Part shown: positions 1 through 64,000 of the stretch, one piece after another | Layout: every line of letters begins with the position of its first letter | How positions within the stretch are numbered: the first letter of the stretch is position 1 | Origin: Schmidtea polychroa | Taxonomy: Eukaryota | Assembly: GCA_044892525.1 (NCBI GenBank) | Contig: CM097885.1 | Location: forward strand, 264,120,001 to 264,184,000 | DNA: 64,000 bases | Direction: 5' to 3' | Made by a program: the position numbers and the translations under genes | The notes under the pieces: generated by a model | Databases searched by the model: none | What the model was told of the DNA's origin: nothing | What the model saw: the letters and a program-made list of their open reading frames with translations, nothing else

Positions 1-2
1 TG

Positions 3-817
3 TCATCTAATGATTTTCCTTGTAGTTGTAGATGGAATGGGGTTTCGTATGCTAGTTTCTTTTTCAATTCTCTGATTTTTGTGGTTGGGTGTACCTCTAC
101 TTCCTCTACATTTTTAATTCGAATTCGATATCTTTCTTGGGTGTCTTGTGACCATTCATGGTTTCGCCACTTCCCAATGATTTGTTCCAATTGTTCCGGG
201 TACCATTCGTTGTATTGTCGGTATTCCTCTATAGTCTTTACTATCTCTCTCAGATACTGGATATTGTCCGATATTTTTAGGATGAAATTGGCTAGTGCTA
301 TCGTTTGCCTTTTTTGATTCTTTGTCCCCGTCTCTAAGATGTCGCTTAGTTGTTTGTATCTTTCTCTTTCTTCTCGATCTCTCGCTTCTTTTGCCTCTTC
401 ACCGTCTATGTCGGCGTACTCGCGTTCCTTCTTTCTCATCGTATGAATATGCCTGATTTCGGTTTCACTTTCTGACGTAACATCCGTTTCGCTTTCGTCG
501 TCCGATATCGATTCTATTTCGTCCTCTTCGTATTTTGGAGGTTCATCTTCCTCTTCTTCTGATTCACTTTCTGTCTCACCAATGTCTGTTTCTACGAAAA
601 TCCCTTTCCTGATTTCCCATTCTTTGTTTTCCGCATTCCACATCCTTTCCCATGGGGTTCGTCTGCAGGATCTAGTACTCAGTTTCTTTATTTTTCCTTG
701 AAGCTCTTTTTCTTTTAGCCACTGTTGATGAATTTCAATTATCTCTACTGATTTTTGGTATAACGTTTTCATCCTGTCTCTTATTTCTTTCTGGTATGTT
801 ACATCTCTTGTTCGGAA
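3..817 (-). pseudogene. Further decayed continuation of the polyprotein (acidic tract, coiled coil), one frameshift near 390
   Basis: Hand translation after the TAA at 818 stays open in the same frame (FRTRDVTYQKEIRDRMK...ESEEEDEPPKYEEDE...). It then shifts to EIEKKEKRYKQLSDILETG...YPEQLEQIIGKW. Confidence 0.6.
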
Positions 818-1549
818 TTAGTCCATGGGCAATATTCTGATGATTTGATGATTATCCCACATTCCCATTTCACTTAACGAGGTATCGTCTTCAGCCCGTA
901 ATATTATTTTATCGTACATCATGACTACATCATCTATCATCCCGTCGCTACTCTCGCTTCGTACTTTTTCCGTTATCTCTCGGTTTATCTTTGTTACTAA
1001 GTCATCCACCGTACTCTGATTACTCATCTTTATTCGTCGTTTCTCCTCGTTTGGTAGCCATATGGTTATTTCCAATTTCTGCGGTTGCGTTTCTTTTAAT
1101 CTTCCGTATTTGTGGATCAAATTTATGGTTCTCCAATCGCTCATTCGGAGCAATTCTGTATCTCGCAGTCGGCTCATTAGTTCATGCATATCTGGAGTTC
1201 GTCTTGCTATGAGCAAATCCCAGTTATCTTCGACTTGTTCTTGAATTTGTTTGATTAGTTTATCTAGATTCCGCCTTAAAGTGCATTGTTTTATTTGTTC
1301 CAATTTCAGCTTGATATTGAAATCGTATTCAGCCTTGGCGTCTTTAGCCCATTCATGAACATTAGCTGGTTGCTTCTCTTTATGCAACTTCAATATTTGA
1401 GTTTCTCCTGGCCAGATCAATGCATCTATTAGGTGCATGTCTGGTTTGATTTGTTCTCCTTGATATTGATACAGATATTCTTTCTTTCTTGAATTACCCA
1501 AATGTTCTCTTATCCAATCGAAAAGATCGTCTGTGACTGTATTTTTTAT
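818..1549 (-). pseudogene. In-frame continuation of the Gag polyprotein beyond a single TAG; contains two ubiquitin-like segments
   Basis: Same frame as 1550..3598 (ERI*IKNTVTDDLFDWIREHLGNSR...). UBL-like patterns YQYQGEQIKPDMHLIDALIWPGETQILKL and ITIWLPNEEKRRIKMSNQSTVDDLVTKI...DDTSLSEMGMWDNHQIIRIL. Confidence 0.7.
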
Positions 1550-3598
1550 CTATATTCTCTCGAGTCCTTTACTCGTTCCGATTTTTATTACGTAGCGTGT
1601 TGTCTCCGCTTGTTTCATTTTTTCCATATACTTCTTTATTATCGCTTTCTCCTCGCTTGGTATTAAATCTTTTTCGTTTCTTTCCAGTTTCATTATCTTT
1701 TGTATGAAACGTCTGTATGGTATGATGTCAATGAAATCCTGGTTTCTTACCACCACTGGAAGTATTTCTTTTACTTGTTTTATCGCTTCTTCTTTTTCCT
1801 TTCTCAGTTTCATCTCGATATTCTCATCTTCACTTTCGCTTGTCACATCGCTTTCACTTTCATCCTCATCTTCTCCGATCTTTTTCTTTAGTTGTTCGAT
1901 ATTTTCATTTAACTGTAATATTTCTCCACCGAGGCTACTCACATAATCCTCCTCGTCATCTGTTGACAATACCTTCTTTGTCGTCCTCATCATGTTAATT
2001 CGTAAATTTCTCATTCTTGATACTTTCTTGAGCTTTTTATTCCCAAATATCGTTAATTCTTCCGATTCTAATTCTTGTACCATTTCATGGGTTAAATGAC
2101 TAGTTTGTTTCTCGTTTCCGTCATTTATCGCTTCTGCTTCTGTTTTTGTTTTCTCATGTTCTCTTTCGATCTTATCTTTTATCTTTTTCCAAAATATTTT
2201 CTGGATTCTCTGATTTCCCTTTAACGGTGTTGTTGGGCTTTCCTTTTTGGTTTCTATAATTGTTTCTTTCAGTTTCTCTGGTTCGATCATAGGTACAACT
2301 CTTGGATTTTTACCGTAATTGTAACAATATTGCTCTTTTATCTCCTTTACCATTCTCATCATATTTATTCGTAATGGTTGTTCTTGTCGCTGCTGAATTC
2401 GCTCTCTTTTTATTCTCTCTTCCTCAGCTTGTAGTCTCTGCCATTCGTGTGCATGTTGTTGCACTTCATAATTGTTAAGATTCTCGGTGCTCCTCATCAT
2501 GCGTATATTCTGGGTTTGTTGTGGTACTTGTTCTTGTCTCGGTCTCATTATTTGTTGCATCATCTGCTTCATTTGTGAAATTTCTTGCATCACATTCATT
2601 TGTTTTCCCTCACTGGGGTTACTTTGTCGTTGCGGATTTGGTGCATAATTATTATTTCGCTGTGGTGGTCGTTGTTGTTGGCCCCTTTCTCGACAGTCTC
2701 TTGAGATGTGACCTGGTTGACCACAGTTAAAACATCCTCTCAATTGACATATATTTTCCGTGTGTCCTCGTCGTCCGCATCTATTACAATTTGCGTTTCG
2801 GTAACAATCTCTATCCCAATGTCCTGGTTTACCGCATGTTCGGCATTGTTTGTTATCGTTCGTATTTCGTCGATTATTACAATTATTTCCATTGTTCGAG
2901 TTGTTGCGTTCACTGTTATTCCCGTTTGATCGTCCTTGCGGTGGTTTGAAAATTTGGTGCGCACCTGGTATGAACTGATTCATCTTGGGTTCATGATTGT
3001 TGTTATCTCCATTTTCTGTTTTCACCGTAGCTGCTGCGATTCTTCCCTCCTCCTGCATGACATTCATTTGTGCCGGGAGGTGTAGTTCGCATCTTGTGGC
3101 CCAATCTATGGCCTCTTCTAGTGTTTTACACATCTGACATCCCACCGAGGCTCTTACCTCTTCCCGGCGTAGTCCTTCTATGAAATAACCAATTAGATTT
3201 TCCTCCGGCAAGTTTCCGTTCATGGCCTTCTTTGCCAATCTTCGCAATTCGCTTGCGTATAACGTTATTGATTCATTTGCTCTTTGTTTTCTACTCGCTA
3301 ATTCTCCTAGGGCTTGATTTATTGGTTTGCTGGCCCCGAATGTTTTTCTCAAAAATGTTTTGATGGTTTCCCAATTGTCTAATTTCGTATTTCTTTCTTT
3401 TGCTTCTAGATACACTTCGAGTGCGCTATCGCACAAAAACAGAGGCATTCGTTTGCTAATTGCTTCCGCTGTCCATCCGCACACATCGATATAGACTTCA
3501 AAATTTGTTATGAACGTTGCCAACTTGTTCGCATTCCCGTTAAACGGTTCGCCTCTAAATTTTTCTTTATACTCGTCGGTTTTTACCACATTCGTCAT
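1550..3598 (-). CDS. gag: Gag-like polyprotein (retrotransposon capsid-like region, three CCHC zinc knuckles, long charged C-terminal extension)
   Basis: CRTCGKPGHWDRDC, CNRCGRRGHTENIC and CFNCGQPGHISRDC knuckles; N-terminal EPFNG..KLATFITNFE capsid-like region. The frame is open upstream to a TAA at 3919-3921. Confidence 0.9.
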   Translation of the reverse strand: MTNVVKTDEYKEKFRGEPFNGNANKLATFITNFEVYIDVCGWTAEAISKRMPLFLCDSALEVYLEAKERNTKLDNWETIKTFLRKTFGASKPINQALGELASRKQRANESITLYASELRRLAKKAMNGNLPEENLIGYFIEGLRREEVRASVGCQMCKTLEEAIDWATRCELHLPAQMNVMQEEGRIAAATVKTENGDNNNHEPKMNQFIPGAHQIFKPPQGRSNGNNSERNNSNNGNNCNNRRNTNDNKQCRTCGKPGHWDRDCYRNANCNRCGRRGHTENICQLRGCFNCGQPGHISRDCRERGQQQRPPQRNNNYAPNPQRQSNPSEGKQMNVMQEISQMKQMMQQIMRPRQEQVPQQTQNIRMMRSTENLNNYEVQQHAHEWQRLQAEEERIKRERIQQRQEQPLRINMMRMVKEIKEQYCYNYGKNPRVVPMIEPEKLKETIIETKKESPTTPLKGNQRIQKIFWKKIKDKIEREHEKTKTEAEAINDGNEKQTSHLTHEMVQELESEELTIFGNKKLKKVSRMRNLRINMMRTTKKVLSTDDEEDYVSSLGGEILQLNENIEQLKKKIGEDEDESESDVTSESEDENIEMKLRKEKEEAIKQVKEILPVVVRNQDFIDIIPYRRFIQKIMKLERNEKDLIPSEEKAIIKKYMEKMKQAETTRYVIKIGTSKGLERI

Positions 3599-4177
3599 GA
3601 CTGGTTCTTGTAACTCTATTGTTTCTTTTAAATTTTCCAGCGATGTCGCTAAATTATGGACGGATAATTCTTCTGTTGACCCGGTTAGGTTGTTTGTTAT
3701 ATCGGATAGGCTTTCTCTGCTTCTAGATCGACTAGGGGTGTATCCGAGGTTTTCTTGGTCAAATGTTGGTACTTGATTTGTTCTTTTTGCTCCTTGTGAT
3801 CTTCCTCTTTGCTGTTTTATGGATCGTCCTCTTCTGAGCTGTTCTAGTTCGTCTCCTGAAAATAATACGTCTCTTGACTTACTTGAGGATCTGAGATTTA
3901 GTTTCTCCGTGGTTCCTTTTTACGCCTCTCTATCGCCTCTTAGGGGTTTCTCGGCAATTAGCGGCTGCTGACTTGAGTGAATTCGGTTTTGTCGGTGTTC
4001 CGAGTCCTTGGCAATTGGTTGTTAGTGTTATGAGACGTCTTCCGTTCTTGGAATCTTCGGGTTGTGTTACTCCTACTGATCGGGTTCTGGATTGGTTATT
4101 TCTAGTTGGTCGTTGATTTCTTCGAATTCCTTTGTGCAGGTTCTGGATTGGCTTGATTGACTGGATTGGTTTGATAT

Positions 4178-4602
4178 CTAAAATGAAAAAATGATCTCGT
4201 GTTGCATCTGCTTACACGACTTCATCATTCTTTCTGCAACATTCAAACACAGACACCGTTTAGGGCCTCTGTTATGCTTCTCTTTATTCCCCATACAATT
4301 CCTCGTGGATTATAGTTACCCATCAACCCATAGTTTTCGTCGATTTTAAATTATCTATTTGGGGTAGTAATAATTATCTATATGGTCGTATCAATTATCT
4401 ATAGTTCCCATTTATAATAACGATAGGTCGTTGTCAGTTACTGCTTATCACCCCCCATATTTTCTTAATCCTTTTACGCGGTTCCGCTATTTACTTAATT
4501 TTTCGTCTCTGTTCCCCTTTACTCGGTTCTACTCTGAACCAAAAAATTCAGATTCGTTTATCCGGTTTAAACCAAAAATTCTGTAGACTTTTGTCTACTT
4601 AC
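4178..4602 (-). other. Intron in the leader upstream of gag (element 1)
   Basis: Donor cccaa|GTAAGTAG at 4602, matched by cccag|GTAAGTAG at 16112 in element 2. Acceptor ttttcattttAG|ATATC at 4178. Confidence 0.6.
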
Positions 4603-4862
4603 TTGGGATCCCCTTTAATTAATTAATTACCTTCCTTTTTACTCGTCATTTATTCCCACTTATTCTCTACTTTTACTATCTCCTCAATTCATTTTCCTTT
4701 TCCGATTCTCCTTTTCTACTAAAAGGGTTTTGCTTTCATCTTCTATGAGCTCGTTTAATCCTTTCTAAATTCGACTTCTCGTATCCCAATTCAATTCGTT
4801 TCTAGCTAGCTTAATATTCTATCTCATTATCAACTTAAATACTATCCAATCATTTTCTAGGC

Positions 4863-5390
4863 CTTTACGACTGGCTGGCACTTTTCAACAGCTCAATCTT
4901 CTTCCTTCTGACCGGTTGGACTATTCGACAACTCGATCTTACGACTGGCTGGCACTATTCAACAGCTCAATCTTCTTCCTTCTGACCGGTTGGACTATTC
5001 GACAACTCGATCTTACGACTGGCTGGCACTATTCAACAGCTCAATCTTCTTCCTTCTGACCGGTTGGACTATTCGACAACTCGATCTTACGACTGGCTGG
5101 CACTATTCAACAGCTCAATCTTCTTCCTTCCGACCGGTTGGACTATTCGACAACTCGATCTTACGACTGGCTGGCACTATTCAACAGCTCAATCTTCTTC
5201 CTTTCGACCGGTTGGACTATTCGACAACTCGATCTTACGACTGGCTGGCACTATTCAACAGCTCAATCTTCTTCCTCTCCAAACTGGCTGGACTTTTCAC
5301 AGCTCAGTTCTAATTTCCCTGACTGGCTGGACTTTTCACAGCTCAGTTCTAACTTCCCTGACTGGCTGGACTATTCAACAGCTCGGCCTT
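4863..5390. repeat. Tandem array: ~5.6 copies of a 74-bp unit (two ~37-bp subunits) followed by ~3 copies of a related 39-bp unit
   Basis: Unit cttacgactggctggcactattcaacagctcaatcttcttccttctgaccggttggactattcgacaactcgat; period 74 also shown by ORF starts 4990/5064/5138. Confidence 0.97.
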
Positions 5391-5970
5391 AATTTTTCGA
5401 CTCTGCATGCTTCCATCTTTTCTTTACCTTTATTCTAGACTGTCATCTTTCCTTTTATTTTTACTTTTTATTTGTCGATCTAATCTGTGCCGCTTGAGAA
5501 TGTTTGCCCTTTTCCCCCCTTGCTCAAAACGCAAAACGATCGCATTGATCCATTTCTACATTGGTATGGTGATCAGCCATACCGCAGAAACTTTTCAATA
5601 TTCGCGATGGTACCTCGCCTTACATCTCTTACTCGGGGTGATCGGTTATCCCTTCCCAACCGGTTTTCGTGTATCGTACCTCCCGAAGGTGGCTCGGTTT
5701 ATTCCCCCTTTAATCCTATGTTGGGACTAGCTCCACTTTATTTTATTTGTTCAAATTAAATTTATAGATGCTCTCTCTCTATGGTGAAAATTATCATAAA
5801 GTTACTGAATTCACAATAAAATGAACACGCAAAACATTCTATTCATTAGTTGGCTTAAGTCACATGCAATATACAAATTTACTAGAAAATTGTTGATACA
5901 TCAATTAAACATAAAGGATTTAGTCAAATCGTCAATCAGATCAATTCTTTCACCGAGTGCTGCTCGCGGG

Positions 5971-6450
5971 TTAACTGAAGTAAATCGTGTGCTTCTCCTT
6001 TATTGCACATACACATAAAGAACAATGCGTTAAACTGACGGCGCATTCGTCGCAATGGCTAAGGTGTCCACAAGGTAGAATTAGAATTCTGGCAGGTCGC
6101 GTCTTACAAATGTTACAAGTTCTCAAGGCCGCTGCTTTTTCTATTATCGAGGTTCGTATTCTCTGAGACAGAGTTTTTACTTGTTCGCGTATTCTCACAT
6201 ATTCGAGGTTCAGAGCGGGGTCGTCGAGTCGTTGCTGCATCCATTGGTAATGGACAGACAAGTCGGTGTTGGTATTTGTTGATCCCAATCTGTCGGTTAG
6301 AAAGTTTTGTTTGGATATCAGCGGTGCGTTGTGGCGTTGTTGCTCTAAGAGTTCTATTTGTTTCAGTTTCTCTTTTAATGTCTTTATTGAGTCGTTTTCT
6401 ATATCGATGAATCTGCTTAGCTGTTGTAGATGTTTCCTAGCTTCTGACAT
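5971..6450 (-). CDS. Coiled-coil plus C-terminal IAP/MDM2-type C3HC4 RING finger protein (no BIR domain seen); probably a spliced terminal exon
   Basis: CNICKTRPARILILPCGHLSHCDECAVSLTHCSLCVCAIKEKHTIYFS* at the extreme C-terminus; acceptor-like ttttttttAG|AT immediately before the ATG. Confidence 0.85.
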   Translation of the reverse strand: MSEARKHLQQLSRFIDIENDSIKTLKEKLKQIELLEQQRHNAPLISKQNFLTDRLGSTNTNTDLSVHYQWMQQRLDDPALNLEYVRIREQVKTLSQRIRTSIIEKAAALRTCNICKTRPARILILPCGHLSHCDECAVSLTHCSLCVCAIKEKHTIYFS

Positions 6451-6917
6451 ATCTAAAAAAAATGTGTTGTTATTATTTGTTTTTACTGGTATTACTAATG
6501 ATTTTATTATGTTTGTAGTTAATATCCGTTTGGCTTTTATTTGTTACTTTTTCTAACTTTTGTATTTTATTTCATCTTCGTAATTCCTCCGTCATATTTT
6601 CCACTTTAATGATTTACTTTTATTGTCATTACGTTCTTTCGTCTCCCTTTTTTAATTTAATAATTTAAAATTAAACATGGTAACTAATTCCCGTTTTCTT
6701 TTCTCATCATACTCTATCCTATTCATTTATACTCATTTAGGTTCGTTTTTATTCATAACATGCTCCATTTCAAACACAAACAGTTCGTATCATCATTCTA
6801 TTGCACTATAATATCGATTCATTTCAGTCCCGATTCCATTTTTTATTATAATTAATTAAATTGTTAGTCTAACACATCGTAATACAATAATAGGCAATCA
6901 AACAATTCGAAATCAGA

Positions 6918-6935
6918 ATCCCGGCTGAGCCCCCA
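6918..6935 (-). promoter_or_regulatory. Primer-binding site, tRNA-Pro-like
   Basis: TGGGGGCTCAGCCGGGAT, 16/18 identical to the canonical tRNA-Pro PBS TGGGGGCTCGTCCGGGAT; starts 7 nt after ...GCCAACA. Confidence 0.8.
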
Positions 6936-7481
6936 AAAATCATGTTGGCATATGTGGGGAAAAGGAAATTATTGCACACACCATCATCTCACACACCCTG
7001 CATCATTACTCCGCTCAGATACTCCCCATACATACACCAAATGATCATGTACATATTCCCACGCATGGGCCCGTGGTGATGTTCCACGTTGGTGCTGCCA
7101 ACACGGGTTGGAAAAGGTTAGCAGGTGAGCCTCTGCCTTAAGACTACTCCTAACCCTTCTCGGTACGGGTTCTACGGTGCCTTAGAAGGTCTTACCCCTT
7201 GCTTCACACGAAATCCAGTCTGACCCTGGTCCGAAGGGACGACATTTAAGTTCGTAGCATATCTTCAGAAGTACCTTTCACTTAAATAAGTCACAGCAAT
7301 CCATGCATACTAGGGACAAAATGCAAGGATTTGAACAGTTATATTGAACAACAAAACCACAAAGAAATACCTTTATCATTAAATAAATAAGCACAAAACA
7401 TCAACGGGCGTATATAGGATAACGTCACTTCTTCGAGTTTTCTTATGCTGCACGAAAATATTTAACCACTGGAAGGGGTCA

Positions 7482-8220
7482 TTACGGAAACCCTTCGCCT
7501 TCCGCGATCATCGCGTCGATGTCGACGGGCAATCGGTGGTCGGACATATACTTAATACCTTCTGCTGGAATTATGCGAAAGATTTCCTTAGATGGAACGG
7601 AATGGTTGGAGGATATTTCTTTTATGGTAGACTGAGCCACCGATAGGGACGCCTCGAGAGCAGCCATCGCGTCTCGGCGTTTCTGATTTTTCTCGGCTCT
7701 GGTCGGCCGTTTCCGTTTGCGGGACGACGGGGGGTTTTCAGTGTGCGGGGTGACGACGGGTGCCACCAGAATTGGATGCAAGATGGGGTCGGTAGGTCCA
7801 CCTACCACAGGTTGAGATGGGCGGTAGGCACGATCCATGCCCTTGACAGCTCGTAGTAGTTGGTTTGGATACTTGGTGATGAAGAGGGAAAACGTTCGTT
7901 TTCTCTATGACGGGGAATTCCCGTACCCGCTTGGCTAGCTCTGCCTCCGTGTATACCTTGTGGAGGGCTTCTGATTGGGCTTTGATTGTAAGCCGTTGGC
8001 ATCGGCTTTCCTCCAGCAAGCTATCTCTACAATGTTCTAACCGGAGGATTTTCTTTCGTTCCTCCTTCATTTGTGGCGGGGAGAACCACGTACCCTCATA
8101 GAGGTCAATTCTCTTCTTTAGAGCCCCGATGTATAGATGGAGCTGCGCGATATCTGCATTTTTATCGGCGCAGGAGAAACAAGGACGAGGAATTTTTTCA
8201 GAGCTGGTCGAGGTATTCAT
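7482..8220 (-). pseudogene. Unknown coiled-coil / basic-Pro-rich protein inside the LTR, split into two overlapping frames (160 aa and 118 aa)
   Basis: ORFs 7738..8220 and 7482..7838 overlap in different frames; acceptor ttttaatctttAG precedes 8220; locally higher GC; NLS-like RKRKRPTR. Confidence 0.5.
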
Positions 8221-8759
8221 CTAAAGATTAAAAGAAAAATTTATTGTCGATCGTAAAAGTTTTTCTGGAACGTTATTTGCATTTCGCATATGAGATTCAC
8301 AAGTTTCCAAATCAAACTATTCAATGGTGATCTACACACCCGTGTCGTTGATCGATACTCGCATTCATTCAAACCCAAACATTCAAGTTAACTCACTCGT
8401 TCTTTACAATTTTATGAGAGGAAAACGGGAATTTTAGACAGAATTCATTTATTATAGTTTCATCAATCGGTATAATTTTGCGGGCTTGACCCCCCCCCCC
8501 CTTCATATGTTCCATCGTTCGAGTACCATAACCTTTAACACCATTAATATATTTCTTATTGTCCAATATTGATAAGTCTACTCCTCATTACTAAGTTCTA
8601 TGAAGTTAAGTTTGTATAAATAACAAAAATTTCGGCCTTGCTTCTTTGCATTATTTTAATATTAATCGAAATTGAAAAGGAAATCATAATATATATGTTT
8701 ATTTGAACTTTGAACGTGAATTGAAAATTTTATTTAGTTCAAATTTTTGCCGTGAGGTT

Positions 8760-10264
8760 GTCATGACGACTCTAACACAGTATGTGGTTGTGACTAAATA
8801 CTGTCATTTACTTGAGTGCTGAATATGATGTGTTGCAATGCATGCTTGTGTATTGTCAATTTCTACTATTCTGTTGACCACTATGTCTTGGTGTGTCTGG
8901 TTCGGATTATGTTTTCGAGAGTGGCTGTCTAATACTCCTAGCAAAATTATTTACGGGGATACGATCTCCCCTGACGTCCCTGCACGCAATGCTACTATCT
9001 CGTTTAACTTCGTCATTGTTATGTAATGATTAGGTCACCGAACAAATTTTCTTTTTATGTGGATTGGTTGGCGGCATACTGAGAGGGAATTCCATGTGAC
9101 GTGCTGGTAGGCATGTATTATCAAGATCCGGACTCTTAGAAATCTCTACCCGATTCGTTATGCGTGTCAGCCTTACCCATTACGCGACAAATCACTGGAG
9201 AATTGGAGCTGATAATTTATCTACTATCGTGGTCGACTTCAGATATCCGTCTGTCAATGCTCTCACTGTATCTATGGTGATGACGGTTATCGCTCTCTCT
9301 CACTGTTCAGATTCCCTTTAGTCATCTAATTCGGTTGGGTATAATCAGACTGAAATCCATTTGGCAGTTATCTGATAACTTCGACAACGGCTTCCCTCGC
9401 CTCTATCGTAAGTGTTCTGATAATTTCTCAGGATTTATTTACTCTATTTTCAGAAAAACAATCCTTATCCATAGCCTAAGAATCAACAATTCACTTAAAA
9501 GTGCACCGATGATGGATTTTGTCGTTAACTCCTTAGCGATCCAAATCCCTACCGAAAAACTTGGTGACAGTCTGTGCTAATCTCGTTGGAATTTTCTGTT
9601 TGCAACCGAAGACTATGATCCCTTCGTGTTCAGCCCACCGTAACTCGGGGACTTAAGACGTAACGATGTCGAGCCTGGACTTAACAAAATATGATTATGC
9701 CTAATATTAAAGAATTGTATTTCGAATTTCTCCGGCGAATCTCTGTGGATTTGTTTATTCGCCTCAGGTGTCTTAATTTCATCTTCTCCAAAAACAGTAT
9801 TTTCTATGCCGAACACAGACATCGCTCAGTGGAAGAATCCCCCGTGCACTATTAATATCGTCCGCCTGATGTCCTCACCCCTCCTGACCCACCTAAGGAC
9901 GGCAATCATCGCTGCCACCGTCTTTAGACCGCCAGGAAGGACGATTCGATCTCCTCAATTCGTCAATTTCAAAAATTTTTGTAATAATTATGATTAAATA
10001 AATGGCATGGTTTTATAAATTAATCGTTATAATAAAATTTACTTGTCTGGCGACCACGCCGCCTGAGTCTCGAATATGATGCCGTCCCACAATAATCACA
10101 ATTGTTCAATCACCTCTATTGCTATAAATCTAGCTTCATCCCGATTTTCAATGTCACTTCTAGTCGCCATCCTCGTGGCTTCTTCTACGGATTTATTGGA
10201 CTTTCCCGCATCATATTGGATTCCCAGACGACATCGTCGCCAGCACCATAGAGAGAGAGGAACA
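8760..10264 (-). pseudogene. Heavily decayed spliced coding region of unknown family inside the LTR
   Basis: Protein-like stretches broken by stops and shifts (RDEARFIAIEVIEQL*LLWDGIIFE; AAMIAVLRWVRRGEDIRRTILIVHGGFFH*AMSVFG; HQDIVVNRIVEIDNTQACIAT); donor near 10043. Family not recognised. Confidence 0.4.
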
Positions 10265-10609
10265 TCTTTCGAAAATTAAACATTTATTATACTAAAAGAA
10301 TTTATTCAATATCAAACTCATAGAAATATTTAATATCATTATCATAAAAAGCATTTAAATCAATCACCATACTTACCAAATAATATCCTTCGAGAGTGTC
10401 AAAAAATGGTAAATGTTCAGGATTCTACTGAATCGTTTTCCTTTTGGTTCCGCTAGATACTGGTAGTCGATTTTGTTTTCGTTGAATCGTAGTCAAAATG
10501 GTGTTCAAGATGCTGTAGAGTAGCGATTAAAAGTGGTCCTCATAATAAAACAAAAAATTTTTACCTGTAGAGTAGCGATTAAAAGTGGTACTCGACAGAT
10601 TTCTCTCTT

Positions 10610-10640
10610 CCGTTATATACTATTCTTCGTCCAATCAGGA
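10610..10640 (-). promoter_or_regulatory. LTR promoter (inverted CCAAT box plus TATA)
   Basis: CTGATTGG at 10638-10631 and GTATATAA at 10620-10613; same arrangement at 20578-20624. Confidence 0.55.
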
Positions 10641-13469
10641 CGCGCCTTATCTGTGATATTTTTTATTTATTATTATTTAGGTGTTTTTATTGAAATGTGT
10701 TGGGTTTTAATAATTTTTCCTATTTGTATTAATATTTTATTTATTTTAGTATTTTTTTATTATTTTCCTCCCGTTTTCCTGCGCGTTTATTGTCATTTTA
10801 TCGTAATACAATTTTTGTTTTAATTCGCCTATACATTTATTTGAGGATTTCTATTTTATTTTCTTAAATTTCTCGTTTATTTCTTACGTTTTTTGTTATT
10901 TTATGTTTTTTCCTTTTCCTACCATGTGTGTTGGGTAATTTCACCTTATTTCGCCTTATGCATTCTATTGTTTTATTGGTTATTTTTATTTCTTTTATAT
11001 TCTTATTTCTTTTATTGTTATCTGCTTTAGTTATTCCTATATTTCTCGTGATTTTATTGAAAATTTGTTTTATCCTATTTATTCGTTCTTAGCCCAATTT
11101 TCGACACTCTCGAAGTTTAGCCCAACAGTAGTCTGTTTTGAGTTTTGTTGTGGAATGATTGTTCTGACTCGTGATAATATTTATGTTATAAAACTATGAA
11201 CTGAATTTTTGAACAAATATTGCCAAATTGGTGAATGAATGTAGTGATGGTCTTCGTAGTATGGAAACTTCTTGGAAGGTACACTGATAGATGAAGATGT
11301 AATAGTATGAATGATTATATGCATATGATATATAAGAATGTATGGATTAGAGGGTTTATGAAAAAGCAAGCTACATATGATTCTGATATTGAGTTGTCGA
11401 TACATACAGTGTATGATAAGGAATGTTTAAACCAATTATGCTCTACATGTAATACTTTCTACACATACCAAACCAAGGGTAGAGTACCCAAGGGTGTTAA
11501 AAGGCGTCGGTAAAAGGAAAAGATTAAAGCCTAAAAACGATTGAATAAACATTCAAATAAAAAATACGATAAGACTCGACAGATAACAAAGCACCAAACG
11601 TTAAATAAAGCAAATGATAACCATGCCTTAGCTTCTGCAAATGTGAATCTGAGACGAACGACATTAAAGATAAAGATATGAGTTTACCAGACGAAATAGA
11701 GCGAATCAACAGATTCTACTGAAAGTAAAAGAAAGTGAAGACATGGAAAGACATCGAAACATCACGAATAGAAATAATAACTATATATCATCAACACCTA
11801 GAATGAACAAAAGCGTTAAGTAAAAGAAAAAAAACAAGAACTAAACTTGTCTGTAAGATAGATGAAGGGATAAAACTCGCTGGTAACTCGAAAAGTAATA
11901 TGAACCAAAGACAATCGAGAATAACTATTAAAAAAAAATAAAATAAAATAAAATCACAGTATAAAAATGGAGCAAAAAATAAATCGAAATAAAATCTCCG
12001 GGACAAATACACGAGAACTAAGTTAAAGGGCAGTGAAAAACTTTACAAAATAGGCGAACATCACAGACACCAAGGGTACGTAGAAAATGAATTCTAAAAC
12101 TTATGTAAAACGACTCGGGAGAATAACAAATTATATACAGAAATCAATGAAAGTAAATATACAAGGTACGAGAATAACATGATGGATATCAACGAAAAAG
12201 ATCTAGCGAAAGAAACCAGGGAGCTCAAGGTTAGCCAAAGTAAAATGAATATACAAGACAGTTATACATACGATGCTCATATTAATAACCGGAACGAACT
12301 ATGAAAAACTATCCAACGTCAAAGATAGAGAATGAGAAACAATTAGAACCAGACGGGTGAAATATACAGCAAATGAAAGAGTACAGAACACTAAACTAAG
12401 AACAGTGAAAAGAGATCTAGAAAGTATCACGAATTACGAACCCACATACATAGAAAGGGTTATGACTATATATAGTGTGAACAATGAATATATAAAGGTA
12501 TATGATTATATAAAATTATAAGTATATATATCAGCGCGGTATAATTAGTATATAACTTCGGGAAGTAAAATGAAATAAAATTCAGATAAAAGATTATGAA
12601 TCAATATAGGTGAATTAATAGAATGAAACGGATCACAATGGAAATCAATCCCAATACCACCACAGGAGAATTATGGAAGCAGAAAAGCGTCATATTATCG
12701 TAAATAGCATTAGCTATACAGAAGCAAGGAATCTCATGGAGGAACAATCTAATCGAAAATTTGAACAATGAATTTGTTCGTGAGAGAATAATCAAGGACC
12801 AGAGAGGAAAAATTGAACTAAAGTGAAAAGAAATAGAACAACTCTAATGATAAAGTTAAATGCAAGAAATGAACTAATAAGAATAGCTGGGGAAATCAAG
12901 GAGAGAAAGATATGATAAAAATGCAACGGATAATATCAGACGTAAAAAGGAAACGGGAAAAGGAAAATGCAGGGAGCTGAAGATGAAATACAAATAGTTA
13001 TAACAATTACAGCATTATATTCATGGAAAATAGTCATAAAATGAAGCATTCAATATACCGAGATGGAGGTGGAATGAGTAGAAGAACACTTGTACCGGTG
13101 GTTTCTGTTGCGTAAAGGAGAAAAACAACGAACTATTAGCATGGTCATAACATTGAAAAGAGACGGTAATGGCAGAACTGAGTACCAAAAAGAGGACTAA
13201 TTGTATATAAATAATTGCATATATCGGTGTATACACCCCAACCAAAATGATATATAATAAAAGTAGAGGACCGATCACCATAAACAAAGATAAAATAATG
13301 CGAAAAATCAAAAATATTAAAATCTACGCCTATTTAAGAGTAAGGAAAATCAATCAGAAAAAATGGACGTTTGGCAAATATTGTAGAGAGGACACGAGAA
13401 CAAAATACTGAGAACCGAGAGAACACAAGATAATAAATAAATTAAATAATGAATGTCGGGGACGACATT

Positions 13470-13484
13470 TGGCGAAGACGCGGA
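13470..13484 (+). promoter_or_regulatory. Candidate primer-binding site of element 2
   Basis: ...GACGACA tt TGGCGAAGACGCGG: CA end followed by TGGCG. Cognate tRNA not identified. Confidence 0.4.
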
Positions 13485-15155
13485 GGAAAAATGAGATCAA
13501 ACTAAGATAACAACAAACGGGAGATCAAGATGAAAGTCAAAATGGACATGAGCAATAATAAGAACAATCGGGAAAAAGTATACAAAAACATGATTGACAG
13601 AAAATGAAGAGCACACATATAACAAAATAGAATATGAACAAATAAACACAATAAAAAATGACAAGGAAAACACAGAACGAAATGAACAAACATGAAACAA
13701 CAAATAACAAATTCACAGAAGGAAAGCAAGGCCAAAGACATTTGAACGAAAAGGCAAAACAGCGAGAAACGACAAATATAAAATGAAACATGATACAGTG
13801 AAACAGAACAAAAAAAAATTGAAAGCTTAACATCACGACACGGTCAATTAAAATAACAATAGATGCTAACAAAAATGAGATCAATTAGAAATATCGAACA
13901 AAAGTTTAATTAGGGAAAACGAACATACTGCCAACTTTTACTATGGAGCAAAAAGTTACAATAATGAAAAACGAACGGACTGTCTACTTTTATTACGAAC
14001 TATAAAGTTACAATTGTGGGAATTTCAATGATAAATTTGAATAAATTCAGAAATGATGGAAGCAATAATATCAACCACTCCAGGAACAGCTAGGGAGAAA
14101 TGCGTACAGATGTAGATATCCAGATATAGGTGGATATATGTATATGAATATATGTTTATGGATAAGGGTATATGTATAAGTATATGAGTGTATATGTAGA
14201 CATAGATAAACAATTAAATGAGATAATGAAAATAAATGACCAATCAAAGTTACGCGCCAAAAGTAAAATAACAAATAGACGCGGAAATAAGTTAAAAACA
14301 TAAAATATAGGGAGTGGAACAAAGAGGCCCATAAACAGAAAAACAACAAACAAATTTTGAAAACGTAAAATATACGAAATGAGAAACATTATGACGGGGA
14401 AATCAGTGAGGTAACATAAAAAATCAAAGATAAGGAAAATATACTAATACGGAAGCGTGATAAATTACAAAATTGAGCAGGGATGGTTAATAAATAAACC
14501 ATTGACGAATAGAAGGGTAACGAATAAAATGGATAAACAAATATTAACGAGTGATGCGAGAGGGATCTGCCTGAGGAAATAGTGAGCATATTAACGAGAA
14601 ACAAGTTAACTAAAGCGGTAAGAGTAAAAGCGATAGCAATAAGACGTTAACTAGACAAGAGACGTGGACATATTTAGAATAATGAAGAAGGACCAAGAGT
14701 AATCGAGATAAGTAGATTAAGAGCACGACGTAAAAATGAGAATAAAGTCCTACGAAAATTGAGAGCAAATGAATAAGGAAAGATTTTTCTGTTAGGATTT
14801 AGGAAATCCACAACCTATGAGCTACGCTCAGCGTAGTACGGATAAGGCCCAGGAAAGTACCAACTGTCCTGACGAAAGATGTGGAACAGGGCCCATCGCA
14901 TATACTGGAACATCTCTGCGTGTGACTGATCACCACACGATCGGAGATCGACCAGTGCGAGTGTTTCGCATCCGGAGTCAGGAGAGTGGGGAAAACCTGG
15001 AAGAGTAGTAAAAAGAAGCATGTAGGAGAAATAAAAAGAAGACCAAGTAAATGGGAAAAGAGAGAGCGAAGTAAAGAGAAACAATTAGAGCTTAAAGACT
15101 AAATTGATAGATAACCGGTAGGCAGAATGATAGGGACAAGGACAGTCAAAGGGAA

Positions 15156-15434
15156 GCGAATAATAGATGCGAATAATTGATGCGAATAATAGATGCGAAT
15201 AATAGATGCGAATAATAGATGCGAATAATAGATGCGAATAATAGATGCGAATAATAGATGCGAATACTAGATGCGAATAATAGATGCGAATACTAGATGC
15301 GAATAATAGATGCGAATACTAAATGCGAATAATAGATGCGAATAATAGATGCGAATAATAGATACGAATATTAGATACGAATAATAGATGCGAATAATAG
15401 ATGCGAATAATAGATGCGAATAATAGATGCGAAT
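15156..15434 (+). repeat. 13-bp minisatellite (GCGAATAATAGAT) ~21 copies
   Basis: Directly visible; lies between two copies of tccggagtcagg.gagtg.ggaaaacc (from 14980 and from 15434). Confidence 0.97.
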
Positions 15435-15599
15435 CCGGAGTCAGGGGAGTGAGGAAAACCCGTAAGAGCAGTAAAAAACAGGCATGCAGGGGGATAAACG
15501 TTTAGAAAGTGCACAGTAACTAAAGTAAAGACAACAAAAATAGTGAGCCTAGGACAAACGGAGAAATGGAGAATAAAACATGCATGTTAGGGATTATTA

Positions 15600-15820
15600 A
15601 GATCGAGTTGTCGAATAGTCCAACCGGTCAGAAGGAAGAAGATTGAGCTGTTGAATAGTGCCAGCCAGTCGTAAGATCGAGTTGTCGAATAGTCCAACCG
15701 GTCAGAAGGAAGAAGATTGAGCTGTTGAATAGTGCCAGCCAGTCGTAAGATCGAGTTGTCGAATAGTCCAACCGGTCAGAAGGAAGAAGATTGAGCTGTT
15801 GAATAGTGCCAGCCAGTCAT
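15600..15820 (+). repeat. Three copies of the same 74-bp unit as 4863-5280 (reverse complement)
   Basis: gatcgagttgtcgaatagtccaaccggtcagaaggaagaagattgagctgttgaatagtgccagccagtcgtaa is the exact reverse complement of the element 1 unit. Confidence 0.97.
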
Positions 15821-17289
15821 AAAGGCCTAGAAAAGCGAGAGATAGCAGTTAAGCTACAATGAGATAACACATCGAAGCTAAAGTTACAGTAAGATAGAAT
15901 ATTTAAGCTAGCTAGAAACGAATTGGAATTACATATGGGAATTTGAATTTAGAGAGGAAATAAACGAGCTCGTAGAAAAGATAATAAGATTATAGTGGAA
16001 AAGGAAGGGAAAAAAGGAAAATGAATTAAGGAGATAATGAAAATAAAGAATAAGTGTGAATAGATGATGAGTAAAAGAGGAAAATAATTAACTAATTAAA
16101 GGGAATCCCAGGTAAGTAGACAAGGTGCTACAGAATTTTTTTTTGGTTTAAACCGGATAAACGAATCTTGTTTTTGGTTCCAGAGTAGAACCGAGTAAAG
16201 AGTAATAGGTGACTTAGATATAATAGGATAAGTAAAATGGCGAAATTGCGCAAAAGTATACTAGGAAAATGAGGAGGGGTAATTAGCAGCAACGGACAAC
16301 GACCAATTGATATTATAATTGATAATTATAGATAATTGATACGACCCTATAGATAATTGATACGACCACATAGATAATTCAACATCGACGAAAATTTAGG
16401 ATTATGGTTATTCACAACCGACGAAATAGGAATTGTACATCATTCGGAAGTTTCAAAAGTAGAAGCGGACCAGATAATGATTTTTGAAGTTTCAAAAGTA
16501 GAAACGTGGAAATTAAGAATTTCTAATAAGTCTCGAAAGCGGAGACCAATGGGATAAGAATTTTGTTCCAGTTGATTGTTTTGAATGCAGAAACGAACGA
16601 GTTATAAATTTGTAAGGTAAAGAGTGGCAAGTTAAGGAATGATAAGATTGGTAAATTTTGATATATTAGTAGAAATGACAAGAAATGAATTGATATTAGA
16701 TAATCGGGTAAGAGAGAATGAATGAGAATATAAGGAGAATAATGGAAATTCTAGTTAAGAATGAGTTATAGAAATGACAAGGAATGAGTCAAGTACAGAT
16801 GAGAGGCAATACAAGTACAACTGTGAATATGGTTTCAAACTTAAGAAGAGAAACCGCTAAGTAAAACAGTGAACTAAGTCAAGAAAAACGGCAACGATAA
16901 CAATAATAGTTAATGAAAGGAGGAAATATAAAGGGTAACCGCTATAGTAAACTCAAGAAATGATTAAAACTGAAACAACCGAGAACAGAACAAGTACCAT
17001 AGTAATGAAGAAAAACTAAGAGGTAATACAAGTTAATAGATCGAGAGATAGTCATTCAAAGCCAAGAAAACCATAGAAACGAGGAAAAGGAACACAAATT
17101 AAAATAAATAAGGATCGAGAAAATTAAGTAGACCATGTGAATAAAGGTGTAAACTAAGGGAACGAGGGAACAAATATTAAGAGATGCCCAAGGAAACTAA
17201 AACAAAAATATTGCAATTATGTTATATAATATATAAATTATAATTTATAAAGATAATAAACGGTAAGGAGGAGTGATATTTTTCTAGTA

Positions 17290-19790
17290 AGGTAAATCAA
17301 TCAATCAAGATAACAGCCAAGTATCAACAATCAACCAGAATTCAACACCAAATCATTAAGTCAATCGATAAAAGAACCAAGTATGTCAAACGAAGAAGAA
17401 ACGAAAGCTGCAAAGAAAGGAAAACGAACAATCAAATTCAAGCAAACGTAAGAGGGTGAAAAGGAGAAATCAAAGCGGCATCTCAAAAACGGAAAGTTGA
17501 CCCTCAAAATAGAGTGGCAAAAGGAATTGTAAAACAGTTAGTCGAAAAGTTTAAAACGCCAGTGGAACTTCATGAAAGAGGAAATAATGTAAAAGCAGAA
17601 CTAGTAAAAGACACTGAAACCTAACTAAAGAAAGAAACCAACGATGGAGAGATAATATGGATATATGAGCGAACAAGCTAGCTGAGATGCAAAATCAGAC
17701 AACCATCCGTCGAAACTATGCAGTAACATAATCAAGTATCAATCTGAAATAGAAAGAAAGCAACCTCCAATAATAAATGTATTACAATATTTGGAAGCAG
17801 ATCACAAATTGAAAACAACCCAACTAAACAACAACAAGGATGAAACACCTTACAGATCACAAAGGCACGAGAAGCAGAAGAAAGATGGAGTAGACGAAAA
17901 GAACTTCAGGCAAAAAGTGAAGAAGAGTATTGGAGGAGGAGAAAGGAAGAACTGTTGAGAGTTGATATCACTGACAGCCAGAGGGAAAAGATAGAAGAAA
18001 TGTGTGGAAGACAACAAAGAACAGTAATACAAATCAATATGATGAAAGTGGTACCGATCAACAAACGGGAATTACAAAGAACTCTGGACTCAAGAGTGGA
18101 AAGTGAAACAATCGAAAGAATAGAAAATGTAACATTGGACCATCAAAATATCAGAATCATTGAGAACAATCGGAGAAATTATAAAAATACGGAAAATTAG
18201 GCTGATATTACAGCAATCCAAGAGAATCGCATGAGAGCAGTCAACAGAAGATATTGCCACAAATCGAAGATCAACGAAGTCTACGAGAATCGAAATGGTG
18301 AAAATAATGAAAACATCGTGACAGAAGAACGGTAAAAAATGAAAATGAGATTGAACCAAATATCGAAAATAAAGTAAAACAGTATTGTAACCAAGGCCAG
18401 CTGCGAGGACACAATGAGCGTAATTGTTCTTTGAAAATGACGGGTTGGAATTGTCAGAGAATGAGGCATTGCGAGAAGAAATGTCGTCGTACAAAAAAAA
18501 AAAAAAAAAAAGGTGTAAAAACGAATGTAAAAGAACAGGACACGTAATTAACAACGGTCCGAATGTGAAATCCAGAGAAAAATCAATCACGGAGAAGTAC
18601 CGAAGAACCAACCAAGCAAATACGCACTGAGAAAAGAATTCAACAGTCGGAGAGAAAAAATTGTCAACCTCTGATGTCAATAAAATAACAGTCGACAACC
18701 GTACGTAGAAGGGAAGAAACATGTAAAACTCAACGTATCCGAAGAATTGAGAAGACAATGTATAGAACAAGGTAACATAATAAAAGAATTTGTGATGAAA
18801 GAAAAAAGACAGGATGAATTGATAAGGATATGGGGACAAGTTGCCGAAAACAAAACAAAGAAACTGAAGTACAAAAAACAACGATACTCAGACTAAACGA
18901 AGAAGCAAAGTCAGCCGAATTAAGAATCAACAAATTAATGAATAAGCAAGATAAATGCAGAGAAATGGCAGTAGACACAAAAATGATGACGGCAAAGTAA
19001 AGGAAACTGAGGGTATAAAGAGTAAAATAGAAATTAAAGGAGAAGTGTAGATGAAAATAGTAAATAGGAAGTGTACATATGTAAAAAATTGATTTATAAT
19101 GTAGCAAAGGATAGATGTATAAGTAATTAAATAAAAATGGATCAAGTAATCAGTTGGGAAAATACAAAATTTGAACCCCCACAGTGGTAAAGGAGAACAG
19201 AGGCCCAAATGAGAAGAAAGAATATAAATCCAGAAGAAAGATAAAAGTGCAAACCCGGAAAGAATGAGTTAAACGAATATCTAAAAATAATACCTAATTT
19301 GGAAACCCTAAGCGAAGAACGGTAAAAGATCCTGATAAATGAGACGAAAGTCACAGACCCAGTGACATTAGCAACTTAATCAAATCAAGCGAACTTAGAC
19401 CAAAATCGAAAATAATTCGAGTTACCCATTAAAGAAAGAAAATCCCTTAATAAGAGCAATACCGTAAACAAAACCACCAAAGAAAACCAAAAGAAGACTC
19501 AATGTGTCAAATCACCTAGTTAAACAAAAGTTCCGAAGACCCTTGAGCAAGGTCTGTCATATACCATCAAATGATCCAGAAAATCAGAATCCCAGCCTAA
19601 AAATTCAAAGAGAATCCGGGAAAACAGTCAAACCCCGATAGGAAGAATCCTATGATCTTCGGTAAGTATTACGAGCTAATTATGAAAATCAACAACAGGA
19701 GTCAAACATGCCTACAAAACCGAGCCGAAAGATTGAAAACCGAACCCAGAAACGAGAAGAAACAACCAACTGAAGAATTGATCCAGAAAT
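17290..19790 (+). pseudogene. Decayed polyprotein of element 2; capsid and zinc-knuckle part apparently deleted
   Basis: Fragments PPIINVLQY, KAREAEERWSRRKELQ...RTVIQINMMKVV and ELRINKLMNK parallel the post-knuckle region of element 1; many stops and frameshifts. Confidence 0.6.
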
Positions 19791-20039
19791 AAAACTGTTG
19801 CATGTGACTTGACTTGAGTTTGGACATGGTATAAGTATGTATGTGTATTATGACCAGTCACTGTACGTGGCAACTGCTTGAATTTTAGCTTAGACCTTTT
19901 TCTGATAATTCAATTTTAACATGTCTTAAACTGTTATAGTATGTTTATGGGTTAATGGAAATGTAATAGACTATGATCTGCGAAATTCATATGTCTAACA
20001 GAATTGCGGGACGCAATTTTAACGGGTCCCGGAGTGATT

Positions 20040-21451
20040 TGTTGGGCTGAAGCCGAGAACTGAGAGTTTGTTTTAATCGATCGAAAAATACCTAACACAA
20101 AAACCGCAAAGTTGGAAAATTTATGACCAAGGTTTAATTTAAAATAAATGAAATAAATTACATCACACATTAAGAACCAATAAACCCCGTATAATAGAAT
20201 AAGAGATAAATAAATTTAACAAAAAATTCAACACTTAAAAATTTAAATAGAAAAATAATAAAATATAAAATAGAATTAGTTGAAAATTATTTAAACAATA
20301 TAAAAATTAAATCGTCAAAAATAATAAAATTAGTTAGCATTATATAAATTGTAAAGTTTATAGAATTAAATGGTTATTCAACTTATTAAATTTAAAGAAT
20401 AAAAATGTTTAAATTAATAAAAATTAATATAACTCAAATTATTTAAATTATAAAATTTATAAAATTAAAATTAATAAAAATTAAATAAGAAATTAATTAA
20501 ATTTATTGAATTAAAACAAATAAACAATTGCACACACTCATGCATGTATGCAAGACTAATTAAAAATTTCTCGCACTCTGATTGGATAGAGTGGCAGCAA
20601 ATGCATGAAAAATCAGTATAAATACTGATCACAAATTCATTTGAAGGACTACTTTTTCTCTAACATCAAAATTTAGTGGTAGACAGTGAAGCTCTCAGTT
20701 TTCGATTTTATGCCAACGTGGATTTGGTAATTTATTTTTTATTGTTGTAGTAATTTTACGAGATGATTTAATTTAATATGCAATAAAATTTTTAGTTAAA
20801 TTTTCTTTTGTTATTTTCTTTTAATTGTTTAATTTCATTTAGTTGTAGGTATTAAATAATAATTTTTATTGTGCTCAATTTTTATACTAACTGATTACGA
20901 ACGTTAGTACCGCTGAATTGAGATTCAGCATATCATGGTTTGAGGTACCTTCGGGATGCTCAGACTGGTGGGTATGCTGGTTTTTCAATCGCGCCGCTGG
21001 ATTGGGCCGGAATGTGGGGGCTTCCTCACGGGTCCTATCGCTGGAAGTACTGTGGTCAAATGTAGGTTAGGACTGAGAATACAGGCAGATCCCTGCTCAA
21101 ATTTTTTGAAGTATAACGTAAATATTATGGGAAGCGTGGATTAACTTGAAAATAAGGGCCAATCCCTGCTCAAATTTTTCAAAGGATAATTTAGATATTG
21201 TAGGAAGTGTAGAACAATAATTATTAGCTGGAAAATAAGGGCGGATCCCTGCACAAAATTTGATAAGAGAACAATTAGAAATACCCGTAATTGAGGACCA
21301 ACAACGATCCAAAAATAGCATATACAGTGAATAATGACGTAAGACCTTCTATCGGCAGTCTAGAACCCGAAAAGAAAATACAATGGGGAGTAGTTTTAGT
21401 AATAGAGCTCACCTGCTCATTGTTTTTTCGCCTTTGTGTACAGTACCAACA
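20040..21451 (+). mobile_element. Short LTR related to the element 1 LTR (3' end uncertain: 21304 or 21451)
   Basis: Starts TGTTGGGCT; CTGATTGG at 20578 and TATAAATA at 20617; donor ATTTG|GTAA at 20727. 20945-21060 resembles element 1 LTR 7260-7040 (ccttcgg...tcagactgg; cacggg.cc). No matching TSD found. Confidence 0.55.
21090..21270 (+). repeat. Three imperfect ~75-85-bp direct repeats (core gatccctgc.caaattt)
   Basis: Cores at ~21088, ~21162 and ~21244. Confidence 0.7.
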
Positions 21452-22119
21452 TGGTCGTCACCATGGTTACACAAATGGTTTAAAGTTCAATAGTCATGGA
21501 GGTGCTTAGGAAAGAGTCGAACGATTATGATTACCCCTAACGCATTTTAAAATGTAAAAATGATACACCCCTAAGTAACCAACACAGGTTTACCGCGAAA
21601 TGTTTAATTCATTTATTTTGCCGAAATCTTATAAAGGTTGAGAATCACTAACCTAATATGTTTGACAATTATTTCGAACACTACAAACTAATTAAAATTA
21701 TTTCTTCTCTTCCTAATTCTTAAGATGATGATTTGAAGCGTTAAGTGTTTTTTAAACTTTTTCCAATTATATTTCTTTCAATTTCGATCTTTAACTTTGC
21801 AAGAAGAATAATTAACAATATGCCTTAAGTTTATTCATGTTATGCAGATATTCTATTTTTAATGTTTTTAAAGTTTAAAAAAAAAATCAAAGAAAAGTCA
21901 TCAAAAAATAATTGAATCGAGTAGATGTTTGTTTATATATGTTTAATAATTTCTGCTAATTTGAATTTTTTAATATGTAGTTCTTTCTTTTAAATTCCTA
22001 ATGGACAACATAAATAAATTAATAGATTTTTTATCCAAAAATATCCAAACTGAAACAAACAATGTAACACTTGCTGCTCACAGTGAGACAATCTTTCCTT
22101 TTACATCTTCCTCCACTTC

Positions 22120-22730
22120 TACATGTAATGACTGGTGCAAAAGAATGATTTTACAAAGAAATATGATTGGTTTACTGGAAAATGTAAGAAGCTTGGTTGT
22201 AGTATATGCAAAAAAACTGAACTCTTAATATTGAGAAAAAATCTGAAATAAAAATTAATAAATAGTGGGACAACAATGAAGTAAAAGGTAACAGTGAAAA
22301 TCGAACTCAACAGCTAATATCTTTGAGCAAAAAACCTTTGAGCACAAGTAATTCACCGGTACAAGGCAGCATGCAAGTTAGTTGCTGAGACTGAAAAAGA
22401 AACGAGTCTTCAACTCTAAGCAAAAAATCAACAGTAATAATTTACATTTGAGTGTGTCTTGCTAACCGTGGAATGAATTCTCATGTTAATCTTTATTTAG
22501 ATTTGATAGAACTCCAAAGTACTTGCGCCAGTGGACTATTCCAAGCTTTACTATAATCTTTACAATCGTATGAAATAACGAAACAAATATTAAGGTCATA
22601 CTTGGTGAGTGTAGCATGTGATGGTGCATCGGTAATGCTTGGACGAAAGAGTAAAGTCTGTAAATTATTAAGAGATGAATTCCGTCAATCATTATCTGGC
22701 ACTGTGCAAATCATAAGCTTTTATACGTTA
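22120..22730 (+). pseudogene. hAT transposase relic (ZNF862-like subgroup)
   Basis: YDW...KLGCSICKK, NESSTLSKKSTVIIYI, VACDGASVMLGRKS and IIWHCANHKL; frameshifts and stops. Confidence 0.85.
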
Positions 22731-23913
22731 TCAATCATGTATCAAATAATTACATGAATGTGCAAGGTTGTTTGAAATTCAACTTCTGAAAATTTGAAGA
22801 GTTTTGAGCACTCGATGGCTGGCATAATGCTTTCACTCCGTTTCTGCTGTGTGAGAAATTTTTTTTAGGTTAGTTTGACACTTTAAAGAACAAAAATGAT
22901 CTTACAAGAGATAAGAAAGATCGTTACATGTACATCAATCAAATTTATTTTGGAATTGGGATTGATTTGTGATGCTCTTCAGGTCTGAATTAAGTCTAGA
23001 GCTGCAAAATTGAAATATAAATCTTTACCAGGCGGATGTAAGATTAAGTCGCTCGTCCAAATTTTCGAAGAAAGACGTATCCCAGGAATATATTACAAAC
23101 ATGCAGTCATAGCCAGTAATATTTTAACCTTTGAGAGGATTGAGCTACACAAAAGTAACAAGAAAGCATTCATTCATATTAATTATAGGGAATAACATAA
23201 CATAAAAGCTAATCAAATATCCCAATGTAATTACACCACAACACCAGAAACTTAATTACATTTTAAAACGAAATTTGACATCAATTTATGTGAATAATTT
23301 TGGAAAATCGGAATATCTGTAGATTTCTAGTAAATTAAGCAAATAGTTTTTGATTTTTAAGTTCTTGGTAACTATGAAGAAGTTAAAAGATTCTTAAGGA
23401 TTAATTAGAAATTTGGGAAAAAATTTAAATATATTTTTATTGAAAAATATTTTAAAAAGAAGAAATTTATCAATTTTAAAAAATATTTTTATCAAAGAAA
23501 TATTTTAAGAAAATCTGAAATTTGTTTAAATAACAAAAATAAGATCAGACAAGTTTTTTGAGATATCTTTTATTAAATAAAATTTATGGAATTATTTAGT
23601 GATTTAAAAACGGATGAGAATCCTAATAGTAACTCAACAGATAGAGAGAAGAAATAATAAATTTACTATAAGAATCAGGTGTCTTTAGGAGATGTTATTA
23701 TAGTGCGAACTTTCTATCGCGTCTGAAAATGAAAACTTACGCCTAACTGGCCTATACTTCTCTTACCTGTGGTAATTTTGAAAAGAGGACAATTTGGTTA
23801 ATGACTAAAGCTAAATGGTCTATACTTATACATAATTTGAAAGAATGAAAATAATTTAAATAAGTAAAGATTATGTTATACACAAAATACACACAAAATT
23901 GTTCTTATAAATT

Positions 23914-24920
23914 TGTTGAGGATACCTAAATAGTAAATAATACTATAAATAATTTCAATAGCTTGTGGAAAAACCGATAGGATGATTTTGATAACATTCT
24001 AAAACTCGGAGAAGAAAATATAATGGAAAAATTGAAAAATAAAGAAAGAATAACAAAAAAAAATTCAACAATAAAGCGGGGAAAGGTCATTTATAATTAA
24101 TAAATGCAAGAAAACAAAATGGAATGCCAAAGTTGGAAAACAAAAACAAAACATGAAAATAAAATCTATATTTCTGAACTTTCAAAAGTAACGTGTAAAC
24201 TAGAGAAAAGTTTGGAAAAGGCCAAAAGCAGATATGGAAAGAAATGAAAAATTATCCCGAATTGTTAGGGATAACACGAGAGTTGAAAAAGAAAATGAAA
24301 ATTTCCAGAGACAGGAATGGGAAAAACTATTTATCGCGAGTGCCGGACGATGGCGAACTATAATACCGAAAGTTATCTTAATTAAATCAGAAGTGTAGTT
24401 GTGTTAAAATTGGAATAGGAAAGTTACACGATATTTGAAAATTAAAGTGGGGAATTCGAATTGTAATTGAAACTTGTTGAAGGCAGTAGAAGATTTAAAT
24501 TGAATAATTAAAGTGATATTATGGAGAACCGATATCGATATAATTTACTTGAACGGTGTGACGAAATTTTAATTGAAATAAAAAAAGTAGAATATATCTA
24601 ATAAAGTCAAGTCAAAGCAGAAGGATAATCGAAACCGATTTACTTAATCGTTGAGCGAAATCAGAAGGTAGTGATTATTATAGTATTTGAGAATCATACA
24701 CTGAAAGCTTTTCCTCGCGTAGTGTTGTAAGAAGCTCCGTATAGTTGCCTACTAGTGTTGAGTAGATCGCGTTATTTTAATTCGTGTAATCAACTGTGAT
24801 AATCAATAAAAGTTTATATTATCTGAGAATTGTTATTTTGTGGATCAAATACAGCAAGCTTTGGAGTCAGAGATTTGATTGGTAACGTTTACATTTCACC
24901 AACAACAAAATAACCCAACA
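23914..24920 (+). mobile_element. Solo LTR (~1.0 kb)
   Basis: TGTTGAGGATAC...ATAACCCAACA; flanks aatt/aact (3/4 TSD); both ends homologous to 41616-42569. Confidence 0.7.
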
Positions 24921-25378
24921 AACTTTGATCGTTTCTAAATTTTTCTTAGTAAGAATCTTCAAAATTTCTTTATACAAAATTTGAACCGGCTTTGAAATAA
25001 TGATTTCAATTAAGTTTCCAATAAAGTATATAAATTTTCCAAAATTTTCTGTTTTTTAATAATACAATAAACGAAAAAAATGTAATGTATTATTATTTAC
25101 TAACAAATAATAAATAAAAAATATGTATGTTTTTAATTTATTTAAAAAAAAATTATATTTTAATCATATTTTCATTTTAGAAAATTATTTTATTTCCAAA
25201 CATTTGCAAACAAATCAAAAAATTTAAATAATTAAATTCTAAATTTTTAAACGTTCTATAATTTGGTTTGTTTAAATTAATTAATTAATATTTATGTAAC
25301 TAAGATAAAATATGTTCTTTTAAAATTGTGATAATAAATATTTTATTTGATATTATTTTCTGATAAATTTTATTATTT

Positions 25379-26747
25379 ATGATAATGTTTAATGGCTCAT
25401 CAGAGAAGGAATTTTCCGAGAAAAATTTTGAAACTAAAGAAGACGTAGAAAGAGTTTATGTCGATTGGCCTGAAATTGATTCCGAGGAATTTCGTTTTAT
25501 TAGCAGCAGACTGGAGGATGGAGACAGAGAGATGACTCCGTTATATCTCCAGCATCATATGCAAGATAATGAATACAAAATATTTGACATAAACCAATTA
25601 AGATTTGGAGATAAATCCACTAGCGGACCTGTGGCCAATGACAGGTTATTAAATTAACCGCACGCATTTTATAATATTATTTTTTGTTTAAATCGAATCA
25701 TTTTCATAAATTTTCGCAATTAAAACAAACTTGTACCCAATTCTGGACATGGACAATAATGAAAGCAATTTTATAAAATGAAAAGAGTAATACTAACTAT
25801 CCCCCCCTAACCCGCCGTCTAAGTAAATAAGCTTTTTAAACTTCTTTGACAATACGGAAACACTTTTTTAAGTTTTAAATGTTGAATTGTATACCAGATA
25901 GGCAAAAGATTACAACAACAAGGGGAGTTAGAATTTCTTTAAAGCCCTTCATAAACATATCCAGGTAATTCGATTTGGTGAGGAGGTTTAGAGAGGTTAA
26001 TTATATATATATCTATATTTATTTTATTTTGTTCGATAGCAATAGATCAATAAATTCATAAGGATAACTGCAAATAAAATTTAGCCAATCAATCTTAGAA
26101 TATTTATTAGACGTGGGAAAATAATATGAAAGTATATTATGAATAATTAGTAAATAATAAATAAATATTATTTAAATATATGAGAAATGATTGCTAATGG
26201 AAGGTTTTGTTTTTTTCATTCGTTTTTGNNNNNNNNNNNNNNNNNNNNNNNNNNNNNNNNNNNNNNNNNNNNNNNNNNNNNNNNNNNNNNNNNNNNNNNN
26301 NNNNNNNNNNNNNNNNNNNNNNNNNNNNNNNNNNNNNNNNNNNNNNNNNNNNNNNNNNNNNNNNNNNNNNNNNNNNNNNNNNNNNNNNNNNNNNNNNNNN
26401 NNNCCTTTTGCTGCAAATAATGTATTTAATGAAAGAATTTTCGACTATAAGATAGTCCTTGGAGATTGACAAGGACTATCTTATAGTCGAAAATTCTTTC
26501 ATTAAATACATTATTTGCAGCAAAAGGCTTAAATTATCATTTTATTGTTTTAAACAATAAATTCTGCTACCAAGCAATCATCATTTTATACTAATAATAA
26601 TAATAATAACAATATTATAAGAACTCTTTTCAAATTTCACCACTGATTTCTTTTCAATCGACATTGTCTTTATTAAAAAGCTTGATTATGAATCAGTAAT
26701 TATATCAAAAAAACATCGATATATTTACTGATTCATAATCAAACTTC

Positions 26748-26810
<63 letters not shown>

Positions 26811-29800
26811 GTTTTATTATTATTTTATTTTTTCATATTATTTTTAATTATTTAGATATGAAGATTTATCAAAAAAGAAAATATCTAAAAAGAAAAAAAA
26901 CTCATCGGTTCCTCCTCTTGATTTAATATCTCAAAACAGTAGTATTGAAATCCCAGGAGCCAAAGGTGTAATTGATATTGACTTGAGATCCAGCTCAGAA
27001 TCACTTTCCGACGATTCCGAAGAATACAAAAATCAGTCATTACAAAATTTCGAACGTGATTCATTGGATGTTGAAAAAATAAATCATTTCAATGAAAATG
27101 AAAGAAATCAAAATTACCCCTTGCTCAACACAACATTGCCAGAAATCCAGCATTCAGATCTCATGTTAAATCCAGGAGAATACGACACTTCCAGATATAA
27201 TCTGCCTACTTCTCACGTTTCAAGAAAGTTTTCAGAAATTAGTGTTGCATCTCAATACAAATCTGGATATTCCGGCACCGATACTCACCATGCCCAAAGA
27301 TTAGAAGTAAAATGATCATTACATTTATATTCCATGGTTAGGGTCAACAGTTCTATCGGAAATTATTTACCACCTTAAGGGACACGAGTTTTTATAATTA
27401 TGTTTTCATAGTAATTTATCTATTCCCCCACCTCACTATCATGTCACACAAGCGTATATATTCAACAAATTTATTAAGTTAGAGTAGAATTTTCAATATG
27501 AGAATATATTCGATATATCCGCTGAAGCATGAATATATACCACACAAATCGTCCTGGGATTGACAACTGTTAGCATATTAGAATGAGAAATTAATTGTAA
27601 ACACGCCTATGCCGGCCCTTAAAATTAAACATTTCTCACTTTATTTCTTCGAGAAACAATTGCGAAAAATTTTAATTTTGATCAATTTTTCTTTCAACTT
27701 ATTTAAAATTGATTAGAAGAATGCTCTAGAGGTTCCCAACTGGTGCTCCCTGAGAATGTTACACTGATATGAAACAAATATGAAACATTGATTATTTTAT
27801 AATGAGTTTTTCTTATTTTATGTTCTTTTTGTTATATATTTTGTTTTATAGCTTTTATACTCTCTCTATATTAACTTTGCTGATGTTTGTATGTTTGTAT
27901 GTGGCACACAAATTATATGAGGCCAAATTAACTTACTTTCGGATTGAGCTGAAATTTGGCAAGTAGATTCGTTATCGAGAACAGTGCATGCTATCTAAAT
28001 TTCAGATTGATCCAATCACGGAAAAGGGGTTAATTTAAAAAATATTGATATTTGAAATCTAATGTTATTTCCTTATTTCAATATAAATTCTTATCTATTC
28101 ATTAACTTCCGATATAATATATGATATATAATATTTTATATATGTTTGAACCTTTTGAACAATTTCCTTATAATATAAATTAAAAGAGTAAAATATAGAG
28201 AGTTTCAAAAACCATGTTTTTTTATGTTTGACTTTTTAATAAATAAAATCAATGATCATACAAGATTTTTTTTTAATCAGATTTTTTATGATTTTTGTGC
28301 CTCACAAATATTTCTTATAATCAAAAGTGATCCGTTATTTCAAAAAGGTTAGAAACAACTGCTTTAAGCAATATATTTCTATTGTAGCCATTATTTTCAT
28401 TTTCCAATTTAAAATTTTTTATACTTTTACTATATTTTAATTTCTGTTTAAATGATCTATAACTTTTATTTCCTCCTTTATGTTGAGTTTTCACTTTAGT
28501 CGTTTGTCTTTGACTATATTCTAAAACCTTGACCTGCTTTTATCTTTTATTTTAATTTTTCTTATTTAACAGAAAAATATATAAAGATGCTTAGAATTAA
28601 TTAATTTTTCCTTGATTTAATTAAATTAATAATTCTTTTAAATTTAAATTAAAGAGATTTTTGATTAAGATTTATAACTTTATTAGAGTGTGTTACAGTT
28701 AGCTGGAGCAAATAGACAGAAAATTTATTATTTTATTTTTACAAATTTTTTCAATAAAAAATATAAATAACACTCGAGAAATTTAGGAGAAATAAAATAA
28801 AACCTTTTGAAATAAAATGAAAAATTAATAAACAAAATTTTTCAACTTTTATATGATTATAATATTGTTCCAAACCTTATTATTGGTTCGCTTGTATTTT
28901 TTTGTTTAAAAACGAATTGATTTAGTGCAGCGTTTCCTACGGTAGGACACGTCAGCAATTATCAACTATTCCACATATATATTTTTATTAATATAATTTG
29001 CTCATTCACAACTAAATATAACAACGTGCATACAGCAATTTCATCGACCGTTATTTTTGCATACTGTCAATACTTATTATCGAAATTTTACAGCTATTTC
29101 AAAAGTGTTGGTGAGTTATAGGACTTCTAAATACTACAGTGGGGTATCGTATAAAGGAGGTCGGGAAACACTGGTCTAGCGTATAAAGAATGCCATGAAG
29201 ATTTGTAATTTTTCTTAACCTTTTCACAACCATAGGAAACTTATTCACGTATCCAATTTTACCAGCTTACGCAAACCAAAATTATTTAAACATAGCACAA
29301 TCCCGAATGTATTTTTGTCAATTTTATTCCCACCAATCCCGTGTAAACGTTACTTGACAAAACAAAAGTCTCTGGAATCATTCTCGTCATAAAATGATTA
29401 AATATTTTTATAAAAAAAACCTAACTGATTCCTACAAACTACTGCAACTGTAAGTAACTTAAGAAGTTGTCCAAATATTTTATTTATGTTAATATGTTAT
29501 TGAATGAAGATATTATTTGAAAAACAATTTCATGTGTTTACATCTATGTTTACGTATTTTCGCAAAACTCTCTCTGCCAAGAATGCATAATAATTTTGTG
29601 AAATGTTTATTTATCTCGAAATTCGGCGAATCTTCATCAAGTTTATTATTTAAAATTCAACTTTATGCTAACATCACTATCATATGTTAATGTCGAATTC
29701 GACCAAATTGTTTTAATTTATCAAGTTTAAAAATATAATAAATCCGTTTATATGAATTTCTCACAGTAAATAATTTTCTCACCAAGTACACATTTATGTC

Positions 29801-32800
29801 ATTTTCATTTCTGAAAGGTTTCTATCAATTCCTGTTCCATTTGAGCCTCAATTTATTTTGAAATAATAATTTTCGGCACTAGATAAATGAAAAAGCGCAG
29901 TGCCGAAAATTAGATAAAATTTGTGAATACCAAAAAAACATCGATATATTTACTGATTCATAGTCAAGCCTTTTAATAAATACAATGTCAATGGAAACGA
30001 AATCAGGGGTGAAATTTGAAAAAANNNNNNNNNNNNNNNNNNNNNNNNNNNNNNNNNNNNNNNNNNNNNNNNNNNNNNNNNNNNNNNNNNNNNNNNNNNN
30101 NNNNNNNNNNNNNNNNNNNNNNNNNNNNNNNNNNNNNNNNNNNNNNNNNNNNNNNNNNNNNNNNNNNNNNNNNNNNNNNNNNNNNNNNNNNNNNNNNNNN
30201 NNNNNNNNNNNNNNNNNNNNNNNNNNNNNNNNNNNNNNNNNNNNNNNNNNNNNNNNNNNNNNNNNNNNNNNNNNNAGAATAAAAATCTATAGTAATTTTG
30301 AAAATAAAAATAATATTAATAAACTATAATTATCATAAATATCATTTTAAGAGTGAAAAGGCCATATTCGAAGCTGCAAAACAGAAATATAAACAAAATG
30401 TCACTAAAATTAGTCATAAGTCTGCAGAATCTCAACAACCAGAATCAGTTTCAGGTATTAATTTTTATTATTTAATCAAAAAAAATACCATAATATTTGA
30501 CTATCATTAATGTTCCTCTAAAGGCGTGACCAAACATAAAATGATCCGATCAGAAAATATTTATATCAATTTAGTTTGAACCGCTTGGAATCATATTTTT
30601 ATTTTAATATACTTTTGAAACTTTAAATGCAAAAACTGTGCTCTTTTTTTGGACATGTATTTCAATTGTTTAATGTCAATAATCTGTAATATTTTATTCT
30701 ACATATTATATAAAGTACTTTTATATAACTAGAAACACGCTTAACGCTAGAAATACCAACACGCCAATATGACCGATTTCACATTTTTTGGCTTAAATTT
30801 ATTTACACCTTAAATGCACATTTCTCTCAAAATTCTCTCCGTGTAATTATTTTCTCCAATTTTCACAAACAGTTTTACATTCCTCACGCACAATTTTAAA
30901 AATATTTATTTCTATAATTATGGAAAAAATTCAAAAACATGATTTTTAGTATTTATATTTTTTAAAATTTTTTAATAAGTTATGTTTATTTGTAAAATTA
31001 TACCTAAAATGTTAAACACAAAAGTAATTTTAATGGCATTGAAACTTCATACAATGTGATACAGTGTAGCAATGCGACTCACAATTTCTGCGAATTTCAA
31101 ACACGTGCTGATTTATATTTGAAATAAATTCAAGTTTTTTTAATTTATTATTTATCCGTGCAGTGTTATTGTATTCTAGGAAAATTGACATACGATTTTG
31201 TTCCCCCCCCCCCCAGCAAGAAAATAATTTTAGAAAAGACATTGAGGTACTTCCGAGTTATTTTACCCCCAAAAATTAAATTATAAAATTCAATTAAAAT
31301 AACAATATAAAAAATGAGAGAATACATTTTTGATGACGTTATTGAACTTAATTGAACATGAATTTATTAAGGCTATCTGTGATTATGTGATTATGTGAGT
31401 TTATGTGGCGCAAACGTGTTCTAAGCAACAGTACCGATGTGTTCGACACTATTCTCAACAGCATTATGGTTTTCTGGCCACCTGGATGACCATTTACAAA
31501 CTCTTTACAAACATTTTCTGAGTTTGTAACTGTGATTTAGAAAATAAATATAATAATTATATGTGTTCTTTTTTAATTTAATTTTTGTGGGTAAGATAAC
31601 ACGGAAGTACCGACATTGATATATGATTGTAAGTATTTATGATGAATAAACTAATTAAAAAGTTTTATTTTCAAATTAAGTACATTAATTTTAATGATAT
31701 GCTTAACGCAGTGGTTCTCAGCCCGTGTTCCGCGAAAAAAATGACATTTTATCTTTAGATTTGCATTTAAGATACATATCATCAAAAACCTCAATTAATT
31801 TTTTTATAAGATGATTCAATAAGAAAGCCGTTACACAGATATATAAACATACAAATATAAAAGTGTTCTTATTGCTTGTTATTGTTGCGCGTGGTATTTT
31901 CTTTGCTTATAAGAATTCATTGTTTACGTTTACGACAGATTTATAGTAATTTGTGATTGGTCACTCACTGTAGGCAAGTATTATATTGTCAGTGTGAAAA
32001 TCTTGTGAATGGTGTTCCGCGCTTTTATATTAATTGAGAACCACTGGCTTAATGTATACTTTAATATGCCAATCAAATGTTTTCCCATTTTTAACAAATA
32101 AGTAAAACTTAATTTTTTCCTAACAGACTAAAATCGAATGTTTGATCGCGACAGTTATACTGTATTTTTGAACCCTTCGAAATCTTTAAACATGTCTTTA
32201 TAATGTTTTTCATTAAACTATTCACTCAAATTTGGTTATAATGTTTTACATTATGCTGAATGTTCTAAACTTTACTTATTATCCTATGGTGACCACTTTT
32301 AACTATTTTTACGTATGTCACACGTTTCTATGTTTCCTTCAATATTTTATCCCCCTGTTTCATAAGATCCTAACCAAATATTAATGATTGTTTCTGTTTG
32401 AATTATGCATTCGGTTCTTGTATCACATAATTAAAAGAAATAAAAGAAAATTATAGTAATTTCAAATTCAGGACCTTCTCCAACTAAAATTCCTAATTCC
32501 AAGCCCACAATGTTAGTGGCACCTCAAATCAAACAACAGCTTTACAATACGGATAAAACTCCCAATTTTGTAGAATTGAACAAAATGTATACATGTCCTC
32601 AAAAGCAATCGAATCAAACATATGCTTCCAAATTTATCGACAGACATCACAAAGAATCTCCGAAACCAGTTTTGAAGAAATCTGAGTCTTTTAAAGATTC
32701 GATTCACTCTCAAAATATGCAAGGCGAAAAAATAAATAGTGAATTCCATCACGAGTTCTTCAGTGAAGAATATCTCAATAAACGAGTTAAATCGGTTGAT

Positions 32801-35800
32801 AGACTTCTGAGAGATAATCGTAACGGAGACAACCACGAGCTGCCTATTATCAACTCCGGTTTCACCGCAAACAGAACATCGGATTCTTCAAAATCAGTAA
32901 ACCCGCCACATATTATATACGCCTATAATCAGTATGGAGAACCTATCATCATTAATACAGAAAAGGTCATTAGTCAGTATCATAACACAAATATTGACCA
33001 TTCTCATTTCTATTCTCCGTATCCTCCTAACCCCCTGCAATATTACCCCTCTCCAAATATCATAAACGATAGTAGGAGCCAGTCAAATTCTCCGCAAATA
33101 AATCATAAAGTCTATGAGAATCAAGTAATAAATTAATATGATTTAATATAAAACTATCTGATTAAATCAGGAGATCAATAGGGCCGCCGAATCTGAATTT
33201 GTATTCAAAGATGCAAATTATAAAAGACAACCCACTTTGTATGATGAAAGTTTGTTAACGAAGAAATTCAAGGAAATAACAACTGAAAGAAGTGGATCAA
33301 GATTCCCACCGATTCCCAATACCAGTGACTCGACACAAACCCAGGTAAATATTCTTTACCCTTTCTGTCTTTCACTGGTTTTAATGGCTTTATAGCATAA
33401 CTGAATATTAGAGTTGATTGAAAATATGCTTTTAAAAAGCCCTCCATCATATAATATTTATATAGATTTCGATAAGGCCCGTCTAACTGCTCACTACAAT
33501 ATTTCGGTACAAAAAATGTTTAAAAAAGACATTGAACTTGGAAAAAGTTGTTTATTGCTATCAGATCTTGGAAACCTGCTAAATAATTTGTTAACAAACT
33601 ATAATAAAAATTTTTTAAAAAACTCCCATTTACACAAATGCAATTTCAATTGGCACAATTGAGAGTTGTGAACTTAACGTGCTTCCCACTTTTCCTATAA
33701 TCCGGATTTGGCTTCATCGGGCTTGTTTAATCACCTCAAAACATCGATACAAGGCCAGCAGCTTGTCACAAAAAACGATTTGAAGGATGTACTGACGCAT
33801 TTTATGGGGGAAAAGTTTAGAAATAATGTCGATAGAAATTGAAATTATTTTGAGAAATTTAAACATTTAAAATCAAATTTTATTGTCTTTATGGACATTG
33901 TTTTTATTAACATAAGCCCCGACAACATTAAAATCTTTGAACTCAAAATTCTTCTTTATTTTGTCATAAACCTTTATTCTTTATTAAAAAATACAAATTT
34001 ATCTGTTCATCTTATATTTTCTTTTCTGTTCTTATTTCAATTATTCTTTTCGTGGTTATTTACTTATTGTAAATACGATATATGTTTGCATTCATTTATT
34101 TGTTGCTATACGAGTCTCACTACTTATTGAGCGCACCACATAAGTTTATTATTGCTTTTGAGAGAATTACCTCATGTATTACAATTCCAATAATCCAACA
34201 TATATTTTAAATTAATAATCAAATAAATACAATGAAACAATTTAATTATAAGAAAGAAAGACCCAGTGCAAAGGGAAGACTACAGAAAAACAATTGATGC
34301 TGGTCTCTATAATTCTTTTGAAAGTTTCTGTGAATTCAAGTTTAAGAAAAATATAGCGAAGGGATTGATTTATCGCTAATCTTCTACTTTTAAAAATTTA
34401 GTCAAATGTGTTAATAAATTGGTTGAGCTATTGGTGAAGAATGGCTATTAAAATTCATTTTTATTAATAATGATAAAGAGACTTGATAAATTTATTAAAT
34501 TTCTTAGAGAATAAATGGGCCTAATTTGAGTGGTATGGATGACTTGAATAGTGAGGTAAATAATTGTAATAGTGAGTGTAAGGATGATGAACCTAAACAT
34601 GTGCTGTTATTGCCAAACTCGGAAGGTTTTACAGATTATAAAGGAAATACACGCATGTAGTTAGGAAATTTAAATTAATTTAATATTTGATTTAAGTAAA
34701 AAACTTCGATTGAATTATTTTCTGATCTCATTTATCAATTTGCATTTCATGGCTATAATGCTACATACATTGGAGAGACTTCCCGTCATCTTTATATTCG
34801 AGCTCGTGAACATTATTGACTGAAGGGAATGATCAATATTAGCGAACATAATAAAGGCTGTATAGGAAAACAGACATGCCTAATTTAAAATTTTTTAATA
34901 ATTATTGTGAACGCGTAGTTTGTAAAATCTTCATTGGATTCAAAAATTAATGTGAAAAATACTGTGAATACTTGTGTTTTGAATGTTTTTAAATAGTTTT
35001 TGTTGTAAATTATGGTTATGTAATTTTGTTGTTGTTTTCAAATGTAATAAACTTTAATGTTAAATAATTTTTTAAATATTTAATTAAAAAAAAATTAATT
35101 AAATTAGTTTATAAAATCTATATAATATCCATAGTTGTGTTAATAATAATGACTTAATAATGACAGAAAAACTATCGAAATATATTGTCAAAGAGGTTTC
35201 CAGTGGCGCTTTCTTATAATAATTTAAATATTTATTATTATTATTATTAAATTTCAGACTACTGGATATGCATCTCATCATAAAAAGAAGGAAATAAGTT
35301 ATGAACAATACACATTGAGAGATTTCAAGAATATCAAACAAGTGGAGAGAGGAAGTGGACTGGGGCCAAACATTGGGTCAGATTCGTATAAGCAATTGGT
35401 AATACATTTCCAAATAATATTATTTATGTTAATTATTATGTTTGTAGAAGGAAAAGTTAATTAGACAAAAGAATTATTCTAAAGCAGTCCTTGAAAAGAA
35501 TCGTCAAGAATTGATCAAGACAAACGAAAAGACCTCTAGAGAAAAACCGATCAAATCAAACACATCAGAAAACATGTCATTTCAGAATGTTCAGGATGTG
35601 TACGTTGCAACGAGGGATAATGATAAGTTAGAAGCTGAAGTTCAGAAACCGGTTAGAGAAACTAGTAACGAACATGTCAACAGTCAACACAACGAAAGCA
35701 AACCAAGCAATATCCAAAATATTGGGTCAGCATCATCTAAAGAACAAACAAATAAAAGAGACGCGGTAAGAATTTCAGATTTAAAAAGCAATTCTCGAAT

Positions 35801-38800
35801 TATTTTATTATTCTATAACTAAATATGACAATGTCAACTTTTAAATTTCACAAAATTATTGTTTTTGAAAAGACATTTCCACCTCAAATTTTCCTATAAT
35901 CAAAATTGGCATTTTTACGGATTTCCGATTTTAACATTAAAATTTACAAATCCATATTTCAAAATGTATAGAAAATTAATTTTCTATTAGATAATAATAG
36001 ATCAATAAATTTTTTGAGGATAACCACTATCAATTAATAATCTTCTGCTTATATTTACTGTAGGAACATAAAAATAATTGGTACAATATATTTATTGAAT
36101 TCCACATCTTTGTACCAAGTGTATCTGGTATTTGCGAATATAAGAATTGCATTACATTTCATTGAATATGACTCTCCTGATTTCGGGTTGTTTGGACATT
36201 TAATTGTGATGTTGCAGTCTCCATTTTCCGAGCGTAATTGATGATTTGAACTTGATAGGTTGATTCACCAATTTTTCCAATTCGAGAGTTTTGAGCACAA
36301 TTTGATGGATTAAAAAAATGGAGATGTTCGGAAGAAGTCTTCTGCATATAAAAATAATGTATTTTAATTAATTTAATTTAATAATTTATTTGCAATTTAA
36401 TTATTAAATTGATATATTAATTAATTTGAAAGTCAGAGGCACTACATTTACTAAACTAAACATAGATATAGAAATATAATAAAGATATCCCTAGTAAAAT
36501 TTGTCAAATAAATTCCCATATGCATTCGTGAGGCTTTGTCAGTAAAATATTATATACAAAAAGAATTAATTAAGACTTAAATTTATTAGTAAATTGGTAG
36601 CGGTTAAGTATTGGGGGGGGGGGGTTGTTATAATAAATTTATTTGCCATTCAAATTGACATTAAAATTGAAATTTTTGCGAAATTATTCCTGTTTAGCAT
36701 CTAAATATCCTGGAATAGTTACAGGGTTGCCACATGTTGAAAGGCCCAAAGTAGGACAAATCAATAGCCTGCTACAGTAGTACGTAAGACAAATATCCAA
36801 ATTGTAGGACTGTCCTACCGTAAGTAGGACGTATGGCAACTCTAAATAGTAGCCATGTACACAAATGCTTTAGGTCTAATTCTTTTTGCAAATTTAGCTT
36901 TTCTTAATTTACAATGAATTCTCACAAATGAGAATTCAGTCAGAGGCGTCACTGGGTTTTCAGCGCCCTTGATAAATTTCAATTTTGCAAATTTTCAATC
37001 GTTACAAAAAAATAATTGAATTTCTCTTATTCGTGAAAATAATTACATAATAGGCATACATGAATATCAAAACCAAAAAGACAGAAAATACTAAATAATC
37101 AAAATATATTGAAGGATACTTTTGCGTTAGTACACCACTATTTGATCTACTATAAACAATAATGGCAATGTGTCATATTCATACATAAAAATAGAAACAT
37201 ACAATTAAAAGTTATTTAAGTAATAATAAATCCGGAACAATCATAGCTCTATATCAAAAGTTCAAAGCTTAACTTTTCTTGTTTGAATGTATGTAGAAGT
37301 AGTGATTATTTCATCGACGTTTTCTTGACTGGTAAGTGAATGTTCAATGCGCGTTGTAGAGACATACAACTAAATCGAATAAAGATTTTATTCAAAAAGA
37401 CATTGAAATAACTAATGGAGATATCAGCTCCAGTAGTCAATGTTCCAACGAAAGCACGGACACTTGATCTGGCGATTGTACAGAGATTGTTGATGATCTT
37501 GAATTTTAGCATGTAGACTCCATTATCGTATGATGCGAAAGTATTTGGATCTTTGCCTGGAAAACTTTGTCTTATATTGCTCTAGTTGCTCATATACGGT
37601 ATTTACAACAATTGCTTTTGAATACTATCTTGTGTCTGTATGTTTCTTCAGGTTGATTTCAGTGACTGAGGATAATAAAATGTCACAACATTTGCATCAA
37701 TGCAGACCTTGTCCACACCTATCAAATTAAGAATATGTTCACAACATGTACTATACCGAGTAAGTGGATTCTCTTTATGAGGTACGGATTGAGCTCTCTT
37801 ATACTTCCCTGACATGTTTGCCCAATTATCTTAGCCTTGATCACGCACATTTTCAAGTGATAAACCATTTTAAATTAATGCTGCTTTAATTTCTAAGACA
37901 ATTCCTTCTCCAGTTTTTTCTGTTGTGTTTATGAAACCAAGGAACCTCTCTTCAATTGTATATTTATTATCTGACAATTTCACATACCGAATAATTTCGG
38001 TTAATTGGTTTTTGTGTGATACTTCCGTAGTTCTATCGAATATTATACTATAATATTTAGCTCAGTGGTTCTCAATTAATATAAAAGCGCGGAACAACAT
38101 TCACATGATTTTTTTATGCGGAACACTGACAAAAAATACTTGCCCACAATGAGTGACCAATCACAAATTACTATAAATCTGTCGTAAACGTAAACAATGC
38201 CTCCTTATAAGCAAAGAAAATACCACGCGCAACAATAACAAGCAATAAAAACACTTTTATATTTGTATGTTTATATATCTGTGTAACGGCTTTCTTATTG
38301 AATCATCTTATAAAAAAATTAATTGAGGTTTTTGATGATATTTATCTTAAATGCAAATTTATAGATAAAATGTCATTTTTTCGCGGAACACTGATGTTGT
38401 CAGTAAAATATTATATAAAATATTATATACACCATCTTGTTCATGTCCATGAAAAGCCAAATTGTTTTCAGCACAAAACAATATACATTTTTCATATTGC
38501 AATCAGGGGCGGATATTCCTATAGGTTATCTAGGCTTCACTTTAGGGCGTCAAGATCAAGACGGGCTTATATTCAAATTGTTAGCAAAATTGAAATAGCA
38601 CTATTCTAAACGGTGAACACTGAAACACTGGACCGAAAATAATGAGAAATTCAACGCATTCAGCTCATTGATATCTCCAATTTAGTTCGGTAATATGAAA
38701 CACGTGTTAATAAGGCGTCATGAGAGGAATAGCCTAGGGCCTCTCTTCATCTAAATCCAGCCCTGATCTGGCAATGCTGCTCATTATACAAATAAATTAA

Positions 38801-39101
38801 TAATTTTCATTTTTGAAACTAAATAAATATTCAGATGCTAAATTACGCGAAATCAGTTCAAGAAAAACAAATCAAGAAAAAAGAAATCAAACCGCAGGGC
38901 TCAAAGGTTCATTCAGCAAATATTAAAAAGGAAGTAGAAAGAAGTGCAATTCACGAGGTGAGGAGATGTATGATTTATAGTAATAAATTGCTTTATATCT
39001 AGTTGATTCACAACTCTGATCTCGATCGCCTTCTCCAAAGACACGAAGATGATAAGAAAATTGCCGATCAAATCAGAATAAAACTTGGCAAAATTTCTTA
39101 A
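25379..39101 (+). CDS. jhy: Jhy (juvenile hydrocephalus / C11orf63-like, cilia-associated) homologue, 9 exons, 775 aa
   Basis: Phase-compatible GT-AG exons: 25379-25644, 26856-27306, 30352-30454, 32472-33124, 33171-33344, 35258-35398, 35448-35765, 38835-38957, 39003-39101 (2328 nt, no internal stop). C-terminal motifs YEQYTLRDFK...GLGPN...KEKLIRQKNYSK, MLNYAKS and LLQRHEDDKK match the Jhy domain as I recall it. Two N gaps lie in introns 1 and 2. Confidence 0.8.
26229..26403. other. Assembly gap
   Basis: N run. Confidence 1.
26404..26527. repeat. Perfect 58-bp inverted repeat with 8-nt loop
   Basis: 26404-26461 is the exact reverse complement of 26470-26527; the left arm abuts the gap. Confidence 0.97.
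26748..26810 (+). repeat. (AAT)n microsatellite
   Basis: ~21 perfect units. Confidence 0.98.
30025..30275. other. Assembly gap
   Basis: N run. Confidence 1.
31246..31611 (+). mobile_element. Non-autonomous Merlin element
   Basis: ~37-bp imperfect TIRs starting GGTACTTCCG; perfect 8-bp TSD GACATTGA; retains a Merlin-like C-terminus CEFMWRKRV...DVFDTILNSIMVFWP. Confidence 0.85.
31709..32046 (+). mobile_element. hAT MITE
   Basis: TIR CAGTGGTTCTCA/TGAGAACCACTG; TSD gcttaacg/gcttaatg (7/8). Confidence 0.9.
33640..33815 (+). pseudogene. mariner transposase C-terminal relic
   Basis: LPTFSYNPDLASSGLFNHLK resembles the mariner PYSPDLAPSDY.LF motif. Confidence 0.6.
34270..34830 (+). pseudogene. Penelope-like element relic (RT C-terminus and GIY-YIG)
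   Basis: YRKTIDAGLYNSF, LLVKNGY and YIGETSRHLYIRAREH. Confidence 0.75.
36065..36340 (-). pseudogene. Ig-domain exon fragment antisense in jhy intron 7
   Basis: GESYSMKCNAILIFANTRYTWYKD; nucleotide similarity to 54215-54260, 54560-54595 and 54680-54712. Confidence 0.6.
36722..36844 (+). mobile_element. 123-bp hAT-type MITE
   Basis: CAGGGTTGCCA...TGGCAACTCTA; flanks aatagtta/aatagtag (6/8). Confidence 0.6.
37640..38040 (-). pseudogene. hAT transposase relic (ZMYM1-like subgroup)
   Basis: FDRTTEVSHKNQLTEIIRYV, EERFLGF, RDQG*DNWANMSGKY and CCEHILNLIGVD. Confidence 0.85.
38063..38391 (-). mobile_element. Second, one-end-truncated copy of the 31709 hAT MITE, inserted in the hAT relic
   Basis: Near-identical reverse complement of 31725-32046. 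Confidence 0.9.
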
Positions 39102-41032
39102 GACTTTTGTGTAGAAATCGTTTTTGGCACAATTTTGAGCACTTTGAGTTTAATAAAACAAACCTGTCATAAATTACTAAATTTTTACAGATAATCAATA
39201 TTTTTCAAAAATATTTTCAGATAACCAGTAATTTAATTAAACATTTATTAAATTAAATTAAATATATTTATTGAGATCTATTATAACTTTGTTTTAATTT
39301 TAGTAATTTTTGGAAAAACAAAAATTATTTAATTCTGATTGGTCAATGGAGTTATGAAATAACTATAAATAGAGATTTTAAATCAAGTATTTTGTGTTCT
39401 TTCATTCTAAAATCTTACTGATAGAGACAATGAAAGCTATTAAAACCACTATTTTAATGGAGAGAGTATGTTACCTAGAAGTCCACGCTCGGAGATTCCA
39501 TCAGGTAATTTGAGGATTCGAGAACTTTGCAAATTCCAGCGAGACAACGCTATAACGACATTGCAACATTCATTTTAGCGACTAACGATCATTTAGAATT
39601 AAAATCTCTGAATTACTCTACTCGTGTTCCATATCTGTATTTCTTCGTAACCTAGTATCGAAATATAGACCGTATCGGTTTATTTTATCTGAGCACGTTA
39701 CATTTAACGGGAATGTATTCTTACTTTAAATAGTCTATTTAATACATCTTCAAATTACCATTATATTCAGTGCATATTAATTTGTAATTTTTTCTGTCGT
39801 TTGTTTAGCTTAATAAAGTTATTTAAATAATCCTTTGTCATCTTAGTTGATTATTCTACATATTAATAGGGAATGAAATCGTAACCACAAGCAGTGATCA
39901 ACAACACAAATTTAGAAGCTAACCACCGACCTTCATGCAATATTTGCCTTATTAACAATTCTTACTCCCTCCACAATTTCTAAAGTCACCATATAAAAAT
40001 CACCAAAAATCAAAATGCCACTAGACTATAAAATAAATAAAACCTACCCTTTAACAAACCTCTACAACCATCATTTTCCAGTTATATTTGATGCTCCCAG
40101 CATATGCCATCCGCTATTTTACAACAGCTATGATATAATTATTAGAAATCTTTTTATTATTTAAATTATACACAAGTTACATGTGTTTTGTTTTATCCAA
40201 CTATCCAAGCCTCTCCTTTTATCCTAGGATATCTATACAAAAGACCCGCAACTTTATTAGTATATGTTCCGACCCGTTGTGGGTGACCGTCAAAATGGCC
40301 CAGAACCAACCTGCCGCCCACAAACTAAAATAAAATACATTTCAATAACTTTATTCCTACTTGTCTCATTTACGTGACAATCGTCACAGTAAGGCCTTCT
40401 TATAATGTGGTTTTTTATAGGGCGATTTGGTATAAGGGGTTTTGGAATAAGAGATGTGAGTTGGTTTACAGGGTTTCAATATTATGGACAATTTAACAGT
40501 CTTTTGTTCTCCAAATGATTTTTCATTAGTTTTATTTATAAGAAAATTTCCTTTTTAAGGGGTATAAAAATAATTCATTTTGACTTCTTATAATTGTTGA
40601 GAATGTCAAAAATAATAAAATAAAATAATTATTAAATAATTGGGAGTAAAAAGGCGAAATGAAAAGAGAACATTGTTATTGATCACAGGAAGTGGAATTT
40701 GAAGCAAGAATTTGAAAAGAGGTAAACAAATATTTTTTGAAGTGCAGCTAGCCACACAAGGTGGATGTTTATTCAAATTGTCATTACCTCTGACAGAGGT
40801 AACTTGATAAGGGAAGATGCTGCTAAGAAAGAAATTGAAAACCGACATAATGCGGAACTATTTATAGAAACGAAGAGAAGGGAAAAATAGTTCAAAAAAT
40901 TATAAGAAGGGGTTCAAATTTATCTAATACAGAGCTGATCAAAAGTCAATATCTGGCCTCATGTTGCAATAATATCGAATTGCAAAATATCATTTTAATC
41001 TTTGTAATAAAAAATCTTAAAATGATCATTAA

Positions 41033-41216
41033 CCCCTTAAGGCACATGCCCGAGAGAGACTCGGGTATACGAAATATAAAGTTTTGTTTAAGATTCACTA
41101 ACGACTATATCTCAAGCAGTGTAATAAATTTATTAAAAAAAGATCTATATATTAATTATCAGGAATAAAAAAAAAGATTTATTTTTGCCGTTGTACAACC
41201 CTCGTGCGTTAAGGGG
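41033..41216. mobile_element. piggyBac-type MITE
   Basis: TTAA|CCCCTTAAGGCAC...GTGCGTTAAGGGG|TTAA. Confidence 0.9.
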
Positions 41217-41615
41217 TTAAAATCTCACAAACTAAAACCTATAAATTTAATCAAATTATCTCCTATGAAAATATCGAATATAGGATAAAGGGTAGGTAAA
41301 AAATGATTTGGAAATACTGAATGAACTTCATGACTTTTTGGATGATTTTATAATGGTTGCAGTAAAGAAGTGCGTATCAAAACGAGGAAAATTATTGTTG
41401 ACACATTGTCCAAAGCAGAATTATGTAGTGCACTAGCGATAACTGAAAATATGTCTATCGCTAGGTGTGCAAGCTGTCAATATTTATGGAATTAAAAGAT
41501 TAAAGCAAAATCATATTTTCAAATCAACGAAGAGTTTGGATACAAATTATCACAAGCTACAAGACTGCAGAAAATTTAAAGAAAAGAATGAACTTCAGGT
41601 TGTGTAATAACCAAC

Positions 41616-42569
41616 TGTTGGGTTATTGGTTTGGTGACAATGTTTGTAAATTCAAAATTTTACTCTGACTCCAAAGCGTGTTTATTAATTCACAAATTAA
41701 CACTCGAACACAATAAGCTTTATTAATATCTACACGGAATAGTACAAACTTCAATTACAACCCAAGAACTATAAACCAATTTATCACACAGAACTTATTT
41801 TGACACTACGTGAAGAATAGCCCTTTCTATAACCACAATAATAATCACTAGCCATCAATCACTCAATTACAGGGTACGTTGATCGATTGTTCTATTTGCT
41901 TTGACCACAAATTTCTTTACTCCACTTCCACTTTATATTCAATTTTACAAAAGATTCTCGTCACTTCTCGTTTCACTCTATTCTGAACTCTGTTTAATTC
42001 TCTCTTTAATTGTTCCTTTAAATTCTCCCTTTGATTCTCTTCTTAACTGTCTAAATTTAAATCTCCTTTTAACTCTAGTTTTTCTTCTTTCGTTGTCCAG
42101 TTTTTCTCTATTTTTTTGTCTGATTTCTTGGTTAACAGTTCCGCTTTATATAGGGCGTTTCATTTGTGGCACTAGCGACAGATTTTCTTTTTTCATTTTC
42201 ATTTCCCTCTGTATTCCCCGCTACGTCAGTCTTATATATGACAGATATTGTGATATGCTCTGTTTTTCCCCTTTCAGGTTTTGTCGACTTTTCCTGCCAT
42301 TTCGCTATCTGTCAAGATACGGCTTTTCACATATTTTTGTTTTTCTGCAATCTGAAATTCCTCCTTCGTTTGTACTTTTTAATTAACATTGACTTTTGTT
42401 TTAATTTTTTTTTGTTTTGTTTTCTTTGATTTATCTTTCTCATTTTTCATTTCTTTTTACTTCCGTTTTCTTTTCTGAGTTTCCATAAATCGTCCCATTT
42501 GTCATGACGACCTTCCCCCAGGTAATTTTCTTAGTTATTATGCTATTTATCATTTAAGTATCCTCACCA
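41616..42569 (-). mobile_element. Solo LTR, same family as 23914-24920
   Basis: TGGTGAGGATAC...ATAACCCAACA on the minus strand; perfect 4-bp TSD caac. Confidence 0.8.
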
Positions 42570-44446
42570 CAACTGAAAATGATTAGAGGAGCTTCAAAGC
42601 CAAATTTCCGTAAAAGTATATAAATTTCGGGTTATTAATCGATACCGGATAAAGATAAACCAAGTTGCATCGGTCAAACAGTTTTGGAGTTATGTAAACT
42701 GCAAATGTATGATCTTTGGCTAATTATCGAAATCAATTAAATTGCATTATCAACATTGTTGCGAGTGACAAAGAATCCTTAATAGACTCTGATAGGATAA
42801 TTAAATGAAAAAAATTGTGGTATTTTTTATAAAGATTGGATATTTCTGCGACCAAAATGTTATAGTTTTTGATTCTCCTATTTTTGAGTTGTTTCGATAT
42901 TCAATTGCGATGGTGCAGCCTCCATTATTCGAGCGTGATTATTGATTTGTTCTTAACGTATCCATTGACTAAGTGTTCTGTGATCGGAGGACTAGTTGGA
43001 GTATCAGCAGCAGCTTTGCAAAATTTAGCATTTGTAATGTGCATCCGATATAGAGGAGACATTTCGTGCATACACTAATTTTTCCAATTCCAGAGTTTTG
43101 AGGACATGGAGAGTAGTAGGATTGGAGCTCCCCCGGCCACATACACCCCCTCCCCCCCGGAAAAAAAATTTTTAGAACGATGCCACATATTTTTAGAACT
43201 ATTACGTGATCGATGCCTAATATTTTTAGAACTATTACGTAATCGATGCCACATACTTTTAGAACGATGCCACATATTTTTAGAACTATTACATAATCGA
43301 TGCCACATATTTTTAGAACGATGCCATATTATTAGTGGCCCAGCGGGCTCACACTTTTTTTCATCCCAAAGGTTAATGTTCCCGCCATCAGATTTTATTG
43401 GACGATACCTCATCTTAAAGCCCAGTGCAGGACCTTTAAGATGTGCTATAGGTATTTTATATATCTTTAATAGTTTTAATGTTATTAACTTTTAATGACC
43501 ACCATCTTTTCAAAGTTAAATTATTATTATTTGTCAAAATATTATTAATTGGCCCAGCGGGCAAACACTTTTATTCATCCCAAAGATTAATGTTCCCGCC
43601 AACATATTATATTGATCGATAGCTTATTTTAAAGCTCTGTGCAAGACCTTTCTAATGAGATATAGATTTTTATCATACGATGACTCATCACATTTTTAGA
43701 ACAAAGACAATGACTCATCATATTTTTAAATCGATGCCTAATATTTTTAGAACGATGCCTAATATTTTTAGAATGATGCATAATATTTTTAGAATGGTGC
43801 CTCTTATTTTTAGAATGATTACGTCATAATTTTAGAATGATGCATAATATTTTTAGAATGGTGCCTCTTATTTTTAGAATGATTACGTCATAATTTTAGA
43901 ACGATGTCTAATATTTTAGAATGTTACCTAATATTTTTTAGAATGATTACGTCATAATTTTAGAACGTTGCCTAATATAATTAGAACGATTACGTCATAA
44001 TTTTAGAACGATGTCTAATATTTTAGAATGTTGCCTAATATTTTTTAGAATGATTACGTCATATTTTTTAGAACGATGCCTCTTATTTTTAGAACTAATA
44101 ATTTTGTTTCAATTATCGATTACATAATAATTTAATTTTGTTTAAATCGTTGATTATATAATTTTGTTTAAATCATTGATTACATATTATTATTTTTTAA
44201 TTTTCAATATTTTCTTTTAAAATATTAACGCACGCGTGGAAGTTGTTATTATTATATATAATCTATCCGACAAGATATTCTGTCCCCCTATGGGTAATGG
44301 TCACAAAGGTACTGCTAAAACTTTAACATATTATTACACACAATGTAGAAAAAATATTATTAGTGTCCACACATGCTACAAGTTAGTATTCCCATCGATA
44401 GCTCATCTTAAAGTCTAGTGTAAGATCTATCTAATGATATATTATT

Positions 44447-44610
44447 NNNNNNNNNNNNNNNNNNNNNNNNNNNNNNNNNNNNNNNNNNNNNNNNNNNNNN
44501 NNNNNNNNNNNNNNNNNNNNNNNNNNNNNNNNNNNNNNNNNNNNNNNNNNNNNNNNNNNNNNNNNNNNNNNNNNNNNNNNNNNNNNNNNNNNNNNNNNNN
44601 NNNNNNNNNN
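44447..44610. other. Assembly gap (inside the left arm of the Polinton-type element)
   Basis: N run. Confidence 1.
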
Positions 44611-44872
44611 CTGCGCGAAAGATGTTATTATTATTATGATTATTATGATTATTATTATATAATCCGAGTTTATCCGACAAGATATTCTGTCCCCACACAC
44701 ACATTCTATATACACATACCTTATTATTTTAAAGTAACACGCGCGGGAGTTATTATTATTAACAAAATATCTAAAATATGGTTTACACTAACACAACCCA
44801 TTAACAATTATTATTATCTATATTAGTGAAAACCTAAAATATTTTTACACACACAACCCATTAATAATAATA

Positions 44873-44907
<35 letters not shown>

Positions 44908-45261
44908 GCGCACGGGAATATTATTATCATATATACTCATAGTCTATCCGACAAAATATTCTATCCCCCTCTATGGGTATTGCTCATATGGGTAATGGTC
45001 AAAAGTGTACTACTCACATTCAACATGTCTCAAAGGGTATAATATAATTATTATTAAATTCTGACCAACTTAAATCAATGAAGGGGTAGAACAAAAATAT
45101 ATTACGTTGCGGTATTTTAAATTTAAAAATATTTTAAAAACTTATTTTGACACTAAAGTTTAGTTAATTAACAAAGACATAATTATTGCACATACTTTGC
45201 ATAAATATTATTATTTTTTAAATTTTCAATATTTTCTTTTAAAGTATTAACATGCGCGGGA

Positions 45262-45323
<62 letters not shown>

Positions 45324-46632
45324 TATTATCAATATTATTATTATCAATATTAGTGAAAAACCTAAAATATTTTTACACACATATACAACCCATTAAACTT
45401 TATTAATATTATTATTATTATTATTATAATTATTATTATTATTATTAGTGAAAAAACCTTAAATAATTTTTACATACTAAGTTATGGGGTAGAGTATTAT
45501 TATGTTTGCAGTATTCTGTGTTTGCCTTTACAGGAAGTTGTCAATAAGGAGCGATAATTTTACACTAACATTCTATATACACATACCTTGTTTAACATGG
45601 GTGTATATATTCCTAGTTTATCCGACAAAATATTCTGTCCCCCTATGGGTATTGGTCGTAATGGTACTACTCACACTCAAATGTTTTCGATTTTAAAGCA
45701 CATTATGGTTTATTAAGGTTATTAAATAAAACTTATCACACACACTATTTTTAATAATATTTAAACGATAAAAATCAAGACAAGAGAGGACAAGGCAAAG
45801 TGTATGCATTTAGTATTGCCAGGCCTAATGAGCAGTGACCAAATATCTGTGCCTGAAAGACACGGTGGATATTTGTTCGCGTCCACAAGGGTCGTCTGTG
45901 CCTTCCCCAAGTGGGGTCAGAAGAACCTGGGCATTATAGCTTTCCGTATGGAACATTACGCCTAGCATGGGTAGTCAACTACCAGCACATTCGAAACGTA
46001 TAATTTCAAAATACATGCGTCATTGGCACTATAACCAAATTAATTAATGTTTTCACTAACACAAATATATATTTACAGAGGCCTCCCACTAGTTGGATTA
46101 CAACCGCCCACCACGACGATCAGCTTGTAAATATATATTAATTAAGGAATAAAGAGGACCCACCCAACTCTACTATATTTAATTTACAAATTTTTCTCGC
46201 TCTTCTGTTGGTAATCTATCTCAAAAAAAAAAAATCTATCTCACCATTTTGTCTGATTCATTTTCTTCATAATCATATAATTCATTTTCTTCATAATCAT
46301 ATAATTCATTTTCTTCATTACTAAGTAAAATAATTAAAATATTGTAGTAAATTCTTTATTTACTTACTTTATGGATACTAAAACGAAAGAAATAAAGTTA
46401 TATCAAAATTATATTTAAATAATCTAAATTTAAATAATTTAAATTTAGTATTTAAACATATTTAAACACTTTAGTTATTTAAGCATATTTAAACATTATT
46501 ATATAGTATAACTTTATAAAATATTATAATATTATAATTTTATGTATTCTAAATTTATTAATAAATATAGTATAATTTTATATAATATTATGTATTGTAA
46601 ATTTAATATATCCTTCATTTAATTTTTTAAAT

Positions 46633-47064
46633 TCAAAAATTTATAATGAAGATTCTTTGAATTAAAAAATATTCTGTTAGTATTTCCAGGTAGAAATCAA
46701 CGAATTCAATAATTAAAATCTTAATTTTCATGTTGTTAGGGTTGTGGCCAAAAGTTAATCGCCATCTAATCGTTTGTTCAGTTATCAGCCTGTTCTCAAT
46801 TTTGCTCATTTTGTTCAAAACATTCAGGTGAGTTGTTATCTGGAAAGTTTCTTTGAGCTCAGTTTTGTTAAAACACTCACGGTATTTTCGAGGGACGTGA
46901 CACTGGAAATAAATTAACAATGGGTGGTCATCCATACATGTTGTTAGTCTGAGCTCTCGATTTATTTTAGAAATAGGTATATTAAAAACATTTAAGTTAT
47001 CATTCAGTAAAATAATATAATATTTTTGAGTTAATTTATAAATAACAGTATTTTGATATATCAA
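46633..47064 (-). CDS. 143-codon hypothetical ORF, left-arm copy (TTG start, no in-frame ATG upstream)
   Basis: Longest open frame in the element; identical translation in both arms; no recognised domain. Confidence 0.35.
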   Translation of the reverse strand: MIYQNTVIYKLTQKYYIILLNDNLNVFNIPISKINRELRLTTCMDDHPLLIYFQCHVPRKYRECFNKTELKETFQITTHLNVLNKMSKIENRLITEQTIRWRLTFGHNPNNMKIKILIIEFVDFYLEILTEYFLIQRIFIINF

Positions 47065-50000
47065 TAAAGACCATATACTCCGAGTTTATCCGACAAAATA
47101 TTCTGTCCCCCTATGGGTATTGCTAGCAAGGGTACTGGTCACATTCAACATATCGCAAGGGTATATTAATCAGTTAGAAATTCTTAGGTAATTTAGTGAG
47201 ATGATCACAAATTCGTGAATATTTTAAATGTAACTTTACACTTTTGTCGAGCGACTAATTTATTGGTTAATATTTTAGACATTTAAAGCAAAAGGTAATT
47301 TATTCATCTAATGTTCGTTACAATAGTTAATAATATGAGAAAAACATGGTCATTATTCATTGATAATTTTAAATTCTTTATCATTTGGAGTAAATTTGTT
47401 CGAGGCAAAAATATTTAAAGGAGTCATAATAGAAATATGGTTATCATTTAACCAAATAAGGTGCTTATTAGTTAAAAATACATGTTCATATAGGGTTACA
47501 ATTCTTTTCTAATTTAATTAAATGATCATTAGGCGTAATATATCTTTTCGAGAAATTTAAGATGTTTGAGTAACCAAAACATGGATATTTTGTGCGATAA
47601 ATTTATGAATATTGGTTAATTTTGTTATTTTTAGTCATTTAAAATAATATTTAGCAAAGGTAATTTAGCAAAATATCATTTATCCACCCGATAACAATAT
47701 CCCTTCAATAGATTAACTGATATTCAACCTATTTAATTTCTAATTAAAATCATAAATTTCCTTCAATAAAGTTAAAATTTCTTTAGTTGTCGATGTCCAA
47801 CTCTTTTAAGTCTATATTTTTGTTACCGTTATCTTCATAATGAATGTCCGTCTTTAACATGTTAAATAAAATAATTTAAAGCAATAACCTTTGATATCAA
47901 TTATCTCTAAATATTTCATTGGCAAGACCAAGTAAATTAGTCATTAACCCTAAACACTTTGATAAAATCCTGGATAATTAATAGACTATTTCCCTTGAAA
48001 CATTTCCAATAAGAACATCACCCATTTAAATATTCAAAACATTTCCACCCTAACCGATCCCTCACCAAATATTTCTACCCCTTTAAACATTCAACCGACT
48101 ATATACTATATATTCCCAACTTAACCGAACCCTCACTAAATCCAACCGACTATATCTCTTAATTTCAACCACTTGAGCCCTTTAATATATTTTAAAATCT
48201 ATAGAAAATTCTTCAAAATATGAATTTTATTTAATTGTTACAGACATTTTTCCATTGAAATAATTTAGTAGCTAAATTCAAAGAGTCCACTTAAAGATCA
48301 AAATTCATTAAAATAAATATTTAACCACGTGTATCATCAAATACCTAACTAGAGATGATAATATCTCATTGATTGATCATAATTATAACCATTATAACAT
48401 GATATATCTTTCAAACTAAATCACAAATTTCAGTATATTTTACAATAATTTTCAAGTAGATTTCAAATATATCATCATCGTGATAAAATTAGCTGGTTTC
48501 AACTTTAGATTTTCAATATTTTAAAGTTCATCAATGTGTAAATATTCTTAGAAAAATATATGAAAAAATTATTTAGTCAAATTATCATTACAAAGTCATC
48601 ATCATCATCAAAATTAATAAAATATAGCAAATTATCAAGAAATTAACTAAATTTGTCTTAGAATTAACAATAAACCTTAAATATTCTTTCAATTAACATG
48701 AAATTCACAAAAACAATGTTAGTAAAATCCCGCTAACGCTAAAAATTACCAATGAATTTAATGCCAAATAATAACCAAAAATTTGCCTAAATAAAACACA
48801 CCAGTACCTTTACGACCAATACCCATCAAATTGAATCAGTCAAATTATCACAAATTTTAATAAAAAATCTTATTCTAAAGTGGTAAGCAGCGTAGAATCG
48901 AAAGATAATTTTAATAACACAGAGATAAAATTAACAATATTATTCTCAGGTGGTAAGAATATTTTATTTTTGAGTCTGTTATCCCTCTATTATATACCGA
49001 GAAGTGTCATAAGATGGAAATATATTAATTGCATTTATTTAATATTATTTCATGAAATTCATAAAAATTTATAAAAATGATCACTTTAATAAAAAAAAAT
49101 ATTTAATTCAATGTTCAAAGAAATAGTTGTTGGGAGGATTAGTGGAAAATGGGGGGGGGCTATAAGTGATGAGGATTTATAAATTATTTCTAATATATGA
49201 GTGACTAACGAATTAAAATATTTTAATAATGTGATAAACATTTATTTTGATAAAGTATTTAATCCAAAAATGACAAACATACATAACAAATGGTATTCGA
49301 CTAAGCAAATATGATAACTTTATATTTTAAATTTTGATTAACTCCTTTAATATTGAATTAATAATTATGATATTTGCTATTTTACATTAAATATTTCAAA
49401 AACAGATATTCTAAAAGATAATTTAAGATACATTACTCTTTTTAATCAAAATGATCTCTCAAAGTTAAGAAGGAAACAAAGTGTGTCAGAACACATACCC
49501 AGAATTAACTTTACTTAAATTTATGAAAACATCAAGTAAGCAATGATAATAGAGGGATAACAGACTCAAAAATAAAATATTCTTACCACCTGAGAATAAT
49601 ATTGTTAATTTTATCTCTGTGTTATTAAAATTATCTTTCGATTCTACGCTGCTTACCACTTTAGAATAAGATTTTTTATTAAAATTTGTGATAATTTGAC
49701 TGATTCAATTTGATGGGTATTGGTCGTAAAGGTACTGGTGTGTTTTATTTAGGCAAATTTTTGGTTATTATTTGGCATTAAATTCATTGGTAATTTTTAG
49801 CGTTAGCGGGATTTTACTAACATTGTTTTTGTGAATTTCATGTTAATTGAAAGAATATTTAAGGTTTTATTGTTAATTCTAAGACAAATTTAGTTAATTT
49901 CTTGATAATTTGCTATATTTTATTAATTTTGATGATGATGATGACTTTGTAATGATAATTTGACTAAATAATTTTTTCATATATTTTTCTAAGAATATTT

Positions 50001-51475
50001 ACACATTGATGAACTTTGAAATATTGAAAATCTAAAGTTGAAACCAGCTAATTTTATCACGATGATGATATATTTGAAATCTACTTGAAAATTATTGTAA
50101 AATATACTGAAATTTGTGATTTAGTTTGAAAGATATATCATGTTATAATGGTTATAATTATGATCAATCAATGAGATATTATCATCTCTAGTTAGGTATT
50201 TGATGATACATGTGGTTAAATATTTATTTTAATGAATTTTGATCTTTAAGTGGACTCTTTGAATTTAGCTACTAAATTATTTCAATGGAAAAATGTCTGT
50301 AACAATTAAATAAAATTCATATTTTGAAGAATTTTCTATAGATTTTAAAATATATTAAAGGGCTCAAGTGGGTGAAATTAAGAGATATAGTCGGTTGGAT
50401 TTAGTGAGGGTTCGGTTAAGTTGGGAATATATAGTATATAGTCGGTTGAATGTTTAAAGGGGTAGAAATATTTGGTGAGGGATCGGTTAGGGTGGAAATG
50501 TTTTGAATATTTAAATGGGTGATGTTCTTATTGGAAATGTTTCAAGGGAAATAGTCTATTAATTATCCAGGATTTTATCAAAGTGTTTAGGGTTAATGAC
50601 TAATTTACTTGGTTTTGTCAATGAAATATTTAGAGATAATTGATATCAAAGGTTATTGCTTTAAATTATTTTATTTAACATGTTAAAGACGGACATTCAT
50701 TATGAAGATAACGGTAACAAAAATATAGACTTAAAAGAGTTGGACATCGACAACTAAAGAAATTTTAACTTTATTGAAGGAAATTTATGATTTTAATTAG
50801 AAATTAAATAGGTTGAATATCAGTTAATCTATTGAAGGGATATTGTTATCGGGTGGATAAATGATATTTTGCTAAATTACCTTTGCTAAATATTATTTTA
50901 AATGACTAAAAATAACAAAATTAACCAATATTCATAAATTTATCGCACAAAATATCCATGTTTTGGTTACTCAAACATCTTAAATTTCTCGAAAAGATAT
51001 ATTACGCCTAATGATCATTTAATTAAATTAGAAAAGAATTGTAACCCTATATGAACATGTATTTTTAACTAATAAGCACCTTATTTGGTTAAATGATAAC
51101 CATATTTCTATTATGACTCCTTTAAATATTTTTGCCTCGAACAAATTTACTCCAAATGATAAAGAATTTAAAATTATCAATGAATAATGACCATGTTTTT
51201 CTCATATTATTAACTATTGTAACGAACATTAGATGAATAAATTACCTTTTGCTTTAAATGTCTAAAATATTAACCAATAAATTAGTCGCTCGACAAAAGT
51301 GTAAAGTTACATTTAAAATATTCACGAATTTGTGATCATCTCACTAAATTACCTAAGAATTTCTAACTGATTAATATACCCTTGCGATATGTTGAATGTG
51401 ACCAGTACCCTTGCTAGCAATACCCATAGGGGGACAGAATATTTTGTCGGATAAACTCGGAGTATATGGTCTTTA

Positions 51476-51907
51476 TTGATATATCAAAATACTGTTATTT
51501 ATAAATTAACTCAAAAATATTATATTATTTTACTGAATGATAACTTAAATGTTTTTAATATACCTATTTCTAAAATAAATCGAGAGCTCAGACTAACAAC
51601 ATGTATGGATGACCACCCATTGTTAATTTATTTCCAGTGTCACGTCCCTCGAAAATACCGTGAGTGTTTTAACAAAACTGAGCTCAAAGAAACTTTCCAG
51701 ATAACAACTCACCTGAATGTTTTGAACAAAATGAGCAAAATTGAGAACAGGCTGATAACTGAACAAACGATTAGATGGCGATTAACTTTTGGCCACAACC
51801 CTAACAACATGAAAATTAAGATTTTAATTATTGAATTCGTTGATTTCTACCTGGAAATACTAACAGAATATTTTTTAATTCAAAGAATCTTCATTATAAA
51901 TTTTTGA
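51476..51907 (+). CDS. 143-codon hypothetical ORF, right-arm copy
   Basis: Mirror of 46633..47064. Confidence 0.35.
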   Translation: MIYQNTVIYKLTQKYYIILLNDNLNVFNIPISKINRELRLTTCMDDHPLLIYFQCHVPRKYRECFNKTELKETFQITTHLNVLNKMSKIENRLITEQTIRWRLTFGHNPNNMKIKILIIEFVDFYLEILTEYFLIQRIFIINF

Positions 51908-52279
51908 ATTTAAAAAATTAAATGAAGGATATATTAAATTTACAATACATAATATTATATAAAATTATACTATATTTATTAATAAATTTAGAATACATAA
52001 AATTATAATATTATAATATTTTATAAAGTTATACTATATAATAATGTTTAAATATGCTTAAATAACTAAAGTGTTTAAATATGTTTAAATACTAAATTTA
52101 AATTATTTAAATTTAGATTATTTAAATATAATTTTGATATAACTTTATTTCTTTCGTTTTAGTATCCATAAAGTAAGTAAATAAAGAATTTACTACAATA
52201 TTTTAATTATTTTACTTAGTAATGAAGAAAATGAATTATATGATTATGAAGAAAATGAACCAGACAAAATGGTGAAACA

Positions 52280-52345
52280 CTAAAGGAGTTATAGTTCCGG
52301 ATTTTTTAAATGAATTAGATGATTGTGGGTGTCCTTCAACATGAA
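52280..52345 (+). pseudogene. Tiny Helitron/PIF1 helicase-like fragment in the asymmetric part of the right arm
   Basis: VIVPDFLNELDDCGCP.HEL resembles the Helitron helicase EFLN.L...G.P.H.L motif. Confidence 0.45.
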
Positions 52346-53311
52346 TTATTAGACTTAAATTATGTAAACTTTCTTTCCGCGAATGTCAAGAAAAATGGGA
52401 AAAACCGATGTTTTATCAATTAAGTAAAGTACTCGTCATACCTGAAGAATATTATTATTAATGTAAGATATGAATTAATTCTTTAAAATATATATATTAT
52501 ATTTAGGTATCTGTGTTTTATGGTGGGAAATGACATTGAAAAAGTATACCACAAATAACAGTTGCCTAATTTATCAAGCTTGTGATGATAAAATGTTAGA
52601 TAATGTAAGTTAATTGCTTTTAAATCAATATAAATTTTAGCAATGATAGTTGACACCACATCAGAAACTAAGAAATATGTCCAATTCGCAAGATGTATTC
52701 CATGAAATCACTATCAAATGGCCTGATGGAGAGATTAATTTTGAGATAGATTAAGTTTTATTTAATAACCTTAATAAACCATAATATGCTTTAAAATCGA
52801 AAACCTTTACCATTACGACCAATACCCATAGGGGGACAGAATATTTTGTCGGATAAACTAGGAGTATATACACCCATGTTAAACAAGGTATGTGTATATA
52901 GAATATGTGTGTAAAATTATCGCTCCTTATTGACAACTTCCTGTAAAGGCAAACACAGAATACTGCAAACATAATAATACTCTACCCCATAACATAGTGT
53001 GTAAAAATTATTTAAGGTTTTTTCACTAATAATAATAATAATTATAATAATAATAATAATAATAAAGTTTAATGGGTTGTATATGTGTGTGTGTGGAAAA
53101 AATATATTTTAGGTTTTCACTAATATTTATAATAATAATGGTTAATGAGTGTTTTTATGTTTTTGACTAATATTTGCAATAATAATAATGGTTAATGGGT
53201 TGTGTGTGTGTGTGTAATAAATATTTTAGGTTTTCACTAATATTGATAATAATAATTGTTAATGGGTTGTGTGTGTGTAAATAATATTTTAGGTTTTTGA
53301 CTAATATTTGC

Positions 53312-53380
<69 letters not shown>

Positions 53381-53491
53381 GTTTAATGGGTTGTATATGT
53401 GTGTAGAAGATATTTTAGGTTTTCACTAATATTGATACAAATAATTGTTAATGGGTCGTGTGTGTGTGTAAACCATATTTTAGATTTTTTG

Positions 53492-53533
<42 letters not shown>

Positions 53534-54180
53534 TTTTTAAAAAATAATATGACCTTGGGAATGACCTTGACAATATAAATGACCTTGATGAGTCATCACG
53601 ATGAGTCATATGACCTTGAAAATAATAAATGACCTTGAAAATAATATTTTGAAAAATAAATGGCCTTGAAAAATGGTCTCGGGAAAACTTTAATAACTTT
53701 GCCGATGTTAATGATGATGATACCTTCTAAAGCTCATTCGAAAGGTCTGGCACTAAGCTTTAAAATAAGCTATCAATTAATAAATTCGGATAATTGGAAC
53801 GATAACGTTTGGGCAAACGAAAACCAGGAGCTCCCCCGGCCACATATAATATTTTGAATAATAATATATTTTAACTATGAAAATAAGGTGGTCATCATTT
53901 ATTAATACCTTTGTCAATATTACTGATGATGATAATCTTTATACATCCGTAGATAGATCTTGCACTGGGCTTTAAAATGAGCTATCGTCCAATAAAATCT
54001 GTTGGCGGGAACATTAATTTTTGGGATGAAAAAAAGTAGGAGCCCGCTGGACCAATTTAAAAAAAAATGACTTTGACCTTGACCTTTTATTTTTTTAAAA
54101 AAAATTTCCCGGGGGGGGGGGGGTGGGGGGTATATGTGGCCGGGGGAGCTCCTGGCCGGGGGAGCTCCAATCCTACTACT

Positions 54181-54672
54181 ATGGAGATGTTTGAAAGAAA
54201 GTATATGTATTCAATGAAATGTAATGTTATTCCTAAATTCGAAAATACCAGATGGACTTGATACAAGAACGGTCAATTAATTAATAATGATAAAAGCATT
54301 ATTTTTGATGAATTGAGTTGACAGGATTTGGTTTCATACAAAAGTACTGTTAAAGGAACTACTGAAAATGGAATTGGAATCCTTAACATTTCAACAAGCA
54401 TAAGAAAGTCGATACCGAAAATGAGAATAGAAAAACGAGAATCAATCGATTACAATAGAAAATCATTAGAATACTCTGTAAATATCATATCTTCTTTGGA
54501 ACAATATGTTATTGGTCAAAGATTCTCAATGAAATGTATTGTGAAGAAAAATCTTCAAAACACCAAATACACATTGTACAAAGATATGGAATTCGATCTT
54601 CCAATAGAAATGGAAACTTTGGAGCTGCTAAAGCCTAGTCAATCTATATATGAAGAAATTGATAAAACTTAA
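54181..54672 (+). pseudogene. Ig-domain gene relic interrupted by the Polinton-type insertion (exon start at ~43095 on the other side)
   Basis: SFEDME|MFERKYMYSMKCNV...RWT*YKNGQLI...ELS*QDLVSYKSTV (decayed C..WYKNG..DxGxYxC), then a second FSMKCIV...YTLYKD repeat. Confidence 0.7.
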
Positions 54673-55479
54673 AACGATCAATATATTTTACCAATTATTC
54701 TTATGTTCCTACATGTAGAACGAAGTTTTTGATGCTTTATTGGTCAAGATATTGTTTGTGTAAATCAATCCTCTTGCTTTTATATTGTTAATAATAAAAA
54801 TTATGAATTTTGTAAAGTGTTTTAAATTAATGGACATGTTGGGTTTTGACTCCACCTGTTCATTTAATTAAAAATAACGAAAAAACAAACTACCAAACGT
54901 ATATTGAATCACAAAATATTTCTCAATCAATGGCCAAAGTTGTATGAGTTTGACTGATCCCCCGCTCGGTGTTGATGCTTTGTCAAAATCGTTATTAATA
55001 TTCACCTCATTATTATCCTTGATCCTTCCAATGAGTTCCCTTTTGCCTATTCTCAAATTTCTTCTTAAAATCCTTATCTGGATCTAATGCCGGTTTGTTC
55101 ATTCCTTTTTTATTCTTCCAAATCTGGATGACAAATGGTTGCCGAGCCAATCTCTCCCCTGAAATTCAGCTCCACATCTCCGCCTCGGCTGTCACCCGAA
55201 TTTTTTTTGTTCTTAGTCTTCTCATTAGAATTGTACAAAAATCTTTAACAGATCCTGAAAATTCTCTTTCAAAAGTTTCATTACTATATGGCGGCATGTT
55301 CGCATCTGGAATTTATGATTATGGACAGGATGAAAATCATCTCAACTGAGAAATTACGACCATCATCATCCACAGTACCAGGCAATGTTAAGTTGATTAA
55401 GCAAACGTTTGTTCTATATAGGAATACATGAAAACGTACAGAAAATTTGCAGAAACTATACGAATCCTTATTATCTTTC

Positions 55480-55600
55480 AAGTTAGATTCAACTAATGTT
55501 GAGAGAGATTTTAGTGTATCAAGCGGCTTTTGTAGAATAGTTCGGTCAAGACTGTCATATACATTTCTAAATGTTTTCGTTATTCAGAAAAAGGTATAAA
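55480..55600 (+). pseudogene. hAT dimerisation-domain fragment
   Basis: STNVERDFSVSSGFCRIVRSRL. Confidence 0.6.
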
Positions 55601-56091
55601 AAAACTTTAATAAAAATGTTTTTATGCAATCCCGGATTTTTAGAAGAAAACACCGAAAACGCAATTTTCGAACTGACGTAATAAGGGTATTATTTATACA
55701 TTTTATAGCATATATCTCGGATCAGATCACTAGCTAAGAGTCGCCTGAAAATAAACTGAAAAAGTGTCTTATAATGACTTGAAAAATAATAATAATATAT
55801 AAAAATATTTCACACATACAAGATTTTTTATTCTACATTTTATCAACTCAGTGAAGCCTACGAGGGTTTGGAGGCATTTTTCTCAAGTTTTAATTATTAT
55901 AAAAAATATCGATCTTTAAAATGTTAAGAGAACCCATCATAAAGTTGGTTTAATTTTTAAATAGAAACACAATTGTTTATTACTGACAAAGATCCGTGTG
56001 CGACAATCAGTAGTATATAAATATGAAATTTGATTTAATATAGAATATAATCATATCTTATATTGTAAAATGAATTCATTGTGATATTCTT

Positions 56092-58523
56092 ATGCGGTTT
56101 TCACTTATTTGTTTTGTTGTTTTAATGTGGTCCATCAGTGCTGATGTCCCTGATTTCATTGATATGTCCGCATTCTCCCATAGCATGACCGCTGTTATGG
56201 ATGATAAATTTATACAATTCAGGATTAATTCACCCGACATCACAATGAAAGTAATTTCAATGCATTTATGAAATGTTCCCATTTATCATTCAGATTGAAT
56301 GTGCCAAATGCGATTACAAAAGAAAGGATCAGAGAATAACTTGCCTAGGAAATGAATTAGTAGAAATATCTGTAGAACTAAAGAAAGGCAGTAAGTCCAT
56401 AAAAACACCTCTCAATGTCAGCTGTAATGAGAAGGCCATTAATGAACACGGTGTGCGAGCAATCCATGAGACAATAGGCCCCCACAGGATCATCATTTCA
56501 TGGGATACCCCTTCTCATGATATAATTTATTATTTATTACATCTCAGCAACACGTGAGCATATTTATTTGACCTTCACCTGATCCGTCAGCATATTAGAA
56601 ATGGCACTTATAGTCACAGAATCATCAATAACGCAAGGCCATACGCACCATTCACGGATCTGAATGAGAAATCCTGGTATCAGATTTGTATGGCATCAAT
56701 TGATATGAAATGGATCACCAGCATATTCATATGCAAACAGATATTAACGGATTTCTCCATCACAGGTCCAGTGACAAATGTCAATGCCAGTGCAGATTCT
56801 CATGCAATATATTTGTCATGGGACAAACCGGAATACCAATACGATATTCCGCAGGGTTATATTGTTCATGTCAAGGGCAATCATGCGCAATGGTGCCGCA
56901 CAATAATAATAAGCATGGTTATCATTGATATGTTTTGAGAATGGATTAATGTGGTTCATCTAGACTGATAATGTGCCGATCACAAACCCGGATCAAACAT
57001 GCCAACGGCAGGATCACCAATCATGGACACGACTGCAGCAACTAGAAATAAAGGATTTGCACGCATATTCCAGTTTCACAATAAATATTATCCCATACAA
57101 CAAGAATAAACCGCAGGCCCCCCAGTCAATATCAATAGTTACAAAACAAGGAGGCAAAATATTGAATTTTCATATATTTGTGGTGATGATTTGATCTGAT
57201 TCAGAAAGCGGACCAGTGAAAAAATTGGAAATCAAAAACCATAAAGAGAATTTCATGCTGATTGGATTCAAGGAGCCGCCAATGCCGAATGGAATCATTG
57301 AGAAATATCGAATCAGAATCATCCAGCACAAAATCAATATGTGCAATCAAGTAATTGTGATAATTAATTCAATTAGAAATCAATAAATTGAATATAGACC
57401 AATCAAATCGTTCACAAATCGCATTTCATGGGCAAGACAGAAGGTTGGGTGGGTTTGGGGAGTGCTAATCTATGTGGATTATATTTGTTGGAGGTGGCAC
57501 CGATAAATGGGTGGCACATCAATGATGGAGTGGGCAAATTATCCGCAATATCATTCCGTCTCCCATCCGGTAAATCTATTTACTTTTATTTCTTTGTTTA
57601 TATAGTTGATATAAATATTAATTATCTAATTTCATATATTTACCTTATCAGTTGAGGCCTCCCCAATATCAGTAAATGTGCAATTCCAATCCCAGAATTC
57701 AATCATATTACATGTGAATGAGCTGCACCGGAATGCGCAATGTCAGCCAATGGGATTCGCTGTAGCAATAACCAATACAAATAATCAAATTGATTGTGCA
57801 ATCAATATATTCACAAATATTAAGTGCAAAAATTTAGAAACTGTAAGATTAATTTCATTTTATTGAATGAGATCTTATTATTATTATTAAAATATCTCAT
57901 TTTTGATAAGAGAAATAAAACTAATAAAAAATAAAGTGATACACGGAATATCACAACCATTTGGGATCGATTGGTATCTCAAATTTCTGTAGCAGGAATT
58001 TTATTTAAACGAATGAGATTTGAAGTTGGAAACATGAGATTGTACGATAGGCATTTGAATTAGTAACTGCATGTGATATATGTTCAACAGCGATTTATAT
58101 CATTGATAACCAATGTAATTTTAACTAATTTCAATTTGGTTAAAATACATTTCAGATTCCAAATAACCTATAAAATATGGTATTTCTCCGCCATTCTGAC
58201 TATTACTATAAAAATATATAATATCAGGGCTAGGCATATAATCTTTGAAAATCTAACGTTAAATATGATTTCGAATTTTGGGGAAATGAGATTAAACTTC
58301 CTGAATCATGTCAAATATTCATTTCAATTTGTTTATATATGATGTTGAAACCGGTAAATACATTGGATTGTCAACTATCATTTGTGTTACGTCACCTTGT
58401 TCATATTTTTCAATCCATAATGAACTCAAAATTGGAATTCGAGTATCACCAATATTCGATAATATTGGTATATATCAGTGCTACACAAAATATTTTCAAC
58501 AAGTGCCAAAAACATTTTCTTAA
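56092..58523 (+). CDS. Signal-peptide, multi-fibronectin-type-III cell-surface/secreted protein (RPTP-ectodomain-like); 3' part damaged or unresolved
   Basis: Exons 56092-56250 (MRFSLICFVVLMWSISA), 56294-56553, 56599-56917, 56964-57153, 57205-57350, 57398-57569 and 57652-57842 join in phase via short introns (six of 43-82 nt). FN3 motifs IIISWDTP, GPVTNVNA..IYLSWDKP..GYIV and GPVKKL..EPPMPNGIIEKYRI. An in-frame TAA near 57931 follows, then Ig-like DNIGIYQCY. Confidence 0.75.
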
Positions 58524-58671
58524 ATAAATAGTGCCAATTTAAAAAATTCAAATTTTTTATTAAAATCATTCATTAATATTATTGGCTAATTTTTCAAAAT
58601 CGATAAGATCATCATTCATCGCTATTTTAAGTTGAATATTTAAATTTGAATTTAGTAATCGATTCATGTGT

Positions 58672-60870
58672 TTATTTTAAATTATTTTCAAAGCTGTAAA
58701 TAATTGTTCGCAATATAATAAAACAAAACATTATTGAAACAGGAATGGCTTCAACATCAATAGTAAATAAATATATTCCTTGGATTTTCATTCTTTCCAC
58801 TTTCGCGTCTTTGTGTGCCAATAAACATTGTGTGCATGTTCCACATGTACTCCTTGGCAACATATCTGCATTTGCATGATCCGTACCTTTCCTCTGCTCT
58901 ATTTTAATAACCAGACTACTGAGGTAATTAATCCATGTCTGAAATTGCGTTGTTATTGGTTTCTTTGTGGATAACATAAACGTGATAGCTTTATGGTCCG
59001 TTCTCAAAATGAACCGTTTTTCATATAAATAATGATTTAAGTGTTGACAAAATTGATTGCCAGCAACTCTTTCCTTGTTATGCAATATCTTTTTTCATGA
59101 TTGCTCATTGCATGAGAACCGTATGCTATAACCTTTTCGCACCTGTTCTCATTTTTCTGTGATAATACTGTTCCAATCGTGTCAAAACTCGCATCAGTAT
59201 CCAGAATGAATTCTCTTTCAAAATCTGGAAACTCTAGGAAAGGTAAGGAAATTAAAGCATTTTTCATATTTTCGAATGCGATGTTGTATCCGTCAGTCCA
59301 AATTAATTTTTTCTGTTTAACCCGCATAGGTCTTTTAAAACTCTTGGCTTTTTTGCGTATTCTTTTATAAATCTTCTGTAGTAATTGCATATTCCTAGAA
59401 AGCTTCTCAGATTCTTAACACATTCTGGCTTTTCAAATGATTTAATTGCGTCTAGTTTTGACGGGTCTGTCTGTATTCCATCTTTGTTGATTATGTGACC
59501 TAAATATTTGACTTCCTCTTTAAGGATATGGCACTTTTTAGGGTTTATTCTAAGACCCGCCTTTCCAATTTTATCCAGCACTTTATTTAAAACTTCGTAG
59601 TGATGATTGATTGTTTCTGTAAATATCAAAATATCGTCTAGGTATACTGCTGCATATCTCGTACCCATTAATACTTTTCCCATCAGTTCCTGAAACGTTT
59701 ACAATGTTTAGTAGTATCGGGTTATTTAACTCTCTTGCGTCGTTTTCTCGACCTCTTCTACTGCCCACTTTAGCTGTATACTAAATTGTTTTTGCAACTC
59801 TATACCACCAATTACCTCTGGAGTCATATATCTTACTATCGTAAACTATTCTCTTCTTTCCTGCCATTTATTCCTATATCTAATATTGCTTTACCCTTCT
59901 TTTCTAAAACACTATTATTTGCACATCTCCATGTATCAGTCGTTGTGGTTAGTTCTAAATCTTTAAGTTTCTCAAATTTGCTCCAACTCATGACATTTAC
60001 TGTAGCTCCTGTATCTAGTAAGCATTCCATATTCTGGTCTTGTATTATAATAGTTACACTTGGTCGGCCTTGCATTTTATCATAACTAATAATATCATTT
60101 TTCCATTCATCTAATGTGAGTATTTGTATTTTGTCTCTTTCTATTTCTGAAAATCCATTAATCCATTAGTCAGCATCGTCGTAATTGTCTTCTTTGTTAT
60201 GCAATCTCTACTCAAATATCCGACCTTGTGACATCTCCAACATTCGTTCTTAGTTCTATTCGGTCTTTCTTCTAGATATTCTCTCGGCTTGCTAGTATAT
60301 CTTGCTGATACCGCTTCTCTGTAACCTCTTGTTATATTCTGTTCTGGCCTTCTTTCTCTCACTGCATAGATCTTTTCTGCAACTATACGAGATTCATGTA
60401 ACTTCTTGATTTTTTTTTCACTTCTGTTGTTCCTTTGGTGTCACTTAGACACAATTCTCATTTCAAAATCTTCTCGGTTGCACAGTGTACCAGCAGATAT
60501 TCTGTTTAACTTATGCCCAAATAATTTATCGATTAACTCGTCTATGATAATAAAATATTTATCCTCTGTAAAACTCGTTTTCTTGACGAATGCCTTCCGC
60601 AATCTTTCCTTATAACATTTGATATTTTGGTCAACTCCAGTATATATCTCTGATCTGTTTATCGATCAGTAATTCGATCATCACTTCTTGTCTTGAAGTA
60701 GGCATTTGTACCACTTTAAAATATTTATCGCATTCTTTTATCTCCTCTATGATAATCGTTTGGAAATAGCTTCTTTATGAAGAATTCCATAGACGTGGTC
60801 GACATATTAGAAGCTGCTAAAACATCTTCTAAATTATTTTTTTAATCCGGTTCAGAAGTTAACGTCATAA
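58672..60870 (-). mobile_element. Decayed Ty3/Gypsy internal region: gag knuckle, protease, partial RT, RNase H
   Basis: CWRCHKVGYLSRDC; LLDTGATVNVM; YAAVYLDDILIF; FILDTDASFDTIGTVLSQ; FILRTDHKAI. Frameshifts, and the RT N-terminal half is deleted near 59700. Confidence 0.92.
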
Positions 60871-61349
60871 TTCCAAATATTTACTTAATGAAATATTTAA
60901 TAATTTTCAAACAAATTTTCAGCGTTGAATAAAATATTTTAAAAAACCATTTATTAAAATTTCGATATTTAAAATATATTTATTTAAAAATGATTTACTA
61001 ATAAAAAGCTTGTTTAATTTGAAAATTATTTTCAAAGTTATTTTAAATAGTCAATTATTTATCATTTAAAAATTATCTTAATAAATTATTGAAATATTTA
61101 ATTCTCAGCTGAAAACACCTTACATATATTATATAACATTTTAGTATTAAAGATAAAAATTCCATACTGATTTTTTTACACTTATTTAATCTTTTTTGTT
61201 TTTTAATCTCGATTGTAGATTAATAATAAACAATAATTATTGCTTTCAAGGTTAGGGTAATTGTTACGAAAAACTTTAACAAATATGGAAGTTTAAAGAG
61301 TGGCAATAAAAAGGCTAACGCGTGCCAAATTTGGGGACCACTGGTATAA

Positions 61350-62050
61350 ATGAACATTTGTTGATGAATTTTTTCATCATTGGTTTTTTTACACCTTCAA
61401 TAGAATTTCTTTCCGAATAAATATTTTTTATAGTCCGAGTGATTTTACTAATCCATTATCAAATATACCTTTACTAATATCATCGTTGATACTAAATTTG
61501 AATATTTTATTTTCTTCGAGTTCATCAATTTTAAAGACATTTGAGCAATTACCAGTCAAGTATTTATGTAATTCATCTATTGTCTTTATGAATAAATATT
61601 TTTTGAAATAATGTTTTTCTTCATTTGGAATTGTTAATATTATTTTTATTTTTTCTTCTTTTTTGAAAATAAAGTAAGCTTTACTATATATTATTTTGTT
61701 TAACAGTTTGTTTTTACGAATTCAAATCGCATTTTTTCGCTTGTTTAACTGTATCAAATTCAATGCTAAATGGATAGAAATCACTTATACTCTTTAGATC
61801 CTTTTCGACTATTCTAAAAAAACTATCTTCTTTCTCAAACTTATGTCTATCAATTTTGTTTTGAAATATAAAAGTATTGTAAATTTGTTGTTATTACATG
61901 ATATTTAATCTTTGAACTACTATAAAATGGAAATGGATTATACACAAGTGTGAAATCGAGCATTGCAACTTCCCAATGACCATAAAATAGAATTCTTGAA
62001 ATCAATAAAAAAATTGATTGCTTGATTATTAGGAAGGATTTGTGGAACAC
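61350..62050 (-). pseudogene. Polinton minor capsid (penton)-like relic
   Basis: YGHWEVAMLDFTLVY motif immediately downstream of a Polinton integrase; cut at 61343 by a hAT end (CAGTGGTCCCCAAA on minus). Confidence 0.5.
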
Positions 62051-62079
62051 TATTACTCGATAAAATTATATAAAAGTTT

Positions 62080-63125
62080 GATTTTTTAGACTGATCTTTT
62101 GATGATCTCCATGTAGGGTTTTGATATTCATTCCACTTGACAAAGTATTGTTTATCCTTTTTTCAATTGTGGAATAACTTGAAATTCCTGCCCATTTAGT
62201 TTACCAACTATTTCATTATTACCAATATCTTTAATAACATACATGACAGGGTTTTGTTTAATATTAATTTTTGAAATTCGGAATATTTCATCACTCCAAT
62301 TACTATCAAATTTTTTAATAAATGGTGATGCACTAATTTTGATTATTTTAATATGATTACCAACTTCATATTTTGGTTTCTTAATTTTTCGATTTTTTTC
62401 GCGATAGCCATAATTTGAATTGATTTTTCAGATGAAATGTCTATTGGTCTCAAACTATTTAAACCTTTGTGTGGTGAATGATTATAACTATGTTAGATTT
62501 TTGGCAATCCACGTTTTTTACATTGATAAACAAAATAAATTTTTAAACGTTCTCTCAATATTCTATTAAAAGTTCGACGTGTACAGCTATATATTGGTAA
62601 TATAATGTGTAGTTATTAGCATCTTTTATAGATTGGTTCTCTTTACTGTTGTAAAATTTCTTTCCTAAATTAAAATCAAGAAAATATTGATGTTATACCC
62701 AAATCAGTTTGTAAATTATCAGGTGACCACCTTCAAATGTAGTATTTATAGCTTTAACCATATCATCCACAGGTTTTGATTTTACTTTAATTTCACGAGC
62801 AAAACGACTGAAAACATCAATACATGTCAAAATATATTTATATCCATAATTGATTTTTGAATATATGAGATCATTTCCATCAAATTCATTTGCCATAAAT
62901 CATTAATACCAAATGTTTTATATATTCTTGTTGGAAATCTTTCTACATTGGTTTGTTTAGGTTGTATACAAGCTGATTTGATAATCAGCGCTTTGTTTCT
63001 TTTTTTGAATTCATGGTTTCACTGAAACCTGATGAATATTTTGGGTTTGTCCATATATTCTTCATTGCGACAAGAAGATTTAAATATTATTTTAACATTA
63101 GGTAATGAAGAATTTGCACCCATTG
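62080..63125 (-). pseudogene. Polinton/Maverick rve integrase relic with C-terminal chromodomain-like tail
   Basis: YSKINYGYKYILTCIDVFSRFA; KYEVGNHIKI...NWSDEIFRI...YVIKD..NNEIVGK; YFVKWNEYQNPTW. Frameshifts. Confidence 0.88.
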
Positions 63126-63157
63126 TTTATGATTGTTTTTCTAATAAACCTAATAAT

Positions 63158-64000
63158 TAGTGTTTCCAAACGAATAATCGAGTAACCGAGTACTCGTCTA
63201 TTTTCAGATATTTTCCATTATACGGTTAACCGGGTAATTTCGTCGAGTAACCGAGTAGTTACTTTAGATATAATTTTTTTTTCAAGCAAAAAATATCAGA
63301 AATTATGATATTGGTTGCTATAGTAACATTCAATATTTTCTATTTTTCTTAACTAAGCAAGCAAAATTATAAAATTCTTTAGAAAATCATCTTTAAGAAG
63401 CGAAATTTTAAAAAAATATACTAGCCAAAATGAGGGAAATTGTTTACGTTTGCTCTTAGATATAAAGACTAGATGGAGTTGTTTAGTATTGGCAACTGAG
63501 CAATTTTTAAAATTAATAAACTCAGTTAATCGTGCTTTGGTCGAGCTAGGGGTAGCGCCTTATAAAAATGATAATATTGAATTGTTAAAAGAAATTGTTT
63601 CAATTTTAGAACCGGCAAAAATAGCTGTTTTGGAATTGAGTAAACAAAATTCTAATTTATTGACTGGAGACGCAACATTACTATATGTGTTTCAAGAATT
63701 AGAATTGATTAAAACTCCGCTCGCGACAGAATTCTTGTTTAATTTGAAATCTCGAATTGAAAAACGTCGAAATAAAGAATTGGTTACTCTATTATCATTT
63801 CTACACCACGGCGTGTATCCTGAAAATAACAAATTTTTTGAATATTCAACTAAACATAAAGTTAAAGGATTTGCAACAAAAATAATGAACCGTTTATTTC
63901 CCAACGATTCTGAAAGTTCAAGCACTAATGAAGATGAGGAGCCTGAGTTGCTAAACCCATACAAGAAATTACAAAAGTGTATTTCTTCTACCTAAACACT
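63158..64000 (+). mobile_element. hAT (Ac/ZBED-like) element 5' end with internally deleted transposase, runs off window
   Basis: TAGTG start with CGAGTAACCGAGTA subterminal repeats; ORF 63450..63995 LLDIKTRWSCL...ILEPAKIAVLELSK. Confidence 0.85.

Follow-up and report, generated by a model that had tools for sequence, protein, structure and literature searches.

Additional predicted and likely ubiquitin-like domains in the polyprotein of a Burro-like giant Gypsy retroelement of Schmidtea polychroa

The closest described systems are the Burro elements of planarians, which according to the text of PMC8532177 are abundant in the genomes of these animals and silenced by PIWI. The account of Burro1 / GYPSM1 in the text of PMC6431247 (citing Jurka 2007 and Grohme et al. 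2018) presents elements of ~30 kb with LTRs, in which one ORF of ~4,800 aa encodes a Gag with three CCHC knuckles, a Ubi/SUMO-like domain before a BCL2-like domain, an Env in frame between gag and pol, the series PR-RT-RH-IN, and ankyrin. These traits recur in the element analysed here, the BCL2-like domain as a candidate below the Pfam cut-off. In 2019, the same text proposed that the accessory domains of Burro meddle with apoptosis and ubiquitination, a role for which our literature search found no experimental test. Going by that text, the Ubi/SUMO-like motif and the ubiquitination and apoptosis theme were thus already in print, and the novelty of this locus is lower than an earlier note on the same DNA had held; our work sharpens a known hypothesis and describes no new system. 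What it adds is two ubiquitin-like (UBL) domains not listed before, of which one is well predicted and the other likely, their position in a fragment probably produced by cleavage, the identity of the domain behind the published motif, and the boundaries of small fragments that could be expressed separately.

We analysed a 64-kb stretch of Schmidtea polychroa DNA, hereafter the window. The region of interest is almost certainly part of the long single frame of a Burro-type giant Gypsy retroelement, interrupted by stops that are specific to the present copy. This is a giant, many-copy element of a kind already described in planarians, here in a broken copy, and the earlier attribution to a Burro-type Gypsy element is borne out by the size of ~30.7 kb, the LTRs, and the Gag-Env-Pol order with ankyrin, as in Burro. 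The 5' LTR lies on the minus strand at 6943..11127 (4,185 bp, with TG...CA ends); its 3' partner, outside the window, is interrupted by a 4.4-kb insertion. The LTR-to-LTR span is 35.1 kb including this insertion and ~30.7 kb without it, in line with the ~30 kb or more and the long LTRs of the Burro-like group. The two LTRs show 4 mismatches in 3,665 bp and none in a further 523 bp (4 of 4,188 aligned bases), an identity suggesting that the element inserted recently, and the sequence on either side of the pair shows a 4-bp target duplication. The 5' leader of the element contains six copies of a 74-nt tandem repeat (4791..5350), and between the LTR and gag is an accessory ORF with a C3HC4 RING finger at its end (5971..6543, minus strand; PF13920, E 1.6e-8), which has a counterpart in the open copy L037. 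No tRNA genes were found within the 64-kb window. A 243-aa stretch of the frame gave 819 candidate genomic matches, and all 150 that were scored are 93–100% identical to it. About 65 of these 150 copies (hand count) lie in frames at least 4,700 aa long, and the open copies encode one Gag-BCL2-Env-Pol polyprotein of 4,730–4,810 aa, which agrees with the single ORF of ~4,800–5,100 aa of Burro-like elements. Contigs of three runs presumed to be RNA cover 30, 6, and 20 of 30 bins, a coverage that cannot show transcription.

The polyprotein of an open natural copy is ordered as Gag, three CCHC knuckles, UBL1, linker, UBL2, spacer, UBL3, BCL2-like region, Env, PR, RT, RNase H, IN, and ankyrin. Its ORF has Pfam matches to Retrotrans_gag, zf-CCHC, Monjiviricetes_fusion (E 2e-73), RVP, RVT_1, RNase H, rve, and Ank. 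The N-terminal Retrotrans_gag with two or three CCHC knuckles and the Env set in frame between gag and pol, followed by PR-RT-RH-IN and then by ankyrin, are those of Burro-like elements. The match of the BCL2-like region to Bcl-2 (PF00452) is below the cut-off in the window's own element family, which we call family A (E 0.011), and has an E value of 9e-5 in family D; families B, C, and D are other env-bearing families of the same genome. For the same region, HHalign of families A and B against C and D gives E 4e-5. The ORFs of family A had no Pfam match to a dUTPase-like domain between PR and RT or to a BIR domain, both of which characterise the Burro-like group. A separate ORF downstream in the open copy of family A encodes a TRAF with RING, zinc finger, and MATH.

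Within the window, the frame that leads from Gag into the UBL region is read on the minus strand, as are all the polyprotein features that follow; it runs from 3919, past two stops, and beyond the window edge. The capsid region (Retrotrans_gag, PF03732, E 2.1e-10) is at 3164..3445 and the three zinc knuckles of the nucleocapsid are at 2690..2848 (PF00098, E 1.8e-10, with two stretches passing and the third read from the sequence). The last of five repeated motifs resembling protease sites (1988..2002) lies upstream of UBL1 (1385..1600), which profile tests point to as a likely ubiquitin-like (beta-grasp) domain. A linker of 100 aa (1085..1384), predicted to be helical (model helices 91–142 and 147–175, at low confidence), connects UBL1 to UBL2 (821..1084), a predicted beta-grasp domain that has a long helix and an acidic loop and lacks di-Gly. 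The next spacer, helical and acidic (137..817), separates UBL2 from UBL3, whose start occupies 1..136 before it runs off the window edge, and which matches by position the published Ubi2/SUMO-like motif. The earlier note had described two tandem ubiquitin-like segments embedded in a Gag polyprotein. Both peptides that it quoted are present, on the minus strand and in the Gag frame, but the protein that hosts them is a Gag-accessory-Env-Pol ORF and not just Gag, the linker keeps UBL1 and UBL2 from being adjacent, and the third UBL-like segment, from 136, was absent from its description.

Two or three UBL-like units stand between the nucleocapsid and the BCL2-like domain in all four env-bearing families examined. 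The ORF of family B (4,791 aa), which is 54–57% identical to the database protein P0003 across the UBL region, has UBL1 at aa 791–866, UBL2 at 966–1054, MATH at ~1179–1328, and UBL3 at 1452–1522; in both family B and P0003 the MATH takes the place equivalent to the spacer of family A. The accessory ORF of family B is of the BIR-RING type. Families C (3,334 aa) and D have two UBL-like units each, placed before the BCL2-like domain. Because MATH is absent from the ORF1 of family A, we file the window copy, by its layout, as Burro-like and not as Burro1 itself, while family B has the layout of Burro1 plus all three UBL units. Family A further differs from Burro1 in that an ORF of its own, farther downstream, encodes the TRAF, and from the Dugesia tigrina element, as published in the consulted text, in that the latter has MATH in an upstream ORF. 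Family A keeps UBL1 and UBL2 without an in-frame MATH, an observation that counts against the adaptor explanation given below.

This comparison identifies the domain described previously. The text of PMC6431247 sites the Ubi/SUMO-like motif between MATH and BCL2, and in family B only UBL3 is found between MATH and the BCL2-like region, with UBL1 and UBL2 before MATH; the published motif therefore corresponds to UBL3 and not to UBL1 or UBL2. These two domains, upstream of the MATH position, are extra relative to the running text of that paper, from which they are absent. A search of the main texts of openly accessible papers found no description beyond that of PMC6431247. In this comparison with the published text, of the kind that the earlier note had proposed, UBL1 and UBL2 are additions, whereas the presence of a UBL domain in Burro is not.

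UBL2 very probably adopts a ubiquitin-like beta-grasp fold, as judged from structure prediction. The alignment-based AlphaFold model of UBL2 has a pLDDT of 67–86; of five models, one reached a mean pLDDT of 53 and the others 38–42. Foldseek returned 252 matches for UBL2, and among the matches listed all but one have the ubiquitin fold. The predicted beta-beta-alpha-beta-beta-beta topology superposes on ubiquitin-family chains with an rmsd of 2.2–2.8 Å over 73–83 residues, at 7–21% identity. With templates lacking the rows of families A and B, the z score of UBL2 is only 0.4–2.1, and the profile of UBL2 alone found no ubiquitin-family chain in the PDB. A single-sequence AlphaFold model of the window stretch was set aside (pLDDT 34; Foldseek on this model was empty at E<=0.001).

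UBL3 is likely a ubiquitin-fold domain. It matches Pfam ubiquitin with E 0.02 in an open copy, and in the present copy its first hairpin has a 12-nt in-frame deletion. A profile of UBL3 and the C/D units gave 90 PDB matches at E<=0.01, of which the 60 listed are ubiquitin, ISG15, Get5, and other ubiquitin-bearing chains, and UBL3 scores z 5.9–8.5 against C/D-unit templates with or without host ubiquitin. A pooled profile of 12 units also matches ubiquitin structures, and we left it out of the evidence on UBL1 and UBL2 because the signal remains without them. In none of the four families does a UBL unit score above the Pfam cut-off for ubiquitin, Rad60-SLD, or UBX: the highest ubiquitin score is 19.8 of 25.4 bits (family C) and the highest score of a window-family unit is 18 of 22 bits, to PI3K_rbd. 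The homologue search gave two matches among 1.8 billion representatives; by profile there were two matches, one of them already in the alignment, and none were found by single-query searches or in metagenome or viral contigs. One profile search mainly picked up the MATH of P0003 and was uninformative, NCBIfam yielded no helpful match, and a further family sought with P0004 gave only accessory TRAF matches among the best 150. A repeated module of helical bundle plus UBL across families was unsupported except for C1/C2 and one UBL3 match with E 0.001.

Taken as a whole, the explanation to which we give an even chance is that the UBLs serve as docking modules, without being conjugated, within an accessory protein released by the protease of the element. 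Families A and B, P0003, and P0008 share a short motif at equivalent sites (the capsid/nucleocapsid junction, after the nucleocapsid, before UBL1, and before the protease), and in family B (30/30 loci) and P0003 it is also found after MATH. If the motif is a site of the element's protease, cleavage at the copy before UBL1 would free the UBL block from Gag. In family A, the hydrophobic leader of Env would end this block, giving a cytosolic product UBL1-UBL2-UBL3-BCL2-like, possibly tethered to membranes; the leader passes the hydropathy cut-off in families C and D and not in A and B. In family B, the extra motif would lead to UBL1-UBL2-MATH as one unit and UBL3-BCL2 as another. The putative release from Gag argues against the link to Gag budding and ESCRT suggested in the earlier note, for which we find no support: the segments are well past the nucleocapsid knuckles and beyond the repeated protease-site-like motifs.

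The freed UBLs may then bind ubiquitin-signalling partners of the TRAF/IAP type, encoded by the host or by the element. Because TRAF, RING/BIR, BCL2-like, and ankyrin parts accompany them, we tentatively read them, among the decoy, degron, and adaptor roles named in the earlier note, as non-conjugated adaptors with an effect on death or immune signalling that depends on ubiquitin, at a confidence approaching that given to the whole explanation. Such binding, and the help that it could give the host cell to survive or stay permissive during expression of the element, is a step that we rate slightly below an even chance. A broader reading is distinctly more doubtful: Burro might encode a self-contained ubiquitin-signalling toolkit. 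Its protease would cut out two parts, UBL1-UBL2(-MATH) as a scaffold and UBL3-BCL2 as an anchor in the membrane, and these, together with the TRAF, IAP-RING, and ankyrin proteins that the element also encodes, would rewire host death signalling of the TNF/NF-kB type. If this were true, a retrotransposon would possess counter-defences in the style of large DNA viruses, with two to three UBLs kept across four divergent families.

The UBLs could instead serve the element internally, by binding its own nucleocapsid or RNP or by chaperoning the polyprotein, with no host signalling involved. Ordinary Gypsy elements manage to replicate without UBLs, and the neighbouring TRAF, RING/BIR, BCL2-like, and ankyrin cargo suggests host signalling; we therefore find an internal role rather improbable, even though several observations are in its favour. 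There is an acidic stretch ahead of UBL1, and UBL2 is itself acidic (18 D/E against 11 K/R). UBL-like units occur in all four families, C and D among them, where the ORFs scanned show no MATH, and the sequences of the units are far from host UBLs (12–24% identity to host ubiquitin). There is also a precedent in the Ubl1 of coronavirus nsp3, which according to PMC9938351 binds the viral N protein. By that account, this domain, too, is a ubiquitin fold that forms part of a viral polyprotein, adjoins an acidic region, and serves protein binding and not conjugation. The analogy is functional only: the partner of nsp3 Ubl1 is the virus's own N, and we imply no homology with the Burro UBLs.

A further doubt concerns UBL1 itself, which we consider likely to be a ubiquitin-like beta-grasp domain. 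Its pLDDT is mostly under 50, its model gave no structural match of its own, it has no Pfam match, a profile of UBL1 alone finds no ubiquitin-family chain in the PDB, and neither UBL1 nor UBL2 retrieves a ubiquitin chain from the PDB by phmmer. Local HMM and HHalign window tests also miss it. These results would be expected if only UBL2 and UBL3 were ubiquitin-like, a possibility to which we give little weight, in view of the following evidence. The order of elements fits the ubiquitin topology, with strand-strand-helix...strand in the alignment-based model and strand-strand-helix also in the single-sequence model. Full-length HHalign gives P 0.003 across 72 columns, and Atlas gives 0.88–0.90 to Rad60-SLD/ubiquitin clusters, in which Rad60-SLD is found in 22–36% of the members. 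With a whole-domain profile built without UBL1 and UBL2 (custom script, one gap-cost setting), UBL1 has z scores of 3.8, 8.7, and 7.4 in three orthologues, a score reached by 0/150 shuffles, and, apart from UBL3, no window of either polyprotein (98 and 91 windows) scores better than UBL1 and UBL2. With templates lacking the rows of families A and B, z remains 2.4–5.4, being 2.4–2.9 in the window's family and 4.0–5.4 in the other two orthologues. Hence, the ubiquitin fold that the earlier note assigned to both segments holds for UBL2, as an AlphaFold and Foldseek prediction, and is likely for UBL1, for which profile and feature tests are mixed.

The fold matches raise the possibility that the UBLs act as degrons or shuttles, taking the accessory block or bound proteins to the proteasome or p97 in the manner of Rad23/ubiquilin or UBX. 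Ubiquilin, Dsk2, midnolin, and UBX domains are among the best structural matches of UBL2, but SUMO, ISG15, and ubiquitin score within 1 Z unit of them. The weak Pfam matches to UBX, OTU1_UBXL, and NPL4 do not extend beyond the first hairpin and helix, and the p97-binding loop motif of UBX was not seen in the UBL2 sequence. At the position aligned with Ile44, which in shuttle UBLs belongs to a hydrophobic patch contacting proteasome receptors, UBL2 has Met, UBL1 has Tyr, and UBL3 has Gln. The Met of UBL2 recurs in families A and B and P0003 (alignment with a model-based register), as a shuttle would lead one to expect, but UBL3 and 3/4 of the C/D units have a polar residue there. We consider such a function unlikely. 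More generally, the Burro UBLs resemble type II UBLs (ubiquilin/Dsk2/Rad23 UBL, UBX, and USP11 UBL) in predicted fold, in being embedded in a longer protein, and in the absence of di-Gly; UBL2 differs from them by its longer helix and acidic insertion, by the identity of 7–21%, and by preferring no single family.

Ubiquitin inserts in pestivirus polyproteins are cut by host deubiquitinases, and pestivirus polyprotein fragments are among the fold matches of UBL2. That the Burro UBLs are likewise deubiquitinase cleavage signals, or conjugated modifiers, is nevertheless far-fetched. No di-Gly follows the last strand in any of the three units of family A, and a Gly-Gly within 22 residues of the last strand is missing in 11/12 units, including the orthologous UBL2 of P0003. 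The single case in favour, a Gly-Gly shortly after the UBL2 of family B (29/30 loci), is off the canonical register and absent from P0003. This near-absence (1/12, off register) makes conjugation or deubiquitinase cleavage appear unlikely from the residues themselves, in agreement with the earlier note.

The frame of the present copy is interrupted at two places within the window. The first in-frame stop, TAG (1550..1552), falls inside UBL1, and the second, TAA (818..820), comes directly after UBL2, with 243 codons in between; the earlier note had counted a single TAG. Farther downstream in the ORF, beyond the window, there is a third stop and a frameshift. Both positions are open in 29/30 of the closest fetched loci, the lone exception being the window's own copy, and open natural copies retain both segments in the same frame, as the earlier note expected of intact copies. 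Because the sister copies are open at both positions, the stops are decay of the present copy and not readthrough sites. A programmed readthrough at the TAG setting Gag-to-accessory ratios, for which one could cite the continuation of the frame past it, can be dismissed with near certainty, given that the codon falls within UBL1, is missing from 29/30 loci, and shares its copy with the other two stops and the frameshift.

The rates of substitution between two subfamilies (dS near 1) give dN/dS values of 0.04 for UBL1, 0.02 for UBL2, and 0.05 for UBL3, compared with 0.03 for the linker, 0.03–0.08 for the linkers and disordered stretch, and 0.01–0.08 everywhere else in the ORF. All three UBLs are under purifying selection, as are the linkers and the whole ORF, and the low dN/dS is not specific to the UBLs. 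Between families A and B, the identity is 40–43% in the UBLs, 27% in the linker, 51% in Gag, and 61% in Env.

The element's own family (A) and a second env-bearing family of the same genome (B) are related unevenly along their length. When we compared them (L034 against L071/L072), identity was 91% in the reverse transcriptase (RT), 61% in Env, and 51% in Gag, a pattern behind which recombination or strong constraint may lie. Families C and D (L077/L078, L080) are shorter env-bearing relatives, with an ORF of 3,334 aa in family C, and both encode a BCL2-like domain and two units resembling the ubiquitin-like domains (UBLs) of the element. Neither MATH nor ankyrin was seen in the scanned parts of the ORFs of these two families. 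The family C stretch gave 1,980 candidate matches. In a database protein fragment (P0004), the helix that follows the second UBL is joined to TRAF-type zinc fingers, hinting at yet another domain arrangement or else at a mis-spliced gene model.

The genome also contains, outside the window, a separate repeat family (L102-L112, L114, L117-L119) whose reading frame joins a BEL/Pao-type Gag (DUF1759) and a protease to a pair of near-canonical ubiquitin units, each ending in di-Gly. The fusion frames are about 1,350-1,400 aa long, and the family has direct repeats spaced 4.4 kb apart. Upstream of the fusion lie captured pieces of host genes, which differ among copies and include a dual-specificity phosphatase, a Ras-family GTPase, a chaperonin, and a proteasome subunit. 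RT was not found in the loci of this family.

The LTR of the element itself contains an ORF of about 254 aa, with no match in Pfam, which is present in both LTRs of an open copy (L036:5857-6618 and L037:6454-7215) and is broken across two frames in the window (7482-8220, minus strand). Beginning 8 nt past the 5' LTR, a primer-binding-site-like stretch (6918-6935, minus strand), common to the open copy L037, presumably resembles a tRNA-Pro site.

The A-rich stretch at 11128-20000 holds a piece on the opposite strand (about 15596-16400, plus strand) that carries the element's 74-nt repeat and leader at 78-99% identity. Downstream of this piece there is no match to Gag or UBL, and it is possibly a non-coding derivative. 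A 1,545-bp stretch flanks the element on both sides in the same orientation (20040-21584 and L033:987-2531, 99.7% identity), and the element may be nested within another repeat. The 3' LTR is split by a 4.4-kb insertion (L033:6453-10000 plus L032:1-835) containing a microsatellite and an unclassified open frame of 496 aa. Elsewhere in the window, a different LTR element has left an RT/RNase H remnant (59127-59698, minus strand), and there is an ORF fragment (63357-63995, plus strand) that we take to be transposase-like.

Follow-up and report, generated by a model that had tools for sequence, protein, structure and literature searches.

A 159-residue protein with a helical N-terminus, a C3HC4 RING and an IAP-type tail is encoded between the PBS and the Burro-like gag of a giant Ty3/Gypsy element in Schmidtea polychroa, and comparison at the sequence level establishes that its open reading frame (ORF) is an element-borne accessory gene and not a chance fragment. 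The ORF is probably under selection and represents, as a BIR-less variant, a kind of cargo that planarian Burro elements were already known to carry. As to its function we tentatively favour, at a little under an even chance of being right, an old accessory gene that would be expressed from a spliced mRNA and whose product would be a low-activity, dimerising RING lending its tail to an IAP-class ligase of the host or of an element. The window, that is, the whole stretch of 64,000 nucleotides that was analysed, contains the following parts of the element, with the evidence for each in brackets.

1..3598, minus strand: gag-led polyprotein frame with Retrotrans_gag and three CCHC knuckles, with stops at 1552 and 820, running off the window (ORF and Pfam)
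4791..5391, no strand assigned: 74-bp tandem repeat, situated in the leader that separates the RING ORF from gag (repeat search)
5971..6450, minus strand: accessory ORF of 159 residues, helical N-terminus, C3HC4 RING and IAP-type tail (ORF, Pfam, PDB, structure model)
5974..6012, minus strand: 13-residue tail behind the last Cys, with Val as linchpin and Tyr at Cys+11, the position of Phe616 in cIAP1 (sequence comparison)
6013..6117, minus strand: RING core C112-C146, 8/8 zinc ligands, last CxxC without proline (Pfam and sequence comparison)
6124..6450, minus strand: N-terminal helical region, residues 1-109, family-specific and of no known family (profile and low-confidence model)
6935-6917, minus strand: PBS-like TGGGGGCTCAGCCGGGATT, 7 nt past the LTR end CCAACA (sequence)
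6943..11127, minus strand: 5' LTR of 4,185 bp with the ends TGTTGG (11127) and CCAACA (6943), the 3' LTR lying outside the window (inverted 6-bp ends)

The minus-strand frame is free of stops from 5971 to 6543, and from the ATG at 6450 it specifies 159 residues with the C-terminus TIYFS*. The preliminary description had called it an intact RING ORF on the element strand, and this is upheld by the translation, by a Pfam match to zf-C3HC4_3 at residues 110-151 (E 1.2e-8, above the curated cut-off) and by dinucleotide shuffles of 5400-7000, none of 500 of which held an ATG-initiated ORF of 159 residues (the longest reached 112). Its described place just downstream of the PBS, which we take to be of the tRNA-Pro type, is likewise correct, the distance being 485 nt, and this PBS is common to contigs whose flanks are unrelated. 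The RING was modelled confidently (pLDDT 79-88), and the N-terminus was predicted to form helices at residues 3-41, 64-75 and 78-109 with a pLDDT of 35-70. Residues 1-108 had no match in the Atlas, and a word-index protein search with the RING-ORF protein returned 63 candidates of which none was significant.

A protein search against 1.84 billion representatives yielded 582 matches at E 0.001, and among the 150 matches listed nearly all cover the RING only, with P0002 (160 residues, 26% identity, E 5.7e-16) and P0005 (29% identity) covering the whole length. P0151 and P0155, close relatives of P0002, are also whole-length homologues, and the identities of these proteins to the window protein lie at 25-29%. 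When a profile was built from the N-terminal parts of the homologues, leaving out both the RING and the window's own row, the window N-terminus scored 29.5 bits, whereas the highest score among 1000 shuffles was 9.3; the profile columns derive from an alignment of which the window protein had been a member. The RING homologue in P0005 stands N-terminal to a gag which is 45% identical to that of the window over 222 residues (E 6e-56); P0005 is a predicted chain without DNA context, and it still puts the ORF upstream of a gag of the same family in a much diverged element. Contigs of four public runs were compared with 5600-7000, and 853, 429, 6 and 61 of them aligned, the larger sets spanning all identity bands. 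The joints 6078-6918 and 5741-6043 occur with one shared depth in run X2 and one in run X5, which we read as pointing to a diverged relative ordered PBS, RING core, downstream block. The whole-length homologues, the gag join of P0005 and the contigs of the copies together exclude a chance fragment confined to a single copy, and the ORF is element-borne as had been proposed. As to whether all family copies carry it, it is present in many diverged copies, but not provably in all, because in one contig of run X5 the PBS is joined to 5702 and nothing resembling the ORF lies between them, and because a search of the related plus-strand element at 11-21 kb of the window, whose leader is 81% alike over 850 bp, found no RING or gag remnant, so that not every relative carries the RING ORF. 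No loci of the RING-ORF type were found in the viral contigs or metagenome contigs searched, and an Atlas search with P0002 returned generic RING clusters only.

The best PDB matches by sequence were cIAP1, cIAP2, XIAP and BIRC7 (E about 1e-8), and the same four were matched by fold (PDB 6hpr, 3eb5, 4ic2, 4auq) with an rmsd of 1.2-1.8 Å over about 60 residues. Baculovirus IAPs match too, and since IDOL/MYLIP ranks among the IAP RINGs by fold and scores about equally, 'IAP-like' is used here as a class label, descent not being proven by it. In common with the RINGs of the four IAPs, the protein has a pre-RING helix, a C-terminal C3HC4 RING, a 13-residue tail and an aromatic residue at Cys+11; in contrast to them it has no BIR, no linchpin Arg (which is absent from XIAP too) and no CPxC proline. 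Membership of the IAPs calls for at least one BIR domain, and none is present: Pfam gave no BIR match in the window, and a profile of 17 BIRs, run against the window in six-frame translation with stops ignored, reached at best 3.8 bits as compared to 229 bits for the control. The IAP-like RING and tail without a BIR, as first described, are therefore borne out by Pfam, the PDB matches and the profile search. A RING tree of 137 regions and 73 columns, built by a quick method and leaving out P0001, P0003, P0035 and rows without the full RING pattern, puts the window protein in one group with P0002, P0151 and P0005 (SH-aLRT 86) and more loosely with P0040, P0122, P0068 and P0039 (SH-aLRT 87). The N-termini of outer members are weakly supported as related, 0, 60 and 1 of 500 shuffles reaching P0040, P0122 and P0068, respectively. 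No branch of this tree with a value of at least 95 contains the window protein, and no strong branch names a donor. The tree was accordingly rejected as an argument that the RING may descend from a host IAP among BIR-bearing proteins.

According to the accessible part of PMC6349121, the tail residue Phe616 of cIAP1 supports the donor ubiquitin in trans, and Arg606 is its linchpin. The basic linchpin typical of dimeric RING E3 ligases is absent from the RING-ORF protein, the residue being Val in the window protein, Ala in many other copies and Asp in P0002, P0151 and P0155. Eight family or near-family proteins could be scored, three of them mutually close and four linked to the family only weakly, and not one has R/K at the linchpin, versus 86/135 RING matches (49/135 other matches are thus likewise without R/K), or the CPxC proline, versus 89/135; the tail aromatic is kept in 8/8, and the Ile after the first Cys pair is also kept. 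The preliminary description had missed that both are absent, as well as the fact that apoptosis- and ubiquitin-related cargo had already been described for Burro elements. In RNF38, as stated in the accessible text of PMC12326332, Val, Ala or Asp at the linchpin cut the affinity for E2-Ub 21- to 28-fold, and the tested variants other than K/M, Ala included, were minimally active. Because zinc ligands and dimerising aromatic tail are retained in the family, whereas the linchpin Arg is missing, a weak or partner-type RING is favoured. The protein would bind zinc and dimerise via its pre-RING helix and tail, as cIAP does; with Val, Ala or Asp as linchpin it would itself activate E2~ubiquitin poorly, and its tail Tyr could still support the E2~ubiquitin of a partner in trans. 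Most likely its role would be like that of MDMX, in partnership with an IAP-class RING encoded by the host or by an element, and the stability or the targets of that partner ligase would shift in favour of cells expressing the element. MDMX is the weak partner in the MDM2-MDMX heterodimer. Tail packing in trans is described for that heterodimer in the accessible part of PMC6349121, and the likeness, a proposed tail donor to a more active RING, is an analogy only; the PDB sequence search gave no match between MDMX and the RING-ORF protein.

A loss of activity is not proven by the missing Arg and the partner reading is not forced, because XIAP, whose linchpin residue is Tyr, is an active ligase and because 49 of the 135 other RING matches have no R/K there either. 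It is possible, though on the unlikely side, that the protein is instead a stand-alone homodimeric E3, in which the N-terminal helices would recruit a host silencing, restriction or cell-death factor for ubiquitination by the RING dimer, perhaps with an E2 that is independent of the linchpin Arg. The retention of all zinc ligands, of the Ile that follows the first Cys pair and of the tail Tyr would suit such an enzyme, as does the functioning of XIAP with a non-basic linchpin. Large DNA viruses, moreover, encode small RING proteins that lack a BIR and are annotated as ubiquitin ligases; those of an iridovirus (413R), Marseillevirus and Pithovirus likewise combine a helical N-terminus with a C-terminal RING, the likeness being limited to the RING, with an rmsd of >13 Å beyond it. 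Against a stand-alone ligase stand the joint absence of the linchpin R/K and the CPxC proline from all eight proteins and the minimal activity of the tested non-K/M linchpin variants of RNF38.

The low-activity partner RING that we favour would probably be made from an mRNA of its own, and candidate signals for one were found as follows.

10613..10635, minus strand: CCAAT-type box (ATTGG) and TATA box, putative LTR promoter (sequence)
10371..10590, minus strand: candidate first exon, with the donor G/GTAAGT at 10377/10376
7482..8221, minus strand: second candidate acceptor AG/ATG (8221) and LTR-internal ORF in two overlapping frames (sequence)
6453..6462, minus strand: candidate acceptor for the RING ORF, T8-AG (6454-6453), with the AG 2 nt before the ATG (sequence)
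4178..4195, minus strand: third candidate acceptor, the next ATG being the gag ATG at 3598 (sequence)

Unspliced RNA has 86 ATGs upstream of the RING start, so translation of the ORF from it is unlikely, and we infer that splicing is therefore the simplest route of expression, which would also take out the PBS. The LTR promoter would produce a short first exon, spliced from 10377 to 6452 (AG/AT-ATG, the candidate start of the RING exon), and the product would be a PBS-less sub-genomic mRNA. The acceptor-like site previously described before the ORF is indeed there as sequence, and it is a candidate only. Each of the candidate acceptors at 8221, 6453 and 4178 precedes an ORF, namely the LTR-internal ORF (minus strand, frames of 160 and 140 residues, for which Pfam gave no convincing family), the RING ORF and gag. 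The sites at 8221 and 4178 are the two top-scoring of the 213 YAG sites between 10376 and 3599; the third-ranked, at 6444, uses the T-run whose first AG is that at 6454-6453, and the latter AG is itself absent from the best 12 of the 213. Several contigs of diverged copies match up to 6454-6478 and then depart. Contigs of run X8 cover the ORF, some of them passing unspliced through the acceptor, and those of run X7 do not reach it; both runs are RNA by guess, the candidate first exon had no match among 23 of 234 contig loose ends, and the donor lay outside the compared stretch 5600-7000, so that these data weigh neither way on expression of the RING ORF. The 579-nt gag leader is free of ATGs, which was considered as a signal and set aside as not significant, 64/1000 shuffles being ATG-free as well. 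A possible 52-nt mini-intron (10564-10513, minus strand), with a repeated 25-mer on both sides, holds the sole ATG of the candidate first exon, and a donor-like G/GTACGT at 8094/8093 would fuse the first 42 codons of the LTR-internal ORF in frame to the RING ORF, the chance of this being 1/3. At 5719-5747 (minus strand) two AATAAA motifs are followed by CCCAACA, which resembles an LTR end and may serve the RING mRNA as an internal poly(A) site or be a remnant of an LTR end. Antisense to the LTR, two open stretches of about 100 codons at 9284-9997 (plus strand) have no Pfam match.

With one donor and three acceptors, PBS-bearing genomic RNA would be left with retained introns, and this, together with the degenerate catalytic positions of the RING, would suit a factor of the element's own cycle that is not a ligase and uses the RING as a dimerisation module only, be it in exporting RNA, in assembling particles or in controlling the ubiquitin-like parts of the polyprotein; a precedent reported in the accessible part of PMC10309623 is CERV of Cer1, an LTR-element protein required for export of genomic RNA. 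We regard such a factor as distinctly unlikely, as Pfam and the Atlas gave no RNA-binding motif or CERV-like match and as the length and aromatic residue of the tail fit the E2~Ub-supporting tail of IAP RINGs.

Whether the ORF is maintained or merely carried was assessed from its intactness and from its copies. In the preliminary description the intact ORF was set against a gag that had collected several stops, which is overstated: the gag frame has only 2 stops in the 1,199 codons that lie between its first ATG (3598) and the edge of the window. Because of this low rate the contrast is uninformative, a 159-codon frame being expected to escape stops in 77% of cases without selection, and the intact ORF beside a decayed gag was rejected as a sign of selection (P 0.77 by chance). 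Substitutions likewise did not bear out selection. The 22 listed within the ORF (in 40 of 348 rows) comprise 7 synonymous and 15 non-synonymous changes with 0 stops, none of the 22 being frame-breaking; 7/22 is neutral-like as compared to the 27% expected under neutrality (p 0.39), and a synonymous excess was rejected on that account. Most of these changes are conservative, and the sole one at a zinc ligand is silent. No indel inside the ORF was seen among 12 of the 55 listed (0/12). In the best 30 of 1,374 aligned pieces, gaps were present in 0/8 of those at least 87% within the ORF, in 11/16 of those wholly outside it and in 6/6 of those straddling its edge, at divergences of 14%, 12% and 13%, respectively; the difference between ORF and flank has a Fisher p of 0.002, to be read in the light of pieces that are not independent and of AT-rich flanks that gain indels more easily. 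The neutral-like substitutions and an intactness expected by chance in this copy would both be met with in a RING fragment that was captured from the host and travels with the element without serving a function. Such a neutral passenger is nonetheless highly improbable, as length, start, zinc ligands and tail are all the same at 25% identity, as P0005 has a homologue in the same place before gag and as the ORF pieces are gap-free. The RING-gag join in P0005 probably reflects an artefact of gene prediction, and it is scarcely credible that the ORF is the first exon of a RING-Gag fusion, as the single predicted chain of P0005 would have it, when that join removes the last zinc ligand and the tail and P0002, P0151, P0155 and the window protein all stop 13 residues past the last Cys.

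In the parts lying within the window the element matches the Burro type, having a multi-kb LTR with a PBS and a polyprotein that is led by Retrotrans_gag and CCHC knuckles and runs into extra domains. Elements of the Burro type are further marked by an env, a PR-RT-RH-IN block and a total length near 30 kb, and the remainder of the present element lies beyond the window. The ubiquitin-like parts of the gag frame gave Pfam matches below threshold to Ubiquitin_4 (E 0.078), UCH_UBL1 (0.14), PI3K_rbd (0.047) and ubiquitin (0.0088), and a single-sequence structure model of the ubiquitin-like part had a pLDDT of 37; the earlier suggestion that the RING and ubiquitin-like parts of Gag may form a ubiquitin-manipulating toolkit draws on these sub-threshold matches only. 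A word-index protein search with gag gave 556 candidates, 0 of them significant, and Pfam found no MATH domain in the part of the element inside the window. The related, apparently non-coding element at 11200-21200 (plus strand, opposite orientation) has the 74-bp repeat and leader (15598-16437) and, at 20041, an LTR-type start with CCAAT, TATA and donor-like sites that resembles the start of the window LTR. Elsewhere in the window, a large foldback occupies 43000-54300, with arms of 2,401 nt and 322 nt that are 100% complementary around 49000-49550 and more inverted and tandem repeats outside them; reverse transcriptase and RNase H fragments of another LTR element lie at 58672-59698 (minus strand); and a 212-residue open frame at 63357-63995 (plus strand) appears by eye to be a hAT-type transposase fragment, with no Pfam match at E 0.05.

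Planarian Burro elements have, according to the accessible part of PMC6431247, a Gag with 2-3 CCHC knuckles, a Ubi2/SUMO-like part, MATH, BIR and BCL2-like cargo and upstream accessory ORFs. The present element resembles Burro/GYPSM1 as described there in its multi-kb LTR, its CCHC Gag leading a long polyprotein, its upstream accessory ORF and its cargo linked to apoptosis and ubiquitination; it differs in that the upstream accessory ORF of Burro/GYPSM1 encodes MATH_TRAF_C, a stand-alone RING ORF not being named in that part of the text. Burro1 carries B-IAP, a protein with BIR and RING for which a protective action against caspase-mediated apoptosis in stem cells has been reported (Lee et al. 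2026, Dev Cell, as relayed in the accessible part of PMC13465017). Both are IAP-type RINGs borne by a giant planarian Ty3/Gypsy element, whereas the RING of the window, unlike that of B-IAP, has no BIR and lies behind a family-specific helical domain. Our literature search found no BIR-less RING ORF between a PBS and a gag; the primary Burro papers (Lee 2026, Grohme 2018) were outside that search and may show one. In the accessible part of PMC5408684, on extra ORFs of bdelloids, there are 0 occurrences of 'RING' or 'ubiquitin', and the accessible parts of PMC11410931 and PMC8532177 hold nothing on this RING ORF. Should the Burro papers already draw the ORF, the value added here would be the analysis of the linchpin and of splicing.

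A wider proposition, rather unlikely as a whole, is that giant gypsy elements of flatworms combine a programme resembling that of complex retroviruses, in which one LTR donor and three acceptors may serve the LTR ORF, the RING ORF and gag, with an old family of BIR-less, linchpin-less RINGs that would redirect host IAP-class ligases as tail donors in heterodimers. If this is true, the ORF would encode a transposon-borne, MDMX-like regulator of host cell death that is separate from the B-IAP of Burro1. Its small size, 159 residues on a predicted mRNA of its own, makes the protein readily amenable to expression, knock-down and assay. A BIR-less RING that is separately encoded and has long been kept in related elements suggests a second route by which these elements may tune the ubiquitin and death pathways of their host.

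Follow-up and report, generated by a model that had tools for sequence, protein, structure and literature searches.

We analysed a 64,000-nt stretch of Schmidtea polychroa DNA (contig CM097885.1, positions 264,120,001 to 264,184,000 of the forward strand), referred to here as the window and numbered from its first letter. It contains two LTRs, LTR1 and LTR2, and the element to which LTR1 belongs (element 1) sits nested within the LTR2 element. The main features of the two elements are the following:

6943..11127, minus strand: LTR1, 4185 nt, TGTTGG...CCAACA, the 5' LTR of a ~30-kb Burro-like element
6918..6935, minus strand: PBS-like 18-mer, 7 nt beyond the end of LTR1
7741..8222, minus strand: LTR-encoded ORF, 159 aa here, with the distal acceptor AG directly 5' of its ATG
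20040..21584, plus strand: LTR2, 1545 nt, which is the 3' LTR belonging to a young relative; 4-bp target duplication

LTR1 starts at 11127 on the minus strand, and its partner LTR, found 26.5 kb downstream, is 99.9% identical to it across 3665 nt. The end of LTR1 was placed at 6943 because a sister copy has 4067-nt LTRs. With LTR starts 26.5 kb apart and a 4.1-kb LTR, the total length of element 1 is ~30 kb. Pfam domains in its interior follow the order Retrotrans_gag with CCHC knuckles, then PR-RT-RH-IN (gypsy order), in pieces split by stops, with a fusion glycoprotein (PF24664, E 1.5e-26 and 2.6e-46) between gag and protease and with Ank_2, zf-C3HC4 (RING) and a weak zf-TRAF_2 as accessory domains. 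This is the size and domain set of the planarian Burro/GYPSM1 gypsy-like LTR retrotransposons, which the available text of PMC6431247 describes as ~30 kb long and carrying gag CCHC knuckles, a fusion glycoprotein, PR-RT-RNase H-integrase, ankyrin and RING. BIR, BCL2-like and dUTPase-like domains had no Pfam match at E 0.01 in 11 pieces from ORFs that were scanned in part; HHpred was used in PMC6431247. The LTR2 element has its termini, PBS-like site and pre-U3 sequence in common with element 1, 40 of 40 scored matches to LTR2 were 99–100% identical, and one sister copy contains no long sense ORF. LTR1 and LTR2 both come from Burro-like giant Ty3/gypsy elements.

The ORF within LTR1 is 253 aa long in most sisters, and at least 150 matches at 77–100% identity were obtained from 6698 candidates; it had no Pfam match. 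The PBS-like 18-mer may resemble a tRNA-Pro site, and a search for the primer tRNA, in which six loci were typed, returned only Lys or Arg genes and did not identify the primer. No purine tract precedes the 3' LTR. Directly before U3, at 20000-20039 on the plus strand, is a stretch of 40 nt that contains two small inverted repeats and is nearly invariant over both clades described below and LTR2, and the same pre-U3 place is occupied in L002, L086, L091 and L110. A pairing of this pre-U3 element with the PBS was rejected (-20.9 and -22.4, with other windows equal or stronger). An identical string of five letters stands right after the 5' LTR and right before the 3' LTR. Towards the LTR 3' end, one block (~7080-7200, minus strand, and ~21340-21455, plus strand) is visibly common to LTR1 and LTR2 amid differing surroundings; it had no Rfam match, and neither did any other part of 6500-22000 at E 1. 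Tandem repeats of 74 nt are present in the internal regions of both elements (4791-5350 and 15598-15822), along with a 13-nt tandem array at 15075-15499. Elsewhere in the window are a near-perfect inverted repeat (46281-52259, arms of ~2.7 kb, 99.8% identical) and two fragments picked out by eye, 58675-59698 (minus strand), presumably a gypsy RT-RNase H remnant, and 63357-63992 (plus strand), which we assume to be related to hAT transposase.

An earlier note on this DNA had proposed that the start of U3 pairs with a site next to a splice donor in both LTRs. The features that bear on this pairing are:

11094..11121, minus strand: U3 arm of LTR1 with its core at 11115-11098, while 11121-11116 could reach across donor positions -4..+2
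10613..10638, minus strand: reverse CCAAT motif and TATA box of LTR1, kept in all LTRs used and presumably functional
10377..10512, minus strand: exon 2 of LTR1, which ends in the second helix arm (10409-10388)
10371..10376, minus strand: donor 2 (GTAAGT), with precise joints to downstream acceptors in genomic copies and in one contig of run X2
near 10266, minus strand: proximal acceptor, assigned by homology
20040..20080, plus strand: U3 arm of LTR2, core 20054-20066
20676..20719, plus strand: second arm in LTR2 with its core at 20692-20704, downstream of the TATA at 20617
20727..20787, plus strand: LTR2 GTAATT at 20727, a putative donor, and AATAAA at 20782-20787

Both pairings were reproduced as described. 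In LTR1, positions 11115-11094 form 20 Watson-Crick pairs, one G-U pair and one mismatch with 10409-10388 on the minus strand, and in LTR2, positions 20054-20066 form 12 Watson-Crick pairs and one G-U pair with 20692-20704; the claimed spacings of helix to donor, 11 nt (LTR1) and 22 nt (LTR2), are also correct. The donor in LTR1 had been called the first one. An earlier donor, CAG|GTAAAA, is located at 10564, so the helix adjoins the second. Each duplex was compared with 300 dinucleotide shuffles of the partner region. The LTR1 duplex reached -35.7 kcal/mol (shuffled, -20.7 +/- 2.5) and the LTR2 duplex -36.7 kcal/mol (shuffled, -20.4 +/- 2.6), levels attained by 0 of 300 shuffles in either case. 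The longest run in LTR1 was 18 bp, with a shuffle maximum of 13, while the 16-bp run in LTR2 was matched by 6 of 300 shuffles. Both helices are longer than the cores first reported.

To follow the helix beyond the window, LTRs were gathered from the assembly (781 Mb, four large contigs) by DNA search and via the LTR-encoded ORF, and 66 passed a start-plus-promoter filter. Together with LTR2 they formed 24 clusters, from which 23 representatives were used; 30 near-identical copies of LTR2 were reduced to one. We left out 13 of the 40 loci fetched upstream of the LTR ORF, which had no intact LTR start in range, as well as L010 and the tandem-array loci L028-L030. That array (G000:C1:186483607-186501346, L010 and L028-L030) is built of 1524-bp units, each containing the first 376 nt of U3 at 98–99% identity.

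Within this set, 22 representatives out of 23 had the strongest partner for U3 nt 1-45 at the end of exon 2. The exception, L097, has a point change relative to its relatives, and the helix is kept in seven of its nine nearest ones. Cognate duplexes averaged -30.2 kcal/mol and non-cognate ones -20.6 kcal/mol, a difference reached in 0 of 100000 permutations, although this count is not a probability since the rows are related. The U3 segment involved differs between two clades, ~nt 13-35 in one and ~nt 4-20 in the other, with the partner still in exon 2, and several of their LTRs gave no BLAST alignment with LTR1 over the helix region. Uninterrupted helix runs are 8–24 bp, and the U3 arm lies 500–800 nt from its partner. 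The end of the helix is no more than 23 nt from the donor in 19 representatives out of 22 and 41–46 nt away in three (overall range -2 to ~75 nt), distances that may be biased since donor 2 was assigned by eye for each representative after the duplex had been seen. L024 was excluded from donor tests as the donor is absent there. One further subfamily has its helix ~65–75 nt from the donor, with four copies that also lack the donor GT. L126-L129 (C1, 2.8–4.0 Mb) are four clustered copies with the helix and without the donor 2 GT, which may be segmental duplicates.

Compensatory change, for which the earlier note had suggested a test, was significant in one grouping and not in three others. Among the 13 rows of the window's group, both-side changes affect 5 of 18 pairs, and none of 5000 arm swaps equalled the observed pairing; the both-side changes fall mostly in one lineage and amount to about three events. 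The same test in A2, B and B+LTR2 was not significant (1530, 356 and 431 of 5000 swaps), with arms that are conserved or shifted in register and with two rows misplaced by MAFFT. It is highly improbable that the complementarity has no RNA function and reflects chance, an inherited inverted repeat or a structure at the DNA level. Such an origin would fit the antisense fold, which is equal or stronger in 8 of 23 representatives, and the shared ancestry of the LTRs, by which the counts are not independent. Arguing the other way are the shuffles, none of which reached either duplex energy, the both-side changes and register shifts that keep the pairing where the flanks no longer align, and the excess of G-U over A-C cells (11:6, 32:20 and 48:16), a comparison biased by the choice of pairs on the sense strand. 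At the level of sequence, the complementarity between the start of U3 and the end of exon 2 is real and conserved across Burro-like LTR subfamilies.

Donor 2 of LTR1 was identified as a used splice site, as the earlier note had supposed, from precise intron losses in genomic copies. In L024 and L077, 25.2 kb apart, donor 2 is fused to the ATG of the LTR ORF and the 2.15-kb intron is gone; these two were the only such matches among 40 scored of 227 candidates. In L113 and L114, 26.1 kb apart, and in one identical copy on a small contig, a segment of 94–106 nt is missing that starts with GT in eight of eight relatives checked and ends with AG in the one end seen. The LTR-encoded ORF is reached via splicing from donor 2. 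A contig of run X2 also carries the joint of donor 2 to the ATG, and was not counted as RNA evidence as the kind of run is unstated. The contigs of six runs (X1, X2 and X5-X8) contained no transcript start or poly(A) end. Because precise intron losses occur at donor 2, transcription must begin upstream of the second arm. The left edge of a short duplication, described next, gives the same placement, contrary to the case raised in the earlier note in which a start downstream of the second motif would keep the two arms from sharing an RNA.

Upstream of exon 2, LTR1 contains a small exon and intron with an unusual repeat:

10565..10589, minus strand: exon 1 (X, 25 nt), with a probable start at 10589, TATA+30, taken from the left edge of the X/X' duplication
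10513..10564, minus strand: mini-intron 1 (52 nt, GT..AG); its final 25 nt (10537-10513), termed X', are a copy of exon 1
10590..10598, minus strand: U3 stretch immediately ahead of the start, able to form a short duplex with the final 10 nt of exon 1, with one mismatch in LTR1

In 58 of 66 LTRs, X, the 25 nt between TATA+30 and the first donor, is repeated as X' at the end of an intron of 45–52 nt; intron 1 is missing in seven, and X' is damaged in one. X and X' are identical in 47 of the 58, over 16 variants of X, and 4 of the 11 differences concern only the first base compared. The base preceding X is T in 56 of 58, while that preceding X' varies (G 21, T 19, C 11, A 7). We consider it very probable that splicing removes intron 1 at the 5' end and that strong-stop DNA, annealing at X' in an unspliced 3' R, restores it in each cycle. 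Strong-stop DNA would be copied from intron-1-spliced RNA up to the cap, gain untemplated bases and anneal at X', so that X overwrites X' and the intron survives. Strand-transfer junctions are hot spots of error. Intron-less copies by themselves prove nothing, because recombination between X and X' would look like loss by splicing; the argument for rebuilding is made because X and X' change in concert and the junction base varies. Both elements with precise intron loss (L024/L077 and L113/L114) keep intron 1, as rebuilding predicts. In folding predictions, the last 10 nt of exon 1 were unpaired at 0.01–0.23 with U3 and 0.36–0.89 without it in 10 of 10 clade A LTRs having intron 1, and U3 had no effect on them in five clade B LTRs. 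By this model, the short pairing of U3 with exon 1 may help clade A to retain the 3' intron 1 unspliced.

Whether the helix can form within a single LTR depends on the extent of R, for which the relevant feature is:

10248..10306, minus strand: candidate poly(A) signal AATAAA at 10306 and 10288, pyrimidine tract and probable R end, from conservation

All 15 of the 15 representatives from clade A and LTR2 carry AATAAA 55–103 nt beyond donor 2 (1.6 expected). No other hexamer in that interval is common to all of them, and AATAAA is followed by a pyrimidine tract. In clade B the canonical AATAAA is present in one of eight, variants in five and neither in two. Copies without the AATAAA stretch appeared, among the scored matches, only as the two LTRs of single elements, a weak indication. 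From this conservation R likely ends ~20 nt past AATAAA and is ~300 nt long, holding both donors and the second arm, and U5 would then measure ~3.3 kb. The second arm lies upstream of the conserved AATAAA and ~3.4 kb from the PBS. With the second arm likely inside R, the 3' LTR can form the helix by itself: if R ends past AATAAA, the U3 arm would have an identical partner ~700 nt away. Local folding from the LTR start recovered at least 13 of the expected helix pairs in 19 of 23 representatives, and the helix was lost in 4 of 15 when the folded stretch was made 60 nt longer.

We propose, with a probability of about 0.4, that the helix of U3 with exon 2 is a mark of 3'-end identity that licenses polyadenylation, in a layout like that of foamy virus. 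The two arms would pair locally, within the portion of the RNA that contains the 3' LTR. By analogy with foamy virus, U1 at donor 2 would hold back the poly(A) site at the 5' LTR, and the helix would let the poly(A) site past donor 2 act at the 3' LTR and not at the 5' LTR. The weakest step is how the block would be lifted at the 3' LTR, perhaps by weaker recognition of exon 2 and not by covering the donor; alternatively, the helix might bring a conserved 3'-only element, just 5' of U3, close to the poly(A) site. We settled on this probability because of the layout and because the partner never leaves exon 2, where it stays despite a U5 of ~3.3 kb and clade-specific U3 segments. LTR2, which is without intron 1 and without the ORF, yet has the helix, the donor-like site and AATAAA, was also counted in favor. 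Folding predicted no consistent change in access to AATAAA with U3 (more open in 8 of 15, less in 4) or to the region downstream of it (4 versus 8).

The earlier note had instead proposed that the pairing suppresses splicing, and the folding predictions speak against this. With U3 present, the core U1 site was easier to open in 15 of 23 representatives and harder in five, and the donor was more paired in only six of 23. Covering of donor 2 could be read from the wider window of -15..+8, which was harder to open with U3 in 17 of 23, largely from overlap with the helix, and from U3 nt 7-12 of the window's group, which can extend over donor -4..+2 with 10–13 of 13 sequences paired per position. 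However, the helix is up to ~75 nt from the donor in some subfamilies, and the 3' U3 would be made ~26 kb after the 5' donor. We therefore regard suppression by donor covering as very unlikely.

The comparison with Ty1 circularisation, also drawn in the earlier note, is weakened in that the second arm is likely in R, whereas CYC5 of Ty1 lies outside R, but pairing of the two ends stays a live rival, close behind the polyadenylation mark. The U3 arm and the 5' copy of the second arm could join the ends of a ~27-kb RNA, or of two strands, for minus-strand transfer, leaving the 3' R free for the cDNA. In its favor, the RNA is of great length and U5 would be ~3.3 kb, the distance of helix to donor is loose with no predicted effect on access to the donor or AATAAA, and the arm would sit just inside that end of R which reverse transcriptase encounters first. 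Ty1 needs pairing of this kind (PMC3592414, available text), but its 5' partner adjoins the PBS. Here the local helix is predicted, an identical partner is close by in the 3' LTR, and an R of ~300 nt already supplies long homology, so that end-to-end pairing appears somewhat unlikely. Self-priming as in Tf1, which pairs the RNA 5' end with the PBS, was set aside as the arms here are U3 and exon 2.

A role of the helix as a packaging, dimerisation, export or translation signal of the full-length RNA, with short LTR transcripts lacking U3, is unlikely. Both arms occur together only in RNA that reaches the 3' LTR, the apparently non-coding LTR2 keeps the helix, and distal-acceptor splicing leaves the second arm 11 nt ahead of the start codon of the ORF, all as such a signal would have it, but it gives no reason for the arm to remain upstream of donor 2. 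Taken as a whole, the combination of a 3'-only helix that triggers polyadenylation with an R intron spliced at the 5' end yet rebuilt at each strand transfer, for which we found no counterpart in the literature searched, is doubtful.

Every LTR element must make two identical repeats act differently, and a helix kept across LTRs too diverged to align points to cis-acting control in a very large retroelement family. Burro-type elements are tied to planarian stem cells, as reported second-hand in the available text of PMC13465017. Through the X/X' duplication, the genome sequence by itself is enough to map a start site and a strand-transfer junction. Intron 1 tells the 5' from the 3' copy of R, making local and end-to-end pairing directly testable. 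It also bears on the persistence of introns in reverse-transcribed genomes; if correct, an intron is retained and passed on by an animal retroelement that splices it out of its own genome.

In the literature within reach, which included few subscription papers, we found no description of this helix, no report of an intron rebuilt by strand transfer and none of introns in Burro LTRs; earlier Burro papers or their supplements may describe LTR transcripts. The available text of PMC12789967 has nothing on U3:R pairing, that of PMC8532177 concerns expression only, and the account of Burro/GYPSM1 in PMC6431247 deals, in its available text, with proteins only, without LTR introns, an LTR-encoded ORF or U3:R pairing.

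Long-range pairing in LTR elements is already known from Ty1, foamy virus and HTLV-1. In Ty1, a motif of the 3' region pairs over a long range with one near the RNA 5' end (CYC5/CYC3), as the U3 arm could here; CYC5 adjoins the PBS and is present only at the 5' end, whereas the partner here is likely in R, at both ends and ~3.4 kb from the PBS (PMC3592414, available text). The Rex response element of HTLV-1, as described in the available text of PMC3694450, is a 3' LTR structure that bridges a long distance for 3' processing. It resembles the helix in spanning a long distance at the 3' LTR and differs in that its AAUAAA lies in U3 upstream of the structure, while in these LTRs both arms are followed on the 3' side by the conserved AATAAA and the AATAAA motifs of U3 are inside the loop. 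The same source describes prototype foamy virus, in which the major donor is in R upstream of its poly(A) signal, with U3 altering the fold only at the 3' LTR. The arrangement here may be alike, with a donor before a candidate poly(A) signal in R, AATAAA, that is weak in clade B. In foamy virus, refolding of 13 nt beside the start conceals the donor (PMC3694450); in the present LTRs the arm is placed at the 5' extremity of U3 and the donor is not predicted to be hidden.

Follow-up and report, generated by a model that had tools for sequence, protein, structure and literature searches.

A gene-less element with Polinton-type ends and foldback-like arms in Schmidtea polychroa

We analysed an 11,069-bp element (43112-54180) that has Polinton-type ends and no detectable gene and lies in a 64,000-nucleotide stretch of Schmidtea polychroa DNA (the window; assembly GCA_044892525.1, contig CM097885.1, positions 264,120,001 to 264,184,000). 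We somewhat favour the view that it is a non-autonomous, foldback-shaped element that retains the native left and right ends of a Polinton family and was inserted as one unit in trans. The analysis rests on this one copy, whose features are collected in Table 1.

The termini are as the first-pass annotation had described them, with AGTAGT at the ends and the 6-bp duplication ATGGAG on both sides. The first letters are AGTAGTAG, the terminal inverted match is 28/28, and beyond this tip an imperfect inverted match continues for ~35 bp more across a poly-C tract, giving a terminal repeat that is perfect for 28 bp, imperfect to ~65 bp and followed inward by kilobases of patchy mirror. The ends agree with the definition of Mavericks by end motif, (AGT)2 or (AG)3, and 6-bp target-site duplication. 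When the emptied site is read through, the flanks are collinear and give one frame in which 232 codons contain only 4 stops, a result equalled by 4 of 2000 shuffles, and an empty-site-like paralogue with a single ATGGAG is present at 36.3 kb (36263-36330). Judged from sequence, an insertion is thus supported by the ends, the 6-bp duplication, the collinear flanks and the paralogue. The right-flank ORF (54322-54669) had no Pfam or Atlas match, and a search for further copies with the translated left terminal frame found none among 3,966 candidates (0/3,966). The right terminus is preceded by a 16-bp tandem duplication (54137-54168), and a 25-bp inverted copy of its terminal motif lies 282 bp inward (53824-53848), which is a sign of local template switching.

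Table 1. Features of the element and its surroundings (positions in the window)
Feature	Position	Strand	Remarks
Left target-site duplication	43106-43111	+	ATGGAG
Left terminus	43112-43139	+	perfect 28-bp inverted repeat, (AGT)2 start
Left-specific tandem array	43165-43333	+	21/33-bp units containing TTTTAGAA
Module A (~125 bp, sub-terminal), two copies and linker	43336-43673	+	71-84% identity to right counterpart
Second left-specific array	43709-44133	+	TTTTAGAA unit family, no mirror partner
Modular zone	44181-45735	+	motif M (four copies), ATT microsatellites, 164-bp N gap
Patch U1	45736-46211	.	unique, 39% GC, strand unassigned
Left linker	46212-46240	+	TAATCTATCTCAAAA..., immediately ahead of left inner arm
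Left inner arm	46241-48993	+	non-coding, 2.75 kb
Central spacer	48994-49545	.	552 bp, unique, 22% GC, no coding signal, strand unassigned
Right inner arm	49546-52275	-	99.8% mirror of left inner arm
Patch U2	52276-52735	+	host-like gene fragment, two putative short GT-AG introns
Right linker (52739-52753), 97% block with motif M, microsatellite modules	52739-53549	-	
Right-specific array	53549-53646	+	ATGACCTTG
Module A, two right-hand copies	53726-54057	-	inner copy begins with 25-bp inverted terminal motif
Right terminus	54153-54180	-	28-bp inverted repeat
Right target-site duplication	54181-54186	+	ATGGAG
Integrase relic, Polinton-type, broken	62085-63065	-	outside the element

The earlier claim that the element is gene-less also held. 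A Pfam search of 53 element segments gave one sub-threshold match (1/53, DUF7516), stop-masked frames of U1, the spacer, one inner arm and U2 gave none (0/24), and a tRNA search found none. Neither an integrase match nor the protein-primed polymerase B, integrase and capsid module of autonomous Polintons/Mavericks was detected within the element. Stop codons were not depleted in U1, the spacer, U2 or the inner arm (p 0.47-0.95), in contrast to the control, the integrase relic (p 0.027). The ORF at 51455-51904 was rejected as a gene, as its sole homologue proved to be another copy translated out of frame; its resemblance to the N-termini of P-type ATPases (Atlas score 0.85, below the reliable range) found no support in PDB or Pfam. 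The diverged copy P0001, an out-of-frame translation of another inner-arm copy, matches the right inner arm at 51396-51928 with 77% residue identity, which in simulation corresponds to ~10% nucleotide divergence, as against 0.2% between the two arms of the element itself. With Polinton ends and the duplication present and genes absent, the element has the make-up of a non-autonomous Polinton derivative, and for these same reasons its insertion was probably carried out in trans by a Polinton integrase, as had been suggested. The integrase at 62-63 kb that had been put forward in this context is indeed of Polinton type and broken, but it does not match the element at the nucleotide level; as a broken relic, it gives no evidence for the identity of the helper.

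The element had been called near-fully palindromic, with few substitutions between its arms. Both statements apply to the inner arms, which within 46281-48993 are set apart by 5 substitutions and a single 1-bp indel and are placed, with their spacer, as annotated before. They do not apply to the whole element, as 7,507 of its 11,069 bp (68%) lie in the best collinear mirror chain (mirror matches of any kind, 8,030 bp) and the outer blocks are less alike. From tip to centre, the substitution-only identity of the arms is 28/28, 103/122, 145/204, 144/157, 284/293, 1641/1641 and 1067/1072; below the tips, identity thus rises inward from 71-84% through 92% (44750-44906 in the modular zone) and 97% (45430-45735) to ~100%. 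The left and right outer tips differ by one 24-bp unit and one substitution, the outer part is 3,129 bp long on the left and 1,905 bp on the right, and ~43680-44600 is almost without a mirror partner. The left outer part has 23 occurrences of TTTTAGAA and the right none (0), whereas TGACCTTG is found 0 times on the left and 6 times on the right. As the 28-bp tips and the target duplication are intact, the outer divergence must be older than the insertion. A 164-bp N gap (44447-44610), absent from the first-pass annotation, lies inside the element, and the left end is joined to the remainder across this gap.

Motif M is shared by the outer and inner parts of the element and is absent from the rest of the window. 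Its core, TATCCGACAA, is found in the left modular zone (44264, 44671, 44945 and 45619), and the motif recurs in the left inner arm (47087, with an inverted part-copy at 48800-48826). A 15-nt linker is arranged crosswise, adjoining the inner arm at the left and the outer arm at the right; 15-mer sharing arose by chance in 3 among at most 20,000 random window pairs. The two ~500-bp asymmetric patches noticed earlier were found again as U1 and U2. In U2, the putative introns (52463-52506 and 52605-52640) leave a phase-compatible frame in which 126 codons include 4 stops, versus 10 and 15; the intron pattern was set post hoc and was matched nowhere in the 52,931 bases of the window that lie beyond the element. 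The best PDB match of U2, ribosomal S14, was not significant (E 0.11), and PDB and protein searches identified no parent gene for either patch.

The layout, with long modular arms, a tandem outer domain, an inner domain and a non-coding middle, is that of foldback elements. We propose that the ends retained the cis signals for copying and integration driven by a helper. The arms would have been extended inward stepwise, one arm each time being the template that rewrote the other, either in the chromosome, through gene conversion or break repair, or in a folded displaced strand, through template switching; the innermost block would therefore be the youngest and most identical, and the inner arms would have been made equal recently. 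Two host-like ~0.47-kb patches may have entered at the homologous site of each arm, on opposite sides of the common linker, as probable repair filler at a fragile spot. Copy-back restricted to the inner 6-kb core is possible.

We consider an assembly or amplification artefact unlikely. The ends and the duplication would then be real, and the inner near-perfect repeat would have been made by a fold-back chimera or equalised by a collapsed multi-copy repeat placed twice, with pieces of different family copies possibly stitched together. Whole-genome amplification does generate palindromes that reach assemblies; the window has three N gaps, one of them within the element, and a perfect hairpin with 58-bp arms (26404-26527) begins right where another gap ends. 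The arms consist of multi-copy sequence, agree in every letter over 1,641 bp, as a collapsed repeat would, and have all their point differences (6/6) within 47922-48672 (p ~0.004, post hoc). However, these differences look real (4 of 5 substitutions are transitions, and some lie >1 kb from unique sequence), neither inner arm contains or adjoins a gap, and the spacer is free of gaps and joined to an arm at each end. The crosswise linker indicates that both sides derive from an arm that already had the inner block, and the older mirror blocks, at 71-97% identity, cannot be artefacts.

We also consider a bolder but less likely version of the favoured reading. Here the element would belong to a family of gene-less foldback-shaped Polinton satellites, copied and integrated by a helper, whose arms grow inward by copy-back in the folded displaced strand and which take up host DNA at a common stem hot spot. 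The inner repeat would give rise to true left-left and right-right snap-back daughters, to spacer flips and, on read-through, to a 2.7-kb hairpin RNA.

A simple internal deletion of an autonomous Polinton with multi-kb, partly diverged terminal repeats, of whose gene region the spacer would be a remnant, seems improbable to us. The ends are of Polinton type, another family copy of the inner arm exists, and polintons with ~2-kb terminal repeats have been reported; yet the arms span ~4.6-5.9 kb, whereas repeat lengths are reported as 46-1,447 bp for vertebrates and, in general, as 100-1,500 bp, the spacer holds no coding trace, and U2 has putative spliceosomal introns, a feature absent from intact Maverick genes. 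We think it quite improbable that an older Polinton derivative holds captured host DNA (U1 and U2) in which the inner 6-kb unit (46241-52275) sits as a separate, younger foldback element: identity jumps sharply at the unit borders and unique host-like sequence flanks both sides, but direct repeats of 2-12 bp were absent at 7/7 tested boundaries, and motif M and the linker are common to the unit and the outer arms. Finally, the first proposal, a genome that arose when strand-displacement replication copied one end back on itself and that was then integrated, deserves hardly any credence: a Polinton-derived polymerase does displace strands, AAV does form symmetric and looped snap-back genomes from one moiety (PMC8235507), local template switching can be seen at the right end and the inner core does have a near-perfect self-complementary stem with a loop, but a one-step snap-back of the whole element predicts identical ends and arms of uniform identity, whereas here the termini do not come from one end, the sub-terminal arrays and cargo patches differ between sides, the outer lengths are unequal and identity is lowest outside (71-84%) and highest inside, a divergence that cannot have arisen after insertion. 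The element is not evidence of a defective-interfering class.

Among known systems, Polintons/Mavericks and their non-autonomous derivatives, which include reported mobile polintons without polB, share with the element the (AGT)2 end motif, the 6-bp duplication, inverted termini and large size, but the element differs in having no detectable gene, two-thirds mirror symmetry and host-like cargo with putative introns. Polinton-1N1_DR, which by naming convention we take to be a non-autonomous Polinton, is likened to it by name and not by structure. Mutator target duplications are ~9 bp long; the element, with its 6-bp duplication and Polinton end motif, has neither the duplication length nor the transposase of Mutator- or P-type foldbacks. 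Adenovirus vectors undergo deletion by recombination between internal inverted repeats, and the products resemble the element in being self-complementary, looped and helper-dependent but contain one moiety twice. The same likenesses hold for AAV snap-back genomes, which again contain one moiety twice, whereas the element has a left and a right end (PMC8235507). Galileo copies with extended repeats (P superfamily) are alike in size (9-11 kb), lack of transposase, 4-5-kb arms, unequal tandem arrays, captured fragments and the proposed arm growth by internal recruitment: copy 112 of Drosophila willistoni is 9,021 bp long, with repeats of 4,246 and 4,680 bp and no transposase, and repeat extension through recruitment of internal sequence has been described (PMC4168063, PMC3573991). 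In contrast, the duplications of Galileo are 7-8 bp long, its transposase is of P type and its outer ends are better conserved, while the element has Polinton-type ends and its outer parts are the most diverged, with only ~65 bp at the tips conserved. The foldback elements FB, Tetris and those of sea urchin and Chironomus also have flanking, tandem outer and inner domains and a non-coding middle, but most are Mutator-type, and the outer arrays of our element differ in sequence between its ends (PMC4079207). Pack-MULEs (PMC6431247) have host gene fragments between inverted repeats that are moved in trans, as may be the case here, but with a Mutator transposase, and the cargo of our element lies within the arms and not in the centre.

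If real, the element would add Polinton ends to the Mutator- and P-type transposons from which foldback architecture is known, and would show which cis sequences are enough for mobilisation in trans. Given the layered arm identities and the symmetrically placed cargo, family copies alone would allow a test of how Polintons replicate: left-left and right-right daughters and a flipped spacer are expected from strand-displacement copy-back, whereas chromosomal conversion does not predict such daughters. The copy-back satellite family, if true, would be evidence at the sequence level that Polinton replication passes through the single-stranded intermediate that has been proposed.

Within U1, a stretch resembling the Alu domain of SRP RNA (46124-46081, minus strand) scored under the Rfam gathering score; a full SRP RNA was rejected (fit limited to the 5' domain, folding z -0.64), as was a Kelch-like protein, which had no PDB match and whose 5 matches among 1.84 billion proteins were repeat-protein noise. 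Because the spacer is 552 bp long, cruciform extrusion from duplex DNA is unlikely, though single-stranded DNA or read-through RNA may form hairpins.

The Polinton-ended insertion (hereafter the element) is immediately flanked on both sides by ATGGAG, and its outermost 28 bases, beginning AGTAGTAG, form a perfect inverted repeat. The computed chance of a given 6-mer with the make-up of ATGGAG is about 1.5e-4. When the element was removed in silico, one frame ran through the joined flanks with 4 stops in 232 codons (matched by 4 of 2000 shuffles); the flanks belong together. A flank paralogue at 36263-36330 carries a single ATGGAG, preceded by a 19-bp difference. Together, these observations identify a genuine insertion that duplicated 6 bp at its target site, and the Polinton-type termini and target-site duplication reported in the first-pass annotation were both found. 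Among the end types of vertebrate Mavericks, (AGT)2 combined with a duplication of 6 bp is described as the commonest (PMC8097293). The region around the paralogue (36110-36330) is rearranged: the left flank and one ATGGAG lie on the plus strand, and immediately upstream of them comes a portion of the right flank in reverse orientation.

Positions of the element, its parts and other features in the window
Feature	Position	Strand or orientation	Remarks
Large gypsy-like element	818-8220	minus	789-aa Gag with zinc knuckles
Segment related to gypsy-like element	15596-16437	opposite orientation	81%
~350-bp repeat pair	31708-32067, 38040-38391	opposite orientations	91.5% identity; start CAGTGGTTCTCA
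Element	43112-54180		11,069 bp
Patch U1 (left)	45736-46211
SRP-RNA Alu-domain-like (5') stretch in U1	46081-46124	minus	Rfam 29.6 bits, gathering 70
15-nt linker, left copy	46212-46226		directly before inner arm
Inner arms	46241-48993, 49546-52275
Patch U2 (right)	52276-52735
15-nt linker, right copy	52739-52753		directly after outer arm
25-bp copy of right terminal motif	53824-53848	inverted	replaces start of one copy of module A, a ~125-bp sub-terminal module
hAT-like C-terminal relic	55432-55600
Decayed GC-richer region	56130-57800		weak fibronectin type III match, E 0.004
Decayed gypsy pol	58672-60165		Pfam: protease, RT, RNase H
Integrase relic	62085-63065	minus
hAT-like element	63160-64000		begins just upstream of integrase relic

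The near-full palindrome claimed earlier was borne out for the inner arms, which are 99.8% identical and separated by a 552-bp spacer, but not elsewhere: the best collinear mirror chain covered 7,507 of 11,069 bp, and mirror matches of any kind 8,030. Substitution-only identity in seven blocks picked from the alignments (unaligned stretches excluded) was, from the tip inward, 28/28, 103/122, 145/204, 144/157, 284/293, 1641/1641 and 1067/1072. The claim that the arms differ by a few substitutions holds for the inner arms only. The outer parts measure 3,129 bp on the left (including a 164-bp N gap) and 1,905 bp on the right; TTTTAGAA arrays comprise 23 copies in the left part and none in the right, and TGACCTTG occurs six times in the right part and never in the left. 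As tips and duplication are intact across the 34 compared positions, the neighbouring 16-29% divergence is presumably older than the insertion, and the mobile unit would have carried a left end and a differing right end. The end arrays (43165-44100, 43336-43673 and 53549-53646) abound in words like host transcription-factor sites, reminiscent of adenovirus termini; we take TTACGTCA (five copies) to be bZIP-like, TTCCCGCC E2F-like and TGACCTTG nuclear-receptor-like.

The element is probably a non-autonomous Polinton derivative. Pfam gave one weak match, below the cut-off (DUF7516, E 0.02), on 53 stop-free segments of the element, a scan in which five segments represented the outer parts and the left inner arm had no separate scan; none of 24 stop-masked frames of U1, the spacer, the right inner arm and U2 was matched. 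Sensitivity was limited, as the known integrase relic yielded rve in just 1 of 10 pieces (E 0.002). A stop-depletion test gave p 0.027 for this relic and no signal in four element regions (p 0.47-0.95). The sole long frame, 51455-51904, matched one protein (P0001, 1 of 108 candidates), encoded on a 1,351-bp contig. P0001 tracks the element across a frame change and with TGA read as W, which marks this protein as a spurious translation from a further inner-arm copy, motif M included; the frame, having only this homologue, was rejected as a gene. This second copy makes the arm a family sequence. The 77% residue identity of P0001 corresponds in simulation to about 10% nucleotide divergence, against 0.2% between the element's inner arms, suggesting that the inner arms were recently equalised, biologically or by assembly.

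The decayed Polinton integrase noted previously at 62-63 kb is present and broken (58-69% to integrase-core proteins, 6 of 144 candidates), scattered across all three frames with several stops, but it has no nucleotide similarity to the element; it attests to Polintons in this genome and nothing more. A chromodomain is expected in Polinton integrases, and one of the matched integrase-core proteins has a weak chromodomain match. Downstream, 61431-61890 (minus) holds more broken frames, possibly a second Polinton gene, where Pfam gave no convincing match.

Motif M (core TATCCGACAA) is repeated in the arms: of its five left-hand sites four are outer and one is inner, the right-hand side has two, and the rest of the window has none. 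As a chance estimate for the linker, at most 20,000 random pairs of 100-nt windows were compared, and 3 of these pairs shared a 15-mer (14 nt of the linker pair fell within the test window; the full 15-nt match comes from alignment). In the simplest reading, outer block, linker and inner block would once have been contiguous in each arm, with U1 and U2 inserted on opposite sides of the linker. U2 contains two GT-AG introns (36 and 44 nt); over its 126 codons, the reading frame linked by them shows 4 stops versus 10 and 15. Two such introns appeared in 0 of 5000 shuffles, a pattern set post hoc after U2 was inspected; elsewhere it had a single hit within the inner arm and none among the 52,931 bases of the window that lie beyond the element. 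U1 (39% GC) holds the window's sole Rfam match (E up to 0.05), which may represent either a piece of 7SL that was captured or an exon of 47 nt flanked by AT-rich introns. Homology searches found no parent gene of either patch. The 25-bp terminal copy agrees with the right terminus, including its duplication, and not with the left, which points to local template switching.

We lean, with slightly better than even confidence, towards a non-autonomous Polinton-ended element that would have been mobilised in trans, its arms extending inward as one was copied from the other, with the innermost block the latest. Copying may have taken place on the chromosome or on a folded displaced strand; a single copy is compatible with either. 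Kapitonov and Jurka reportedly proposed a single-stranded intermediate for Polintons in 2006, and palindromic nematode repeats have reportedly been linked to Polinton ends. The element works like foldbacks, but falls outside the Mutator- and P-type foldback families. Architecturally it is closest to Galileo copy 112 (9,021 bp), which lacks a transposase, contains captured fragments and has unequal tandem arrays and arms of 4,246 and 4,680 bp (PMC4168063). It has been proposed that repeats lengthen by taking up internal sequence when one arm is repaired from the other (PMC4168063, PMC3573991) and, per PMC3573991, expansion of this kind is reported also for Polintons; PMC4079207 describes foldback domain organisation. 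A Polinton-derived polymerase is capable of strand displacement (PMC3511435), and Polinton repeats drive rearrangements (10.1101/2024.01.15.575659).

A serious rival, though we consider it improbable, is that the symmetry of the inner core arose in assembly or amplification: the window has three N gaps, a perfect hairpin with 58-bp arms directly follows one of them, 1,641 bases are identical, the six point differences all falling towards the spacer (p about 0.004 in a post hoc test), and amplification palindromes are known to enter assemblies (PMC6218980). Against this, the arm differences are transition-rich and distant from unique anchors, no gap adjoins the inner arms, and the linker is placed crosswise on the two sides. 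A family existing with copy-back daughters is about equally improbable. Less probable again is a simple deletion derivative of a family with long repeats; mobile Polinton copies that lack polB are described, as are Polintons whose repeats of ~2 kb carry genes (10.1101/2025.02.07.637071), and PMC8097293 and PMC10748475 give typical Polinton/Maverick repeat lengths. That the inner unit is a nested separate element is quite unlikely, since flanking direct repeats were absent at 7 of 7 boundaries tested. The earlier proposal of one Polinton end copied back on itself is very improbable because the element's two ends differ, and snap-back genomes are built from a single moiety (PMC8235507).

Among the matches listed, with Repbase outside the scope, no gene-less Polinton with multi-kb arms is described; PMC3014272 gives non-autonomous Polinton copies as absent in the anole, the name Polinton-1N1_DR occurs in PMC9341505, and PMC5499653 and PMC6431247 are further related literature.

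The hairpin after the N gap (26404-26527, 8-nt loop) begins at the first base past the gap and is a possible fold-back artefact. The ~350-bp repeat pair is presumably a hAT-type miniature element. The gypsy-like element, with a ubiquitin-like frame downstream of Gag, a RING-finger frame upstream and marked strand skew, resembles planarian Burro elements and hence hints at a planarian host; Burro elements are described in PMC6431247.
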